From Octopus bimaculoides (taxonomy: Eukaryota), in contig NC_068982.1 in NCBI RefSeq assembly GCF_001194135.2, positions 51,206,079 to 51,270,078 on the forward strand: 64,000 nt of DNA, in the 5' to 3' direction. The notes under the pieces are model-generated. The model saw nothing but the letters and a program-made list of their open reading frames with translations. It did not search any database and was not told the DNA's origin. Positions 1 through 64,000 of this stretch are shown piece by piece (position 1 is the stretch's first letter; each line of letters opens with the position of its first letter). The position numbers and the translations under genes were made by a program.

Positions 1-492
1 ACAGAGTGAATAGCTAGCTTCAAACAAAATACATGTCTTTCATTCAGTTTTAGTCAATGCAATACTTCTGAATTTCATGATTTTAGCTAGCTATTAGGAA
101 TAGTCATCAGAGTTTGCAAGATAAGTTGTATTTGGTAGACTAAGCATCTCATTAAAGAAAGTTTATCAGTCAGCTGCTTATTACTATGGAAATTATAAAA
201 TTAAACTTTTGCCCTGCCATGTAAAAGATCTTATCACTTATTAAAAAAATAATATATTCCAAATTTATCATTATTTAATTCTTATAGTTAAATATACATC
301 ATCCACATAGCATGAATATTATTTTTTCAAGCATCACTTTATTAATATGGCTATATAATGTTGTCTACTATAATCTAACATACAACTAATGTGTTATGTT
401 TTGAGAAGTTTAACCCTACAAAATCAACAAATTCTGTATTGTATTATGTCTATATCCTACTTATGTGTTATTACTTGTGTGTTCCATTTCAG

Positions 493-528
493 GGACTACC
501 AGGTCCAAAAGGAGACAAAGGAGAAAAG
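493..528 (+). CDS. Collagen exon, 36 bp, GLPGPKGDKGEK
   Basis: ttccatttcag|GGACTA...GAAAAG|gtattg; 4 Gly-X-Y triplets. Confidence 0.92.
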
Positions 529-1629
529 GTATTGTATTAACTTTATTTTGTTCCATGAAATAAAATGTTATTTCTGTTATCTATATACATTAAACTACTT
601 TTAAAAATGAAAATGTTTTATCATCCTGGGTGGAAATCCTGAAGCAGAAATTTTGAGTGTCAGTTTTGCCCAAGTGTAATATTTTCTATTGAATTAACAG
701 AGATGAACACCAATGGTAAATTAATGCCTATCACTATTATCATATCAAGTTTATACTATAAAAGCTGGATATTGTAACATTACACCTTCCTTTACTTAAA
801 ATTCAAAACCTCCAATCATCAAACCAATAGTATAATTTTTGCATAACAGCTTCTGAAATCAGTCTAGGTTTTCAAATGAAAATGTGGTTATTGTAACTGT
901 TACATAAAGTGAAGACTACACTCCAATCTCTCTATTAGTTTACAACTAATTGCATTCCTATTATCGAGTTAAAAAACTTGAATTTAATAATCCTAATAGA
1001 CACAAATGATAATAGAGAGAATAGATGTGCAACTCACACATTAAATATATTGAGTCTATTACAGGCAATCAGCAATACTCTTATGTTTACATACCTTTTC
1101 ACAATCTGAAAGTAAAGTAAAACTGACACTGAAATATGTTATTGAAATCTTTGAAATATATGAATCAATTTTCCAAAATGTTTGGTCTATACTAAGATCC
1201 ATTAAGCAACCAGTGCTAAAGCCTATGAAAATTGTTTAGTGAAAGGAATTGTATATGGACCAAGATAACTCTTGCAAAATATGTAAAAATGATTATACAT
1301 ATCTAATATGAATTAAACGGTCAGTATTTCTGATTTTCAACTGCAGGTTGTAAAATATAACATTTTTCAAACCAATAAGGTAATACTGAGATATCAAGGA
1401 AGAAAGACAAATAAAAAGAAAGTTAAATGCAATCAAAGTAACAAAATGAATACTTAGAAATTGATCCATTCATAGGCTCCTACAGCACTATGGCATGTGT
1501 TTTTCAATTCTATGCTTGTACACTCCAGTTTCCTAATGAAAAAGGAACAGTTATGAAATATGCAACATTTACAGTTTAGTATGAAAAATCCAAATTTCTA
1601 TTTATTTTTTTAATAAATGTTTCTTTCAG

Positions 1630-1701
1630 GGTATTCGTGGAGAAACAGGGCAGAAAGGAAATCCTGGATTACCTGGTTATGATGGTATCAAAGGTTCTAA
1701 A
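1630..1701 (+). CDS. Collagen exon, 72 bp, GIRGETGQKGNPGLPGYDGIKGSK
   Basis: ttctttcag|GGTATT...TCTAAA|gtaagt; 8 Gly-X-Y triplets. Confidence 0.96.
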
Positions 1702-2510
1702 GTAAGTAAGAAGATTCATGTATATCAATGATATTTTATAGAACAATTTCATGAATTATTGAGAAATGAGCCCTGCAAGGTGGCATGGTTGATGCATCAA
1801 GTATCACTGACCATTCTCCATGGCAATGCCATTGTGGTCATATCCATGGAGCACAGCTGAGCCCACTATTCTGGGGCTTACAACCTGTTACTCTCTCCCT
1901 CCATCTTCTGCTGCCTTTTGTTTTTCTTTTTCTTTTCATTTCAAGAGTAATTTACTCATATAATGATAGGATGGTTAGGGTTATCAACAATGTTAGTGAA
2001 ATGATTTCAGCAAGAAAGCCACAGTTGGGTAACATGTCTCCCAGAAACATTTTGTAAAGTAGAACAAAATGGCTTTTGAGGCCTTGAGAGGAAATTATGC
2101 TCAAACTTGAAATATAGGCTAAATAAACCTTGAGTCCACATTTAAGTCCTCATTGAAGTAAAGAAAACAGCATAAGATGAACTTTTAAAGTTGTAAGTTT
2201 GGTAAATTTGGTAAATAAATATAATTTTGACAGCTTTTGTTCAAATTAAAATGCAAAAGCATCACTTAAATGTATTTTTACACCTGGCTTCAATTAAAAT
2301 ACTTATAATACTTTAGAATAATAAAGAATTAGAATTGCTGTATAATGTATTAAGATTAGAATATCAGTTTGATATTATTATAATGTTAAAATTTTAATTT
2401 TCTTTATATTTCTTGTGAATAAATATTGGTTCACTTATTGTTCTTTATTTAATTGAGGAATATTAAATTAACTTTTCTTCTTCATTCTTGTGACATTATA
2501 AATTACTTTA

Positions 2511-2728
2511 AAGTGGTGAGCTGGCAGAATCGTTAGCACACCAGGCAAAATGCTTAACAGTATTTAGTCTGCTGCCTACATTCTGAGTTCAAACTCCGCT
2601 TTGGTTGACTCTACCTTTTATCCTTTTGGAGTCAATAAATGAAATACCAGTGAGAGAACACTGGGATCGATGTAATCAACTAGTCTCCTCCCCCAAATTT
2701 CAGGCCTTGTGCTTATAGTAGAAAAGGT
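2511..2728 (+). mobile_element. tRNA-derived SINE with 15-bp target-site duplication
   Basis: A-box-like GGTGAGCTGGCAGAATCG and B-box-like GAGTTCAAACTCC; flanked by ttataaattacttta at 2496-2510 and 2729-2743; same family as 59759-59991. Confidence 0.82.
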
Positions 2729-3164
2729 TTATAAATTACTTTACTTTCTATGATTATGTGTTGGAAAGTACAATACTAATATTTAATCTTTACTGAAAAA
2801 TTTCCTCTTTGGATACTTTTTCTGTTTTATTTTATTTTTATTCATAATTATGCTGCTTTCTCAGTATCACTTAATTTTTAGTTTGTGATTATTTTATATA
2901 ACTGTTCTACATTCTACATTATTTTTTTACTAACATGATCTTTAAAATTATGTGGTATCATCAAGGAATTTATGAACTATGGATTAATTAATAGTTTTAA
3001 TAATTGTTTTTGATAAATTAATATTAAAATTATTTTCTCAGAATCTTATAGGGTTCTGTGTTTTCATTAAAGACAGTATCATTAATTTAATGAATAATTA
3101 CCTTTTTTTTTTTGATGACTTTGCCATTCAAGGCTAACAATCTACCAGAGAAAATACATGTCGC

Positions 3165-3830
3165 TAATTACCAACTGGGTCCAGTGGACCCAAAATTTTT
3201 CTTTTAATTAAATTTTATTCGAACTACCACTATTTCTTAGCTACATTATAGATACCATTAGGTGAATAAAGAATTACTGTTTCTCACTAATTTTAATTAA
3301 AAAAGATACAGCATACAGAATATATTCTAAATTTTAAAAATTACAAAAATACAGAATTACAGCTTTTTATGACAGTGAATGCAGGCAACATTGGAATGTT
3401 CTTGGCAAACATGGATATTACAATTCTTACATGTAGTACAAGTTTTCCTGTCTTTTTTGGGGCCGCACAAAGAACATATTCCTTTTTTCTTTGGATGAGG
3501 AATCGCAAATGAGGTTGAAGATTGTCTTCTTGTTTGGTTAAGAAATGTTAGTGGAACTAGAAGATTGTTTGCCATGTTCTTGTTTAGCATTAACTCCATT
3601 GGTAGACTGAAGGTTAATTATAGAGAATGTAAATTTGGGATCAGTTAATTCCAACTCCTTATCAAATGAAGAGCCATACTTTTAAATCTGTTGAAGATGA
3701 AATGACCCTGATGTGATGACTGATGATGAGTTAAACTCCTATAAATACACTTTGTTGCAAACTTTTTTGGTGATCAATAAAACACCATTCCAATACAATT
3801 TGGGGTTCTTGTAGATAGAGTGCAAATGAA
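3165..3830 (-). mobile_element. piggyBac-like transposase remnant (C-terminal Cys-rich domain)
   Basis: ORF 3357-3599 ends CSLCGPKKDRKTCTTCKNCNIHVCQEHSNVACIHC, matching the piggyBac C-terminal Cys/His domain pattern; upstream TLSTRTPNCIGMV resembles the RKTxRWPM motif; small palindrome GGGTCC-agt-GGACCC at 3177-3191. Confidence 0.72.
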
Positions 3831-5210
3831 ACCTCAAAATTGCTACTTAAAAAGATCTCTTGTGAAATACAGACAAATAAGACAATATGTCAACAAATAT
3901 ATTATCTTGGAATATTATTAATTATTAATACAAGATCATTCCTAAGAAATAATGCTACAATCCAGCTAAACAGAAAACTTTATCAAACAGGGTCCATGCA
4001 AATTAAGTTGAGTCAAGTAGAAAATTGACATATAGACTTCAGAAATATTAGAGTATTAGATGTGATTATGAAAAAAAGGACTATAAAAAAAACTTAATTG
4101 AAATATATTTATAATTCATAAATCTTTCTCATCAATAACTTCAAACCAATGTGAATTAAGAATATTTTTTAAGAATCTTCTTTTGTAGGTATTATTTTCA
4201 TTATCACAACTATCATTATTGTATTATCACAGTTCTAAATCTGTTTATTAAAGCTTACAAACCAAATTAATCATTGAAAGGCGAAACAACAAAATTTCTT
4301 ATGAGTACTTCAATGATTTCCTGGTTCAGTTTTCAGTTTATATTTTGAAAAAGTACATGAACATGGAACATTGGGTTTATGGTCATCAAACAAAACACTC
4401 CTTTATGTTTGCCTAAAGCTTCATGTCTTTTTAAAACCAATATTATTTTTTAATGGTGATGTTGTTTTTAATATTAAATGTTGTTTCAATATTTTAATTT
4501 CAAACTTTAGAATAAATACTTTCCTATGTTAATATTCAGCTCCATATTAAAAAATTTAGAATCATTAACTCATACTATACAGATTTATTCATAATAACCT
4601 TAATGTTCCTTTATTTATCAATATACAAGTTGAATTTTGAAAATTAAATTAGTTCTGCTTTATTTACAATTAAACTGGATGAAATTACTCAAATATTTTT
4701 TTTAAATTTAGCTTTAATCCTACCATTAAATTATGTGTATGAGCCCCAAAATCCAAAGGGCCAAAGAAGCAGCACCTGTCATTGTCTTTATGTAATATAG
4801 CTAAATTACATCAGCTTTTTGAAGCCCATTACTTTTTTAAAATAAACTCATGGGGAGTTTTGAACTCAACACTGTGAGTTAATGAAAATATTTCAATTAT
4901 ATAGTTCAGGTATGAATAACATTATCATTTTTTACCCGTGTATTTACTGCCTTGATTGTGAATACAATGAAGTACAGTTAACAAGACAGTGATCTTTCAG
5001 CCATTCAATGAACTAAGCTGGCTGCAGCTTACAAAAAAAACCAAAATGTTAAAAACTAGAATAAACGAAATTTGCATCAGTGTATAAAATATTTAAACAT
5101 AACACACTACATGTATGGTCCACAAAACTGAAAATTCAACATTTAATATGAACTGTTTATGTAAAGGAAGTTGCAACAACTGCTATTAATATATATATTT
5201 TCCTTTTTAG

Positions 5211-5261
5211 ACAGGAGTGAAGCGTTCAGTTAAACTTCAAGATGGATTAATCCATCTAAAG
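5211..5261 (+). CDS. Non-collagenous interruption exon, 51 bp, TGVKRSVKLQDGLIHLK
   Basis: ttttcctttttag|ACAGGA...CTAAAG|gtattt; phase 0/0, open; ends in the same hydrophobic-x-hydrophobic-K motif as exon 7183-7254. Confidence 0.72.
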
Positions 5262-5638
5262 GTATTTGTTACTAACCCACTTCTTAAATTCACTTATTTA
5301 TAAATTTATGGTTTAAATTTATATCAATATCATTTATTTCAAAATAATTCCATCATCACTTCGTTAAAGAATGTCATTTGAAATTAAATCCATCTTACTA
5401 AAATCTTTTATTATTGTATTAATTTATTTTATAACAGAGTGTATTTCACTTTGTGATGTTGCCTCTGTAAATATCTTCGAAAAAACGGTTTGCAGCATAG
5501 GAAATTTCTAAGTATTTACATCATTATTAACATTTAAATAATATTATCTTTCTTTCTTCCTAGATGTGATACATTAATTTCTCACAATTCTGTTTGTATT
5601 ATTAATTACACATTCATAATGATATACTTTTTTTCTAG

Positions 5639-5668
5639 GATGCTACATATGAAGTTATAACCATTAAG
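5639..5668 (+). CDS. Non-collagenous micro-exon, 30 bp, DATYEVITIK
   Basis: tttttttctag|GATGCT...ATTAAG|gtttgt; phase 0/0; resembles DAEIRIIELK at the end of the next exon. Confidence 0.62.
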
Positions 5669-5820
5669 GTTTGTGCTTAGATCCTCAGATTTTTGCATGT
5701 TTTCTTACAACTGCACTTTTATTTCTCAAAAAGGTAGCTTCTAAATCAACTCATTTTCTTTCTAATTATTGACATCTGATATTGAAGTTAGAAAAACTTG
5801 AAAGAAACATGCATATTATC

Positions 5821-5856
<36 letters not shown>

Positions 5857-7182
5857 GTGACATGCATGTTTCTTTCAACTTTTCCTATCTTCAGCACAGC
5901 ATTTACTAGAGGTCCACCAAACATACCAACTTTGATCTAGACATCAGAGAGCTCTCAGTTCATAAAATGGATTTTGAAAAGCTACACCTCAAAATTCTAA
6001 GGCTTTTACTAGCTGTTTTATAAATCCTAGTTTTGTATAAATTTGGGGGTAATAAAACCTTTTAGGTCTCGCAAGTGGCTGCCTGATCGCATTTAATTTT
6101 CTTGGCTGTAATTCCTACTGTGGAGGTCCAGTGAACTTAATGATAATGATCACTAACACCCCTGTTTTATCATAAACAAAGGAAAAAGGCAATCATCTTG
6201 AAATCCCCTTACACATCTCACTTAAATTCTATTCAGGTGATTTTCTCAAATAGCTGTTGTACATTTTCATTATATTCTTTCATTTGCCCTAAGTAGTAGA
6301 GGTGGTTATTGGTTTCAATTGTGAAGTTATCTGTACTTCTAATTACTAAGAGCTTGTAAGCTCAGCTTACAGGTTCTTAATAAAAGTACAAGTTTCATAG
6401 TAATCTAACCACAATAAATATTAATTCCATTTACAGATACTTGTGATATCAGTAGGCTATAGAAGACAATGTCTGGCTACTGATGGGTTTACCTTCACTA
6501 TCTATCATCATTGTAATGTCAAGAATGCAAGGAAACATAATCATCATCATGATTCTCTCCATATTCTGGGAATACTCATTCTCATACCTTTTAGCTATCC
6601 TTCATGAATAGATTAACAACTTGCACATATTACATGGCGGTGAGGGTAGCAAAGATTGTTTTAGTCACTGGTAGTTACTCTGAAGTACATCCTTTATGCT
6701 GTCCAAAAATTGGCAGAATTCAAAATTTCATGTGATGTTAGTTTGAGTCCAACAAAATATCTATAAAGATAATGCATTTAGCCGGTTTTGGCATTTTTAC
6801 TTGAAATAGCAGTTGAATTTTCCTTGGGCTATAGGCTATTGTCTTAAACAAAAATGACACACCATCTGAATAAAATACGGGATGACATGGCTTGAATGCC
6901 TTTTATCATAATTTTGTTCACTTAAGGCTAACTTATTGATAAACAATTACAAAACAAGGTGAGAAAATGAGTTAATTTACAACTAAATGCTACTATCTTT
7001 TTCCACTTTCAGATTCATATTTCTCAAAAGCAAGCATGACGGAAAATATTTACTGCATTTATTTTTCTTCTTTTTGATATTTTATTTTATTTTAAGTTCT
7101 GCTTTAGTCTTTACACAAGGAACATTTAACTAGAATGAATGTGCATGTTTTAATCTTCAGTTTGTTTTGCATGTATTGTTAG

Positions 7183-7254
7183 GGAGACCGTGGCCCCAAA
7201 GGCTTACCAGGTGCTCTTGGGGAAGATGCAGAAATAAGAATTATTGAATTAAAG
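7183..7254 (+). CDS. Collagen exon, 72 bp, GDRGPKGLPGALGEDAEIRIIELK
   Basis: gtattgttag|GGAGAC...TTAAAG|gtaaat; 5 Gly-X-Y triplets then an interruption. Confidence 0.93.
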
Positions 7255-7352
7255 GTAAATAGATATTTTAACTGATTTTAGAGATTTAAAAAAATATATA
7301 TACAGTGTAGCTTTTAATTAACCACGACATTTAAATATAAATATATTATATA

Positions 7353-8090
7353 TTGGGTCATTCCATGAATAATGCAGTTTTTTATACGTGAAGACCTTCT
7401 TTATCCTGGGGTGCCGATGTTTCTCTTTTCCTTAACCACTGTCTTTGGTGCTTTACATTTTTATAAAGAACCCATTTCTCATCACCAGTCACCATTTGGT
7501 CCAAAAAAGGTTCATTCATGAGACGTGACAGCAAGGAAGAATATACATTCACTCTTTGCACACGATTAGACTCAGCAAGTTTGTGAGGAACCCATTCACC
7601 CAATTTGCTAACTTTTTCAATGGCATACAGGTGTCAATTAATGGTCGAATGATCAAATTGAAGCTTCTCTGCTAGTTCCTCAACAGTTTCGATGGGAATT
7701 TGTTCCACCAGGTTTTGCAGAATGTCCTTGTCAAGCTCTACAGATCTTCCAGGACAAGAACTTGGAATTTCTGGAACCACTGTTGACATTGGCTTACACT
7801 CATTATTCAATCCCCATATACTGCATTAATATTCTTTGTACTTTCCATTGAGTTGTTGCTGTTATTGAACTCATAAAGCAAAATATGCCGAATATGCTCC
7901 TTTGTCACTTCCATTATAGCTTTGAAAAAATATCTGTTAAAATCGAACTGCACTCTTCAAAACTTGCACTAAGAATAAGCACAAGGTAAAATTACTACCA
8001 GCTTTTATAGTAAGTTGATGCAGGTAGTTTATCCCGTCCCCCTCCAACTTTAAGTTGATGCAATTGAAAAAAACCACATTATTTATGATA
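7353..8090 (-). mobile_element. Mariner transposon, internally deleted
   Basis: Transposase N-terminus MEVTKEHIRHILLYEF from ATG at 7914; WVPHKL and VTGDEKW motifs (ORF 7382-7603); TA plus TIR TTGGGTCATTCCATGAATAATGCAGTTTTT at 7353 and partial inverted copy AAAAACCACATTATTTATG at 8069-8087. Confidence 0.9.
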
Positions 8091-8158
8091 TATACACACA
8101 TGTATACATTCAGTATAGGTTTTAATTAGCCATGATTTTTAATAATAAAACTGTTATT

Positions 8159-8373
8159 TTCACCCTTTCATTACCGTATTTATTTTGAGATGCTCTATGT
8201 TTCTTTCAATTAATTTTAAATATAACAAAGAATTAAGTAAAATAACTTATAAGTCATAACATAATTTGTGTCTATGGTTTCATGGAAGATTTTAACTCAA
8301 GACTTAAGAAAACAAAACATTTGTACTACAGAGCCAGAGGTAGTTTCAGCTGGGTTTTTATCAAAAGGGTTAA
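8159..8373. mobile_element. Non-autonomous piggyBac-type MITE (~215 bp)
   Basis: Ends ttcaCCCTTTCATTAC and ATCAAAAGGGTTAA are imperfect inverted TTAA-CCCTTT termini; no coding capacity; a related left end sits at 13741. Confidence 0.6.
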
Positions 8374-9374
8374 AGCATATTTATGGCTAAAGTAGGGCAT
8401 CACAGGTTTTTGACTGCTCTTGCTATAGCAGTTGCTTATACAAGTTGTCACTTGTTAATATAAATAGTTACTCTATTTACTCTAGCTTTATAGTTCCATC
8501 CATTGAAGGATTCTCATCACTAGATAACCAGACATTTTGATAAGTTTATACTACCAAATAGTCACCATATTGATATTGCAGAAAGTAAAATGGAAGACAT
8601 AATTTTACTATATCTCCAAAAGCTATATTAACATCACATAAGTGAAATAGAATAGCTAAATTTGCAAAACAGCTGATGTATTGCACAGTTCAAGCTATAT
8701 CAATACAATATGGACATGGAATGATAAATTTGTATTAAATTGAGTTTACAAAGTTCTATTATGCAGGAATTTTTTTCCTTTGAATCCTCAAATAAAGCTT
8801 TTACATCACGAGAAGACCATTTTAGATTTCATTCATGGAAGCAATATACAAATAGGTGATTTCTTTTATTTGATTATCAAAATTTATTATTATCATGATT
8901 TTTTTCCTGCACATGGCTTTAGGATGCAACATAGACAGTTGCATATGCATATTAAATTTTAAAATTCCTCTTATTGTTTAAATAGCACTTCTTTTTATTT
9001 CTTAACTGTAATAAAGTGTTATTTCTTAGTGCTTGCATTATTGTTTTACATTCAAATGCATGTAAATGTTTATTTGTGTTAAACTTTCAAAACATTCCCA
9101 AACTGTGTTTCAAAACATTTTGCTAGATTAAACAGATTTATTCAAAGCATGTAGCTTACTTATGTTGCATGATTACATCTGCTTTAGGCAAATTACCATA
9201 ATGAAATTTACTATTATAATCATTTCTACTATATTACTAGACATGTACCATTACAATTCTTATTTACTGTATAAGATTTATTTATATTGTAACAATCAAA
9301 TCTTGAATCTTAACCAGTTGGGAGAATTTTCTTCAAGTCCACAATCATAAGGCAGTTCATTGTTTTTTTCTGTA

Positions 9375-9396
9375 TCTATATATATAAAAATGAGAA

Positions 9397-9427
<31 letters not shown>

Positions 9428-10730
9428 GTGAATCCCTAAAACTCGAGAACTACGCAACCAATTTCATTCAAATTTTACACATGTTTTAGTGCAAAAAAAT
9501 TATTAACTTCTTGCAGANNNNNNNNNNNNNNNNNNNNNNNNNNNNNNNNNNNNNNNNNNNNNNNNNNNNNNNNNNNNNNNNNNNNNNNNNNNNNNNNNNN
9601 NNNNNNNNNNNNNNNNNNNNNNNNNNNNNNNNNNNNNNNNNNNNNNNNNNNNNNNNNNNNNNNNNNNNNNNNNNNNNNNNNNNNNNNNNNNNNNNNNNNN
9701 NNNNNNNNNNNNNNNNNNNNNNNNNNNNNNNNNNNNNNNNNNNNNNNNNNNNNNNNNNNNNNNNNNNNNNNNNNNNNNNNNNNNNNNNNNNNNNNNNNNN
9801 NNNNNNNNNNNNNNNNNNNNNNNNNNNNNNNNNNNNNNNNNNNNNNNNNNNNNNNNNNNNNNNNNNNNNNNNNNNNNNNNNNNNNNNNNNNNNNNNNNNN
9901 NNNNNNNNNNNNNNNNNNNNNNNNNNNNNNNNNNNNNNNNNNNNNNNNNNNNNNNNNNNNNNNNNNNNNNNNNNNNNNNNNNNNNNNNNNNNNNNNNNNN
10001 NNNNNNNNNNNNNNNNNNNNNNNNNNNNNNNNNNNNNNNNNNNNNNNNNNNNNNNNNNNNNNNNNNNNNNNNNNNNNNNNNNNNNNNNNNNNNNNNNNNN
10101 NNNNNNNNNNNNNNNNNNNNNNNNNNNNNNNNNNNNNNNNNNNNNNNNNNNNNNNNNNNNNNNNNNNNNNNNNNNNNNNNNNNNNNNNNNNNNNNNNNNN
10201 NNNNNNNNNNNNNNNNNNNNNNNNNNNNNNNNNNNNNNNNNNNNNNNNNNNNNNNNNNNNNNNNNNNNNNNNNNNNNNNNNNNNNNNNNNNNNNNNNNNN
10301 NNNNNNNNNNNNNNNNNNNNNNNNNNNNNNNNNNNNNNNNNNNNNNNNNNNNNNNNNNNNNNNNNNNNNNNNNNNNNNNNNNNNNNNNNNNNNNNNNNNN
10401 NNNNNNNNNNATGGACAACTGTATGTTGGCTGCTCAAGAGTGGGCAGCAACAAAAAACCTATTTGTATATGCTCCACAAGGGAAAACAAAGAACATAGTT
10501 TACAATGAGGTGTTATAATCACAACAGCAAGAAAGTATGTACATGATCACCTTCTTTTACGAAACTTCATTGACTTTCATATATTTATATTGATATACAT
10601 ATATATATACGTGTGTTTGGGTGCGTGTGTGTATATACATCTCTATATATAAAGATGATGCGTAGTCTAGACAGCGTTTTTAGATTTCATTATTCTCTTT
10701 AACCCGGGCAACGCCGGGTATTTCTGCTAG
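9375..10730 (+). mobile_element. Helitron (deletion derivative) spanning an assembly gap
   Basis: A|TC 5' end followed by (TCTG)n; PIF1-helicase C-terminus (H)GQLYVGCSRVGSNK/KNLFVYAPQGKTKNIVYNEVL* at 10411-10518 with one frameshift; 3' hairpin ACCCGG-gcaacg-CCGGGT (10702-10719) then CTAG|T. Confidence 0.85.
9518..10410. other. Assembly gap (893 N)
   Basis: Run of N; smaller gaps at 22319-22328, 34753-34835 and 52218-52240. Confidence 1.
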
Positions 10731-11635
10731 TCTCCTATATAATTTAGAAGTGCCAAATCGAAATAATTTGTTTTTTTAATATAGTCATTAAACATTATTT
10801 CCTAGCAATCACTATCTTTTTATTTTCATTATTTCTTGTTTACTTCTTTCAACTTTTTCTTTCCATTTCTTTCTGCACATACAATTAGTTAGTCATTTTC
10901 ATTACTAGGTTGTGTTAGGTAAATAATAAAAAAAACATACAGAACTTAAATATTACATTAAAACAACCTGTATTATATTTATTATTTTAAGTAACCATAT
11001 TTCTGCTGCTGCTTGTTCATTTGTCTGTTTATGGTGAATTTTGGTTAAAGTATTATATAACATAAACATTGAAGTTAAAATTAAGAAAATTTTCATTGAG
11101 CATGCATTTTTTTCTAAGACATCATTGTAATTCATTTTCTCATGTCTCTTATGCCTTTTATTATATTACTTTGTCCAAGGTCAACATTAACTTTGTTGCA
11201 AATTTTTATGTTGTTTCTTTAAATAATATTAATCACAATACCAGTAGTTATCCATTATAGATTTCTTTCTTGCTCATACCAATAGATCTGTTTGTATCAT
11301 ACGGAAAAAGTTAATGAAATCAAATTTAATCTAGCTTTACCTGATGTTACTAAAAGAACAATAGTTTATGTATTTTTACATTATTGCTAAGAAAGAAACA
11401 CATTATACTGAAGAAAATTTTAACTTTTCCTTGCTGAATGTAATGAAAGCAAAAATATTTACTAAGTATCCTTTTATGAAGTCTAGACAGTTACAGATTT
11501 GATAAGTTATAGTTAGCTCACTTTCTAAAGAATTAAAATCAACTGTAATAAATTCTGTAAACATTTGTTTTTATTTACTTTGTTTTTTATACTTTAAAAT
11601 TAAATACAATTTTTATTTCCATTTTAAACTTTTAG

Positions 11636-11734
11636 GGTGAACCAGGTGACGCAGGGCGTCCTGGTCCTCCAGGTCCTAAAGGCACACCTGGTCTGCCAGG
11701 ATTTGATGGATTAACAGGTGCACCAGGAGAACCA
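11636..11734 (+). CDS. Collagen exon, 99 bp, GEPGDAGRPGPPGPKGTPGLPGFDGLTGAPGEP
   Basis: aacttttag|GGTGAA...GAACCA|gtaata; 11 triplets. Confidence 0.96.
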
Positions 11735-11934
11735 GTAATATTTTTATTTTATTTCTATTCAAACTTTATTAAAACTTTGCTAGAAATTTAATATTTATCA
11801 AATAATTAAAACTTTTTAATATTACTGTTTATAATAGAAATGGTGTAATATTTACATTTCTTTAATACAGTGTAAATAAAATAGTGTTATTGAAAAGACA
11901 TCATTCAAAGAAAAAAGAAATACAGTATTTAGTA

Positions 11935-12092
11935 GTGCCATTGCTGTATGGTTTAGAAGTTAGGTTTGCAGCCTAATGAATCTAAGTTCAATCTCACTGC
12001 ACAGAACCTTGGGCAAGTGCCTTTCTACCATAGCCTTGGATTGAGTAATGCCTTTCGAGTGAAACTTGATATTTGGACACTATGCAGTAGCC
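11935..12092 (+). mobile_element. Degenerate tRNA-derived SINE (family of 52981-53345)
   Basis: aagttcaatctcactgcacagaaccttgggcaagtgcctttctaccatagcc matches the head and core of the 52981 copy. Confidence 0.65.
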
Positions 12093-12312
12093 AAGTGTGC
12101 TTTCAATGAAAACCATAAACATCTGGAAAAAAATTGATAAAATTGGTGTTTTGCAACAAAAATACTTTGTGACATTTGTTCTGAGTTGCACAGATGCTCC
12201 CTTGACACTCTTACCGTTTAAACAAAATGGGTTAAAATAAGTGATTGGTCCACTGGAAACATCTTAAAAATTGAAGTATATGCAATATAAAAAGAAAACA
12301 AATAAAGTTTAA

Positions 12313-13035
12313 CTGGAACTGGTAAGCCAGAGAGCTGTACAAAGCTCCAGTCTGATTTTGGCTTGGTTTCTACAGCATGAGAGTGCCTTTTACATGAATG
12401 CCTTTTATGTGTCACCATCACAGGTGCTTTTTACCTGTTATTGTTATGGGTACCTTTTACGTGTCACCAACATGAGTGCCTTTTACATGTCACTGTCATG
12501 GGTGCCTTTTATGTGTCACTAGCACAGTCCACAACTACAATTCCATTTGGCCTGATGAGTCTTCCCAAGTACAGCAAACTGTCAAAGGTCTCAAACATTT
12601 GCCATTGCCTCTGTGAGGCCCAATATGCTTCACCACCTCATCCCATATCTTCTTGTGTCTACCTTTTTCACAGGTTCCCTCCACAGTTAGGGATTAGCAC
12701 TTCTTTATACAACTGTCCTTGTCCATATGCATCACATGACCAAACCAGCACTGTCTTCTCTTTTACACACCACATCTGATACCTCTTATACCCAATTTTT
12801 CACTCAACATGCTTACACTCTGTTGTACATGCACACTGACATTGCACATCCAGTGAAGCATACTAGCTTCATTTCTTTCAAGCCTTCGCACATCCTCTGC
12901 AATCACAGCCTGTTTCACTGCCATGTAGTATAGCTGTCTGCTCATAGGCATCATACAATCTCCCTTTCACTTTGAGGGAGAGGCTCTTTGTTACCAACAA
13001 AGGTAGAAGCTCTCTTTGTTACCAACAAAAGTAGA
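12313..13035 (-). mobile_element. RTE-clade LINE, 5'-truncated 3' fragment
   Basis: Minus-strand RRLERNEASMLHWMCNVSVHVQQSVSMLSEKLGIRGIRCGV, homologous to the copy at 42450-42824; ~26-bp tandem duplication at the truncation point (12984-13035). Confidence 0.85.
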
Positions 13036-13139
13036 GCAGTGATGCTCATTTACAACCATCTTATGGTATCAAGTCAAAAGAATACCCACACATACATACA
13101 CATACCTCACATATATACATGCTTCTATATTTGTGATGA

Positions 13140-13250
13140 GATTTATGCAGCCTGGTTCTATCATAGAAGACACTTGCTTAAGGTGCCATGCAATGGGATT
13201 GAACTCCAAACCAAATGGTTGAGAAGCATGCTGATATATCATGTGTTGGC
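13140..13250 (-). mobile_element. Degenerate tRNA-derived SINE head
   Basis: atagaagacacttgcttaaggtgccatgcaatgggattgaactcc is the reverse complement of the 52981 head. Confidence 0.65.
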
Positions 13251-13468
13251 ATATATATTTAATATCAGCTACTAATTTATATCTTTCTTTCATTTGTCTT
13301 TTATTTAAAAATCAGTATATTAGTTTACTTTAAACAATAATGATTCAGACTGTGTGACTGTGTGCAAAGATATTTTATGGACAAATTTATGTTATTCTTT
13401 TATGTGTTTCAGCTTTGAGGCTGAAATTTTTTACTGATTAAAAAATTTTAAATACTTTTGTTTTATAG

Positions 13469-13495
13469 GGTCCCGTTGGTCCACGTGGCCCACCT
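13469..13495 (+). CDS. Collagen micro-exon, 27 bp, GPVGPRGPP
   Basis: ttttgttttatag|GGTCCC...CCACCT|gtaagt; 3 triplets. Confidence 0.92.
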
Positions 13496-13740
13496 GTAAG
13501 TAATGCTTTTTCTTCATACATTTTTCCTTTTATATTTTTGCTAACTTCTTTTATGAATAAATTTAGGTTAGTCCTTTCATAGAATCCCTTCTCTTTTGGG
13601 TCATACATGATTCCAATTTCTATAATTGACAAAAATCAAATATCTCGTTAGATAGGATGGAAGTCTGTAACAAGTTTTAATTTTCACAACCACATATTAC
13701 ACCTTATTTGATTTGCAATTTTATTAGAGTTAAAATATTT

Positions 13741-13890
13741 TTAACCCTTTCATTACTATATTTCTAACCAAAAATACACCCCTTGTGTGTTTCAGTGAAA
13801 TTCTAATATCATCACGAATTTAGACTGGTTTCATAAAATGACTAACTTTTTTTATCTATTAACATATTAATGTGATTTTTAGAACACAAT
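13741..13890. mobile_element. Partial TTAA-CCC MITE related to 8159-8373
   Basis: Starts TTAACCCTTTCATTACTATATTT; no matching right end found. Confidence 0.4.
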
Positions 13891-14637
13891 AAGTAAAAAC
13901 AGGTAAATTCAACTATATATAAATTATTTTAATTTTCTTAAAACATCACCATAGAAAATTAGTTATTAGTTAACCAATTGAGTATAAAACAAAATTTTAA
14001 TATAGAAGAATTGTGCACATTACTGGATTATCAGTTGAACTTAAATGCATACAAGACAGGTGTAACATTAAATGTAAAAATCAAATGAAATACTGGAATT
14101 TGAAGAAAACTAGAAAATGAAATATAGTCACACACACACATAAATACAGAGAAACCTATAATAATGATTCATAATAAAAATTTATCACCCATCTTACAGG
14201 TAAATTTAAATTACCAGTAAATTAAAATTGGAAAAACTAATTATAAAATCAAATCATAAATTAATTTTATTGACTCTTAATGGACACTTAACTTTTTAAG
14301 ACGTTGCTATACATTTTGAAAGACATTCAAATATTTTAATTATTAATAATAATTTTTTACTTAATTATTATATAGTAAGGTTAATTCCTATTAAGGTGCT
14401 TAATATAATGAGTAAGTAATTAATTATAGCGATGTAAAGTATCTAAGCTTCAATTAAGCATGATGTAGAAATCTTATCTATAATTTTTGTTCCTTAATTA
14501 TCCACCGAGATCTTTACAAATTGTATATATTATTAATTATATAATAATGTTAATTCCTATAAAAGGGTATAATGTAATAAATAAATAGGTATTTAATTAT
14601 CTTATCTGTTATTTTTATTCTTTAGTTATCTAGCAAA

Positions 14638-14833
14638 TCATCATCATCATCATCATCGTTTAACGTCCGCTTTCCATGCTAGCATGGGTTGGACGACTTG
14701 ACTGAGGACTGGTGAAACCGGATGGCAACACCAGGCTCCAATCTAAATTTGGCAGAGTTTCTACAGCTGGATGCCCTTCCTAACGCCAACCACTCAGAGA
14801 GTGTAGTAGGTGCTTTTACGTGTCACCTGCACG
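14638..14833 (-). mobile_element. Young RTE LINE 3' end with (GAT)n tail
   Basis: (CAT)n-CGTTTAACGTCCGCTTTCCATGCTAGCATGGGTTGG...; about 97% identical to 63758-63955; the same sequence is contiguous with RTE coding sequence at 42005-43372. Confidence 0.85.
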
Positions 14834-16560
14834 AAGGCCAGTCTCTCTCTCTCTATATATATATAAGGAGAGAGTGGAATATTCATTATCCATAAGTTTG
14901 AGTTTCACTTGTTACTCTGGTGTTTCAAGTTACTAAATTCTGAGCCATTGATTAAATTTTTTTATTAGTAGAAATAAGTAAATGGAGCCCAGTCAGTTCA
15001 AACAATACAGACCCCAGTTATTCAATCAGCCAAACTTCCTATTTACTAAGTATTCCACAGATACCTGTACCTTTAATGCAATTCAAAGACAGAATCAACT
15101 GAAATCACACAGAAATGATAATTTGTGATTGTGATCATGATAATGAGTCAACATTACAATGTAACAAGATTGGTCCTTTCAGTAACAGGTACATTTTATC
15201 TAATGGACTATATATAATAAAAATTAATAATATTTCAGTTATTGAGATTTCAGTCAATAGATTTGTGGGTATTACATTTCATATAATGCAAAAAGAATAT
15301 AACGAGTATTTATGATGGAAAATTTGTGGTATTTATATGCACATCAAGAAATAATACTTGAGGATAAAACCAGTACAATAGCAGGGTTTAAAATATACTA
15401 CCTTAATTAGCCCTTACTTAAGTTAAAATTATAATTAAAAGGAACTACATGTGTTTCTGTATTGGAAGATCAGAATATATGTAATGATCATATCTATAAT
15501 TCTACCAACACATCTTCAGGTTCATTTTTCATAATATTGTTCAGCTACTTGAAATCATCATAAAAATTAAGCGTTAAATTAAAAATTAAAAAAATAAACT
15601 TTACAAAATTAAGGCTTAAAAAATTGAAAATTATTAGTTATAAATTATAAATATAAATTAGCATACCTATATCAAACTTTATATGTCTCCTGGGAAAGAC
15701 TGTGATTGGGACCAGTCTCCTCAGAAAAATCAATATGAAAGACAGTTTTCAAATTTTTACACCATTCAGGTTCAAATTCATTTTTATGTTACTACCTGAG
15801 TTATCATCAGAATCATTGGTTTCACTTTCAGAAATAGAAATATTAAATTCATACTCACACACCACATGGTTTTTGTGTTCGTTGTATAGTTTACTTGGTT
15901 TTTCTATGTCCTTAGTCAAAAATCCCTCAAATTCTGATTCATTATTTGACAACATGAAATATGTCATCAGTATCAAAAATTTTCAAAATACCGATGTAGA
16001 AAAAATGTGGAAAAAATCTCCAAAAATTCACAGAGATTAGATCTCACACCAAATAATGTCAGATACAGTAACTCAATTGTCTAGGTAGTGAAATCACATT
16101 CTCACAAGTGTACTAATTAAATTCACACTGATATTTGCATTTAAATATGACTAGGTTATTTCAGCCATTTTCAGCTAGGTTGGTAACATAAGCCAATATA
16201 ATTGTCAGTCAGCTATGGCCAGACTGGTAATGTTCTAAAGTGTACTGCCTTGCTGTTCTGAGTTTCTGATATCGTATTGCTTTACCATTTGAATAAAAAT
16301 TTATATTTATAAATATATAATATAGTCAGTCCTTTCCAATATATAATTTTTTTTTATTTAATTTATAATCTTACATACTTTGTTATATCAGAAACTCTGC
16401 ATATCCAAATTCTATTTCATATGCTTATGTCATTTCTTGTTTTGCAATGTCTTTCTGAATTATGTACAGAATTTATGAAGAATGTAATATCCATATTATA
16501 ATAGTTTCGGTTTTACTTACATTATGTGAATATCTGAATTTTTTTATTTTTGTTTTGAAG

Positions 16561-16596
16561 GGTCCATCAGGTAAAGATGGATTGCCTGGACGTCCA
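16561..16596 (+). CDS. Collagen exon, 36 bp, GPSGKDGLPGRP
   Basis: ttttgttttgaag|GGTCCA...CGTCCA|gtaagt; 4 triplets. Confidence 0.94.
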
Positions 16597-19491
16597 GTAA
16601 GTATCTTCTTAATATATACTATTCCAAATAATTTTCTTTGATTATAATTTGTTCTGTATATCCATATTTTAAAATTACCAAGAAAATTAATATTCTAAAA
16701 TATGCATGATACATATACTGCAGTTACCAAATTCTAATATATTCTCAATAAAAATGAAAGCCAAATATATTTTTTTATAGTTCTGCTATCTGAAAATGAA
16801 TATTCAGGTTGGAAAATCATAACCAAATAAAATACAGAGTTACCATTGAAGGCTCTAACTTACAAATTTATTATAAAGGCTCTAGTATATTTGGGCAAGG
16901 TACTTAACTCTACCTCACTATATTTGTAAAAATATTTTGGTTACCTAAATTCCAAGAGAATATAAAATCTCATAAGTATTCCTAGGCCAGTAAATGTCAA
17001 TGATTTTTTTTATGTTTCTTTAAAAAAACAACTTAATTTAAAAGGAAATGCACTTGAGATTCATTTTAATTTGTTGATTTTATTTTACCTTAAATTCTTC
17101 AGACTTGTTTCACATGCATTAAAATCTTAATCTAATCAATATATTACTAGTTTAGTTGGACTAACTGGAAATAGATACTACAATGTAGAAACAACCCTTA
17201 GTTGCATGCAAGAACAACAGTATAAAATTGACAAAGGATCCATAAGCTTACAGTGCTGAGTTCAACTCTTGAATATTGGGACAAGTATTCAGTTTAGTTC
17301 TGAGTGCTCAGCTTTTCAGTACTGTGTACCCAATATTCTCTTCTTCTTCGAGCAGATGTTTGCAATTATATTGGTTCAGATTCTTATTCAAATTATAAGT
17401 TAATATGTGATTGCTGGTATGTAAAATCCATTTCCATTTTAAATTTATAAGTAAGAACCCCAAAGTGAACATCTTCTAAGTCATTATAAATAGTCATCAT
17501 CAACTAGACATGCTATATTTAGTCACTGAACTATCATAACTCTATTAAGATACTTACACAATATATTAATGTTAGCTGCGATAACTTGACAGATTTAAAT
17601 GCATATATATTCAAAACTGCTATACAAAGCCATATTCCTGAGCAAGGAAAGTTCAGCTAACTTAACACTAAATCAGGTCTTCAAATTGCTTCAAATTTCT
17701 GCTGGAAAGAAGCTTATTTTGATTCTGTTCTTCAGATTATTTACAAATGCATTTTTAAAAATTCTATTCACAATCCAGTGTCATTATGAATTATTATTTT
17801 CATTTTGGCATCTCTCTACAATAGCCAAGATAGATTTTGTTAAGCCATAAATTTACATTGACTTTCCATGTTACTTTTATTGTGACTAGTTTCTGCTAAT
17901 TCTGATTTTTTAAAGTCAATATGTATTGTTATACATTGGCAGAAAAGGAATTCTGGAGATGCATTAAACAGAATGTTTGGTATGGATGTTGGAGAGGCTA
18001 GAAGGTGATAAGATACATATAGACCACTGCAATAGTGCATTTTTATTTCATCCATCAGAATCATTGTAGTAAATTTGGAAAACACTCTTTTGCAGTATAA
18101 CTGAAAAATATTTTTTTAAACTCTTAATGAGATCATAGTTTTCAATTTTACCTACATTTCTCCATACGGACAGGTAGATCACCAAATTTGTGCATATAGA
18201 TAAAGTGTGATTCATTTACTAACTGATTATTTCTGATTATGGGTATCTATTTTCCAGATAGGGAGATTGATATAATGCAAGTTGAAGCAAATATTATCAA
18301 TCCATCTACTTGAATTAGTTTATCATAATATCTAAATTATGTACACTCAATATTAATTAAATGAAATACCTTGCAGACAAAACAAACAATAGAAATACAA
18401 AGTTTATAATATTAATTTAATACAGAAAAAGAAGAATGAAAAGTCTTTTACATTTTGTTTGTGGTCCTTCATAAAAAAAATTTAAAAAAACTAGAGAAAA
18501 AAATAGAGAAGAAAATGTTTCAAGACATGAAATTGCAATGTAGTTAGTTTAGTGGCATGGTGTGCAGTGAGTGGTGGACAAGGATTGTGTAGCTAGAGGA
18601 AGATGTGATTTACAGCTTAGAGTGCAAAGCTCAATGAAGACTCTGGGCAAGTGAGTTATTTGTATGTTATTTGTATTTGTATGTGATGTGTGTGGGTGTA
18701 CGAAATGTATGTTATGCTGGCTGACTATATGCATTCAAGTGGTGTGTGTGTGTATTTACATGTGATGGTGGTTGTTGTAGTTGTGGTAGTAGTGAAATGT
18801 ATATCTAATTTTTTCTTCGTTTTGTTTCTGTGCCATTTCCTTGGATTTTTTTCTCACTTTTACACAGAACTTAGACCCTCTTACCCTGATTAGTTTATTC
18901 AGATAACACTGAATCTATGGTTATTAAAATGTTAATTACATAATATATCATTAGTTATGCTACTAAGTCAAAAATTTAAAAGACAACTAAACAATAGAAA
19001 GACTAGTTGGTAGTTTAAACAGAAACTTGTTAAGACTGCACTTTTTGCATTGAAAGTTTTAAGCATATGTATCTATTAAAGAAATACTATTAAACAAATT
19101 TCTGTAAAACAAATTTGAAAGGAAGTTTAAATGCATTTTCAAAATATATATAATGATTGTAATACATGCCAGAAAAACAAAATTTTGTTATACTTAGTGT
19201 TGATGTTTAATTTGATTAATTTACATGAAAGAGGATGTTGCAGAAACAATTAGGTAGTATCAATTTCCATTTCATTTTAATATCCAATCTTTATTGTTTG
19301 AACTTTCAGAATTGCTAAAGATATAGCAAATAGACAATTTATAAAAGATATTTTTTAGTAATTTTTCATTCATAATCATCATGTAAGTTAATAATGATCT
19401 TCCCATTTGGGACTTAATTATAAGCTTTCCATGTGGGTTGTAAACACTGCTTATAGACCATTTTTCTGGTCAAATTATAGTTAAAAATATC

Positions 19492-19539
<48 letters not shown>
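19492..19539. repeat. (ATT)n microsatellite
   Basis: Perfect trinucleotide run. Confidence 0.97.
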
Positions 19540-19540
<1 letters not shown>

Positions 19541-20866
19541 ACAATACTGTTATTGTTGATGATTATAAAAGCCATTTGTATCTTTGTATTTATTAAATTA
19601 TATACATATTAAAGCTGAATTATTCTCTGGTAATATATTTTCATAATGTATCAACAATGATACATCATCAGATGTGTTAATATCATTAGCTATATATATA
19701 TATATATGCATATATATACATATATATATTTATTACTTGTCAGCTACATTTATGTTGTCACTTTGCTGCAGTCACAAAACTTATTTATTATTAAACTTTT
19801 TACTTTTATGCAACATTTTTTAAAAAAATTTCATTCTTTAAGCTTATATCATTTTTTATTTTAATTAATAAATTTTCATTAAATATATTTCAACATACTT
19901 GGTAACTTTTAGAATTTTCCATTCTTAGCTTCTAGTAATTAAGAATTAACTGATATCTTGCTCCAAAAATACCGTATGTACTATGTAAAAATATTCTCCT
20001 ATATGAAATTATTAGGATATTAATATCAATAATTTTGGTTTCAATGTCATTGTTCTTAGACATTCATTACTACATAAATGCCTTGCTCAGTACTTTCCAA
20101 TTGAATGTAATATTCAGTCTTGTAGCATTTAATTTTGTCAAACTATATCTTAAGAAATCTTGTAATCTATATTAAACCTAGACTTGTTTTATAATTGTTG
20201 TTTTTTGGGGTTTTTTGTTGCAACAAACACAGTTTATGTTAGGTTAATGTGATAGATAGAAAACCTAAACCTTGTGAATTAAGGTTTGTCTTTTTCACTA
20301 CCTGATGGTGCACAGAATTTTTTTTTATAAATGCTGAAAATTTTAAGATGAGGCTCTTAGTTCCTAAATTTTTCTTTTATATTCAACTATATAAATTATT
20401 TACATTCATATATGTATTTCTATTGTACATTTAATTTCTGCCTTTTTTTTTATTCTTTGTTGCTGAATTTAGAAAAGGGCTGTGAGTAATATAATCCAAG
20501 TACTGATTAACATTTTTTTAAAAGTCTGAAATGCAACTGTATCAGATATGATAACATACACTATTCATTCAATGGTTATCAGTTGAATACAAATTTTAAA
20601 AACCATCTACAATATTTAATTTCACAAATATATTTGGTACATGTTGTGTAATTCAGAAGCTTTGCTTTAATTCTAAATTATTGTTAACTTACTGATTTTT
20701 ATGCTTTCGATAATAAATTAGGAATATGGTAATGCACTTACCCACTTAATATACTAACACTGTGACTGCAGCAAAATTCAAGTGTAGCTTAGTATATTCA
20801 TTTTCATGAGTAGAGAGAAAGACAGCATCAGGTATATTTCAAAATGTTTTTCTTTCCCCTTTGAAG

Positions 20867-20959
20867 AAACGTACCAAAGCCTGTGAATTTGAAGTCACGG
20901 ATATTAAAGCTGCACGTAAAAAAAATCGCAAGACCAGAAGTCATGCACCTAATAGTCAG
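20867..20959 (+). CDS. Candidate non-collagenous cassette exon, 93 bp, KRTKACEFEVTDIKAARKKNRKTRSHAPNSQ
   Basis: ttttctttcccctttgaag|AAACGT...AGTCAG|gtagac; phase 0/0 like all other exons, open frame, 4 CpGs in CpG-poor surroundings; no Gly-X-Y content to confirm it. Confidence 0.5.
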
Positions 20960-21989
20960 GTAGACCCTTTTTGTAGCAAGGACTTCATAAGCTCCAAACT
21001 AAGGCAACTAACATTTAATGCTGCAGTCATGGTTGAGGCTGCTTGCAGGCCCTTGCTCAAACTGTGTTTAGCTACTGTAGGATCTTACCTAGGAAAGCTT
21101 AAATCTAATCAAATTTTACAATGCAGGACTCATTTTGAAAATATTTTGTTAACAACTAAAGATGGCATTTTGTTGGAATTTTTTTAAAACTATTTGTTCA
21201 GATATATTATTTATAATAACTGTAAATTATCTAATCTAATACAAAAAAGATGTTGTTTTCTGATATTTAGACGGATAGAATAATTTGATATAGAAATATT
21301 TTCCAACATGAGTCTTAGCAATTAATATACTACTGAAGGTGTTAACTCCCCTCTTTAGAATCATAAGTCATATTTCCCTTTAAAAAAAAAATTATGGCAC
21401 ATCATATAGACTTTAACTTTCAGTAACTTCTGTGCAATCAATTTTTTGTGTTTTAGACTATGTTCTTTTATTTCTAGATTTATCAGTTTAAAGACTATCA
21501 GTATGTATATACTAATTTTGAAATTATCATATTATTGTTTTTCTATGCTGACAGGTGTTGGACAGATTTTCAATATATGTCACAACTTGTGATTTGTTTT
21601 CTTTCAAACAAATACTTAATCTTAGATGAGAAATTATGCAAATTTAAAAAGAAATCTTGTTTTTTTAAATGAATTTCAAATAAATTTTCCCCATATTTGA
21701 AGTGCACTTTGTATTACATATTTTATTACACCTTCAGAAGTGTAAAAAACTTTACATTTACTTATAATAATATTTTATACTTTTGGGCTACTTCATATAA
21801 AAGGTTTATTTTTATATTACTTTTTCAAATCAGTTGTACATACAGGTAAATTTAAGATCTTTTTGATATGTTGTATGAAGTTATTTTTCTACCCATGCAG
21901 ATTGAATGGAATTCAGCATTAAATGATCAAGGTAAGAAAGTTGTTAATATTTGTATGTTAGTGTTATGATCTCATCTTTTATTTCTCAG

Positions 21990-22061
21990 GGTGAAATGGG
22001 TTTATCTGGTCTTCCTGGATACAAAGGCGAAAAAGGGAATCGAGGCAAGCGTGGACGCAAA
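21990..22061 (+). CDS. Collagen exon, 72 bp, GEMGLSGLPGYKGEKGNRGKRGRK
   Basis: ttttatttctcag|GGTGAA...CGCAAA|gtaatt; 8 triplets. Confidence 0.96.
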
Positions 22062-22453
22062 GTAATTAAATTATTGATGATGCATGTATATTAGTTCAAT
22101 ATATTTTCTCTCATAGGAATCACTTTGGCATGTTCTAACTGATGTTGTTTCTATTGTTGCCTGGTATAATAGTACCCAATTTGTTCTAGTGACATGTGAT
22201 CTCTTTCCCCTAAATAATTCCTATGACATGCAAATTGATATCCAAATAGCTGTTTCATACAAGTAATCATATAAATTACATGTGCAGGCACAAGTGCACA
22301 CGCACACATACACACATGNNNNNNNNNNACACATACATGTATATATGCATTCACATATATGTATTTATATATGTAGATATACACACATATATGTATGTAT
22401 GTATATAAATTACATGTGCAGGCACAAGTGCACACGCACACATACACACATGC

Positions 22454-22486
<33 letters not shown>

Positions 22487-25400
22487 CATATACACACATA
22501 ATATGCATGCATACATGCATATTAATATTCATTGTACTTTGTTTAAATTTAATTTCCTTGGATGAAAAAATGATTTCACATAATGAAATAATGAAAAAAT
22601 ACTAACAATTACTTTATTTTAATATCTACTCTTATATTATCACCATAAACTTTTCAGCACGATTTTCATTTTTTTGTGTATATTATCATTAATATATAAA
22701 TATATTATGAGTGCATAATCTTCCTTCTTAGAAAATAATAAAATAATTAACACTTAATAGAGAATTCCTTCTTTTACAAAAGTTTGAAAAATGGAAGTAA
22801 AATTCTCAGTTTTTAAATTAACTAATATAAATATATATATATATATAGTAACAACAGTATTTTTATAACATTCAAGTTAGTTACAGGTAGAATAGCCAAT
22901 AGTAAAATTCTGTTTCTATAATTCATTAACATATCAAATTTTGCAAAATCATCTAATCTGTCTAAAGGTTCAGAAAAGCAAGGTAGTTTTATATAATGCT
23001 GTAAAATTTAAAGGTGTGTAAAATAAGATTATGTAACTTTTTGGCTTCTCTCAGTGGCATTATTAAAATGTCCACTTCCATCATAAGAAGGAAAATTAGA
23101 ATATTCTTATAAATATTTATTAAATATGATAGCAGACAAAATAGAGACCGTACAAGAGTTGTAGAACAATCTATTCGCTATATATAAGTGTGTTGATTTG
23201 GAAAATTTAATTAATTTATATGAATTGCTATGAGTTTTACAGTTAGAATGACTGTTCAATGCGGTCCACTAAACAAAAAATTAATGTACAAATATTTTCA
23301 GTTAGGTAGTTGAAGGCAAACAGAATAATATGTCTTGATTATGGGCAAACTATTTTTAAGTCTAAATTTTAACTTTACTGTTAGCAGTCCACCTACTTAA
23401 ACAGTTAAAAATATTCTTGTAATCATATATAGAATATTATAAAATTTGATTACTATGATTACTATTAACTGTCACCATTTTAGAATGTTAATGTTACATT
23501 ATCTGTACAATTAAAAATATATTTGATTAATTTTGGCAAACAAAAAATAAAATGATCATACTGGAATATTTCAATTTGCTTTTTCAATCTTCAAAACCAT
23601 TCAAAATGTTTATAATAAAAACGTAGTTAAGCTTCATTATGACTAAAAATATTTGAAGAGTAGAATAACTTAGAATATATTGTATTGTATTTCTAGTATG
23701 CTTATGATACAATTGGCTTATTTTCCTCTTTCTCTTTCCATCAATAGTCCATTGCATGCAAAATATGCTACATACAATACTAAATGTTATCAGGTTTAAT
23801 CTTTCTTAGTTTACTTCTAGTGATACCTTACATATTCAGTTTGATTACAGAATGTATCTTCACTTCATAATGCATGCCTATTCCAGCATAATTCTGCTAA
23901 TGCTTCTGTTAACAATCAATCTCTTAACTGATTTTGCCATCAGCCTTTCTTTGCAAGTTATTTAACTTTGTCCCAACATGGATACTTAGTTTATCACATC
24001 ATATCTCCTACATCTATTCCTCCATGCTTTGCTGCTATACATTGTTACACTTTTTTACACAGTGTGCATTGTACAAGGTTTGGCTTCTGGTATCTCGTTT
24101 CTTGAGCCTATTTACTTTTTATGGCTCATTTATTAAAAATAATGTTGCTTCACTAATTATCAAAATAATAAATTCTCACTGAACCTTTCAATTAAGCAGA
24201 TATACTAGTTCAAGTGTCTCCTTGACAGTTTGTACATCATTGTTTTTCTTAAAACACTACTTGTGATCTTCTGGAGATCTTCATTTTCTTGGTTCTCATT
24301 AGTGGTAGTCTTTCTTTATCTCATTAGAGCTTCTTGAGCAGTCACTTGTAATGAGTCTTTAAAGTCTCTTTCCTCAATCACATGCATATCTATCTCATTT
24401 TCTTGTCAAAAGTGTTTCTCATAAATACATAATCACTCATACAAATGTTAAATTCATTTACTTCACAGAACTCTAGTATCTTATGCCCTATTCTTCCCTC
24501 ATGTTGTATCTGCAAGCTCCATGTTCTCAACCCTGATCACTTTTTTTTAAATATTATCACCTATCATTCAAATTACCCACACTAGTCTGTCATAAACCTG
24601 AGATTCTGCTTCATTCTTTTTTCATTAAATTTAATATATTTTCATTATCTGTTCTTTTTTCTGCAAATGTACATCACACCTTTAGTTCCTGGATTATTTT
24701 GTACTCAAAAGAACCTATATCATTGTCAGGGATATTTCAGTCTGATGCAATATACTGCCTTGCATGTTCAACACCTTCAAGTTACCTATCTTCTAACAGC
24801 TAATTCTACCTTGCTATTCTGAGATAAATTAGTTTATTATTAGTAAGGATGTTCATAGGCTAAGTACTACCAGTTGAATATTCTTAGAATTGCTTCCAGA
24901 ATTGCACTCCCCTAAATCTGTTTTATTTTTCATTAAATACAATTAACTAGAACAAATAGTCAATTTGAATTAAAATAAAATTTATTGATAATTTATATTT
25001 CTAATACAATAACAAAGTTCAGTTCTTAATTCCACAGAAACTTTTTTGACTTCAATTTTTTTGAACTTGAAACAAAGTTTAAAAAAACTATGAAAGTCAA
25101 ATTTATTTGCAACTTCAGCCTTTTTTTATTATTTCTAATTTAAAATTACCCATTTGTAAGTAAAAACTAACAAAATATTCCACTACTAATAATGTGTTTG
25201 AGCTTAATTCTAAACATGGGGATATACATCTTTCAAAACTGCTTAAGAAAAAACACATTAAGGTACCTAAAACCATTATTTCTAGTTTTACAAATTTTTT
25301 TTTTTTTCTAAATATTTCTCAATATTGGCTTTCATTGTCTCACATAACAAATCTTTACTTCAGCAAATGAGTTTTCAGTCTTCCTTAAGCACTTTCTCTG

Positions 25401-25799
25401 CTTGCTAACATCATTCTTTTCTCTTTATAAGCATAGATTTTAACAATTATTGAAGCTCGCTGTTTATTTTTTCTGTTATACTCTCAACCTAAATAGATTT
25501 GACATTACCCTTTTCTCTGATCTGTTTTTGATTCTCAAATATTTTTGCTTTCAAAAACTCGATTTGCAAAAATTTTTTTCTAGTACAATTAGAATACTTA
25601 TATAATACTCTTCATTTCATTTTGTATAGGATGCAATCATATACAAAAAAAACATAAAGATGCTGATGAATACAGTTTCTTTTCTTTCACTTTTAAATAT
25701 TATATTATTTAAGGTATCTAATTTGTTTTTAAAAGGTGAAAATTTGTGTGTACACACAGCCACTACCAACAGCAGCATCATGAATCCAATTCCTTGCTA

Positions 25800-27400
25800 T
25801 TGTTTTAGTATTTGCTCTTCCTTGCTGGAATAAGTTAGACAGGTCCACTATAGGGTATGTTTATGTACACCTGAGTTCTGCATCATCTAATCTGTTAAGA
25901 TTAATACCATTAGATCTGATCTGATTACTGGCTTTCACCTCAGTGAGGTCTTTTCTAAATCTACAAGCTATGTCAAGCTACATTATATAACCATACAGTT
26001 GTAGGTTTTCACTCTTACAAACATTAAGCAGTGCTTTTAATGTCCAGTTTCTGTGTCAACTTGATTGATCCCTTTCACATAACAGTTATTATTTAATGGA
26101 ATATACTCAATAAATTCATTTCCACTTTGTCATTTCTCTTATTCTATTGCCTAACTTTGCCCACTATGAAGTATTGTGCTTCTGACAGTGTCTCATTTGG
26201 TTTACTTTTGTCAAAAGGATTTCGTTGTCACCAATAGTGATACTCATGAAACTTGTCCTCTATGCTAAGTAATATTTCCACCTCCGGCATAAATAATGTT
26301 TCCATTTAGACATCTGTAAAAATCCTCTGTGTCTAGTACATCAAATGATCTGATTTCCATCAATTAAGAATCTCAATAGACCTTGTATGTTGTTTGCACC
26401 AATTATGCAATACTAAGTTCTTTCTTCTGCTTTTGCTCTAGTTATGCAATGCTAAGTTCTTATCTTCTGTTTTTTTTCTCTAGGGCCTATCTAGCAAAGA
26501 TTACCTTATGGTAATCTTTGCTGTTTACCATAAGGGCTTTTAACTCAAATTCATTCTTTGACATTTAGAGCATTTTTATAGTTCTTAGATTAATTCTGTC
26601 ATCATGACAGCATTGTAGATATGCAAGAACTCCAGCAAATACAGCCTTTTTTATGATGGCCTCAAAAATAAAATAATGAAGAAGGATCTGTAAACAAAAC
26701 CTTGACAAGTAGCTACTTATACATTAAATTTCTCATTTAGCTCTATGTCTATCTTGACATTATTTTTCCCCTTTGTTATACATGGTTTGAACATCCTTCA
26801 TAAGTCATGCAGTCACACTTACTTTTACTGACTAGACTATGAAAATATACGCTCTTCAAAGTCATCAAATACAAGATGTAGTTTTTGTTCTTTACCATAA
26901 ACTGTTAGTCTTGTTGATTCCTCATACAGACAAAGCCTGCATCCTATTTGGTTGAATGCTATCATGTACAAAATTCATAATTTGATTATTTAAACTTAAT
27001 AATTTTTTTTTCTTGTACTTTGTCTTTAGCCTTGTAATAGTTAACAATACCCTAATCCCAGCCATTGAGAATAACTTTCTGAAAAAAACTTACTGACCAA
27101 GTGAATGACACTAACTAGATTAACAATTCATTGTTACTAGGAGCAAGTACCCCAATATCACTTTCTGTTTCAGTACTAATAACAAACATTCTAGTTTTTC
27201 ATCTTGTTATGCTTTTTCACATTGATGTTATACGCTTTCCTCAAGACTGTTCCTCTGTTTTATATATTATCTGACTTACCTATATCTCTAAGCCTTTATG
27301 AGCATTTGCTTGTGCATTAAGAAGCAGGTTCTTGTTTCAGCTTCCATTATATTTTTGTTAAAGTTAATATTTTTCCTCTACTTTCAACTCTTTTCATCTG
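25800..27400 (-). mobile_element. Highly decayed non-LTR retrotransposon (RT remnant)
   Basis: Minus strand LVDLEKT (~25947-25967) and SGVHKHTL, resembling the FVDLEKAFD and GVHQGS RT motifs; boundaries approximate. Confidence 0.33.
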
Positions 27401-28358
27401 AAGTTAATTAAAAAATATATTCCTCTCTTGAATTAAACTTTTCCAACTATTTGTTTCTCTTCTTGTATAGGACAAAGCTGATCTGGTTGTTAGTACATCT
27501 ACCTAGTATATAACTATTTGACAGGCTAACATTCTGAACCTTGTGATGCAGATTATATATTGATCTATATTATCCAGCAGCCTTCTTTTTTTTTTTAATG
27601 ACTATAAAATCTGCTCATTAATCTACTTTCCTTGATATGGCCATTAAAATTAATCATTTATCTTTGAAACAACTCTATATGTTAACATAAGATTTATCTT
27701 CACAATCTTTATTCATATCTGCATATGATATTCAGTAAAAATCTTGTTTCGGTATCACTTATGCATATGTGACACAGCTATTGACATGTTTAATAACCTA
27801 TAAAGTTAACTTATTTACTCCTTTACTTTAAACTATTAAAATCTGAATTAACTTTTGCAATTTGTTTACATATCAAAAACCATTATAAGACTATCAGCTA
27901 TGAAGTTAATTATTGTAAAATCAGGGCAAAATAGTAGTTCTTTAGCATGCGAAAAGTTTTTTTAAAGAAAATTAGCTTTAAAATAAATTAAATACTATTA
28001 ATCTTACAAATCCTTATTATACATTTATAATTAGAATATAAAAGTTGCCTATTAGAAATAATTTGTCTTTTTTATTTTAAATTTATTTAATTCTTTATAC
28101 AATAAGTTACTATATTACTTTAGAATATTTTTTTTCCTAATTATAAGTTACTTTTCATTATATACATCATTTTCAAGCACTCCATGTTGTTTTGTAGGTT
28201 TCTGTAAATAATATTTCTTTAATGATGTCAATATTATATTAGATAACAAGACAGCTTCTAATTAATTTCAAGGTTTTATTTTATTATACATTATGTATTC
28301 ATTCTACATTTTTATGAAATGATCTTGGAATTTTTTATGCAATCAACTAAATGTACAG

Positions 28359-28466
28359 GGGCGTCGAGGAGAAAAAGGTTATCCTGGGCCACCAGGTGAA
28401 ATGGGTATAACTGGTGCTATTGGGAAAACTGGTGCAAAGGGTTCATTGGGACTTCCTGGACCTCAG
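28359..28466 (+). CDS. Collagen exon, 108 bp, [36 protein letters not shown]
   Basis: aatgtacag|GGGCGT...CCTCAG|gtatga; 12 triplets. Confidence 0.96.
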
Positions 28467-31400
28467 GTATGAATATGATTTTAATTTTTTAAATTGACTT
28501 TTTATGTTATTTTTTTACACAGTTCATCATTTTTTTTTATATCTTAAAATAATAGTTGTTCATAATCCGGAGAATATTATTTTTTAATATAGCAATAAGC
28601 AAAAGTAAAATTGAAATGAAAAAGATTTTATGAATATACTAATTTCTTACACTTATCTTAATAAATATCTTTTTACAGTGTGAATGGTTATAATTTAATA
28701 AATTAATGAATGCCTTTAGGTTGTTTGAGAAAAATGATAACACTTCATTTGTTATTTAATAAATTTAGAACTTCCTTAGTTTGATGTGATACGATTTTTG
28801 AAGAGATGACTCCATATATTTTAGAGGCTTTAGAAATATAATTCATAATATATGAGAAAATTAATTATACAAACTTACTCTGTTATTACATTTTTCTTAG
28901 TTTTACTATTGTCATTTAATGAATATATAATGATTTATATTTAAATGATATTTAAAATTATTTATATTTAATAATAACATTTATGAATTTATTTGAAATT
29001 CATCACTAAATAGCAATGTGAAACAATTTTCAGGATTTATTTAAATTTTTACTCATTGTATATGATGGCATATATTCCCTACTAATATTCTTTATATTAG
29101 TAGGGAATATTAAATGAATTGTTAGTGTTTTTAAGCATTTGATATTTACTTAAGTATGTAACTGCAGTATGGTAGAAAAAAAACTTGGACAAAATATGCA
29201 ACAAGGACATCAGGAAAAATCTTATCAATAATAATACTGCTGAAAATATACAAAACAAGAAGTAACAGAAAATATTTTACATCTCTGTAACAAGATACAA
29301 ACAGAGATGAAAATATGAGTATATCAGGAAACCAGACACGGAGAACAGTCATTTACAATGAAAAATTCCATATTTTACACCAGAGAAAGCATTTTCTATG
29401 CAATGGCTGTTTTCATATTTATTCATAAACCCTGCTTTTCATAAGCCTTTAACACCAGTATCCCATTTCTACAAAGGCCTGAGTTTCTTGTTCTTCTAAT
29501 CTTCTAGCCTCATTAGATACCATTTTGGTAGAAACACATTTCTCTGTATACTCGATTATCATCTGATTTTTTTAACTTCTCATGTTCTAGCTGATGTCAG
29601 GCTGGACAACCTTTAGTACTTTTATAGAATTTACTCAGTTACATTCATTCAGACTAAGTCTCCAGTTTGAGCATATCTTCCATCCACCAGTATGTAGACT
29701 ATGGGCAGTCTTCCATCCTTATTAAAAGATAAGAAGACAAATAGACATAACACACGTTATACAAAAGCAGAAATAGATACTGTTTACTTTTAAGGTTTGG
29801 ATATTGAGCCAAGATATTCATCTCAGGATATCCACCTTCAATTTTCATAATATTTTTTTTTTATTAAAGTACCCAAAACAATAATGATGATGATGACTAG
29901 ATAATATTACAATATTATAGAGTTCAGTTTAGTAGATGTACCAATAGTCTATGGCATCTAGGTAAACATTAGTTTGTCAGATATTTCAATGTTGCATATA
30001 AAATCCAAAATTTGAGAAATTTCAGACTGAGAAAAAGTGGGTAATATATGCCATCAAATATGGTAACTGATTTTTATCTTCTTGTGCCTTAGAAAAATAT
30101 TTTACATTCCTTATTTTGAATCTTAATAATATGTATAGTTCTTATAGTAACATCAACATTTACCTCCATATTAATTTGTAAAACATCAAACACAACAAGT
30201 AATTATTCTTCATAATATTTACCTTTCATGTTTTACAATATAAAAAATGAATAGCCTAAAATAATTTTAAGTGCACATAACTCTACAAAGTCATAGTGTA
30301 ATGGAACAAGTGGGGCTAGGGTAAAGGATGGTATAAATTTTATAACTTAATTTTTCTTGCACTGATTTGAGCCATTTATTTTTTATATTTATATACCATT
30401 TCTATTACCACTATCATCATCATCAACATCATAACATCTGTTTCTCCATGCCAATGTGTCATGCAGCATTGCAGCAATCTATTGTCCTTCATTATACTTT
30501 TACTATGCATCGAGTTGATGCCTAAGGACCGAGATGATTAGCTATTTACTGCGCTTGAGTAAACCCATTTGTCATAGTGAAAATAAGGTTCTAAAAGCAT
30601 TATGTTTACATCTGTACACTCTTACCCCTGCATCCAATCTGTCCCCATCAAGTCTCTCATTTCTTAACACCTATCCCTCCCTCCCTCACTCTTCTAACTA
30701 CAGCAATGTTCAGTAATTATAGAAGAGCAAAATCTGCACATATTTCATCTTCCCGTGTACTATCAATCACCTCCCATCTCACTAGAACCACTTTATTTTC
30801 TACTGATCACTCTTTCTGTGCCACCAGTTACTTCAGCTTCCCTTCTGAAATACATTGTTGGACTGCCATACCTTAACACCCCCCTCATATCTCCTATCAT
30901 TCTCAACACTTCATACCTGCTGTTCATGCACACAACCCACTGTTTCCCTATATTCACTATAGCCCACCCCATATACTTCTCACATCCCTCTATATCTCTC
31001 CTGATCAGCCACTGTAGGATGCACTGTGATCCACCTTTTTCTCCTGCATGATGTCCCAGTCATCATCGACAATGATAGACAAGCATTACATTACCCCTCC
31101 CCCCTCTCTCACACACACATTCATACTATCTCCCTATTTTCTTATCTATCTACAGGTTTCTTATACTGCTGCTCTCTGCCTTTGTACTGCCACACACCAC
31201 CTCCTCCTTCCTGAATCCTCATTATTTTCACCTCCCCCATACCTATCCTGATATTTACTATCAACCACACTGCCAGACTTGTTCATTATTCACAACATTC
31301 ATCCCCATATCTAACCATCTGTCACTTTTATGAACTCATTCACTCACACTTTGTCATCTTCTGTTTTCCCATCTTCTATACCCATCTTCTTGTACCTGGA

Positions 31401-31639
31401 GGATATAATTTGACACCTTTTTACCATCATCTTTGTCTTCTTTCCAGCTACTCCTACCCACCTTTATAAAATGCAAGGTAGCCATGTATCTCATCTATAA
31501 CAAGATACCTGTGCTCATATATCTATCATACCTGAGCTTTTCAAAAGCTGGCTTAAAACTACCTCCCTTTCTACTACAACCTCACCTAGTTGGGGCTCTT
31601 TTCCTTTATATCTTGTGAGTTACTTGGCAACCTCACTTG

Positions 31640-31850
31640 TGTTGGAATCATGAAAAAGCATCCACTACACTCTATGAAGTGGTTAGTGTCAGAAAGAGCA
31701 TCCAAGTATAGAAACCATGGCAAAGCAAACATTGGGGCTCAATGCAATCCTCTAACTCATTGGATCCTGTCAAACCATCCAACCCATACCAGCATGGAAG
31801 ACAGATGTTAAAATGTTGTTGTTGATGACGATGACGAAGGTGATGAGGAT
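31640..31850 (+). mobile_element. RTE LINE 3' end, sense orientation, degenerate
   Basis: aaaagcatccactacactct...ccatccaacccataccagcatggaagacagatgttaaa plus (GAT/GAC)n tail; reverse complement of the 14638 and 42005 ends. Confidence 0.75.
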
Positions 31851-32120
31851 ATTTTCTTTCAAAGTTGAGAATTTAATTTGTGGAGGATATTTTGTCATCT
31901 AAAATATCCTCATCACATATGTAGAGAAACTCAGAGTAGTGACAGAAGTGAATCATCACTTCTGAATAATTAAATAAACTGTAGTACATGCTGTTGATAC
32001 TCTTCCATCCATTTGTTTTTGTGCGTGTGTGTGTGCATGTGTGCGTGTGTACGTGCATGCATGTATAAATCATCTATATTATTAAATCACATTAACATTT
32101 TTTTACATTGTCTTCCACAG

Positions 32121-32192
32121 GGCCAGCCTGGTCCCCCAGGCATCCATGGTATAGATGGTTTGGATGGAAAGCCTGGAGAAGCTGGACCACCT
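32121..32192 (+). CDS. Collagen exon, 72 bp, GQPGPPGIHGIDGLDGKPGEAGPP
   Basis: tgtcttccacag|GGCCAG...CCACCT|gtgagt; 8 triplets. Confidence 0.96.
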
Positions 32193-33728
32193 GTGAGTGC
32201 TTTTCTTTGGGATATGCTATTGTAATTTTGAGGTAAACAATAGTATGATTTGCAATTCTGTGTTTTCTCATAAGAAAAAAATTCCCACTGTGAGAATATG
32301 AGTTTTGTAATTGATAGCATTTTAGTGGGAATTGCACTTTTCTTGAGCCTGAGAAATTGAATACTGAAATTATATCGATAGTATAGAATTTATCTGACCA
32401 TTTGTTTATTCAGTAGATTTAGAGATGTTGTGGACTGATTCTATGTTCTGATGAGTACAATAAACATAGTAAAGACATTGTAAATTCTTTCATAATTCTA
32501 TCAATACAGGCCATATTTTACATTTACAAATATATATGTATTAAAATTTAACAAGCACACCACTTGGTTTTACAAGTGGCATCTAATAATAGAAACATGG
32601 CCAGAGCCCTAATGATTCAAATACATTATATAAAATTGCTTAAATTTTCAACTATGCAATTGTAAGATAATAAATAAGAATAGAAAGTAATGATGAATAT
32701 ATAAATTTTCACTTTATAAGAGTCATTCTTATCAAACAATCTATTATTGTGTACAACTTTCAATACAGCATAAAATAAACAAAATCAAATGCATCCAGTT
32801 TCATACTAAAACCATTTTTGTTCATTGCAAAGTTAAACATAGAAAAGATACAGAAACACTATGACTTGAAGGTACTGTCTGATTGAAAATTTGAGTAATA
32901 ATCAATCTTAGAACTTACCTGCAATATCTAATCTCTTTGAATAAAATTTGTCTCTCATCTTCATATTGCCTTTATAATTCTCTCTTCTGAAAGGCAACTT
33001 TTTTTTTTATCACTTATATCTGTTAACGTAAAATCATTGTCCTTTTTCTGAAAAGTAGTCAAATATGAAAGCAAGTTCCGTTGATTTTTTTCTTCATTTC
33101 AAGCAGTTATATAAGTTTCCAATATGTATTCCTTTTCTGAAATTAGTTTGTGGTACAAAAACAATTCCTTGTTTTAATTTTTCCATTTGTCATTAATCTA
33201 GAAATAATATATGAGACATCTCTATATCATCATCATCATCATTACCATCATTATCATATTTTTTCCAACATTGTAGTGATTGTCTCTATCATGAACAAGT
33301 CCTCTCGACTCTATACACTCATACTTTCCTATCACCATTGAATTTATAGCATAGACTCAGTACCATTCCACTAGAACTAGAGAGGTTGTTCATCGAAGAA
33401 CTAAAGAGTTTTCTCTATATTACATAATTCTTATATTGAGTTTCTACTTTCCTTGACATGACTCTCCATTGTGTTGGGAGGAGGTTTCTCTAACTAGAGG
33501 CTCACAGTGGAAATCTAGCACCATTGAGAACAATAGTTATCTATGTCATGTGGAGGGAGGACCAGTTATAGATACTACCAGGATTAAATAGTGACACTAC
33601 TTTCCAAGAATCCTATAGAAGCCCTGAATAAAAGTTGACTGAGGTTTTTAGTCAAGGTTCCCGCTCCTAAACAAATTGTCTTTGCTTTAGCTTGTTGAGT
33701 CCAGTTCCCTGTGCAATTATGGCAGAAC

Positions 33729-33766
<38 letters not shown>

Positions 33767-34304
33767 CTGGGTTTGTTCAATCAACTTGTACATAAGAAAT
33801 CACAACTCTCCATGCTGAAAGAGGAAATTAAGCTACTATAGGAGATGTTGGTCAAAGATGGCTGGAAAAAAGGTTTGCCTCAGCTTTGTAGGTAGAGTGG
33901 GGGGTAGAAACTTTGGCTAATAACTGTTCTCCTCAGATTTTGTTGGTTAGTAAATGGGTTGGGTATGAGCACTTGTCAGCCTGTGTAGAAGAATTTATAA
34001 TAGTAATTTCAAAATATATATTTAAAATTAAATTTGACTTGTGTAGAATTATTTGAATTAGCTCAATTAAGAATGGATTAATTGTGAGAGGTACTAATAC
34101 AAAGAAAACAGCTTTCCATCTATATGTTATGATCAAAACAGTAGTAAAAGCTCACAAATTCTATTGAACCTGTCAGTTATTCTGATTCAGCCAGTATGAA
34201 GTAAACCTAAAGAACTTCTTGAGAAGGTTTTTCAAACAAGTGATAAATTACAAAATTTTAATTTTAGATTAGTAGCTAGAAGTTTTTTTATGAATATGTG
34301 TATG

Positions 34305-34640
34305 TGTGTGGCCATAGCATCTCTGGATGTTTAAGAAGGTTATACTTTGCTCTCACACAATTCCAGGTTCAATTCCTCTATATGGCATCTTGGACAAGTG
34401 TCTTTTTCCATAGCCTCAGGTCAGCACTAGCTTGTGAGTGAAATTGGAACAATGAAAGTTGCGTGAAAGTCTTTGGGATTGTTAATATAATTCAAAGATC
34501 CAACTTTGTGTGATGTTGATTCTACCTGAGGATTGCAGTAAGAGTCCACGTGTCTGTTGAATGTTCAGTCATATGTTAATTCACTTAGCAAGTAATTTGA
34601 TTGACCAGACAACTGAGTACTTATCATCGTAACCAACCCA
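34305..34640 (+). mobile_element. Degenerate tRNA-derived SINE
   Basis: ggttcaattcctctatatggcatcttggacaagtgtctttttccatagcctcagg, homologous to the 52981 copy. Confidence 0.65.
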
Positions 34641-34684
34641 ACTGAGTTACCTCTATATATACATATGTAGTATATGTACATATG

Positions 34685-34696
34685 TGGTCGTGTGTG

Positions 34697-34730
<34 letters not shown>

Positions 34731-34835
34731 ATATATATATATATATATGTATNNNNNNNNNNNNNNNNNNNNNNNNNNNNNNNNNNNNNNNNNNNNNNNN
34801 NNNNNNNNNNNNNNNNNNNNNNNNNNNNNNNNNNN

Positions 34836-34919
<84 letters not shown>

Positions 34920-35130
34920 CATACATATATATGTATGTGTATGTGTACATGTATATATATATGTATATGTACGTACGTATATGTATATATATATATGTAT
35001 GTATATCATATGCATGTATAAGTATATATGTGTGTGTGTATGTGTATATGTATATATATGTATGTACATGTATGTAGGTGTATGTGTATGTATGTATGTA
35101 TATGTGTATGTATATATGTATATGTGTATA
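34685..35130. repeat. Compound (AT)n/(GT)n/(ATGT)n microsatellite field including an 83-N gap
   Basis: Direct reading; source of several spurious YIYI ORFs. Confidence 0.95.
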
Positions 35131-35740
35131 CAAGGTCTGATCAATAAGTATCCAGACTATTGCCGTTGTAAAGAAGCTAAAGCACATAGTAAAGCCACTT
35201 GGCAAAGATTGACCTTGAACTTTGCTATGCATGTACACTAAGTTCTGACATTCTGGCTCACTTCTGCTGTTTACAGCAGTGCTTGGAAGGAAAGTGTGTA
35301 GTGTGTGATCATTGCTTTGACCATGACAGAGAAAGTTATCAAGGTGATACCTGCTCGAAAGCCTACTCAAAGTTGCAGAAAGTGTATGAGCTGCACACAA
35401 GTGTATGAGTGGTTCAGGCATTTCAAAGATGGCCGCAAAAATGTCGATACTCACAAATGTTATGGGAGACCCACAACCAGCAGAACTAAGAAAAACATTG
35501 CAGATGTGCGCACAGCTGTGAGGGGAAATCATTGAATCACCATCTGTGAGTTATAAGAGGATGTGCAGATTAGTTACGGTTCAGTTCAGTCCATTATCAC
35601 CAAAGATTTGGGTATGAGACACGTGTCTGCCAAGTTTGTGTCAAAACTACTTTCAGCTGACCAAAAAGACACTCACGTTTCAGTTGCACAAGATCTCCTT
35701 GATTGTGTCAAGAATGATGAAAACTTTTTTAAAACTTTGC
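35131..35740 (+). mobile_element. Mariner transposon 5' fragment
   Basis: TA plus TIR-like CAAGGTCTGATCAATAAGTATCCAGACT; [16 protein letters not shown]...GRPTTS helix-turn-helix region and LGMRHVSAKFVSKLL; truncated before the catalytic domain. Confidence 0.85.
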
Positions 35741-38542
35741 ATAGGCTTCTAATGATGTCATTTGCTTGCTATCTACTGTAAAAGCAAATCTAGGTTAATC
35801 ATCATCACATCTCTACTTTTATAACAATAATCTCTTGCTAAATGTATCCCCTGGTATTACTATAAAATTCATATACATCCAGTGGATTGATTATTCTCCA
35901 CACATTTACACAATTAATTACATTGACCATGTTACATCAGAATTTAGTAAAGATGAACTTGGCAATTGAATTATTGATTGAATTTGCAGTAAGTACTACT
36001 GGTGCTGCCCCTTCAATATTCTTTTAATTTCTATTAAAGGAAATGTTGCCCTATATTATCCTATTAATTAATTCTATATAGGAATATATTATATTTAACT
36101 TTGCTTTATGATGTACAGAAATATCATGAGTGAGTCATAGTTGTTTCCTTCTCAATAATTTTCTGACAATTTCCACAATTATAGGAAAGTTAATAGTTAA
36201 TCCAATCTATATACACAACAACTAATACTTAAACATCTCAGAAACAAAAATGCTAGTTGCTTTTGAATACCTTTCAGCTAATTTAATGAGCTAGCAGCTT
36301 TACTTTTTAAGTTACCATTTAAGAGACTTTGTTATTACTTCGGTTTAACTGTCATAACAGCCTTTGAGCAAGAGTGTTCTGTTGACAGTTTTCTATCATT
36401 CACTCAAGATTTCACCTATACCTTCTGCACTCGTTATTGAATGAACAGCATATGAGATATACTTTTTCTTATTTTTTTAGTAACAATTTGAGGAAAAATG
36501 AACTGTTACCTAAGTCAATGTTGAAGATATAATAACTCTTACCAGATTTCCAGATATACAATATTTACCATTCTAATTTGAGTTATCTACTCATCAGAAT
36601 TCATCTTACAACTGAATGTAATCCAGCAAAAGAGCAAACTAATATTCATGGTAACCAACTAAATTCAAACAGAGAGCTTTTTATGGAAATTTTCCTGTTT
36701 TAATTACCCCAGTAACATATTACAAGTACTTATTCTCTTGCAGAATGACAAACAATCTTGACATATTTTGATTTGAAAATTTTGTGGAATTGGTATAAAT
36801 TATCAATTCCCTGTTATTATGAATTATCTATTCTAGTATTCTGTTCTTCTTTGTTAATATATTTTATTTAGCAACCAGCATATATTAAAGAATTCATTTT
36901 TAATAATTATTTTATTTTTAAAGTTTTTAATCTTGTTTCCACAGATAGAAAAAAGGAAAAGCACTATAAAAATAGCAATAACTCTTATAGTAATAGGTTC
37001 ATGATTAAATAAAATAGACAATTCAAGATAATAATATCTTAGTTAAGTAAAATGTCCAAGATTTTTTTTTTCAAATTGCTTGTTTCATGTGCCCACAACC
37101 ACTATGGCAGTTTCTGTAAATATTCATACAAACAGGTGGTAACATATATGTAAATATATTACTAATAAGAATACCATAAGGAATGAATATCACTTCCAAT
37201 TCTTAGCTAAATGATTTATATCAAGAAAGTATCCAGTTTAAACCCTTAGTCAAACATTAAAATTACAAATCCATTAAATTCATATTAATAAGAAAATAAA
37301 ATGTTTAAAAATTTGCCATTAGTTGTAAACTTTTAACTCATCTAACATAAACATGCTGCAGGACTCCTTATCTTCTGAACTTCATGGCACTTGAAGTCAG
37401 CTGACTATCTCTGGTAGTTACTATGCTTCACTCCTATGCCACCTGAGATAGCTAAGCTGAAAACTGAAATCTCTGTCTTAGATATGTCCATTTATATCCC
37501 TCAAAACCAAAGCCACAACTCCAAATCTTGCAGGTGATTCACACATAGCCGTAGTACTGGAAAAGAGCATGGCTTATAGCATCTTAAGTGAGTGTGCTAT
37601 AAGGGGTTTATATCTCCTTATGGCACACTCACTTCCAGTGCATGAATGACTATTTTATTTACCACTGCAACTCCTGTGAGACTTCTATCCAAAAAGTAAA
37701 TGTACTTTTGTGCATCATATAATCTGCAAGTTCTCGCACTTTTCAAACTACAGCCAGACCAACTGCTCCCTTACTAAGATCTCTACTAACTTAGCAGAAT
37801 CCTTCTATTCAACATTTCCCAACCAAGATGGCTCTATAAGCAGTACTGCTATGTAGACAGTTTCCACTAACTCCACAATGCATTCCTTCTTCATTCCACA
37901 GATCTCACCATCATAAGTGCACTTTTCAAACCAACATGGCCACTGATTCCAAAAATTCTTCTTTTGTTATTCTTCATTAGAGAATTAATTGTCCCACTAT
38001 TCTTGTTGAATTCAAATGCAAATGAGATCTACAGTGGCACACTGCTCCACTTCTGGAGCAGTGCTGTTGCCCAAATATAGACGTATACATTCAGAAGAAA
38101 GCCAACCTTAATGACCTGTATGGAATTACTCACTGATACACTCAACCACTAACCTACAAGCACACCGTTTCCTCAAATTAATGTTTCTGTTGCTACTGCA
38201 ATGGCCTCTTCTTTGAGCTGACTGGTTGTGAATCACATCCATTCAGCTTACACATCTCTTTGAAGTTTTCTCCCCACTTTTGCTTTTCTTTAAGTTATTG
38301 ACTAACTTAACAACTGTTCAAGATGAACATCAACCATATTAATGTCAGTAGTCTGAGATTGTCAGCAATGATCATGAGTGCTTCCTTCTTCCTGAAGAAG
38401 CAATTAAAAAGCTTTTCACTGTTTCTCTCTCTTCAGACATAATCCACTACAAAGAAGAGCACCTCTCTGACCCTGCCAACTGTTGCCTTGTGTGTCTCAT
38501 TTCTAACATCTCAAAAAATAATTGAAGCAGTCATTTCCCCAA

Positions 38543-38544
<2 letters not shown>

Positions 38545-38634
<90 letters not shown>

Positions 38635-38640
38635 TCTCTC
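38545..38640. repeat. (TC)n microsatellite inside the CR1-like element
   Basis: About 48 TC units. Confidence 0.97.
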
Positions 38641-39039
38641 CTTCTCACTCTCTATAACCACTAACTAGTACACTTTCTTTAGAGCCCGTCTACCCTTGAG
38701 AAGTTTGCCAAAAGCAATGTCATTGCATATGACCACAGCAAATCTCAAAACTAACTGCAGACTTAAGGATTTCATTTGTGTCATCTTATGGACTGGATAC
38801 TTCCTGTCATTTCATACCATTCCTGCATGTACTCACTGAGATCTTAGTGACACACAGTTTATCAACTCTGGTGTACCCTAAAATTTGACTGTGACCTCGA
38901 CAACCTTCCTTTTGTACATTAACCAGTTTGCTATCAGCCCTAAAAATCACTAACTTCTGTGTAGATGATATCACTTTGCATTACTCCTTAACTTTCAATA
39001 CACTGGTATCACACACTCACACAACTGGCTTCTTTCAGT

Positions 39040-39175
39040 TTCTATCTGCTAAACCCACACACAAGGCTTTTTCAGTCCAGGACTCTAGTAGACATACTCA
39101 AAGTGCCATGTAGTGGGACTGAACCTAAAACCATGTGACTGGGAAGCATGCTTCATAACCACATAGCCATGTTTT
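39040..39175 (-). mobile_element. tRNA-derived SINE head nested in the CR1-like LINE
   Basis: caaagtgccatgtagtgggactgaacctaaaaccatgtgactgggaagcatgcttcataaccacatagccatg is the reverse complement of the 52981 head. Confidence 0.7.
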
Positions 39176-40902
39176 AGGAAATACTCATACTCTACATCTA
39201 AATTACTACAAAGCTTAAGAAATATCCGCAAAGGAGTACTGCTGCTCTATACACAAATATTTTGCACCACATCTAAAAGCTCATCCCCTACTGATAAGCA
39301 AATACTCACTAACACTCTACAACTTCTGGCTCATAGACATGTGGCCTCCTCTCTCTACTTATCCTATTGCTACCAAGAAACATCTGCTCTTCTGAGTTAC
39401 CTAAATTTATATCACCTCTACACAGACCTATAAAATAGTTTTCAGATCTACTTTCCTATCTGAAAAAAGTTTGGTGATCTAAATACAATATTTTAAAAAT
39501 CATTATTTTCAAAGTCTCCAAAGCATGCATTTCCTTTCTGCATAGAGTTAAGAAAATATTCTTAAAAATTCAAATTTACAAAGTAAATTTACAAAGTTCA
39601 GTACATTTGTATAAATATGTAATAATGGTGGGAAATTATTTTTGATAAGTGAAAAAACCTTTCCAAATTTTTTTTTTTTTTAATATTGGTGTCTTACTTG
39701 AAAAGAAAAAAAAACAAAGTTTCATCATGATTTTATTTTCAACAGATTATAAAATATCCTGAAATAATAATAATTTGCCAATTGATCCCTATAATGATAT
39801 ACATCTGTCATGATCATTTATAGACAAAATTCCTTTTATTATTTTTTGTCTTTTATTTCCACTTATCTGGCTTTATAAGAGTGCAATCAATACCAAAATG
39901 TCATCTTATTCGAAAACGATTTTTTTTGTAGTGTGAATTTTTTATATACCATACTATAGTACTGTTTTAAGGAAAATTCTGCAAACTATGCCTAAAATCA
40001 CATTGGCATTTAAATTGATTTAAAGTCATTCAAATTAATTTAAGATAAGCAATGCACTATTTTAAGTTTTCAATTTTTTTATGGACAGATATTTAGATAT
40101 AAAATGGGTAATACAAAACCACTGCTTTGGCTTTAAGAATTTCAAAAATTTAAACATGCATGCATCCAAAAAATTAGACATGCATGCTCCCATTTCCTTT
40201 CCTTTCCAATACCACCCTCCTCACTGGAGTCACCCAAATAGCCAGCACTTCTGCTATACTCATTTACTATTTAATATGCTCCTTTTGTAATTCCCTATAT
40301 ACTAAACATTTGTCTTGATAATGATTCTTTTACTGCATGCTATTTCTGTTCTACAAATCACTCCACCAAATATCTCTACATGTTCGGTATAACTCTGTGC
40401 AGAAGTTCCCTAAACTCTCCTCGACAATGTGAACATGAACTTATTTTCAGTTTTCAAGTTTTCTTAGACACCATACACATATACACATTACTTTATCATA
40501 TAGCCAATCCCTAAAATCCATCCCTACCTCACTCTATCCACCCTTCTTTCTATTTTTTTTTTCTTTTCTCTACTTTTACCAATTAACAGCCACCTCTCCT
40601 ACCATTCTGTTATTGAACATTGATATGTTCGCGTTTTTTTCTTGAGATGTCTACTATATAAGGACTTTAACCCACATGGATATATGCAGTATTGCACCTA
40701 AAGAATTACACTCATGGATATATGCAGGATTGCACCTAAGGGCTCATGCTTTGGTTTCTATGTATTTGGAAAGTTGAACTATGAACTTTTATGCCTCTTT
40801 TTTCTTCTTTCTTTCCATCTCCATATTCTCTTACTCCTTTCCTCTATGTTATCATCTTATTGATATATACCATTCTCATTTTCCATATTTTTTCCCCAAT
40901 TT

Positions 40903-40958
40903 ATCTCTGATGATGGAATATCCCATACTCAAGGATATCCCAGAAACAGCTGTAAGAT
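40903..40958 (+). ncRNA. Minimal type I hammerhead ribozyme motif (Penelope-associated type)
   Basis: ATCT-CTGATGA-TGGAATATCC-(9 nt)-GGATATCCCA-GAAAC-AGCT-GTA^AGAT: full catalytic core, stem II 9/10 bp, stem I 4 bp, palindromic stem III. Confidence 0.8.
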
Positions 40959-41544
40959 TTTGAATTTCTTCCTGTAATAATATCGTATATGACTTGAGAT
41001 GTTTGCCTTGCCTTAATGTTTGATGCCCTGTTTAACAATTATATATCCGCTGCATCGGAAATCTGCAATGGCTTCATAACTACTGTCTCAGCTGTAACCT
41101 TGGAGCCCCAGTGGTCCGTTACAGCACTTACCTAGTGTAGCTAATCGTTTAGATCCCTTGTGAACTAAGCCCTCATACAAATGACATATAGTGATAGAAA
41201 ATGAGATAACACATTTTCTGTCACTATATGTAATTTTTTAATTACTGATATGACATAATATGTCACATGTGTTTGTATATTGTTATTATTGTCCTTTTAG
41301 TAATCTAAAATAAACAAATTGACACAATACAGTGTCTGCAAGTTGATGAATACTACCTATTCCCCTCCATTTTCTTATTGCTATATAAATTAATGGTAAA
41401 ATATCTTTTTACCCTCACCCATTTATTGCACATTGTAATGCAAGGAAAAAAACACTAGTGTAATAATAATTGGGTATTCTTCCAGCAGTATATTGGATAG
41501 ATGTTATCCCTTAGTGGGTTGGATTCACAACCCCTAACTATCTT

Positions 41545-41545
<1 letters not shown>

Positions 41546-41597
<52 letters not shown>
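41546..41597. repeat. (AT)n microsatellite
   Basis: Direct reading. Confidence 0.95.
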
Positions 41598-41604
<7 letters not shown>

Positions 41605-42004
41605 GTATATTATGTGGATGATATTTTCAATCAAGACGGTATAACTGTATCAGATTCTTCAAGTGCGTCAACTCTGTGTATGTACATTTATTTACTAGAT
41701 TGCTGACATTTAGCAATAGTTTCTTCCATTGTGTTAACGTGCCGTTTTCTATCATTAATAAAACTGTTGATGTCTTTGACAATATAGGTATGCTAGCAAA
41801 TGTATATTATACATACTTTTGGTGTATAGAATACTACCAGATTTTGACATTAAGTTTTTGAATGAAAATTATTTCTTATACACTAAAAAATGCAGTGTGT
41901 GCACATGTACACACACACACACACACACACAATATATATATATATACATACATCCATATATACATACATACGTACGTACATGCATGCATATATATATATA
42001 TATA

Positions 42005-43372
42005 TCATCATCATCATCATTTAACATCCGTTTTAACAATGCTGACATGGGTTGGATGGTTCGACTGGTGTCTGGGAAGCCAGGAGGCTGTACCAGGTTC
42101 CAATCTGATCTGCCAGTGTTTCTACAGCTGGTTGCCCTTCCTAACGTCAACCACTCTGAGAGTGTAGTGGGTGCTTTTTATGTGCCACCAACACAGGGAG
42201 CTAGACAGGCAGTGCTGGCATCAGCCACAGCTACAATTTCCATTTGATTGTGGTTTGATTTGATTTTGATGTTAATGATGATGTACTTGACTCAATAGGT
42301 CTCTTCAAGCATGGCATGATGCCCTACGATCCAAAGGTACTTTTTGAATGGGCTGGTTATGCAACACTGGTGTAGGCTACAGTTGTGATCTCACTTTATT
42401 TTCTAAGTCTTCTCAGTCACAACATATCTCCAGAGGTCTCGGTCTTTTGTCATTGCCTCACCACTTCATCCCATGTCTTCCTGGGTCTCCCTCCACCACG
42501 GGTTCTTTCCACTGGTTGGGAGTAGCACTTCTTCACACAGCTCTCCTCATCCATCCATGGTACATGACCATACCAGTGCAGACATCTCTCTTGCACACCA
42601 CATCTGATGCCTCTTATGTCCAACATTTCTCTCAGGGTGCTTACACTTTGTCGTGTGTGCACACTGACATTATACATCCAGCAGATCATGCTAGCTTCAT
42701 TTCTTTCAAGCCTACACATTTCTTCAGCAGTCACGGCCCATGTTTCACTGCCATGAAGCATGACAGTTCGCACATATGCATCGTACAATCTACCTTTCAC
42801 TCTGAACAAGAGGCCCTTTGTCACCAGTAGGGGTAGAAGCTGTCTGAACTAAGCCCAGGCTATTCTGATTTTAGCAGTAACACTCTCTGAGCATCCACCC
42901 CACTACAGACTTGGTTGCCTAGGTAGCAAAAGCTATCAACTACTTCTAGTTTCCCCCCACTGGCATGTGATGGGACCTGTTTTCTGAGCATCTGTGGTGT
43001 TTACTGCCCCTGTGCATCTGCTGCACACGAAAGCTATCTTTCCGTTTAATCTTCCTTTGATGTTGCTGCACCTCTTATGCATCCATAGCTTACATTGGAT
43101 ATATCTTATGAAGTTTCTACCTACACCTTTTCTACAGATCAAGCAGGGCCACCTACCTGAAGGGTTGTGTGATGTGTTCGCCTTCCTACTTACTAGGACT
43201 TTGGTCTTTGCAACATTGACTCTAAGGCCCTTCGATTCTAAACCTTGCTTCCACACCTGAAATTTCTTCTCTAGTTCTGGTAGTGATTCTGATATGAGGG
43301 CCAGGTCATCAGCATAGAGGAGCTTCAAGGGGCAACCTGTCTTGAATTTCTCTGTTATTGCCTGGAGGATTA
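42005..43372 (-). mobile_element. RTE-clade LINE, 5'-truncated (RT C-terminal half, PHD-like finger, 3' UTR, (GAT)n tail)
   Basis: GCPLKLLYADDLAL, KGLRVNVAKTKVL, FCYLG, RTVMLHGSETW, LHWYGHV, GRPRKTW; (CAT)n at 42005-42020. Confidence 0.93.
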
Positions 43373-43504
43373 TGATATATATATTAAATACACAAAGCAT
43401 ATACATTAGTAAGTTTATTCAATAATATTTATTACACTAGAGCTGCTTTTACTTCATATATATGTAACATTTATGACTGGATACAGGCTTTATTTCATAT
43501 ACAC

Positions 43505-43615
43505 ATGAATTTTGAGTTCATCCACTATATATCAATTGGGTAAATGTCTTCCATTACAGCCTCAGACTAACCAATGCCTTATGAGTGGAATTTTGACAGA
43601 AACTCTATGAAAGTC
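43505..43615 (+). mobile_element. Degenerate tRNA-derived SINE
   Basis: ttgggtaaatgtcttccattacagcctcagactaaccaatgccttatgagtgga, homologous to the 52981 core. Confidence 0.6.
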
Positions 43616-46600
43616 ATTCATAAGAGTGTGTGTGTGTACATGAATGTTTAAATTCTTTGTCTCAGGATGAAATCATATGAGCAAAATTATGATGCTATGT
43701 TTTAGATTCTTGTAAACAATGCATCCAGAATCTCTGCATGTTTAAAGAATAGTGGAGTAAAATATTACTTACTTGAAAAGACTTGCTGGATAAGACTTGC
43801 AGCAGGAAAGGTATCCAGCTATAAAGATAATTACCTGATCCATTGCCAGCACAAAGAATGCTATTAGTTACAGCAGCTACCTTGCATGAAAGAAATACTT
43901 AACCCTAAAAGTAAGCTGTCTCTTGAACACTTGAAAATAAATCTGTTTTGAATAGATGTATGTTGTAACTTTCAAAATCCATAAAGTACTTTTTGAGCTA
44001 TTTGGACCAAAAACCATCTCAGATTGTTTAAAAAAGCAGTCTTGTTGTCGTAAGCCTGGTCTAGAGATGCTCTTGGTCTTCTCAATTATTAATGTAATAT
44101 TCTGCATACTTGGTCACTTTTCTGATTCGTTGATACTGAATTTGAACTTGCATGTCTCCTTTGGTTTTAGTTGGGCAATACACTTCTCTCATTTATGTAA
44201 ACACACAGGCCTCTTCCTAAGTACTTACTGGAAACTGTTCTTATATCTGTATGATCATATTTATTAGTCATCTTATGTTCTTTAGCAGTATATTTTGAAG
44301 TATGACATTGTAAAATATATCTTAAAGCTTCTTTCTTCTTAAATCATTTACATTGCATATGTTTTATTCTAATTTTCATTTTGTTCATAGTTGAGTGGTA
44401 ATATGGTTTCAGTTAAATTTAAGCCAAGCATGCCATATTTATAACTGTGTTATCTATATTCTCAAATATCATAGTTTATTTTAGATATGGTTTAATAGTA
44501 TCACCCGAAAGATTATATGTGTAAACTTGTGTTCTGTCTAATAAAACAATTTTGGTATTAGGCTTCATTTGTGATATGTTTATCTTGTTTCTTAGCAATG
44601 TGTTTGCCAAAATCAACATTTACAAAGTTATCTTTAGTCTGATTTCAACTCTGTGTTAATGTCTCCATAGATTCATCAAAACAATTTTAATTTGCAAACT
44701 GGAATTGGTAATCAAAATCTAGTCAACATTTCAATGCTTAATTTGTGGAAAAAATCTAAATCTTATTTAGGCCTAAAAATCCAATTTTATGCCTCTCTAA
44801 TGAAAAAAAGATTACAAATAAATTTTCTTATATTTCTGCTCAAAGTATATTTCTGTTGCATACTTATACTTTGGTTCATGAAAAAAATTCTGAAACCTCA
44901 TGCAAATCAACTGTTTGTCTATAAACCTTAACAAAACAAACTGCTGTTTTCTGATTTGAATTCTATTACTTTTCACTTATGAAGTTGAGTCTCATAATTT
45001 TTTTTTTAAGAATCTTGCTTATTCACCAAAAAATGCTTTAAAATGCAAGATGTTATAATTATATGGGGATTTTTATTTTACTTAGAATCCTTTGAATTCA
45101 ATATCATTAAATAGTATACTTATTTTAAAATATTGTTCTTGTTATTTTAATACATTCAGAAAAGCTTATTTTACAATCTAATTTAGAACTCAGTAACAGT
45201 AGTCTCTCTTCGTGGCAAGGTGACTATAAACATTGGTCTATTTTAGTGGCAAGATAACTATAAAATACCCTTTGTTACAGTACAAAAAAAATCATTGATA
45301 ATTTCTTAATTCAGGTCCTTTCATTAATTCAGTATTTAAAAATTCAATTAATGCTTTAAAATTGCAAATGTAAAAAGATTATGATAATTTTCATAAAATT
45401 TTTCCTATTTTTTTCTTTTGGATAAAACTAATATTAATCCCTTTACATTTAAAAATAATTTATACACTAAAGGAAGTTATTGTGAATATTAATACTATTA
45501 CTTATTAACTTCATGATTTTTATTATTCTCTTTACGCTTTACCCAGATTCTAAAATTTAGTGAGATAACAAATAATTAATATAGAAAAATAATCGCTTAT
45601 AAAATTAGACTAACACAAACAAAACTCTGTAACTCCCCCTTTTTCTTATTAACAGGTAATCAAATTTCTACAGGATGACCAGCTGTTGCCTTGCCACAGG
45701 TATGAATCTTAGTACTAGAGATAAGTGTATAGTAACAACTAAGATGAATTCTAAGTTGACCCTGGTGTAGCTCAAATATGAAATGTTAGGAGTACGTTCA
45801 ATACATTACATCTGCTGTTCTTTGAGATTAATATAAACATATATAGACTGGGAAGATGTTTACACAGTTAAAAAATACTAATTGAAATGAAATATGTAAC
45901 AACCGAATTTCTTGTAAGAATATGTTCAATATTAATTTAAAGTATTTTATAAAACAGAAATTATGATTTTTCTTTTTTCTATTACAAGAATAAGTCATAG
46001 ATTATTTTAATATTTGCATATGACTCTGAAATCTTGGCATCTTACACATTCATTATCCAATTCAAATTTGCTTTTGCTTTTAGTTTTATTTATTTTTAGT
46101 TTTGCTCACTTTTATTGCAATATTAATGACAGGACATTTTATTTTATATCTAGTTTATTGTTGGATGTTTTATGTCTTTATCTGACTGTTTCCATCACTT
46201 GACTTATAATTTTTAAACCATTCCAGTTTTGTCACATCAGAATTCATTTCTCATTTAAATAATTGCATGTGTAACTATTTTAAATAGAAAACAGGCACTT
46301 TTAGCAATTATTACTTAGATTTTTAAAGTTGGACATTGTTCTACAAATTTCTCCATACTTCTGAACACTAAACTGAAATACTTAGAATATCTTGATATAA
46401 CAGATCATTGAGTTTTGAGAGATAACAACATATGTTATCCAAAATATGTTCATTACATGCAATTTGCAATTTTAATTACATGCAAAAAAATCTAAAATTC
46501 AGTTACTTGCATAATCTAATCATCAGTTATTAATAGCTACATCCAATTTCAGTTAAAAATAAATTATAAAAAAACATTGTTTTACAAAACATTTTCATCA

Positions 46601-48968
46601 CATTCGTTTTTGTCATCATTTTACAGTCATTTCTCCATGCAGGCATAGATTCAATGTTTTTGTGTGTGCACACATACACACAAAGCAACTCTTATGTCTT
46701 ACTGTGTGAACTTAATGTATTTCATTGTACCACCAGAACTAGAGAAATTGTCCCATATGGGGGAAATAAAGAGTTTCTTCTAGTCTATCAGCTCCTATTC
46801 AGAGTTACTACCTGCCTAGATATGCAACCTGCAATATGACTTCCAGAATTCATATTGTGCTCATATATTCCACTTTGGCATAGTTTCTACAACAGAGAAC
46901 TTCTCTCACCAACCACTTTGTGCAGTGCTTTGGGTGCATTTTATTATTATGTAGGCACTAAAGTTATCATCCTTGTATGAGTTCTATTTGGAGTTATTGC
47001 TCTCCTTGATAGGTATCCTACAATACCACTTATGTCAACATCTTGCTTCTATGTTCCATTTTTCAGGTATAGTTTCTACAACTGGATGCCCTTCATATTA
47101 CTAATCACTTTACAATGTGTTAGGTATTTTATTGTGCCACTGACACTAGAAAGATTCTCCCATGAAGGAGGACTAAAACACACTCTTTCTCCTACATCAG
47201 TTCTTATTTGGAGTTGTTATTCAACTATTATCTTCTTAAACAAGTAGCCCGTGATGCAACTTGAAATGCCTTGTGTGTGTGCGTGTGTGCACGTGTGCAT
47301 GCGTGTGTGTGTGTGTGTGTGCATGTGAGTGTGTGTAAGCATGATGTAAACAGTTCAACTCAGTTCTACTGCCACATTACTTAAATTTTTGGTGTAATTT
47401 TCATCATCATTATCATACATCAGCTCTTCTATGCTGGCATGGGTTTGACAGCATCGAACATCTCACCACTGGTCTTTTGCCACACCATTTACCACAGTTC
47501 TTCAACCAGTAGCACATTCTACTAAGGAAAAGTCAACCAACTCTTTTGTTGTGTATGTTGTTTTTATAGGTTCCTTGTAGGATTATATGGCTGGATTGTG
47601 TTTCTATCACCAACTACATTACAGCATGGACTGGATACATTTTGGAGATGAAACCACATGCAAAAGATCTAAAGAGCTCCCTCTCCCTTACATTGTCTGC
47701 ATTTTTACCTTCCTTTCTTGTGTGGATTGGAGGGAGAGTTTAGCAAATAAGTGGTCAATATCAATAAACATAGAAGGTGGGGAGTTTAGGCAATCAGGAT
47801 CAGTGGAGTTCCATTGACCAATAAGTGCTTTTGTCATTGGCGGCAAAACGATTCATATTTAATATTAAATTGTCCTTCTTAGAAACAATATTATTTAAGA
47901 TTATCAGAATTCATATATAATTCATAAAAAAGATTTATTCACTTTATAACTGTCTACACACAAAGAGTTTCTTGTCTTTGATTTTGTATGTTTAAAAGAG
48001 AAATGGCCAACATAAATGACATGTTGGCCATATTTTAAATTAAATCAAATTTAAAGTTGGGTCATATTTGAAACTAAATTGTTCTTCTTGAAACATAATT
48101 TTAAAAAAAAAATAGGGAATAGTACATAGTCAATAATAAATGAATAAATATGGAATCTTAGTTTTATTGCATCAGAGGTATCCTCTGAAGTATACCCCTG
48201 CTAGTATCAGAGGTAACTGCTGAAGCTTTCTCAGCTTATGTGTTTCAATGAAAAAGGACCTGCATTATATGTAGAAAAGTAGAGTAACTGTAAATGTTCT
48301 TTCTGTTTACCAATACCAAATTTTGTATATGAAGTGCTTTTATTCTTTCGCTTAAATTGTCTACAAAAGTTATACTGATAAAGAAATTGTCTCAAATTTA
48401 ATATTGTTTGTAAATGTACAAGGATTATTATATGCTATTTTATGATGTTCACACTAAATATGTTTAGAAAAATTGTATTAAAAACTTTTTTTTTTAAATT
48501 GCTAATGAATATGAAGAGAAAGATACAAGGAAAATTGAATGAAAGGTCTTTCATCCTAAATTGTGAAGACAATAAACATCTTTAACTTCTTCACTCGTGT
48601 AAACTGAGTGAAAGCTATAAGACTAAAGACACTTGCACAATTACACCTACATGCACAAATGAGTGTATACAAAACTATTGCTTATATCATGATGCAAGGT
48701 AATTTTAAAGCAATTAAATGAGTAGTGTCTTTCAGGCTTTTCTAAAATCATTAGCAACACTTGAAATTAAAACTGGGTTAGGTCTTATCTTACCAAGGAC
48801 TGCCTGGCCTGCAGTATATGTACATGCATAAAAGCATGCATACATTATGTCATATTATCAAATGTACTTTTTTACAGTGATATAACATAACAAAAAATTG
48901 TTATCAGTGACTTGAAAATTGTCTAATACTGCTACATCTACATTGTACATATTATTCTACATTTATAG

Positions 48969-49058
48969 GGACCGCCAGGCTTGAAGGGAGAACCAGGTGA
49001 ACAAGGATTAAGAGGAATAGCTGGACCAATTGGACCTCCTGGCTTACCTGGACCCCCT
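48969..49058 (+). CDS. Collagen exon, 90 bp, GPPGLKGEPGEQGLRGIAGPIGPPGLPGPP
   Basis: ctacatttatag|GGACCG...CCCCCT|gtaagt; 10 triplets. Confidence 0.96.
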
Positions 49059-50402
49059 GTAAGTAAAATCATTATTAGACTTGCATATCTTTTTTTTTTA
49101 TTATCATTATTGCAGAAGGCAGTAAATTTTGAGAGAGAAAGATTATAATTTATTATTAAACTGATGCCAATACATTATTGGTACTTTATAAAGCCCAGGA
49201 ATAAGGGAATTAATCAACTCTAGGATTTAATCTCAGAATATAAAAGGATGTAGAATTGCTAGTCAAAATATTTTGTCTGGTATGCTGATTTCTGCCAATT
49301 TAAACAAGTTTTATATGCTCAACAAAAACAGAATGTGTCCTTTCTTTGAACATTTATGTGTGTGTGAGAGGAGAGGGAGTGCATTTGGTATAGTGTGATA
49401 CATGATCAGTTTCTACTCTTGATTGCATTTCCCCTGTAAAGAATGTATGAAAAAGAATTATGTATTATTTTGTTATTAAACTTAAATCTTGAAAGATTTA
49501 AATTAAAATATTACAAACAAATAATGTTTCTCTCTCTGTTAATAAGTTTTCTATTTACATCTTAAAGCTTGCATTAGGCAGTGTTGAGGTTTGTTCTTTT
49601 ACCTACTATTTGAGTAATGCTTCTTTCTGTCTCAGATATATATATATTGTAAATAATTATATATTGTTTACTGATTATGTATGTATTTTGATTTTATTTA
49701 TTTTATTGCATGATTTATTTTAGAAATGAAATTTGTTGTAATGGTTTCGTCTGATATCCTATATTTTACCTGACAGAATTTACTATACCAATGTTTGTTT
49801 TAGCTGATTGAACTTAATATTGTCATCGTTGATTTTTAATTCTGAATTATCCATTTTGTAAATAAAATTATATTTCTTTTAAACTTGATCAATTTATCAG
49901 TGTTCTCTCTAATGTAGTAGTCAGACATTTTTTCTTTTTTCTTTTTTACAGTTGAATCATGCCAGAACGACAACTGTGAAGGTAGGAGTTGAGGGATAAA
50001 TTTGGGGAAATGCAAATACAATTTTAAAAGAAAATGAATTATCAAAAGCTATTTTCAAAATCAGAAGACACTAAGACAGCTTCATAATTTCAATGACTAA
50101 TACTCATTCCTAAGTTATGCGTATGTCAGACAATATGAAGTAAAAATTATAACAGACTCATCTATTTGGCTCAGAGCTATGTATATATATGAGTGTATCT
50201 ATCTGTCTATCTATCTATCTATCAATCTATATATGTATGCATATATATGTGTGTGTGTATATGTATCTATATATTTATATGTATATGTATCTATATATGT
50301 ATATATATATATATATATATGTATGTCTATATATTTGTATATTGTATATATGTATGTATATATATACTTGTATATTGTATATATGTATGTATATCATAAA
50401 TG

Positions 50403-50459
<57 letters not shown>

Positions 50460-50515
50460 GGAAGAATAAATAGAATCAAAAGGAAGAGGGAGTACGATTT
50501 GACAGCTGTTTAATG

Positions 50516-50624
50516 ACCACTAGACATGTTTCAATACAACATAGATCCACATATAATATACAAGAATTAAATTAAGTAATGGTTTACCTGTATAATGGGA
50601 CCTAGTTGTATCTCCTCAGGTGAT
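50516..50624 (-). ncRNA. Hammerhead motif in the left foldback arm (probably impaired: CUA triplet)
   Basis: Minus strand ATCAC-CTGAGGA-GATACAAC...GTTGTATT-GAAAC-ATGT-CTA^GTGGT. Confidence 0.65.
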
Positions 50625-50742
50625 ATATAATCGTTGTCTCCATAAATAAATGTTTGATTTCGGTGCTATCACATCCAACTGGCTCCAGTTCAGTGTGATA
50701 GCATCAAAATCAAACATTTATTTACAGAGACAGCAATTATAT

Positions 50743-50854
50743 ATCACCTGAGGAGATACAACTAGGTCTTATTATACAGATAAACCGTTACTTAATTTAA
50801 ATTTAAATCCTGTATATATGTGGATCTATGTTATATCGAAACATGTGTAGTGGT
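50743..50854 (+). ncRNA. Minimal type I hammerhead ribozyme motif in the right foldback arm
   Basis: ATCAC-CTGAGGA-GATACAAC(TAGGTC)...(GATCTA-T)GTTATATC-GAAAC-ATGT-GTA^GTGGT; stem I 5 bp; stem II about 14 bp with one mismatch and one bulge. Confidence 0.8.
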
Positions 50855-51260
50855 CATTAAGCAGCTGTCGAATCATATCCATCGAATCATACTCCATCTT
50901 CCTTCCAATACACAAGGAATGCCTAAGCCTAGAATTGGTAATATACCATAATACTGCTAGCTATCTGGTAATTCTAAGGGTAAATGAGCTCTATTTTGTA
51001 CTCTAATACGTTCTTATATATATATATACACACACACATACATATATACACACACACATACATATATGCATGTGTTTATGTATATATGTATAGATATATA
51101 TATGTGTGTGTATGTATATAAAATATAATTAAGATTTGGTTGAATTAAGTACTTAAATTGAGGCACCTTGTTAAGGCAATCTAATTTTTACACCTAAACA
51201 ATATCAGATGAATATCAAACAGTGCTTTTCTCACAGTAAAACAATAGTTTTTCTGTGAAT

Positions 51261-51400
51261 GACAACCTCTCTCACCAACCTCCAAAAACCTCTCTCGACA
51301 ACCTCTCTAGACAACCTCCGACAACCTCTCTCACCAACCTCCGACAATCTTTTTCACCACCCTCCGGAAACCTCTCTCGCCAACCTCAAACAATCTCTCC
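51261..51400. repeat. Degenerate minisatellite, unit approximately GACAACCTCTCTCACCAACCTCC
   Basis: About 6 imperfect copies of a 21-23 bp unit. Confidence 0.8.
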
Positions 51401-51793
51401 CTTCTCCAGCTGACAGTTTTTGTCCTTTTTCGTGATGGAGAATACACCTTTTGTGGCAGTTATAACGAAATTGCTTTCTTATATCAGAGTAATAAGGCAT
51501 TTCAATAGAACATCTTTACCCACCAGAATTACTATGTATTAATGAGGTTTATTAGTATTGACATAATAAGCTATCTTTTATAAAACAAATATGTTTTCCT
51601 AAACTTATTGGTACAATTCATATTAAAATTAGAGGTTAAATTCAACAATTTAAGTCTAGATGTAAGTATCAAAAATAGTTCATCCTAGACATAAATTGCA
51701 CCTATTACTACCAAAGGAGTAAGGTTTTGCATATCCAATCATCGACCATTTAATTTCATAATCAATGTTCTTTTCCTTCAATCCCCATATATA

Positions 51794-51798
<5 letters not shown>

Positions 51799-51832
<34 letters not shown>
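51799..51832. repeat. (GT)n microsatellite
   Basis: Direct reading. Confidence 0.95.
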
Positions 51833-51840
<8 letters not shown>

Positions 51841-52103
51841 GGTTATGAGTGGTAGTGGTGTCAATGAGACCCAGAGGTGTCAGGTAATGCTGAGTAAGTG
51901 CTATGGATAGACCATAGTTAAGCTCCAGGTTCAGTGATTTTATTCATAAGGTATTGGAATCTCATATGTATACCATTCTGCCTAAATAATGGATTTACAA
52001 ATACAATATCCCTGCATATCTCATATCTATTTTCATTCCTCTACTTCACTCTCTATTTCGTATCATATCTAAATTAACTATTGCTTAACCATCTTCTCAC
52101 ACC

Positions 52104-52151
52104 GTCTCCGATGAAGGGATATAATAAATATCCTGGAAACAGCTGTAAGAC
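52104..52151 (+). ncRNA. Minimal type I hammerhead motif, CCGAUGA core variant
   Basis: GTCT-CCGATGA-AGGGATAT-aataa-ATATCCTG-GAAAC-AGCT-GTA^AGAC; stem I G-C pair replaces the A-U pair of the 40903 copy. Confidence 0.7.
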
Positions 52152-52980
52152 CTTCTATTTATAAATGTTCTAAAATCTACACAGCCTTGGTTTTTTTGTC
52201 TAATTATGAAAAGTAAANNNNNNNNNNNNNNNNNNNNNNNNTATATATATATATATATATATATTGTGCTGTATTGAGATGCGAGTAGGATTTATGTTGT
52301 GGATGGATAGCATGGGGCCCAAGTCTTGGGTATCTTTTAAAGGTGATGCAAACATCATTTGGGCAACGCTGATGGGATATTTTCTACATCATGCAGATGG
52401 TGTAGTGCTCACAGCGATGTTGGTGAGAATAAAGTTTGAGCTTTTCTAGTCAACCCCAATAGTCAAGGCCTGTCATACCATCTACCTTTTTTTGTAATTG
52501 ACCTTTGAGGTGCTTCAACTTTCAAGATACTTTATTTCATATATATGTATATATATGGACACCACTCAGGCTCTAGAAATAAACCCATTATGAAACTTCC
52601 TAGAGGAATGTGATGGCACGGATTGGAAAACAGAATATTTTCCAATCAAAGTTCAATGTAGAGGATTCGTTGGACTCTGTGTGAGGTGACTGTTGTTGTC
52701 TCTAGGCCTAACTTATCATAAAGCAAATACCACTGTGAGTGATATCCAGACTACAGTGTAGAAGGTAATGGCTAGAAGAATACTCAGTAAAGCCTAATAA
52801 CCAGTTGATCTAGCAGGTAGGGCTTCATTTCAGTGTGCAATGATGCCATCGAAAAGAAAGCCCTGAAACTGCATGCATACTCTCCTGATGACCCCATAAA
52901 CTTGTTAGCATCCAGTATGAAGAGCTTTCAACTAGTAGTACTTGCATCTGTAAGTTGTTTGCAAGAAATAAATAAATATA

Positions 52981-53345
52981 GGTGTGGCTGTGTGATAAGT
53001 AGCATGCTTACCAACCACATGGTTCCGGGTTCAGTCCCACTGTGTGGCACCTTGGCCAAGTGTCTTCTACTATAGCCTCAGGTTGACCAAAGCCTTGTGA
53101 GTGGATTTGGTAGACGGAAACTGAAAGAAGCCCATCGTTTGTATGTTTGTGTGTCTGCATTTGTTCCCCACCATCGCTTGACAACTGATGTTGGTGTGTT
53201 TACGTCCCTGTAACCTAGCCGTTTGACAAAAGAGACCCATAGAATAAGTACTAGGCTTACAAAGAATAAGTCCTGGGATTTATTTGTTCAACTAAAGGCG
53301 GTACTCCAGCATGGCCACAGTCAAATGACTGAAACAAATAAAAGA
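52981..53345 (+). mobile_element. Near-complete tRNA-derived SINE
   Basis: Head GGTGTGGCTGTGTGATAAG...GGTTCAGTCCCACTG (A/B-box-like), core ccttggccaagtgtcttctactatagcctc, 3' part ending gactgaaacaaataaaag. Confidence 0.85.
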
Positions 53346-53350
53346 ATGTG

Positions 53351-53388
<38 letters not shown>

Positions 53389-53577
53389 GAATGCTCAACA
53401 CCACATTGTTGTATACATACACACATACATACACACACACACACACACACTCATATATATTTATATATATATATATATATAAGAAATAAGAATAAAATAT
53501 ATAATATATAATATATAACAAAAAATAGAATAAGCTATTTAAATGACATAAACATAATATGTTTTTTGTTTCTTCAG

Positions 53578-53619
53578 GGTGAGGCTGGTGTTATTGAAGG
53601 TGGTGGCAGCGGTGAAGGG
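53578..53619 (+). CDS. Collagen exon, 42 bp, GEAGVIEGGGSGEG (end of a helical segment and start of an interruption)
   Basis: tttgtttcttcag|GGTGAG...GAAGGG|gtaagt; phase 0/0. Confidence 0.9.
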
Positions 53620-54575
53620 GTAAGTGTATAAAAATCTTAAAAGTACAGATTTCATATCCTTTTTTTAAAATGTTTTTCTTTAATACTTCTAATTGGAAAG
53701 AAAATATTATAGGATGTCAGGTACTTTTCATTTTCATTTTTTTTTTCTTTCAAATACAGTCAGTATTATACAATGAATGACAAATATAGCTAATTTATAT
53801 CATTCTTTCATTTTCTATAAATATTTCATCCTTTTCTTTTTTTTTTGTGGTTGTGATAACTGTTAAACAAAGGAGAGCAGACAGATTTTTTTATCAATCA
53901 TTCTCTTAATCACATATAATAGCCAAAGGCATTGCAGTCTATATGCAAAAGCTGACCAAATATTTTAGTGATTCTAAACATGAAAAATTAATTTTATAGA
54001 TTCTCTTAACTCCACTTTCCCAAATGCTTTGCATTGATTGTTTTCATATTTAGTCTAATTCATATTCCTATGTCAGTAAACCAAGAAGAAAACAGATGTT
54101 TTGAAATATTAAGGATTCAGTCACTGTGTCATTGCTACAGCAGCTTTAAAAGTGTCACTTCAAATAACTCATAAAGCATTCATGTACTCATTTAACTAAT
54201 TATAGATATTATAACCAATATTCCTTTTCAATACTAACAATAAGATATTAAATCACTTTTATATCCTTATATATATCCAGATTTTTTTTAAAATCTATAA
54301 CAGATAATAAAACTTACAAAAAGAGGGTTGAAATTAAAAGCTCCATAAATAGAAAAATGTGGTGATTTTTTCTATTCAATACCTAACATGATAAAGGGTA
54401 AACCATAAACAGTAGAAGAGTTATGAGTTCTTTGTAATTTAAATGTCAATATGATCACCTGATTGGAAAGAAAAACTGATATGAGGCAAAATGCATTATT
54501 TTGTCTTTAAAATATATTTCACAAAAGCATGCACTATAGTTTTATTAAAACATATATAAACATTCTATTCTATAG

Positions 54576-54608
54576 ATACCAGGTCCAACCGGTCCTCCCG
54601 GCCCTTCG
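54576..54608 (+). CDS. Collagen exon, 33 bp, IPGPTGPPGPS
   Basis: attctattctatag|ATACCA...CCTTCG|gtaaga; helix resumes. Confidence 0.92.
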
Positions 54609-55229
54609 GTAAGATATCATTTAGCTCATTTAAAATTTTAGTTAATGTGTTTGGTTTTTTTTTTGTGTTTTTTTTTTTTTACCTCCGAGTGTTAATAACT
54701 AGAGTAATATAATAACTTAACTTAATTTGAGCCCCCAAAAGTACTTCATATTATCCTAATTTGAAAGATTGAACTAGACTAAGGTTAATGATGTCAAAAG
54801 CAAATAATTCCTTAAGTTAAGCCTATTTCTATTTCATTGATAGAAGAAATAAATTTGAGTATTTCATTAATATATCAATTAAAAGTTTACTTTTAAAATA
54901 TCCATGAAAAATGTTTCCATTTATTGAATTTGATAAACTAAACCAATTATAGTAAATAAGGAAATTTACTAACTCTATATTATGTTGATAGTGTCTTTAG
55001 AATATAAGATAAACTGTTATTCTATATAAAATGTTAGAGAAAATCAAGTGCAAAATAAAGATCCAAGAAATAAATTGTTTTTGAAACTAAACTGAAGGCA
55101 CTGATATTATTTACCAGAACAAGGTACACAATTAAGATAAAATAAGTAGTAGCATCCAGGGAAACTAGTGATGGTTTGTGGCAAATAGTGAGTACAAACA
55201 GTTGGAAGTTTAAATAATTGGTAGACAAG

Positions 55230-55700
55230 ACCCTTCATGCAGAGAAATGTTTTCTGATGTCAAAGAGTTGCTCAAAAAATGATCCACTAGCCAACAGCTG
55301 GACTCATCTCATGTAGAGATTTGCAAGTGATGTAGTGAATAAGGTTGGTGAAAGTACAAAGTTGTCTGCAATTTAAAATTGGGATTGAGAACTGGTTATA
55401 TACTGATTGTGATGAACTGACAAATGTAATATACAAAGTAGAAGCATTTGAAGGTACTGGAAGAAGAAAACTTCTGACCAATAAGGTCTTGCAAGTTTTT
55501 TGTCTCTTTTGAAAAAGAGGCGGAACGGTTTTGGAAAGATGAAGTAGTTTGAGAGTCAAAGGAAAAAAAAATGGAAGTTGTAGATAATATTCTGCTAATG
55601 TAACAGAGCTAACAAGTGTAAGTTAGAACAGGGAACCTTGTTTGTGGGTGTCTTCATGTGGAGCAAAAATGACATGGCTCAGTCAGAGAGATTCTTGGAT
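55230..55700 (-). mobile_element. Decayed CR1/Jockey-group RT fragment
   Basis: Minus-strand PVPSNASTLYITFVSSSQSVYNQFSIPILNCRQLCT resembles the GVPQGS...PIHSYADD region. Confidence 0.45.
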
Positions 55701-55763
55701 TTATTGGAACACAGTTGTGATACATGAATTGAGAATAAGGAAAATTTGAAGCAAAAGTGTAAG

Positions 55764-56160
55764 TCATCATCGTCATTTAACATCTGTCTTCCATGCTGGC
55801 ATGGGTTGGACAGTTTGACAGGAGCTGGCAATCCACAGGACTGCACCAAGCCCCACTGTCTGTTTTGACATGGTTTTTACAGCTGGATGCCCTTTCTAAC
55901 ACCAACCACTTTACAGAATAGACTGGGTACTTTTTATATGGTACCAGCAGGGTCTGTTTTGGCATGTTTTCATGGCTTGATGCCCTTCCTAGTACCAGCC
56001 ATTTTACAGAGTGGACTGGGTGCTTTTTGCATAACACCAACACTGGAGACTTGCATGACAAAGATCCTTTAAGGGGGAGGTTGGTATTGAAAGAGGTGGC
56101 TTTGCATCAGTGATAAGAGGTTAGAGTATGACAAAGACAGAAACAGATGTCTTGTAGAGG
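55764..56160 (-). mobile_element. RTE LINE 3' UTR, with internal duplication of the tttctacagctggatgccc block
   Basis: (CAT)n-ttaacatctgtcttccatgctggcatgggttggacag...; two successive ttt..agctgg/ggcttgatgcccttcc blocks. Confidence 0.75.
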
Positions 56161-57082
56161 ATTTGTATACTATGCCACAACCATAAACTAAATGAATATA
56201 ATATAAATAAATGACACTGCTTATGTCAATAAAAACAAAAAAGATAGAAAAATATGATGCAATATCTACAGTTAACTTCAGAATTATAAGAATATTAATA
56301 GAAATGCTATTGATAGAAGATAGCAAGAAAAGTCAAATATTCAATATTAATTTAAGAAAAAAAAAAGGGCATGAAAGGTTATTCATATGTATACTTTTCT
56401 GAATGTTAATTTGATCACAGAATTAGTTTGAACATAAAGCTTGTAATCCTATCCTTAAATAGACAATATTGCATCAAGATAGCTTCTAAATATGGAATGG
56501 TGCATCCTTTATGTTTGACTATAGCTAGAAACAACAAACTATCTTGTTTTATTTACAAAACCATATTTGTAACTTGCTGCCTTTTCTATCATCATGTAAT
56601 GTTTACTTTTCATTTGATTTAATATTGCTTATGACTGCTTGCTCTTTAAAATCTATTGAATTCATCTTAGCCTTATTTAAAATAGTACATACCACTTGTC
56701 AATCAATCTTTTTATTAAATGATTCTTCTGTGACCTACAAGAAATGGTATGCACTAGCATTCTTTTCTCAACCTGTATTATTGTGGAACACTCTTTCTAC
56801 TCTACACATCTCCCACCAATAAATAATTTAGAGAAATTTAGATTAGTATTAGTTGCATGATGTTAATTCGGCCTTCTACATTTTTGTTTTAATAAGGTCA
56901 TTACAGACAATATTTTTTTCTTTATTTTTTTCCCTTTTCTTTGAAATAAGCTTTCATGACATAAATGAATAACAATATAAAAGAGCCACCTTGCATGACT
57001 TATGCAGAAAAGGTTACAGTTCAGTTTGTCCAAAACATGAACTGTATTCTTCTCTCCCTCCTCCACTCTCTCTCTGTATATA

Positions 57083-57113
<31 letters not shown>

Positions 57114-59439
57114 CTATTTATACATGAATCTTCCTTGCTTTTATCATTCTTGCATATCTGAAAGAATCCCTACCTGTTTGATTCCTTAGATTTTTATTTA
57201 AAGCTCTCTCTATATAAAATTGGCTAGCTTATTTACCCATGTAGTTTTTTTCTATTGACCGTGAACCAGCTTTCTCTGAGAAACAATAATGGAAAAATGG
57301 AACCCAAATCAGAAAATAGTCTTGTAAGTGTTGTTTTTAAACAGGTTTAATAATTCTAGTTTATATAGAGTCAATAATCTTTGTTCTAATATCTATTTTT
57401 CCATACTGTACAGATTAATCATATTAACTATCTGCTTATCTAGCAAAATAGATATTTAAAAAAAATATAAATATCAATTATCATAACTTAAATAATGATT
57501 ACTTAGAATTTCTGTAACAGGAAAAATGAAACCTTTTTTCAAAATGAGTGAAAGATTCACTCTTATTCTGATCACTATTAGAATCATTTTAATAGCCGAT
57601 TTTATTTTAACATGTATAATCGGTTATAGAATGGTTAGAGAATTTCAACTTTGACATGTTTTCAAATTTTTCACTTTTAATAAAATAAGATCAATTTTGC
57701 TATGATATAGAGAAAAAATGTATATGGTCAAATTTTTGTGTGTTATTTTAGCATGGTAGATTTAGTACAGCATAATTATGCATGAAAGCATATGAGATAC
57801 AGTGTTAAATTTAAATGGAAAATTTTCCCAATTTTCTTTTGATATAGTCGTATTTATCTAACATATGGTTTATACAAACAAAGCATAACATGATTTCCAA
57901 AACTGAACATTTCACTGCAGACTCAGGAAACTCTGTGACAGAAAGATCTAATATTACTTTCTGTCATTATTGCATTAATTAGTGCTGCTGCTATTATTAT
58001 CATCATATTCCTTTACATAATTATCAATATTTCTTTCTGTGATATATCAATAATTCAATTATTTTCATGCATACAATTGATATTTCTAGTATTTAGTTGC
58101 TGTACTTTATTTAATATGTTCCATAGATTTATATTTTTTCTATCAAATATCTGTTGAATTCCTCTTTTTATTATTATACATCTAATACTAATACAATGTA
58201 ACCTACGTGTGATGTTTAAAAAGAATGGCAGTTTTTCAAAAAGTTTAAATACTGTTTAAGTCAGTGACTTCAACCATTACCCTCTTTAGATCAATTAAAC
58301 CAGCAGTAATTATTACTATTAAAGATTTGCCACCACTAATAAACTAGGTGCCTGCTGTAGCAATGTATTTAAAATAATATATGTGTATATACATTGTGAG
58401 GGTCTCTGTTTTTGTTTTGTTTTCCTCGACAAATTTGATTCAATGCAACTTAATTTCCAGTGAAACATTTTAACAAAATTATTGATGATAAATAATGAAA
58501 TATTGGACTATTTGTCATTTTTGATTCATTGCAATTTATCTTTTTTTGCTACTGAGTATGTGCAGGAATTTTTTGCTTAGTTTCAAAATCTAATATCTAT
58601 TGTAGTTTCTTTTATATCACTTTAGAAAATTATATGATTTTTGTGCCTTAAAAGTGAAAAAAATAGTGCATAACAGCACTCTACCTGCCATTTTTTTCCT
58701 TATAATTTTCATGATTTACCAAAAATTATTGAGAAAATTTTGCCTAACATACATACTTTTTTTTTAATTTAGAGAAGTACTTAATATATGTTTTTACTAT
58801 TCTTTTTTATCATTATCTAATACTCTACTTAATGTTTATTTTTAACCATAATTATTGACTTCTAACATTATGTTTTTCCTCTCTCTCGCTCATTCTTTTA
58901 ATGTCTTTTTACTCTTACTATATAAGTATGTTAACAGCTATTTGGTATGAAAAAGTTTAGCTTTAAATGTAAAAAAAAAAGTATTCTGTTTGCTATTATT
59001 GTTGTGTTTGTGTTCCCTTGCTTCCCTTAGATTTAGCTAATCCTTTACATTTCTAATTTTAAGAGTCGTGATTATTTTAAATGATATATGCTTTATATAT
59101 TATTAGTTACTAGATTATATACAGTAGTACATCTACCTCTTGATTTAATATTATTTTAAAATGATAACATTGTCATGTTTAAAATATGTATTTTTACCAT
59201 TTTATCTTTTGACAAATAATTTTTATATGTATGCATGTTTTTGTGAAGGTGAACACTTCTTTCCATTTTCTTCTTTGATAACACACACACATATTTATAT
59301 TATACCATATATATACTATACTATACTATATAGAAAAAACAAGGTTATTTTGTTCCATACAGGTAGAAATATAGGAAAAATAGAAGTTGAAAATGCACTG
59401 AGAATAGTTAAAATATTTTTTATTATAATGATTTAACCA

Positions 59440-62090
59440 GTTTCACAGTTTACACTGATTTTCAAAAAGTCGAAATAGAAAGACGTGGCTTATGTCACAG
59501 CTGTCTTGCTTCTGACTAGCGTTTGAAGCGTGCCCTATTTTTGTAGGGAGTTCATGGCTCAAATTAGTATATGTTTTGAATAGGGTTTGATTGGTAGAGG
59601 ACAGTCACATGACTGGTCTTAGAAATTTTTGTAGGTTCCCCACTATGTCTGTGTGCTAGTATCAAGTGACAATGTTTAGCATCATAAGTTAAATCTGACA
59701 CAGTTGACTGAACAAGTCTAGGGGTTGTACTGAACAATCAATGCTCTGAATGTTTTCTTATTTCTTTATTGCCCACAAGGGGCTTAACATAGAGGGGACA
59801 AACAAGGACAGACAAAGGAATTAAGTCGATTACATCGACCCCAGTGCGTAACTGGTACTTAATTTATCGACCCCAAAAGGATGAAAGGCAAAGTCAACCT
59901 CGGCGGAATTTGAACTGAGAACGTAACATCAGATGAAATACCGCTAAGCATTTCGCCCAGCATCCTAACGTTTCTGCCAGCTCGTCACCTTATGCTCTGA
60001 ATGTTTTCTGTCAAGTGTTTGTAGAGAATGAACACATGATTAAATTTAGAACCGTCTGTATGTTTGGCTGCTACGTTTGTGTGTTAGTGTCACATGGCAG
60101 TATATATTGCACCTAAAATGAAGGCCAACACAGTTGAATGAACATGTTTAGTTACAATCAAGGCACTCCAGATTTAATATCTGGTGGGAAAGTAGACAGG
60201 AGTCATTTGTATGTAGTCCAGTTGCTAAAGTTTAGGTTGATAGATGTGTAGGTTCCTCATCTTAAGTGGCAGAATGAGTTTTGTGTGTGAATAGTTATTT
60301 GTGTATATACTTTGTTAAAGCTTGTTAAGTCTGGGTTTGTACTTTTGTATGAAAGTATTTTCTTTGTTTATCCATGCTTTATCAGTGGTATTCCCTGAAC
60401 ATAGGTAGAGTGAGAAGACCTGGAATTTTTTTCAATGCTTTTATCTCTTTTGATGATTAGTATATCCAAGAATGGTAGTTGAGTTTTACTGTAGTCCATG
60501 CTTAAGTCCATATTATTGTTGATGCTGTTGATTAGGCTTTTGAAATCTATAAGTTGTTCAAATGTGTGCATCTGTAGGATTAGGCAGTCATCTATGTAAT
60601 GTTTCCAGTTTTCTGGTAGATATTTGTATAAGTTTAAGCCGTATCTTAATTTTGATTGTTTATATATTTGGACCTCCATGTAAGCCATGACTAGATTGCC
60701 GTACATCAGAACAACTTTTGTCCCCAACGCAGTCCCAGATATTTGTTTGTAAATATTGCCATTGAAGTCAAAAAATTTGTTTTTTGAGGATAAACTTTAA
60801 CCCTGCAGTGATGAAACTTGTTTCAATTCTGTCTGAAATTTCATGAGAAAATTTCTCAAGCCAGAAATTTATTGCCTCTAGTCCATATTGGTGTAGGATT
60901 GTAGTAGATAGGTCTACCACATCAAAAGATACAATAGTGGTATCATTGTTTATGGATTTGGGGATGTGGTTTAACAGGTCCAGATCATCCCTTACAAGAC
61001 TTAGTATGTATTTTAAAATAGGTTTCAGTAATATATCTAAAAAGTTGCTGAGTCTGTGTTTCACAGTTCAGGCCTGCTACAATTAACCTAAATTTAAGGT
61101 CAGTGGGATATTGTATGTTTATGCAACTTGAAGTTAGTTCTTTACATGTATTCTTAATAGTTTGGTTCTCATGGATTCTTGGGAGACTGTAGAAGTAGCT
61201 AGTCTTGCAATCAAAATGGGTTAGGTAGACACGTTCTTTGTTTGTTACACCTTTTTGATATCTGTGAATGAGTGTGTTCAATTTAGTCGTCATCTTTGAT
61301 TTTTGGTAATTATTTACCTTTTTGTAGTATTACCTTCTTGTAATATAGATAGTATGTCTCTTTTGTAGTGTTCAATATCCATAATAACTATAGCACTTCC
61401 CTTATCCGCTTCCTTCATTATTATGTCATTACTGTTTTTCAGTTAATTGTATAATATCCCATTCCTTTGGCTGACATTGGGCTTTATTTTTGGGTATGGA
61501 AGTTCTTTGTAAGGGAAGGTAGACATAAAGTCACAGGATTTATCTAAAGATTTATTCTTAACTTTCATAAGCTTGTAATCACTCTTGTTTCTTACAATTG
61601 ATTCATCCCTGTTTTCTTTATCGTACAATTCCTCTGTTAGGTGTGGTTTTCTATGTGGTTTTCTACAGAACTGTGAAATATCGTTCTGTATTTCATTGGA
61701 GTTAGGATGCTGTGATGGGGTAAATTTAATTTCTTCTTCTGAGAGAATTTTTTTGGATAGCTTAATTATCTTCAGTTTCTCATCTTTGGTTTGTACCTTC
61801 TGGTGCTGAGAACACTCTCGGTTGGATCTAAAAAGCTATTTTTCAAGGTTTTGCTTTTATTACTATTTCTATATGACATTTTCTCTGTTAACTTGTCTTC
61901 TTTTGTATCAATTCTGTACATTCGTTGTTCAGAATTGTTGTTTCTCTCTGTAATTGTTTTTTCAGTCGATAATTTTATTTGTTGGGTATGTCTTCAGTTT
62001 TGAGGAAAGTTCAGTCCAGTGGGAGAGAAAACTTCAATTCTTTAAGTTGGATTGTTGTTGAGGTAGTCTTGGATTATCATTATGAAACTG
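59440..62090 (-). mobile_element. Penelope-like retroelement, decayed and internally deleted
   Basis: DIIMKEADKGSAIVIMD, FYSLPRIH, IVSFDVVDL, AMGTK, WKHYIDD and LPFLDIL RT motifs; C-terminus KENTFIQKYKPRLNKL* at ~60316-60365; frameshifts; boundaries approximate. Confidence 0.85.
59759..59991 (-). mobile_element. Young tRNA-derived SINE with 18-bp target-site duplication, nested in the Penelope-like element
   Basis: ATGCTCTGAATGTTTTCT at 59741-59758 and 59992-60009; CpG-rich body; same family as 2511-2728. Confidence 0.92.
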
Positions 62091-62145
62091 GTGAATATAA
62101 TTTCCATATTTAGATGTTTGATTAATTATATATACTATATTATAC

Positions 62146-62186
<41 letters not shown>

Positions 62187-62361
62187 TATACATATATATA
62201 TTATACTATATATATATAGTAAAATATATATACATATCAACTACTTATAGTTTTTCTCCCTGGAATGTGACAGAAGCTGTTCTCTGCACATTTTCAGTGT
62301 TTATTGCTCCTGAGCATTTGCCACATACAAAAACTATCTTCCCAGTTAGCCTTCCTATGAT

Positions 62362-62630
62362 AGGAATTCAAGACAGGATGCCCCTGGGAGCTCCTCTATG
62401 CTGATGACCTTGCTGTAATTGCTGAGTCACTATCAGAACTGGAGGAAAAGTTTCAGGTGTGGAAGCAAGGATTAGAATTGAAGGGCCTTAGAGTTAACAT
62501 AGCTAAAACCAAAGTCTTAATAAGTAGGAAGGCAGACAAACCACAAATCAGGTAGATGGCCCTGCTCGGTCTGTAGAATAGGTGTAGGTAGAAACTCCAT
62601 AAGATGTACCCAGTGTAAGCTATGGACACA
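62362..62630 (+). mobile_element. RTE LINE RT fragment
   Basis: GCPWELLYADDLAVIAESLSELEEKFQVWKQGLELKGLRVNIAKTKVL...RWPCSVCRIGVGRNSIRCTQCKLWTH. Confidence 0.9.
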
Positions 62631-63757
62631 TTGTTGCATATGCTCTATCATTGAACCCTCTTTGTGGAAAAATTCAGGTATGCACTGGTGTCCTTATAAA
62701 CTGTCCTTCACTGTATTGAGCAAGTGGAAGCTGGTGGGCACCATATTCAGATTGTGCAGTGGGTGGGGCACCGTAATCCTTCTCAATTTGCCAGTTGCCT
62801 GAGTTGTCACCAAAGATGTGTGGTTGCACATTGTCATGGTTTCTTCCTTCTAATGGCTTCCGTTAAGCTTTTTGAGTGTCTCAATGTGCCATTTATTGTT
62901 TGAGGTGTAACCACATTCTCAAAAAAAAAAAAAAGGAGTCTGATATCCTTTTCATTTCAAAAGCAGTAACTATGACTTTCTGTGCTAATTACTAACTCCT
63001 GAACTTTTCAGTTCAGTTTCACTCTGGTCTACGACTAGCCAGCATTCCCACTTCACTTTTCTAACTAACCTATTTTGCTCTTTAATATCGCTCTGAGTTT
63101 CCCACCATAATTCCAATCATTCTCTTGCCACTTCCATTCTCTCACATCTGAGCAAATGTTCATGCCCTACACTATTGAGTACTCTCAACACTTCATTCCT
63201 ATCCCCTTTTTCAACTACCCATTTCAGGCCCTCTGTTGTCATTGCTCTCTTTGCTGTTTCCTCCTCAGCCTACATATCCCAGGTTACTGAGTAGTCGAGT
63301 GTTGGTGCAAAGAGAAAATGCACCACTCAGTACAGTGGTTGGTGATAGGAAAGGCATCCAATCTTAGAACCAAGGCAAATAATATAATGACATATATATA
63401 TGTATATGCATATAAATATATCACATAATATATATAAACAGTACACATTATATAAATACCTCATCTCACAAATATAATACTGAGTGTAATGGTTTACCTA
63501 ATGGTGTTTATGTATATACGTGTCTGTATGGGGGGAGGGGTTAGTGTGTATTTCCTTGTCTTCACATTGCACAATAGTTGTAAATGAGCATCCCCATCTT
63601 ACAAGCAGTGGCTTTCATTTCCAGTCTTGTGTAAAAAAATAACCAGCCATGGGGAGATATTACCTTGCTTTACAATAGGGAAACAGATGAGGATTGGCAA
63701 CAAGAAAAGCATTAGGCTGTCAAAAAATCTGCCTCAAGACACACACACACATATATA

Positions 63758-64000
63758 TCATCATCATCATCATCATCATCGTTTAACGTCCGCTTTCCAT
63801 GCTAGCATGGGTTGGACGATTTGACTGAGGACTGGTGAAACCGGATGGCAACACCAGGCTCCAGTCTAATTTGGCAGAGTTTCTACAGCTGGATGCCCTT
63901 CCTAACGCCAACCACTCAGAGAGTGTAGTGGGTGCTTTTACGTGTCACCCGCACGAAAACGGCCACGCTCGAAATGGTGTCTTTTATGTGCCACCCGCAC
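63758..64000 (-). mobile_element. Young RTE LINE 3' end (runs off the window)
   Basis: (CAT)n-CGTTTAACGTCCGC...; near-identical to 14638-14833. Confidence 0.88.

What the first reader, a model, noticed from the sequence alone, without database searches (positions are those of the whole stretch)
40903..52151. Cluster of sense-strand hammerhead ribozymes in collagen introns; two with the same self-complementary stem III flank one exon
Seen: three complete hammerhead-type cores on the transcribed strand, with predicted cuts after 40954, 50849 and 52147. The 40903 and 52104 copies both carry GAAACAGCTGTAAGA, in which ACAGCTGT is a perfect 8-nt palindrome. They lie about 11.2 kb apart on either side of the 90-bp phase-0 exon 48969-49058. 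Known: minimal hammerheads of Penelope-like elements have a vestigial stem III with a palindromic loop and are reported to cleave best as dimers. Inference: both motifs are in one pre-mRNA and could pair through the palindromes in cis. That would either cut out the exon-bearing segment (in-frame skipping or transcript decay) or release an ~11-kb intronic RNA, a possible ribozyme-based control of collagen isoforms. The null is passive transposon debris.
Basis: partly seen in the sequence, partly recalled or inferred. Interest (0 to 1): 0.85.

Follow-up and report, generated by a model that had tools for sequence, protein, structure and literature searches.

The report
Two retrotransposon-type hammerhead relics in introns
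Two short hammerhead-ribozyme motifs of the kind carried by Penelope-like retrotransposons sit in neighbouring introns of an octopus collagen gene, but only one has an intact catalytic core, the third reported copy is not a hammerhead, and nothing suggests they control the gene, so this looks like ordinary transposon debris.

Summary
Partly confirmed, and ordinary. Of the three "complete hammerhead cores", only one is complete. This is 40903-40958 (+): ATCT|CTGATGA|9-of-10-bp helix II|GAAA|C-AGCT-G|TA^|AGAT. The copy at 52104-52151 (+) has the same GAAACAGCTGTAAGA but reads CCGATGA, a U4-to-C change in the essential CUGA turn, with an A·G mismatch at positions 10.1/11.1. The "copy" cutting after 50849 has no CUGAUGA box. 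It lies in one arm of a 385-bp foldback and scores as noise with a model built from the two real copies.

The two real motifs far exceed chance, and one helix I pair covaries (A-U to G-C). Their flanks are unrelated, and no Penelope-like coding sequence adjoins them. Their shape matches the published minimal hammerheads of Penelope-like elements and retrozymes. Those occur in thousands of mostly solo copies per animal genome, many of them intronic, and cleave poorly even as dimers.

A cis dimer across 11.2 kb would have to be domain-swapped. The intact core would cut only at 52147, with a 3-bp helix I. The cut at 40954 would depend on the mutated core. Three other ACAGCTGT sites in the same introns could compete for pairing. 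Genome-wide copy number and orthologous conservation could not be tested.

The parts
40903..40958 (+). Copy 1: a complete minimal type-I hammerhead motif. Helix I is 40903-06 with 40955-58 (4 bp). The CUGAUGA box is 40907-13. Helix II is 40914-42 (9 of 10 pairs, with U10.1-A11.1 in place of G-C). GAAA is 40943-46. Helix III is the palindrome ACAGCTGT at 40946-53. The predicted cut is after A17 at 40954.
   Evidence: (84.9 bits, by construction). The monomer MFE does not form the three-way junction: the hammerhead fold is -6.1 kcal/mol against an MFE of -13.1.
52104..52151 (+). Copy 3: the same motif with a damaged core. Helix I is 52104-07 with 52148-51 (4 bp, G-C where copy 1 has A-U). The core box is CCGATGA at 52108-14 (U4->C). 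Helix II is 52115-35 (7 bp, closed by A·G). GAAA is 52136-39 and ACAGCTGT is 52139-46. The nominal cut is after 52147.
   Evidence: (68.5 bits, by construction). An assembly gap (24 N) starts at 52218, 67 nt downstream.
50493..50877 (.). There is no CUGANGA box, and the mirror copy lies on the other strand in the left arm. It is not a hammerhead.
   Evidence: (I2: 116-nt arms, 89% complementary, 2 nt apart; I13: 63-nt arms, 90%).
48969..49058 (+). A 90-bp phase-0 collagen exon (GPPGLKGEPGEQGLRGIAGPIGPPGLPGPP). It is the only exon between the two motifs.
   Evidence: Pfam Collagen, E=1.9e-32, for the concatenated exons.
32193..48968 (+). The intron that holds copy 1, lying between exons 32121-32192 and 48969-49058.
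49059..64000 (+). The start of the intron that holds copy 3. No further Gly-X-Y exon occurs before the window ends.

Best explanation
The two motifs are solo relics of the minimal type-I hammerhead ribozyme that Penelope-like retroelements (PLEs) carry in their terminal repeats. The small non-autonomous 'retrozyme' derivatives of PLEs carry it too. Each was deposited independently in an intron of an octopod collagen gene, from different source lineages or as insertions barely longer than the ribozyme.

In the parent element the ribozyme is thought to process the retroelement transcript. Two copies pair through the palindromic helix III to form a double hammerhead. Here the copies are stranded 11.2 kb apart. 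One has lost the U-turn uridine and both lack the canonical G10.1-C11.1 pair. They are most likely catalytically dead or nearly so, and neutral for the host gene.

Shown here: the motif anatomy, significance over chance, the core defect, the lack of shared flanks, the absence of tandem partners or adjacent PLE coding sequence, and the octopod origin of the window. Inferred: the PLE/retrozyme origin (from architecture and the literature, not from a linked PLE) and the lack of activity or function.
For: Architecture: helix I is 4 bp, helix II is 7-10 bp, and helix III is 2 bp with a palindromic AGCU loop. This matches published PLE-type hammerheads. Those have helix II larger than usual (6-8 bp), helix I of 4-5 bp, palindromic 15.2-16.2/loop 3, thousands of mostly solo and highly variable copies per metazoan genome, and low activity even as dimers.

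The motif is beyond chance. It shows a compensatory A-U to G-C change in helix I, and 93% of cells are paired against 8-45% when the partners are slid.

Only the roughly 50-nt motif is shared. The flanks score at shuffle level: upstream 12 vs 13.1±2.1, downstream 8 vs 8.6±1.3. They match nothing else in the window or in 21 kb of Octopus vulgaris. That fits independent insertions from diverged sources rather than a local duplication. Retrozyme consensus units as short as 51 bp are reported, and 43.9% of Xenopus tropicalis copies lie in introns.

Copy 3 has U4->C, and substitutions in the CUGA turn give low activity.

The window is octopod. Its LINE RT is 60-72% identical to Octopus proteins, and 53 repeat matches at up to 89% identity link it to O. 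vulgaris. Penelope elements are among the abundant, anciently shared repeat families of coleoid cephalopods.
Against: No PLE RT or GIY-YIG coding sequence lies next to either copy on the + strand. The only candidate retroelement of that kind in the window (60368-61293) is on the other strand, about 8 kb away, and its class could not be resolved. The PLE origin therefore rests on resemblance.

The G10.1-C11.1 pair, said to be highly conserved in PLE hammerheads, is absent from both copies. Rfam hammerhead models do not score them.

No further copies could be retrieved. There were none in about 24 kb of other octopod DNA and only chance-level hits in metagenome and viral scans. A multi-copy family in this genome is therefore assumed, not shown.

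The 15-nt identity amid unrelated flanks could also reflect selection at the locus.
Confidence: 0.8

Rival explanations
1. The two motifs pair in cis through ACAGCUGU within one collagen pre-mRNA. They form a double hammerhead and cut out, or sever, the exon-bearing segment, which regulates collagen isoforms or transcript level.
For: Both motifs are on the transcribed strand and flank one exon. The 8-bp self-duplex is stable in isolation (-11.1 kcal/mol) and forms in the predicted heterodimer MFE. A nested domain-swapped double-hammerhead structure can be written, at -25.3 kcal/mol against -22.8 for the two separate monomer MFEs. PLE hammerheads in the two terminal repeats, about 3 kb apart, are proposed to act as dimers. 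Intronic hammerheads conserved in amniote genes are a precedent.
Against: Copy 3's core is mutated at U4, so the cut at 40954, which needs copy 3's core in the swapped dimer, is not expected. The remaining possible cut (52147) would use a 3-bp helix I because of the A-U/G-C covariation. Neither copy has G10.1-C11.1.

The double-hammerhead fold is 5.4 kcal/mol above the predicted dimer MFE. Copy 1 also has a competing fold that buries CUGAUGA. Three other perfect ACAGCTGT sites in the same introns compete for pairing. Reported dimer activity is low even for intact tandem copies.

Two of two copies in sense orientation has a chance probability of 0.25. All exons in the window are in-frame, so this exon is not special.
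Confidence: 0.03
2. Copy 1 alone is a domesticated intronic hammerhead, analogous to the RECK/CTCL/DTNB ribozymes of amniotes. It acts as a monomer or with a protein cofactor, and copy 3 is an irrelevant decayed relic.
For: Copy 1 has all 11 invariant core nucleotides, a GUA cleavage triplet and a strong helix II, in sense orientation in an intron. Host factors have been proposed to assist PLE hammerheads in vivo.
Against: Helix III is only 2 bp. Single PLE-type motifs showed no detectable self-cleavage in vitro. Position 10.1-11.1 is U-A. Helix I is only 4 bp, with no evident loop-loop tertiary contacts. The hammerhead fold is 7 kcal/mol above the MFE, and the z-score is unremarkable at -1.2. 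No conservation data are available.
Confidence: 0.05
3. The motifs are chance matches in AT-rich intronic sequence and have no common origin.
For: Rfam hammerhead models find nothing. The relaxed-core descriptor gives 0.235 hits per shuffled window. The flanks are unrelated.
Against: The strict descriptor expects 0.035 hits per window, and the observed copy far exceeds its minimum requirements. The two motifs share 37 of 51 aligned positions, including an exact 15-mer placed in the same register relative to the core box and helix II. Their alignment score was reached by 0 of 500 shuffles.
Confidence: 0.02

Closest known systems
Minimal type-I hammerhead ribozymes of Penelope-like elements (Cervera & de la Peña 2014, PMC4209133; dimer cleavage: Lünse, Weinberg & Breaker, RNA Biol 14:1499, cited in PMC6765202 but not readable here)
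   Same: Type-I topology. CUGAUGA and GAAA boxes (copy 1). Helix I of 4 bp and a long helix II of 7-10 bp. A vestigial helix III with a palindromic sequence able to form an intermolecular 8-bp helix. They occur as solo, sequence-variable copies scattered through an invertebrate genome that carries Penelope elements.
   Different: No adjacent PLE terminal repeat or RT/GIY-YIG ORF. The 10.1-11.1 pair is U-A (copy 1) or A·G (copy 3) in place of the highly conserved G-C. Copy 3 has U4->C. Family membership within this genome was not demonstrated, because only two copies were seen.
Non-LTR retrozymes of animals (Cervera & de la Peña 2020, PMC7229834, abstract only; Li, Clavereau & Pollet 2026 preprint, 10.64898/2026.07.22.740005)
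   Same: Small non-coding units carrying a type-I hammerhead with a short palindromic helix III. Monomeric derivatives are dispersed evenly along chromosomes and are frequently intronic. Consensus units can be as short as 51 bp, which would explain why nothing beyond the ribozyme is shared.
   Different: Retrozymes are defined by tandem arrays, and here each motif is single with no tandem partner. Canonical retrozyme hammerheads have a 6-bp helix I and a 4-bp helix II with loop-loop contacts. Here helix I is 4 bp and helix II 7-10 bp.
Conserved intronic hammerheads of amniotes (RECK, CTCL/C10orf118, DTNB; de la Peña & García-Robles 2010, summarised in PMC6155905)
   Same: Type-I hammerheads on the sense strand inside introns of protein-coding genes, thought to derive from retroelement ribozymes.
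   Different: The amniote ribozymes are ultraconserved at orthologous positions, have intact cores and tertiary contacts, and cleave in vitro. None of this is shown here, and one copy has a core defect.
Double-hammerhead structures of ASBVd and newt satellite 2 transcripts (Forster et al. 1988, cited)
   Same: An unstable helix III that is stabilised only when two copies in one transcript pair. Each active site is built from parts of two units.
   Different: Those dimers form between identical adjacent units in multimeric transcripts. Here the two units are 11.2 kb apart, differ in helix I, and one has a mutated core.

Membership tests
Hammerhead ribozyme (core definition) | C3-U4-G5-A6-N7-G8-A9 box | tested here: met
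   Copy 1 has CTGATGA at 40907-13. For the other two sites the feature is NOT met: copy 3 reads CCGATGA (U4->C), and the 50849 site reads CTGTATA.
Hammerhead ribozyme (core definition) | G12-A13-A14 followed by the A15.1:U16.1 pair and a non-G nucleotide at position 17 | tested here: met
   GAAAC-AGCT-GTA^A occurs in both copy 1 and copy 3, giving a GUA triplet with cuts after 40954 and 52147.
Hammerhead ribozyme (core definition) | Three helices around the core | tested here: met
   Helix I is 4 bp in both copies. Helix II is 9 of 10 pairs (copy 1) and 7 bp (copy 3). Helix III is 2 bp. Overall 93% of cells are paired, against 8-45% when the partners are slid. The monomer MFE forms only helix II.
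Hammerhead ribozyme (Rfam covariance models, all hammerhead families in release 15) | Score at or above the gathering threshold | tested here: not met
   No hammerhead family hit at gathering score or at E<=10, on the whole window or on 100-nt slices around each copy. Such models may generally miss hammerheads with almost no helix III; this is my inference and was not tested.
Hammerhead ribozyme | Site-specific self-cleavage | not testable with these tools
   Needs in vitro transcription or RNA end mapping.
PLE-associated minimal hammerhead (Cervera & de la Peña 2014) | Short helix I (4-5 bp) and enlarged helix II (6-8 bp) | tested here: met
   Helix I is 4 bp in both copies. Helix II is 9-10 bp (copy 1) and 7 bp (copy 3).
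PLE-associated minimal hammerhead (Cervera & de la Peña 2014) | Palindromic 15.2-16.2 / loop 3 that allows a dimeric extended helix III | tested here: met
   ACAGCTGT is a perfect 8-nt palindrome in both copies. The self-duplex is -11.1 kcal/mol.
PLE-associated minimal hammerhead (Cervera & de la Peña 2014) | Highly conserved G10.1-C11.1 pair | tested here: not met
   Copy 1 has U-A and copy 3 has A·G at the pair that closes helix II.
PLE-associated minimal hammerhead (Cervera & de la Peña 2014) | Extra unpaired nucleotide between A9 and 10.1 | tested here: inconclusive
   In copy 3 the A after CCGATGA is unpaired, but so is the opposing G. In copy 1 the corresponding U pairs with A.
PLE-associated minimal hammerhead (Cervera & de la Peña 2014) | Location in the terminal repeat of an element encoding RT and GIY-YIG endonuclease | tested here: not met
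   There are no RT/EN-like ORFs on either strand within about 3-4 kb upstream and 70-650 bp downstream of either copy (by eye, not scanned against Pfam). The RT-like ORFs at 60368-61293 are on the minus strand and of unresolved class. The source paper says most genomic copies are likewise solo.
PLE-associated minimal hammerhead (Cervera & de la Peña 2014) | Membership of a multi-copy consensus family with covariation in the same genome | not testable with these tools
   The source genome cannot be searched by DNA here. There are two copies in 64 kb and none in about 24 kb of other octopod DNA. One compensatory pair separates the two copies.
Non-LTR retrozyme | Head-to-tail tandem array of hammerhead-bearing units | tested here: not met
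   The covariance model with filters off finds only the two single copies, 11.2 kb apart. No direct repeat surrounds either copy.
Domesticated intronic hammerhead (RECK/CTCL type) | Sense orientation within an intron of a protein-coding gene | tested here: met
   Both copies are on the + strand, within introns 32193-48968 and 49059 onward of a + strand collagen gene.
Domesticated intronic hammerhead (RECK/CTCL type) | Conservation at the orthologous position across species | not testable with these tools
   The collagen query returned nothing usable, and no orthologous locus could be fetched.

The most novel reading that the evidence does not exclude
Copy 1's intact catalytic strand captures copy 3's cleavage site through the 8-bp ACAGCUGU helix within the nascent collagen pre-mRNA. 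Copy 3 would serve only as substrate and as helix III partner. The cut in the downstream intron at 52147 would give a slow, possibly chaperone-assisted, ribozyme brake on collagen transcript completion. In that case the U4->C change in copy 3 would be irrelevant or even adaptive, because it makes cleavage one-sided.
Probability: 0.03. Interest if true: 0.7.

Novelty: new member of a known kind. Interest (0 to 1): 0.13.

Why it matters
It would also be an invertebrate counterpart to the conserved intronic hammerheads of amniotes.

As it stands, the value is modest. The finding documents PLE-type hammerhead relics in an octopod genome; no paper in the held library mentions 'hammerhead ribozyme' together with 'Octopus bimaculoides'. 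It also shows that such motifs must be read nucleotide by nucleotide (U4, 10.1-11.1, helix I register in a swapped dimer) before a function is proposed.

Tried and rejected
- **Rfam at gathering and E<=10 thresholds**. There were no hammerhead hits. The sub-threshold miRNA-like hits are (TA)n/(CA)n microsatellites.

- **A shared ~200-bp repeat around both motifs.** A lenient blastn alignment suggested one. I rejected it after shuffling showed that the flanks alone are not similar.

- **Exact-pattern scans.** The pattern CTGATGA-N(8-38)-GAAACAGCTGTAAGA gave 0 hits in viral contigs and 4 in metagenome contigs. My rough estimate of the chance expectation is about 4. None of the four folds as a hammerhead.

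- **Protein searches.** The RT-like ORF gave only two relatives. The collagen query gave nothing at E<=1e-10, because candidates were saturated by collagen-like words. That lost the route to orthologous loci. The third search (LINE RT) identified the octopod context.

- **Exact look-up of ten window ORFs.** None is in the protein collection, so the hammerhead family could not be traced through spurious ORFs.

- **Sampling other DNA.** I searched O. vulgaris (21 kb), an ENA cephalopod-like contig (2.7 kb), Mytilus (12.5 kb) and an unrelated ENA contig with the covariance model. No copies were found. The sample is too small to bound copy number. Look-ups of the two O. bimaculoides proteins failed.

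- **A 15-bit model hit at 31848-31922 (-).** It is an unrelated perfect hairpin.

- **Classifying the RT-like ORFs at 60368-61293 as PLE.** Pfam, NCBIfam and PDB sequence searches were all inconclusive.

- **The Lünse et al. paper on dimeric cleavage** is not held in the library.

Full report
**What is in the sequence**

The site at 40903-40958 on the + strand is a complete minimal type-I hammerhead motif. It reads ATCT | CTGATGA | TGGAATATCC-cauacucaa-GGATATCCCA | GAAA | C-AGCT-G | TA^ | AGAT. Helix I has 4 bp, helix II has 9 of 10 pairs, and helix III is a 2-bp stem on the palindrome ACAGCTGT. The predicted cut is after 40954.

The site at 52104-52151 carries the identical 15-mer GAAACAGCTGTAAGA and the same layout. 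Its 5' box, however, is CCGATGA, which is U4->C in the CUGA uridine turn. Its 7-bp helix II is closed by an A·G mismatch.

It lies in the right arm of a 385-bp foldback at 50493-50877. The left arm carries the mirror sequence on the opposite strand. It is not a hammerhead.

So the count is one complete core, one damaged core, and one false positive.

**Is it more than chance?**

A structural descriptor was run on 200 dinucleotide-preserving shuffles of the window. It required both core boxes, helix II of at least 5 pairs, a palindromic helix III and helix I of at least 3 pairs. It gave 0.035 hits per window with the strict core and 0.235 with a relaxed core.

The two motifs align with each other at score 20, against 7.2±1.5 for shuffles; 0 of 500 shuffles reached the observed score. 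On their pairwise alignment, 93% of the proposed pair cells are standard pairs, against 8-45% when the partners are slid. The outermost helix I pair shows a compensatory A-U to G-C change.

A covariance model built from the two copies was run with filters off over both strands of the window. It finds only those two copies, and it does not find the 50849 site at E<=10. A 15-bit hit at 31848-31922 (-) is an unrelated perfect hairpin.

Rfam's hammerhead families find neither copy, even at E<=10 on 100-nt slices. These motifs have almost no helix III, so I do not read that as evidence against their being hammerheads.

**Context**

Seven Gly-X-Y exons lie on the + strand: 1630-1701, 7183-7254, 11636-11734, 21990-22061, 28359-28466, 32121-32192 and 48969-49058. 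All are phase 0 and multiples of 9 nt, with good splice sites. Concatenated, they match Pfam Collagen at E=1.9e-32.

The window is octopod. A LINE RT/PHD remnant at 42450-43406 (-) has its closest named relatives in Octopus bimaculoides (72% and 65% identity) and O. vulgaris (60%). A 21-kb O. vulgaris locus shares 53 repeat matches with the window at up to 89% identity.

**What the motifs are**

Their architecture matches the hammerheads that Cervera and de la Peña described in the terminal repeats of Penelope-like elements:
- helix II larger than usual;
- helix I of 4-5 bp;
- a palindromic 15.2-16.2/loop 3, so that two copies can form an extended intermolecular helix III;
- thousands of copies per metazoan genome, most of them solo and highly variable;
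- no cleavage as single motifs and only low cleavage as dimers.

A 2026 preprint links the small non-autonomous 'retrozymes' to PLE terminal repeats. It reports consensus units from 51 to 972 bp, and 43.9% of Xenopus tropicalis copies in introns. Penelope elements are among the abundant, anciently shared repeats of coleoid cephalopods.

Only the roughly 50-nt ribozyme is shared between the two copies here. The flanks score at shuffle level and match nothing else in the window or in the O. vulgaris sample. I first thought a 200-bp repeat was shared, but the shuffling test removed that idea.

No RT or endonuclease coding remnant adjoins either copy, and neither copy has a tandem partner.

The simplest reading is two independent insertions of very short or heavily 5'-truncated units from diverged source lineages. 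The ribozyme would have been kept similar by selection on the mobile element, not on the host gene. The PLE/retrozyme origin is an inference from architecture and literature. It is not shown by linkage to a PLE here.

The 8-nt palindromes can pair. The self-duplex is -11.1 kcal/mol, and the predicted heterodimer MFE contains it.

Following the strands through such a dimer shows that it must be domain-swapped. The strand that carries helix I-5', CUGAUGA, helix II and GAAA from one copy meets the U16.1-A17 site and helix I-3' of the other copy. This is my derivation from connectivity. The corresponding nested structure evaluates to -25.3 kcal/mol. That compares with -30.7 for the dimer MFE and -22.8 for the two separate monomer MFEs.

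The consequences are:
- **Copy 1's core.** Its intact core would act on copy 3's site (52147). It would use only a 3-bp helix I, because the fourth pair has covaried.
- **The cut at 40954.** This would depend on copy 3's core, which carries U4->C. Comprehensive single and double mutagenesis of a hammerhead found low activity for every change in the CUGA turn except the C3:G8 swap.
- **The 10.1-11.1 pair.** Neither copy has the G10.1-C11.1 pair reported as highly conserved.
- **Copy 1's own fold.** As a monomer it prefers a fold that buries its CUGAUGA box: the hammerhead fold is -6.1 against an MFE of -13.1 kcal/mol.
- **Competing sites.** Three other perfect ACAGCTGT sites lie in the same two introns (35512, 50502, 59497). 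One is only 1.6 kb from copy 3.
- **Exon phase.** Every exon in the window is in-frame, so that property is not special to this exon.

Excising the exon-bearing segment needs both cuts and is therefore not expected. At most, a slow one-sided cut in the downstream intron is conceivable.

**What could not be tested**

They need DNA-level access to cephalopod assemblies, which these tools do not give.

The pattern scans of viral and metagenome collections returned only chance-level, non-hammerhead hits. About 24 kb of other octopod DNA contained no copy, which is uninformative at the density seen here. The collagen protein query failed, which closed the route to orthologous loci.

**Verdict**

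The classification as PLE-type hammerheads is reasonable for two sites. The regulatory model is unsupported and is contradicted in its key step.

The finding is best filed as new members of a known kind of retroelement ribozyme relic, of low interest. A small residual chance, a few percent, remains that copy 1 has been co-opted.

Noticed in passing
window 50493-50877: A 385-bp foldback. The inner arms 50567-50682 / 50685-50800 are 89% complementary and 2 nt apart. The outer arms 50493-50555 / 50815-50877 are 90% complementary. It is MITE-like or a hairpin-forming element, flanked by (TA)n-rich sequence, and both arms contain CAGCTG.
   Followed up: partly
window 60368-61293 (-): Three overlapping, frame-shifted ORFs with reverse-transcriptase-like motifs (YIDD box, LPFLD). 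They are 53-55% identical to an RT fragment annotated in Mytilus edulis. The motifs recall Penelope-like RTs, but Pfam, NCBIfam and PDB sequence searches could not assign a class. No hammerhead lies next to them.
   Followed up: partly
window 42450-43406 (-), partial inverted copy 62362-62631 (+): A LINE remnant with RVT_1 and a PHD finger. It is 60-72% identical to Octopus bimaculoides and O. vulgaris proteins, and 84% identical at DNA level to a copy in O. vulgaris. This identifies the window as octopod.
   Followed up: yes
window 42076-42178, 55764-55910, 63770-63939 (also 14637-14843, 47057-47109): A dispersed short repeat family (SINE-like), 79-85% identical between the three main copies (68% for the weak 47057-47109 match). 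It is also present in the O. vulgaris locus L006 and the ENA contig L008.
   Followed up: partly
window 35512, 40946, 50502, 52139, 59497: The 8-mer palindrome ACAGCTGT occurs 5 times, against 0.5 expected from base composition. Only two occurrences belong to hammerhead motifs. The excess of the other three is unexplained.
   Followed up: partly
window 51261-51401: A minisatellite of about 23-nt units (GACAACCTCTCTC...), 5-6 copies at 69-73% identity.
   Followed up: no
window 31848-31930 (-): A perfect 15-nt inverted repeat, TGATGAGGATATTTT / AAAATATCCTCATCA, about 200 nt upstream of exon 32121. It gave a weak spurious hit to the hammerhead model.
   Followed up: partly
window 9518-10410, 22319-22328, 34753-34835, 52218-52241: Assembly gaps (runs of N). 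The last starts 67 nt downstream of copy 3, so its downstream flank is incomplete.
   Followed up: yes
window 7183-7254: A collagen exon with a non-Gly-X-Y interruption (…GEDAEIRIIELK). Exon sizes are 72, 72, 99, 72, 108, 72 and 90 nt. Both features point to a non-fibrillar, interrupted-helix collagen rather than a fibrillar one.
   Followed up: no
window 22330-22520, 34660-35132, 41495-42008, 50226-50454, 50994-51124: Dozens of sub-threshold Rfam 'miRNA' hits (mir-297, mir-3149, mir-466 and others) all fall on (TA)n/(CA)n microsatellites and are low-complexity artefacts.
   Followed up: yes
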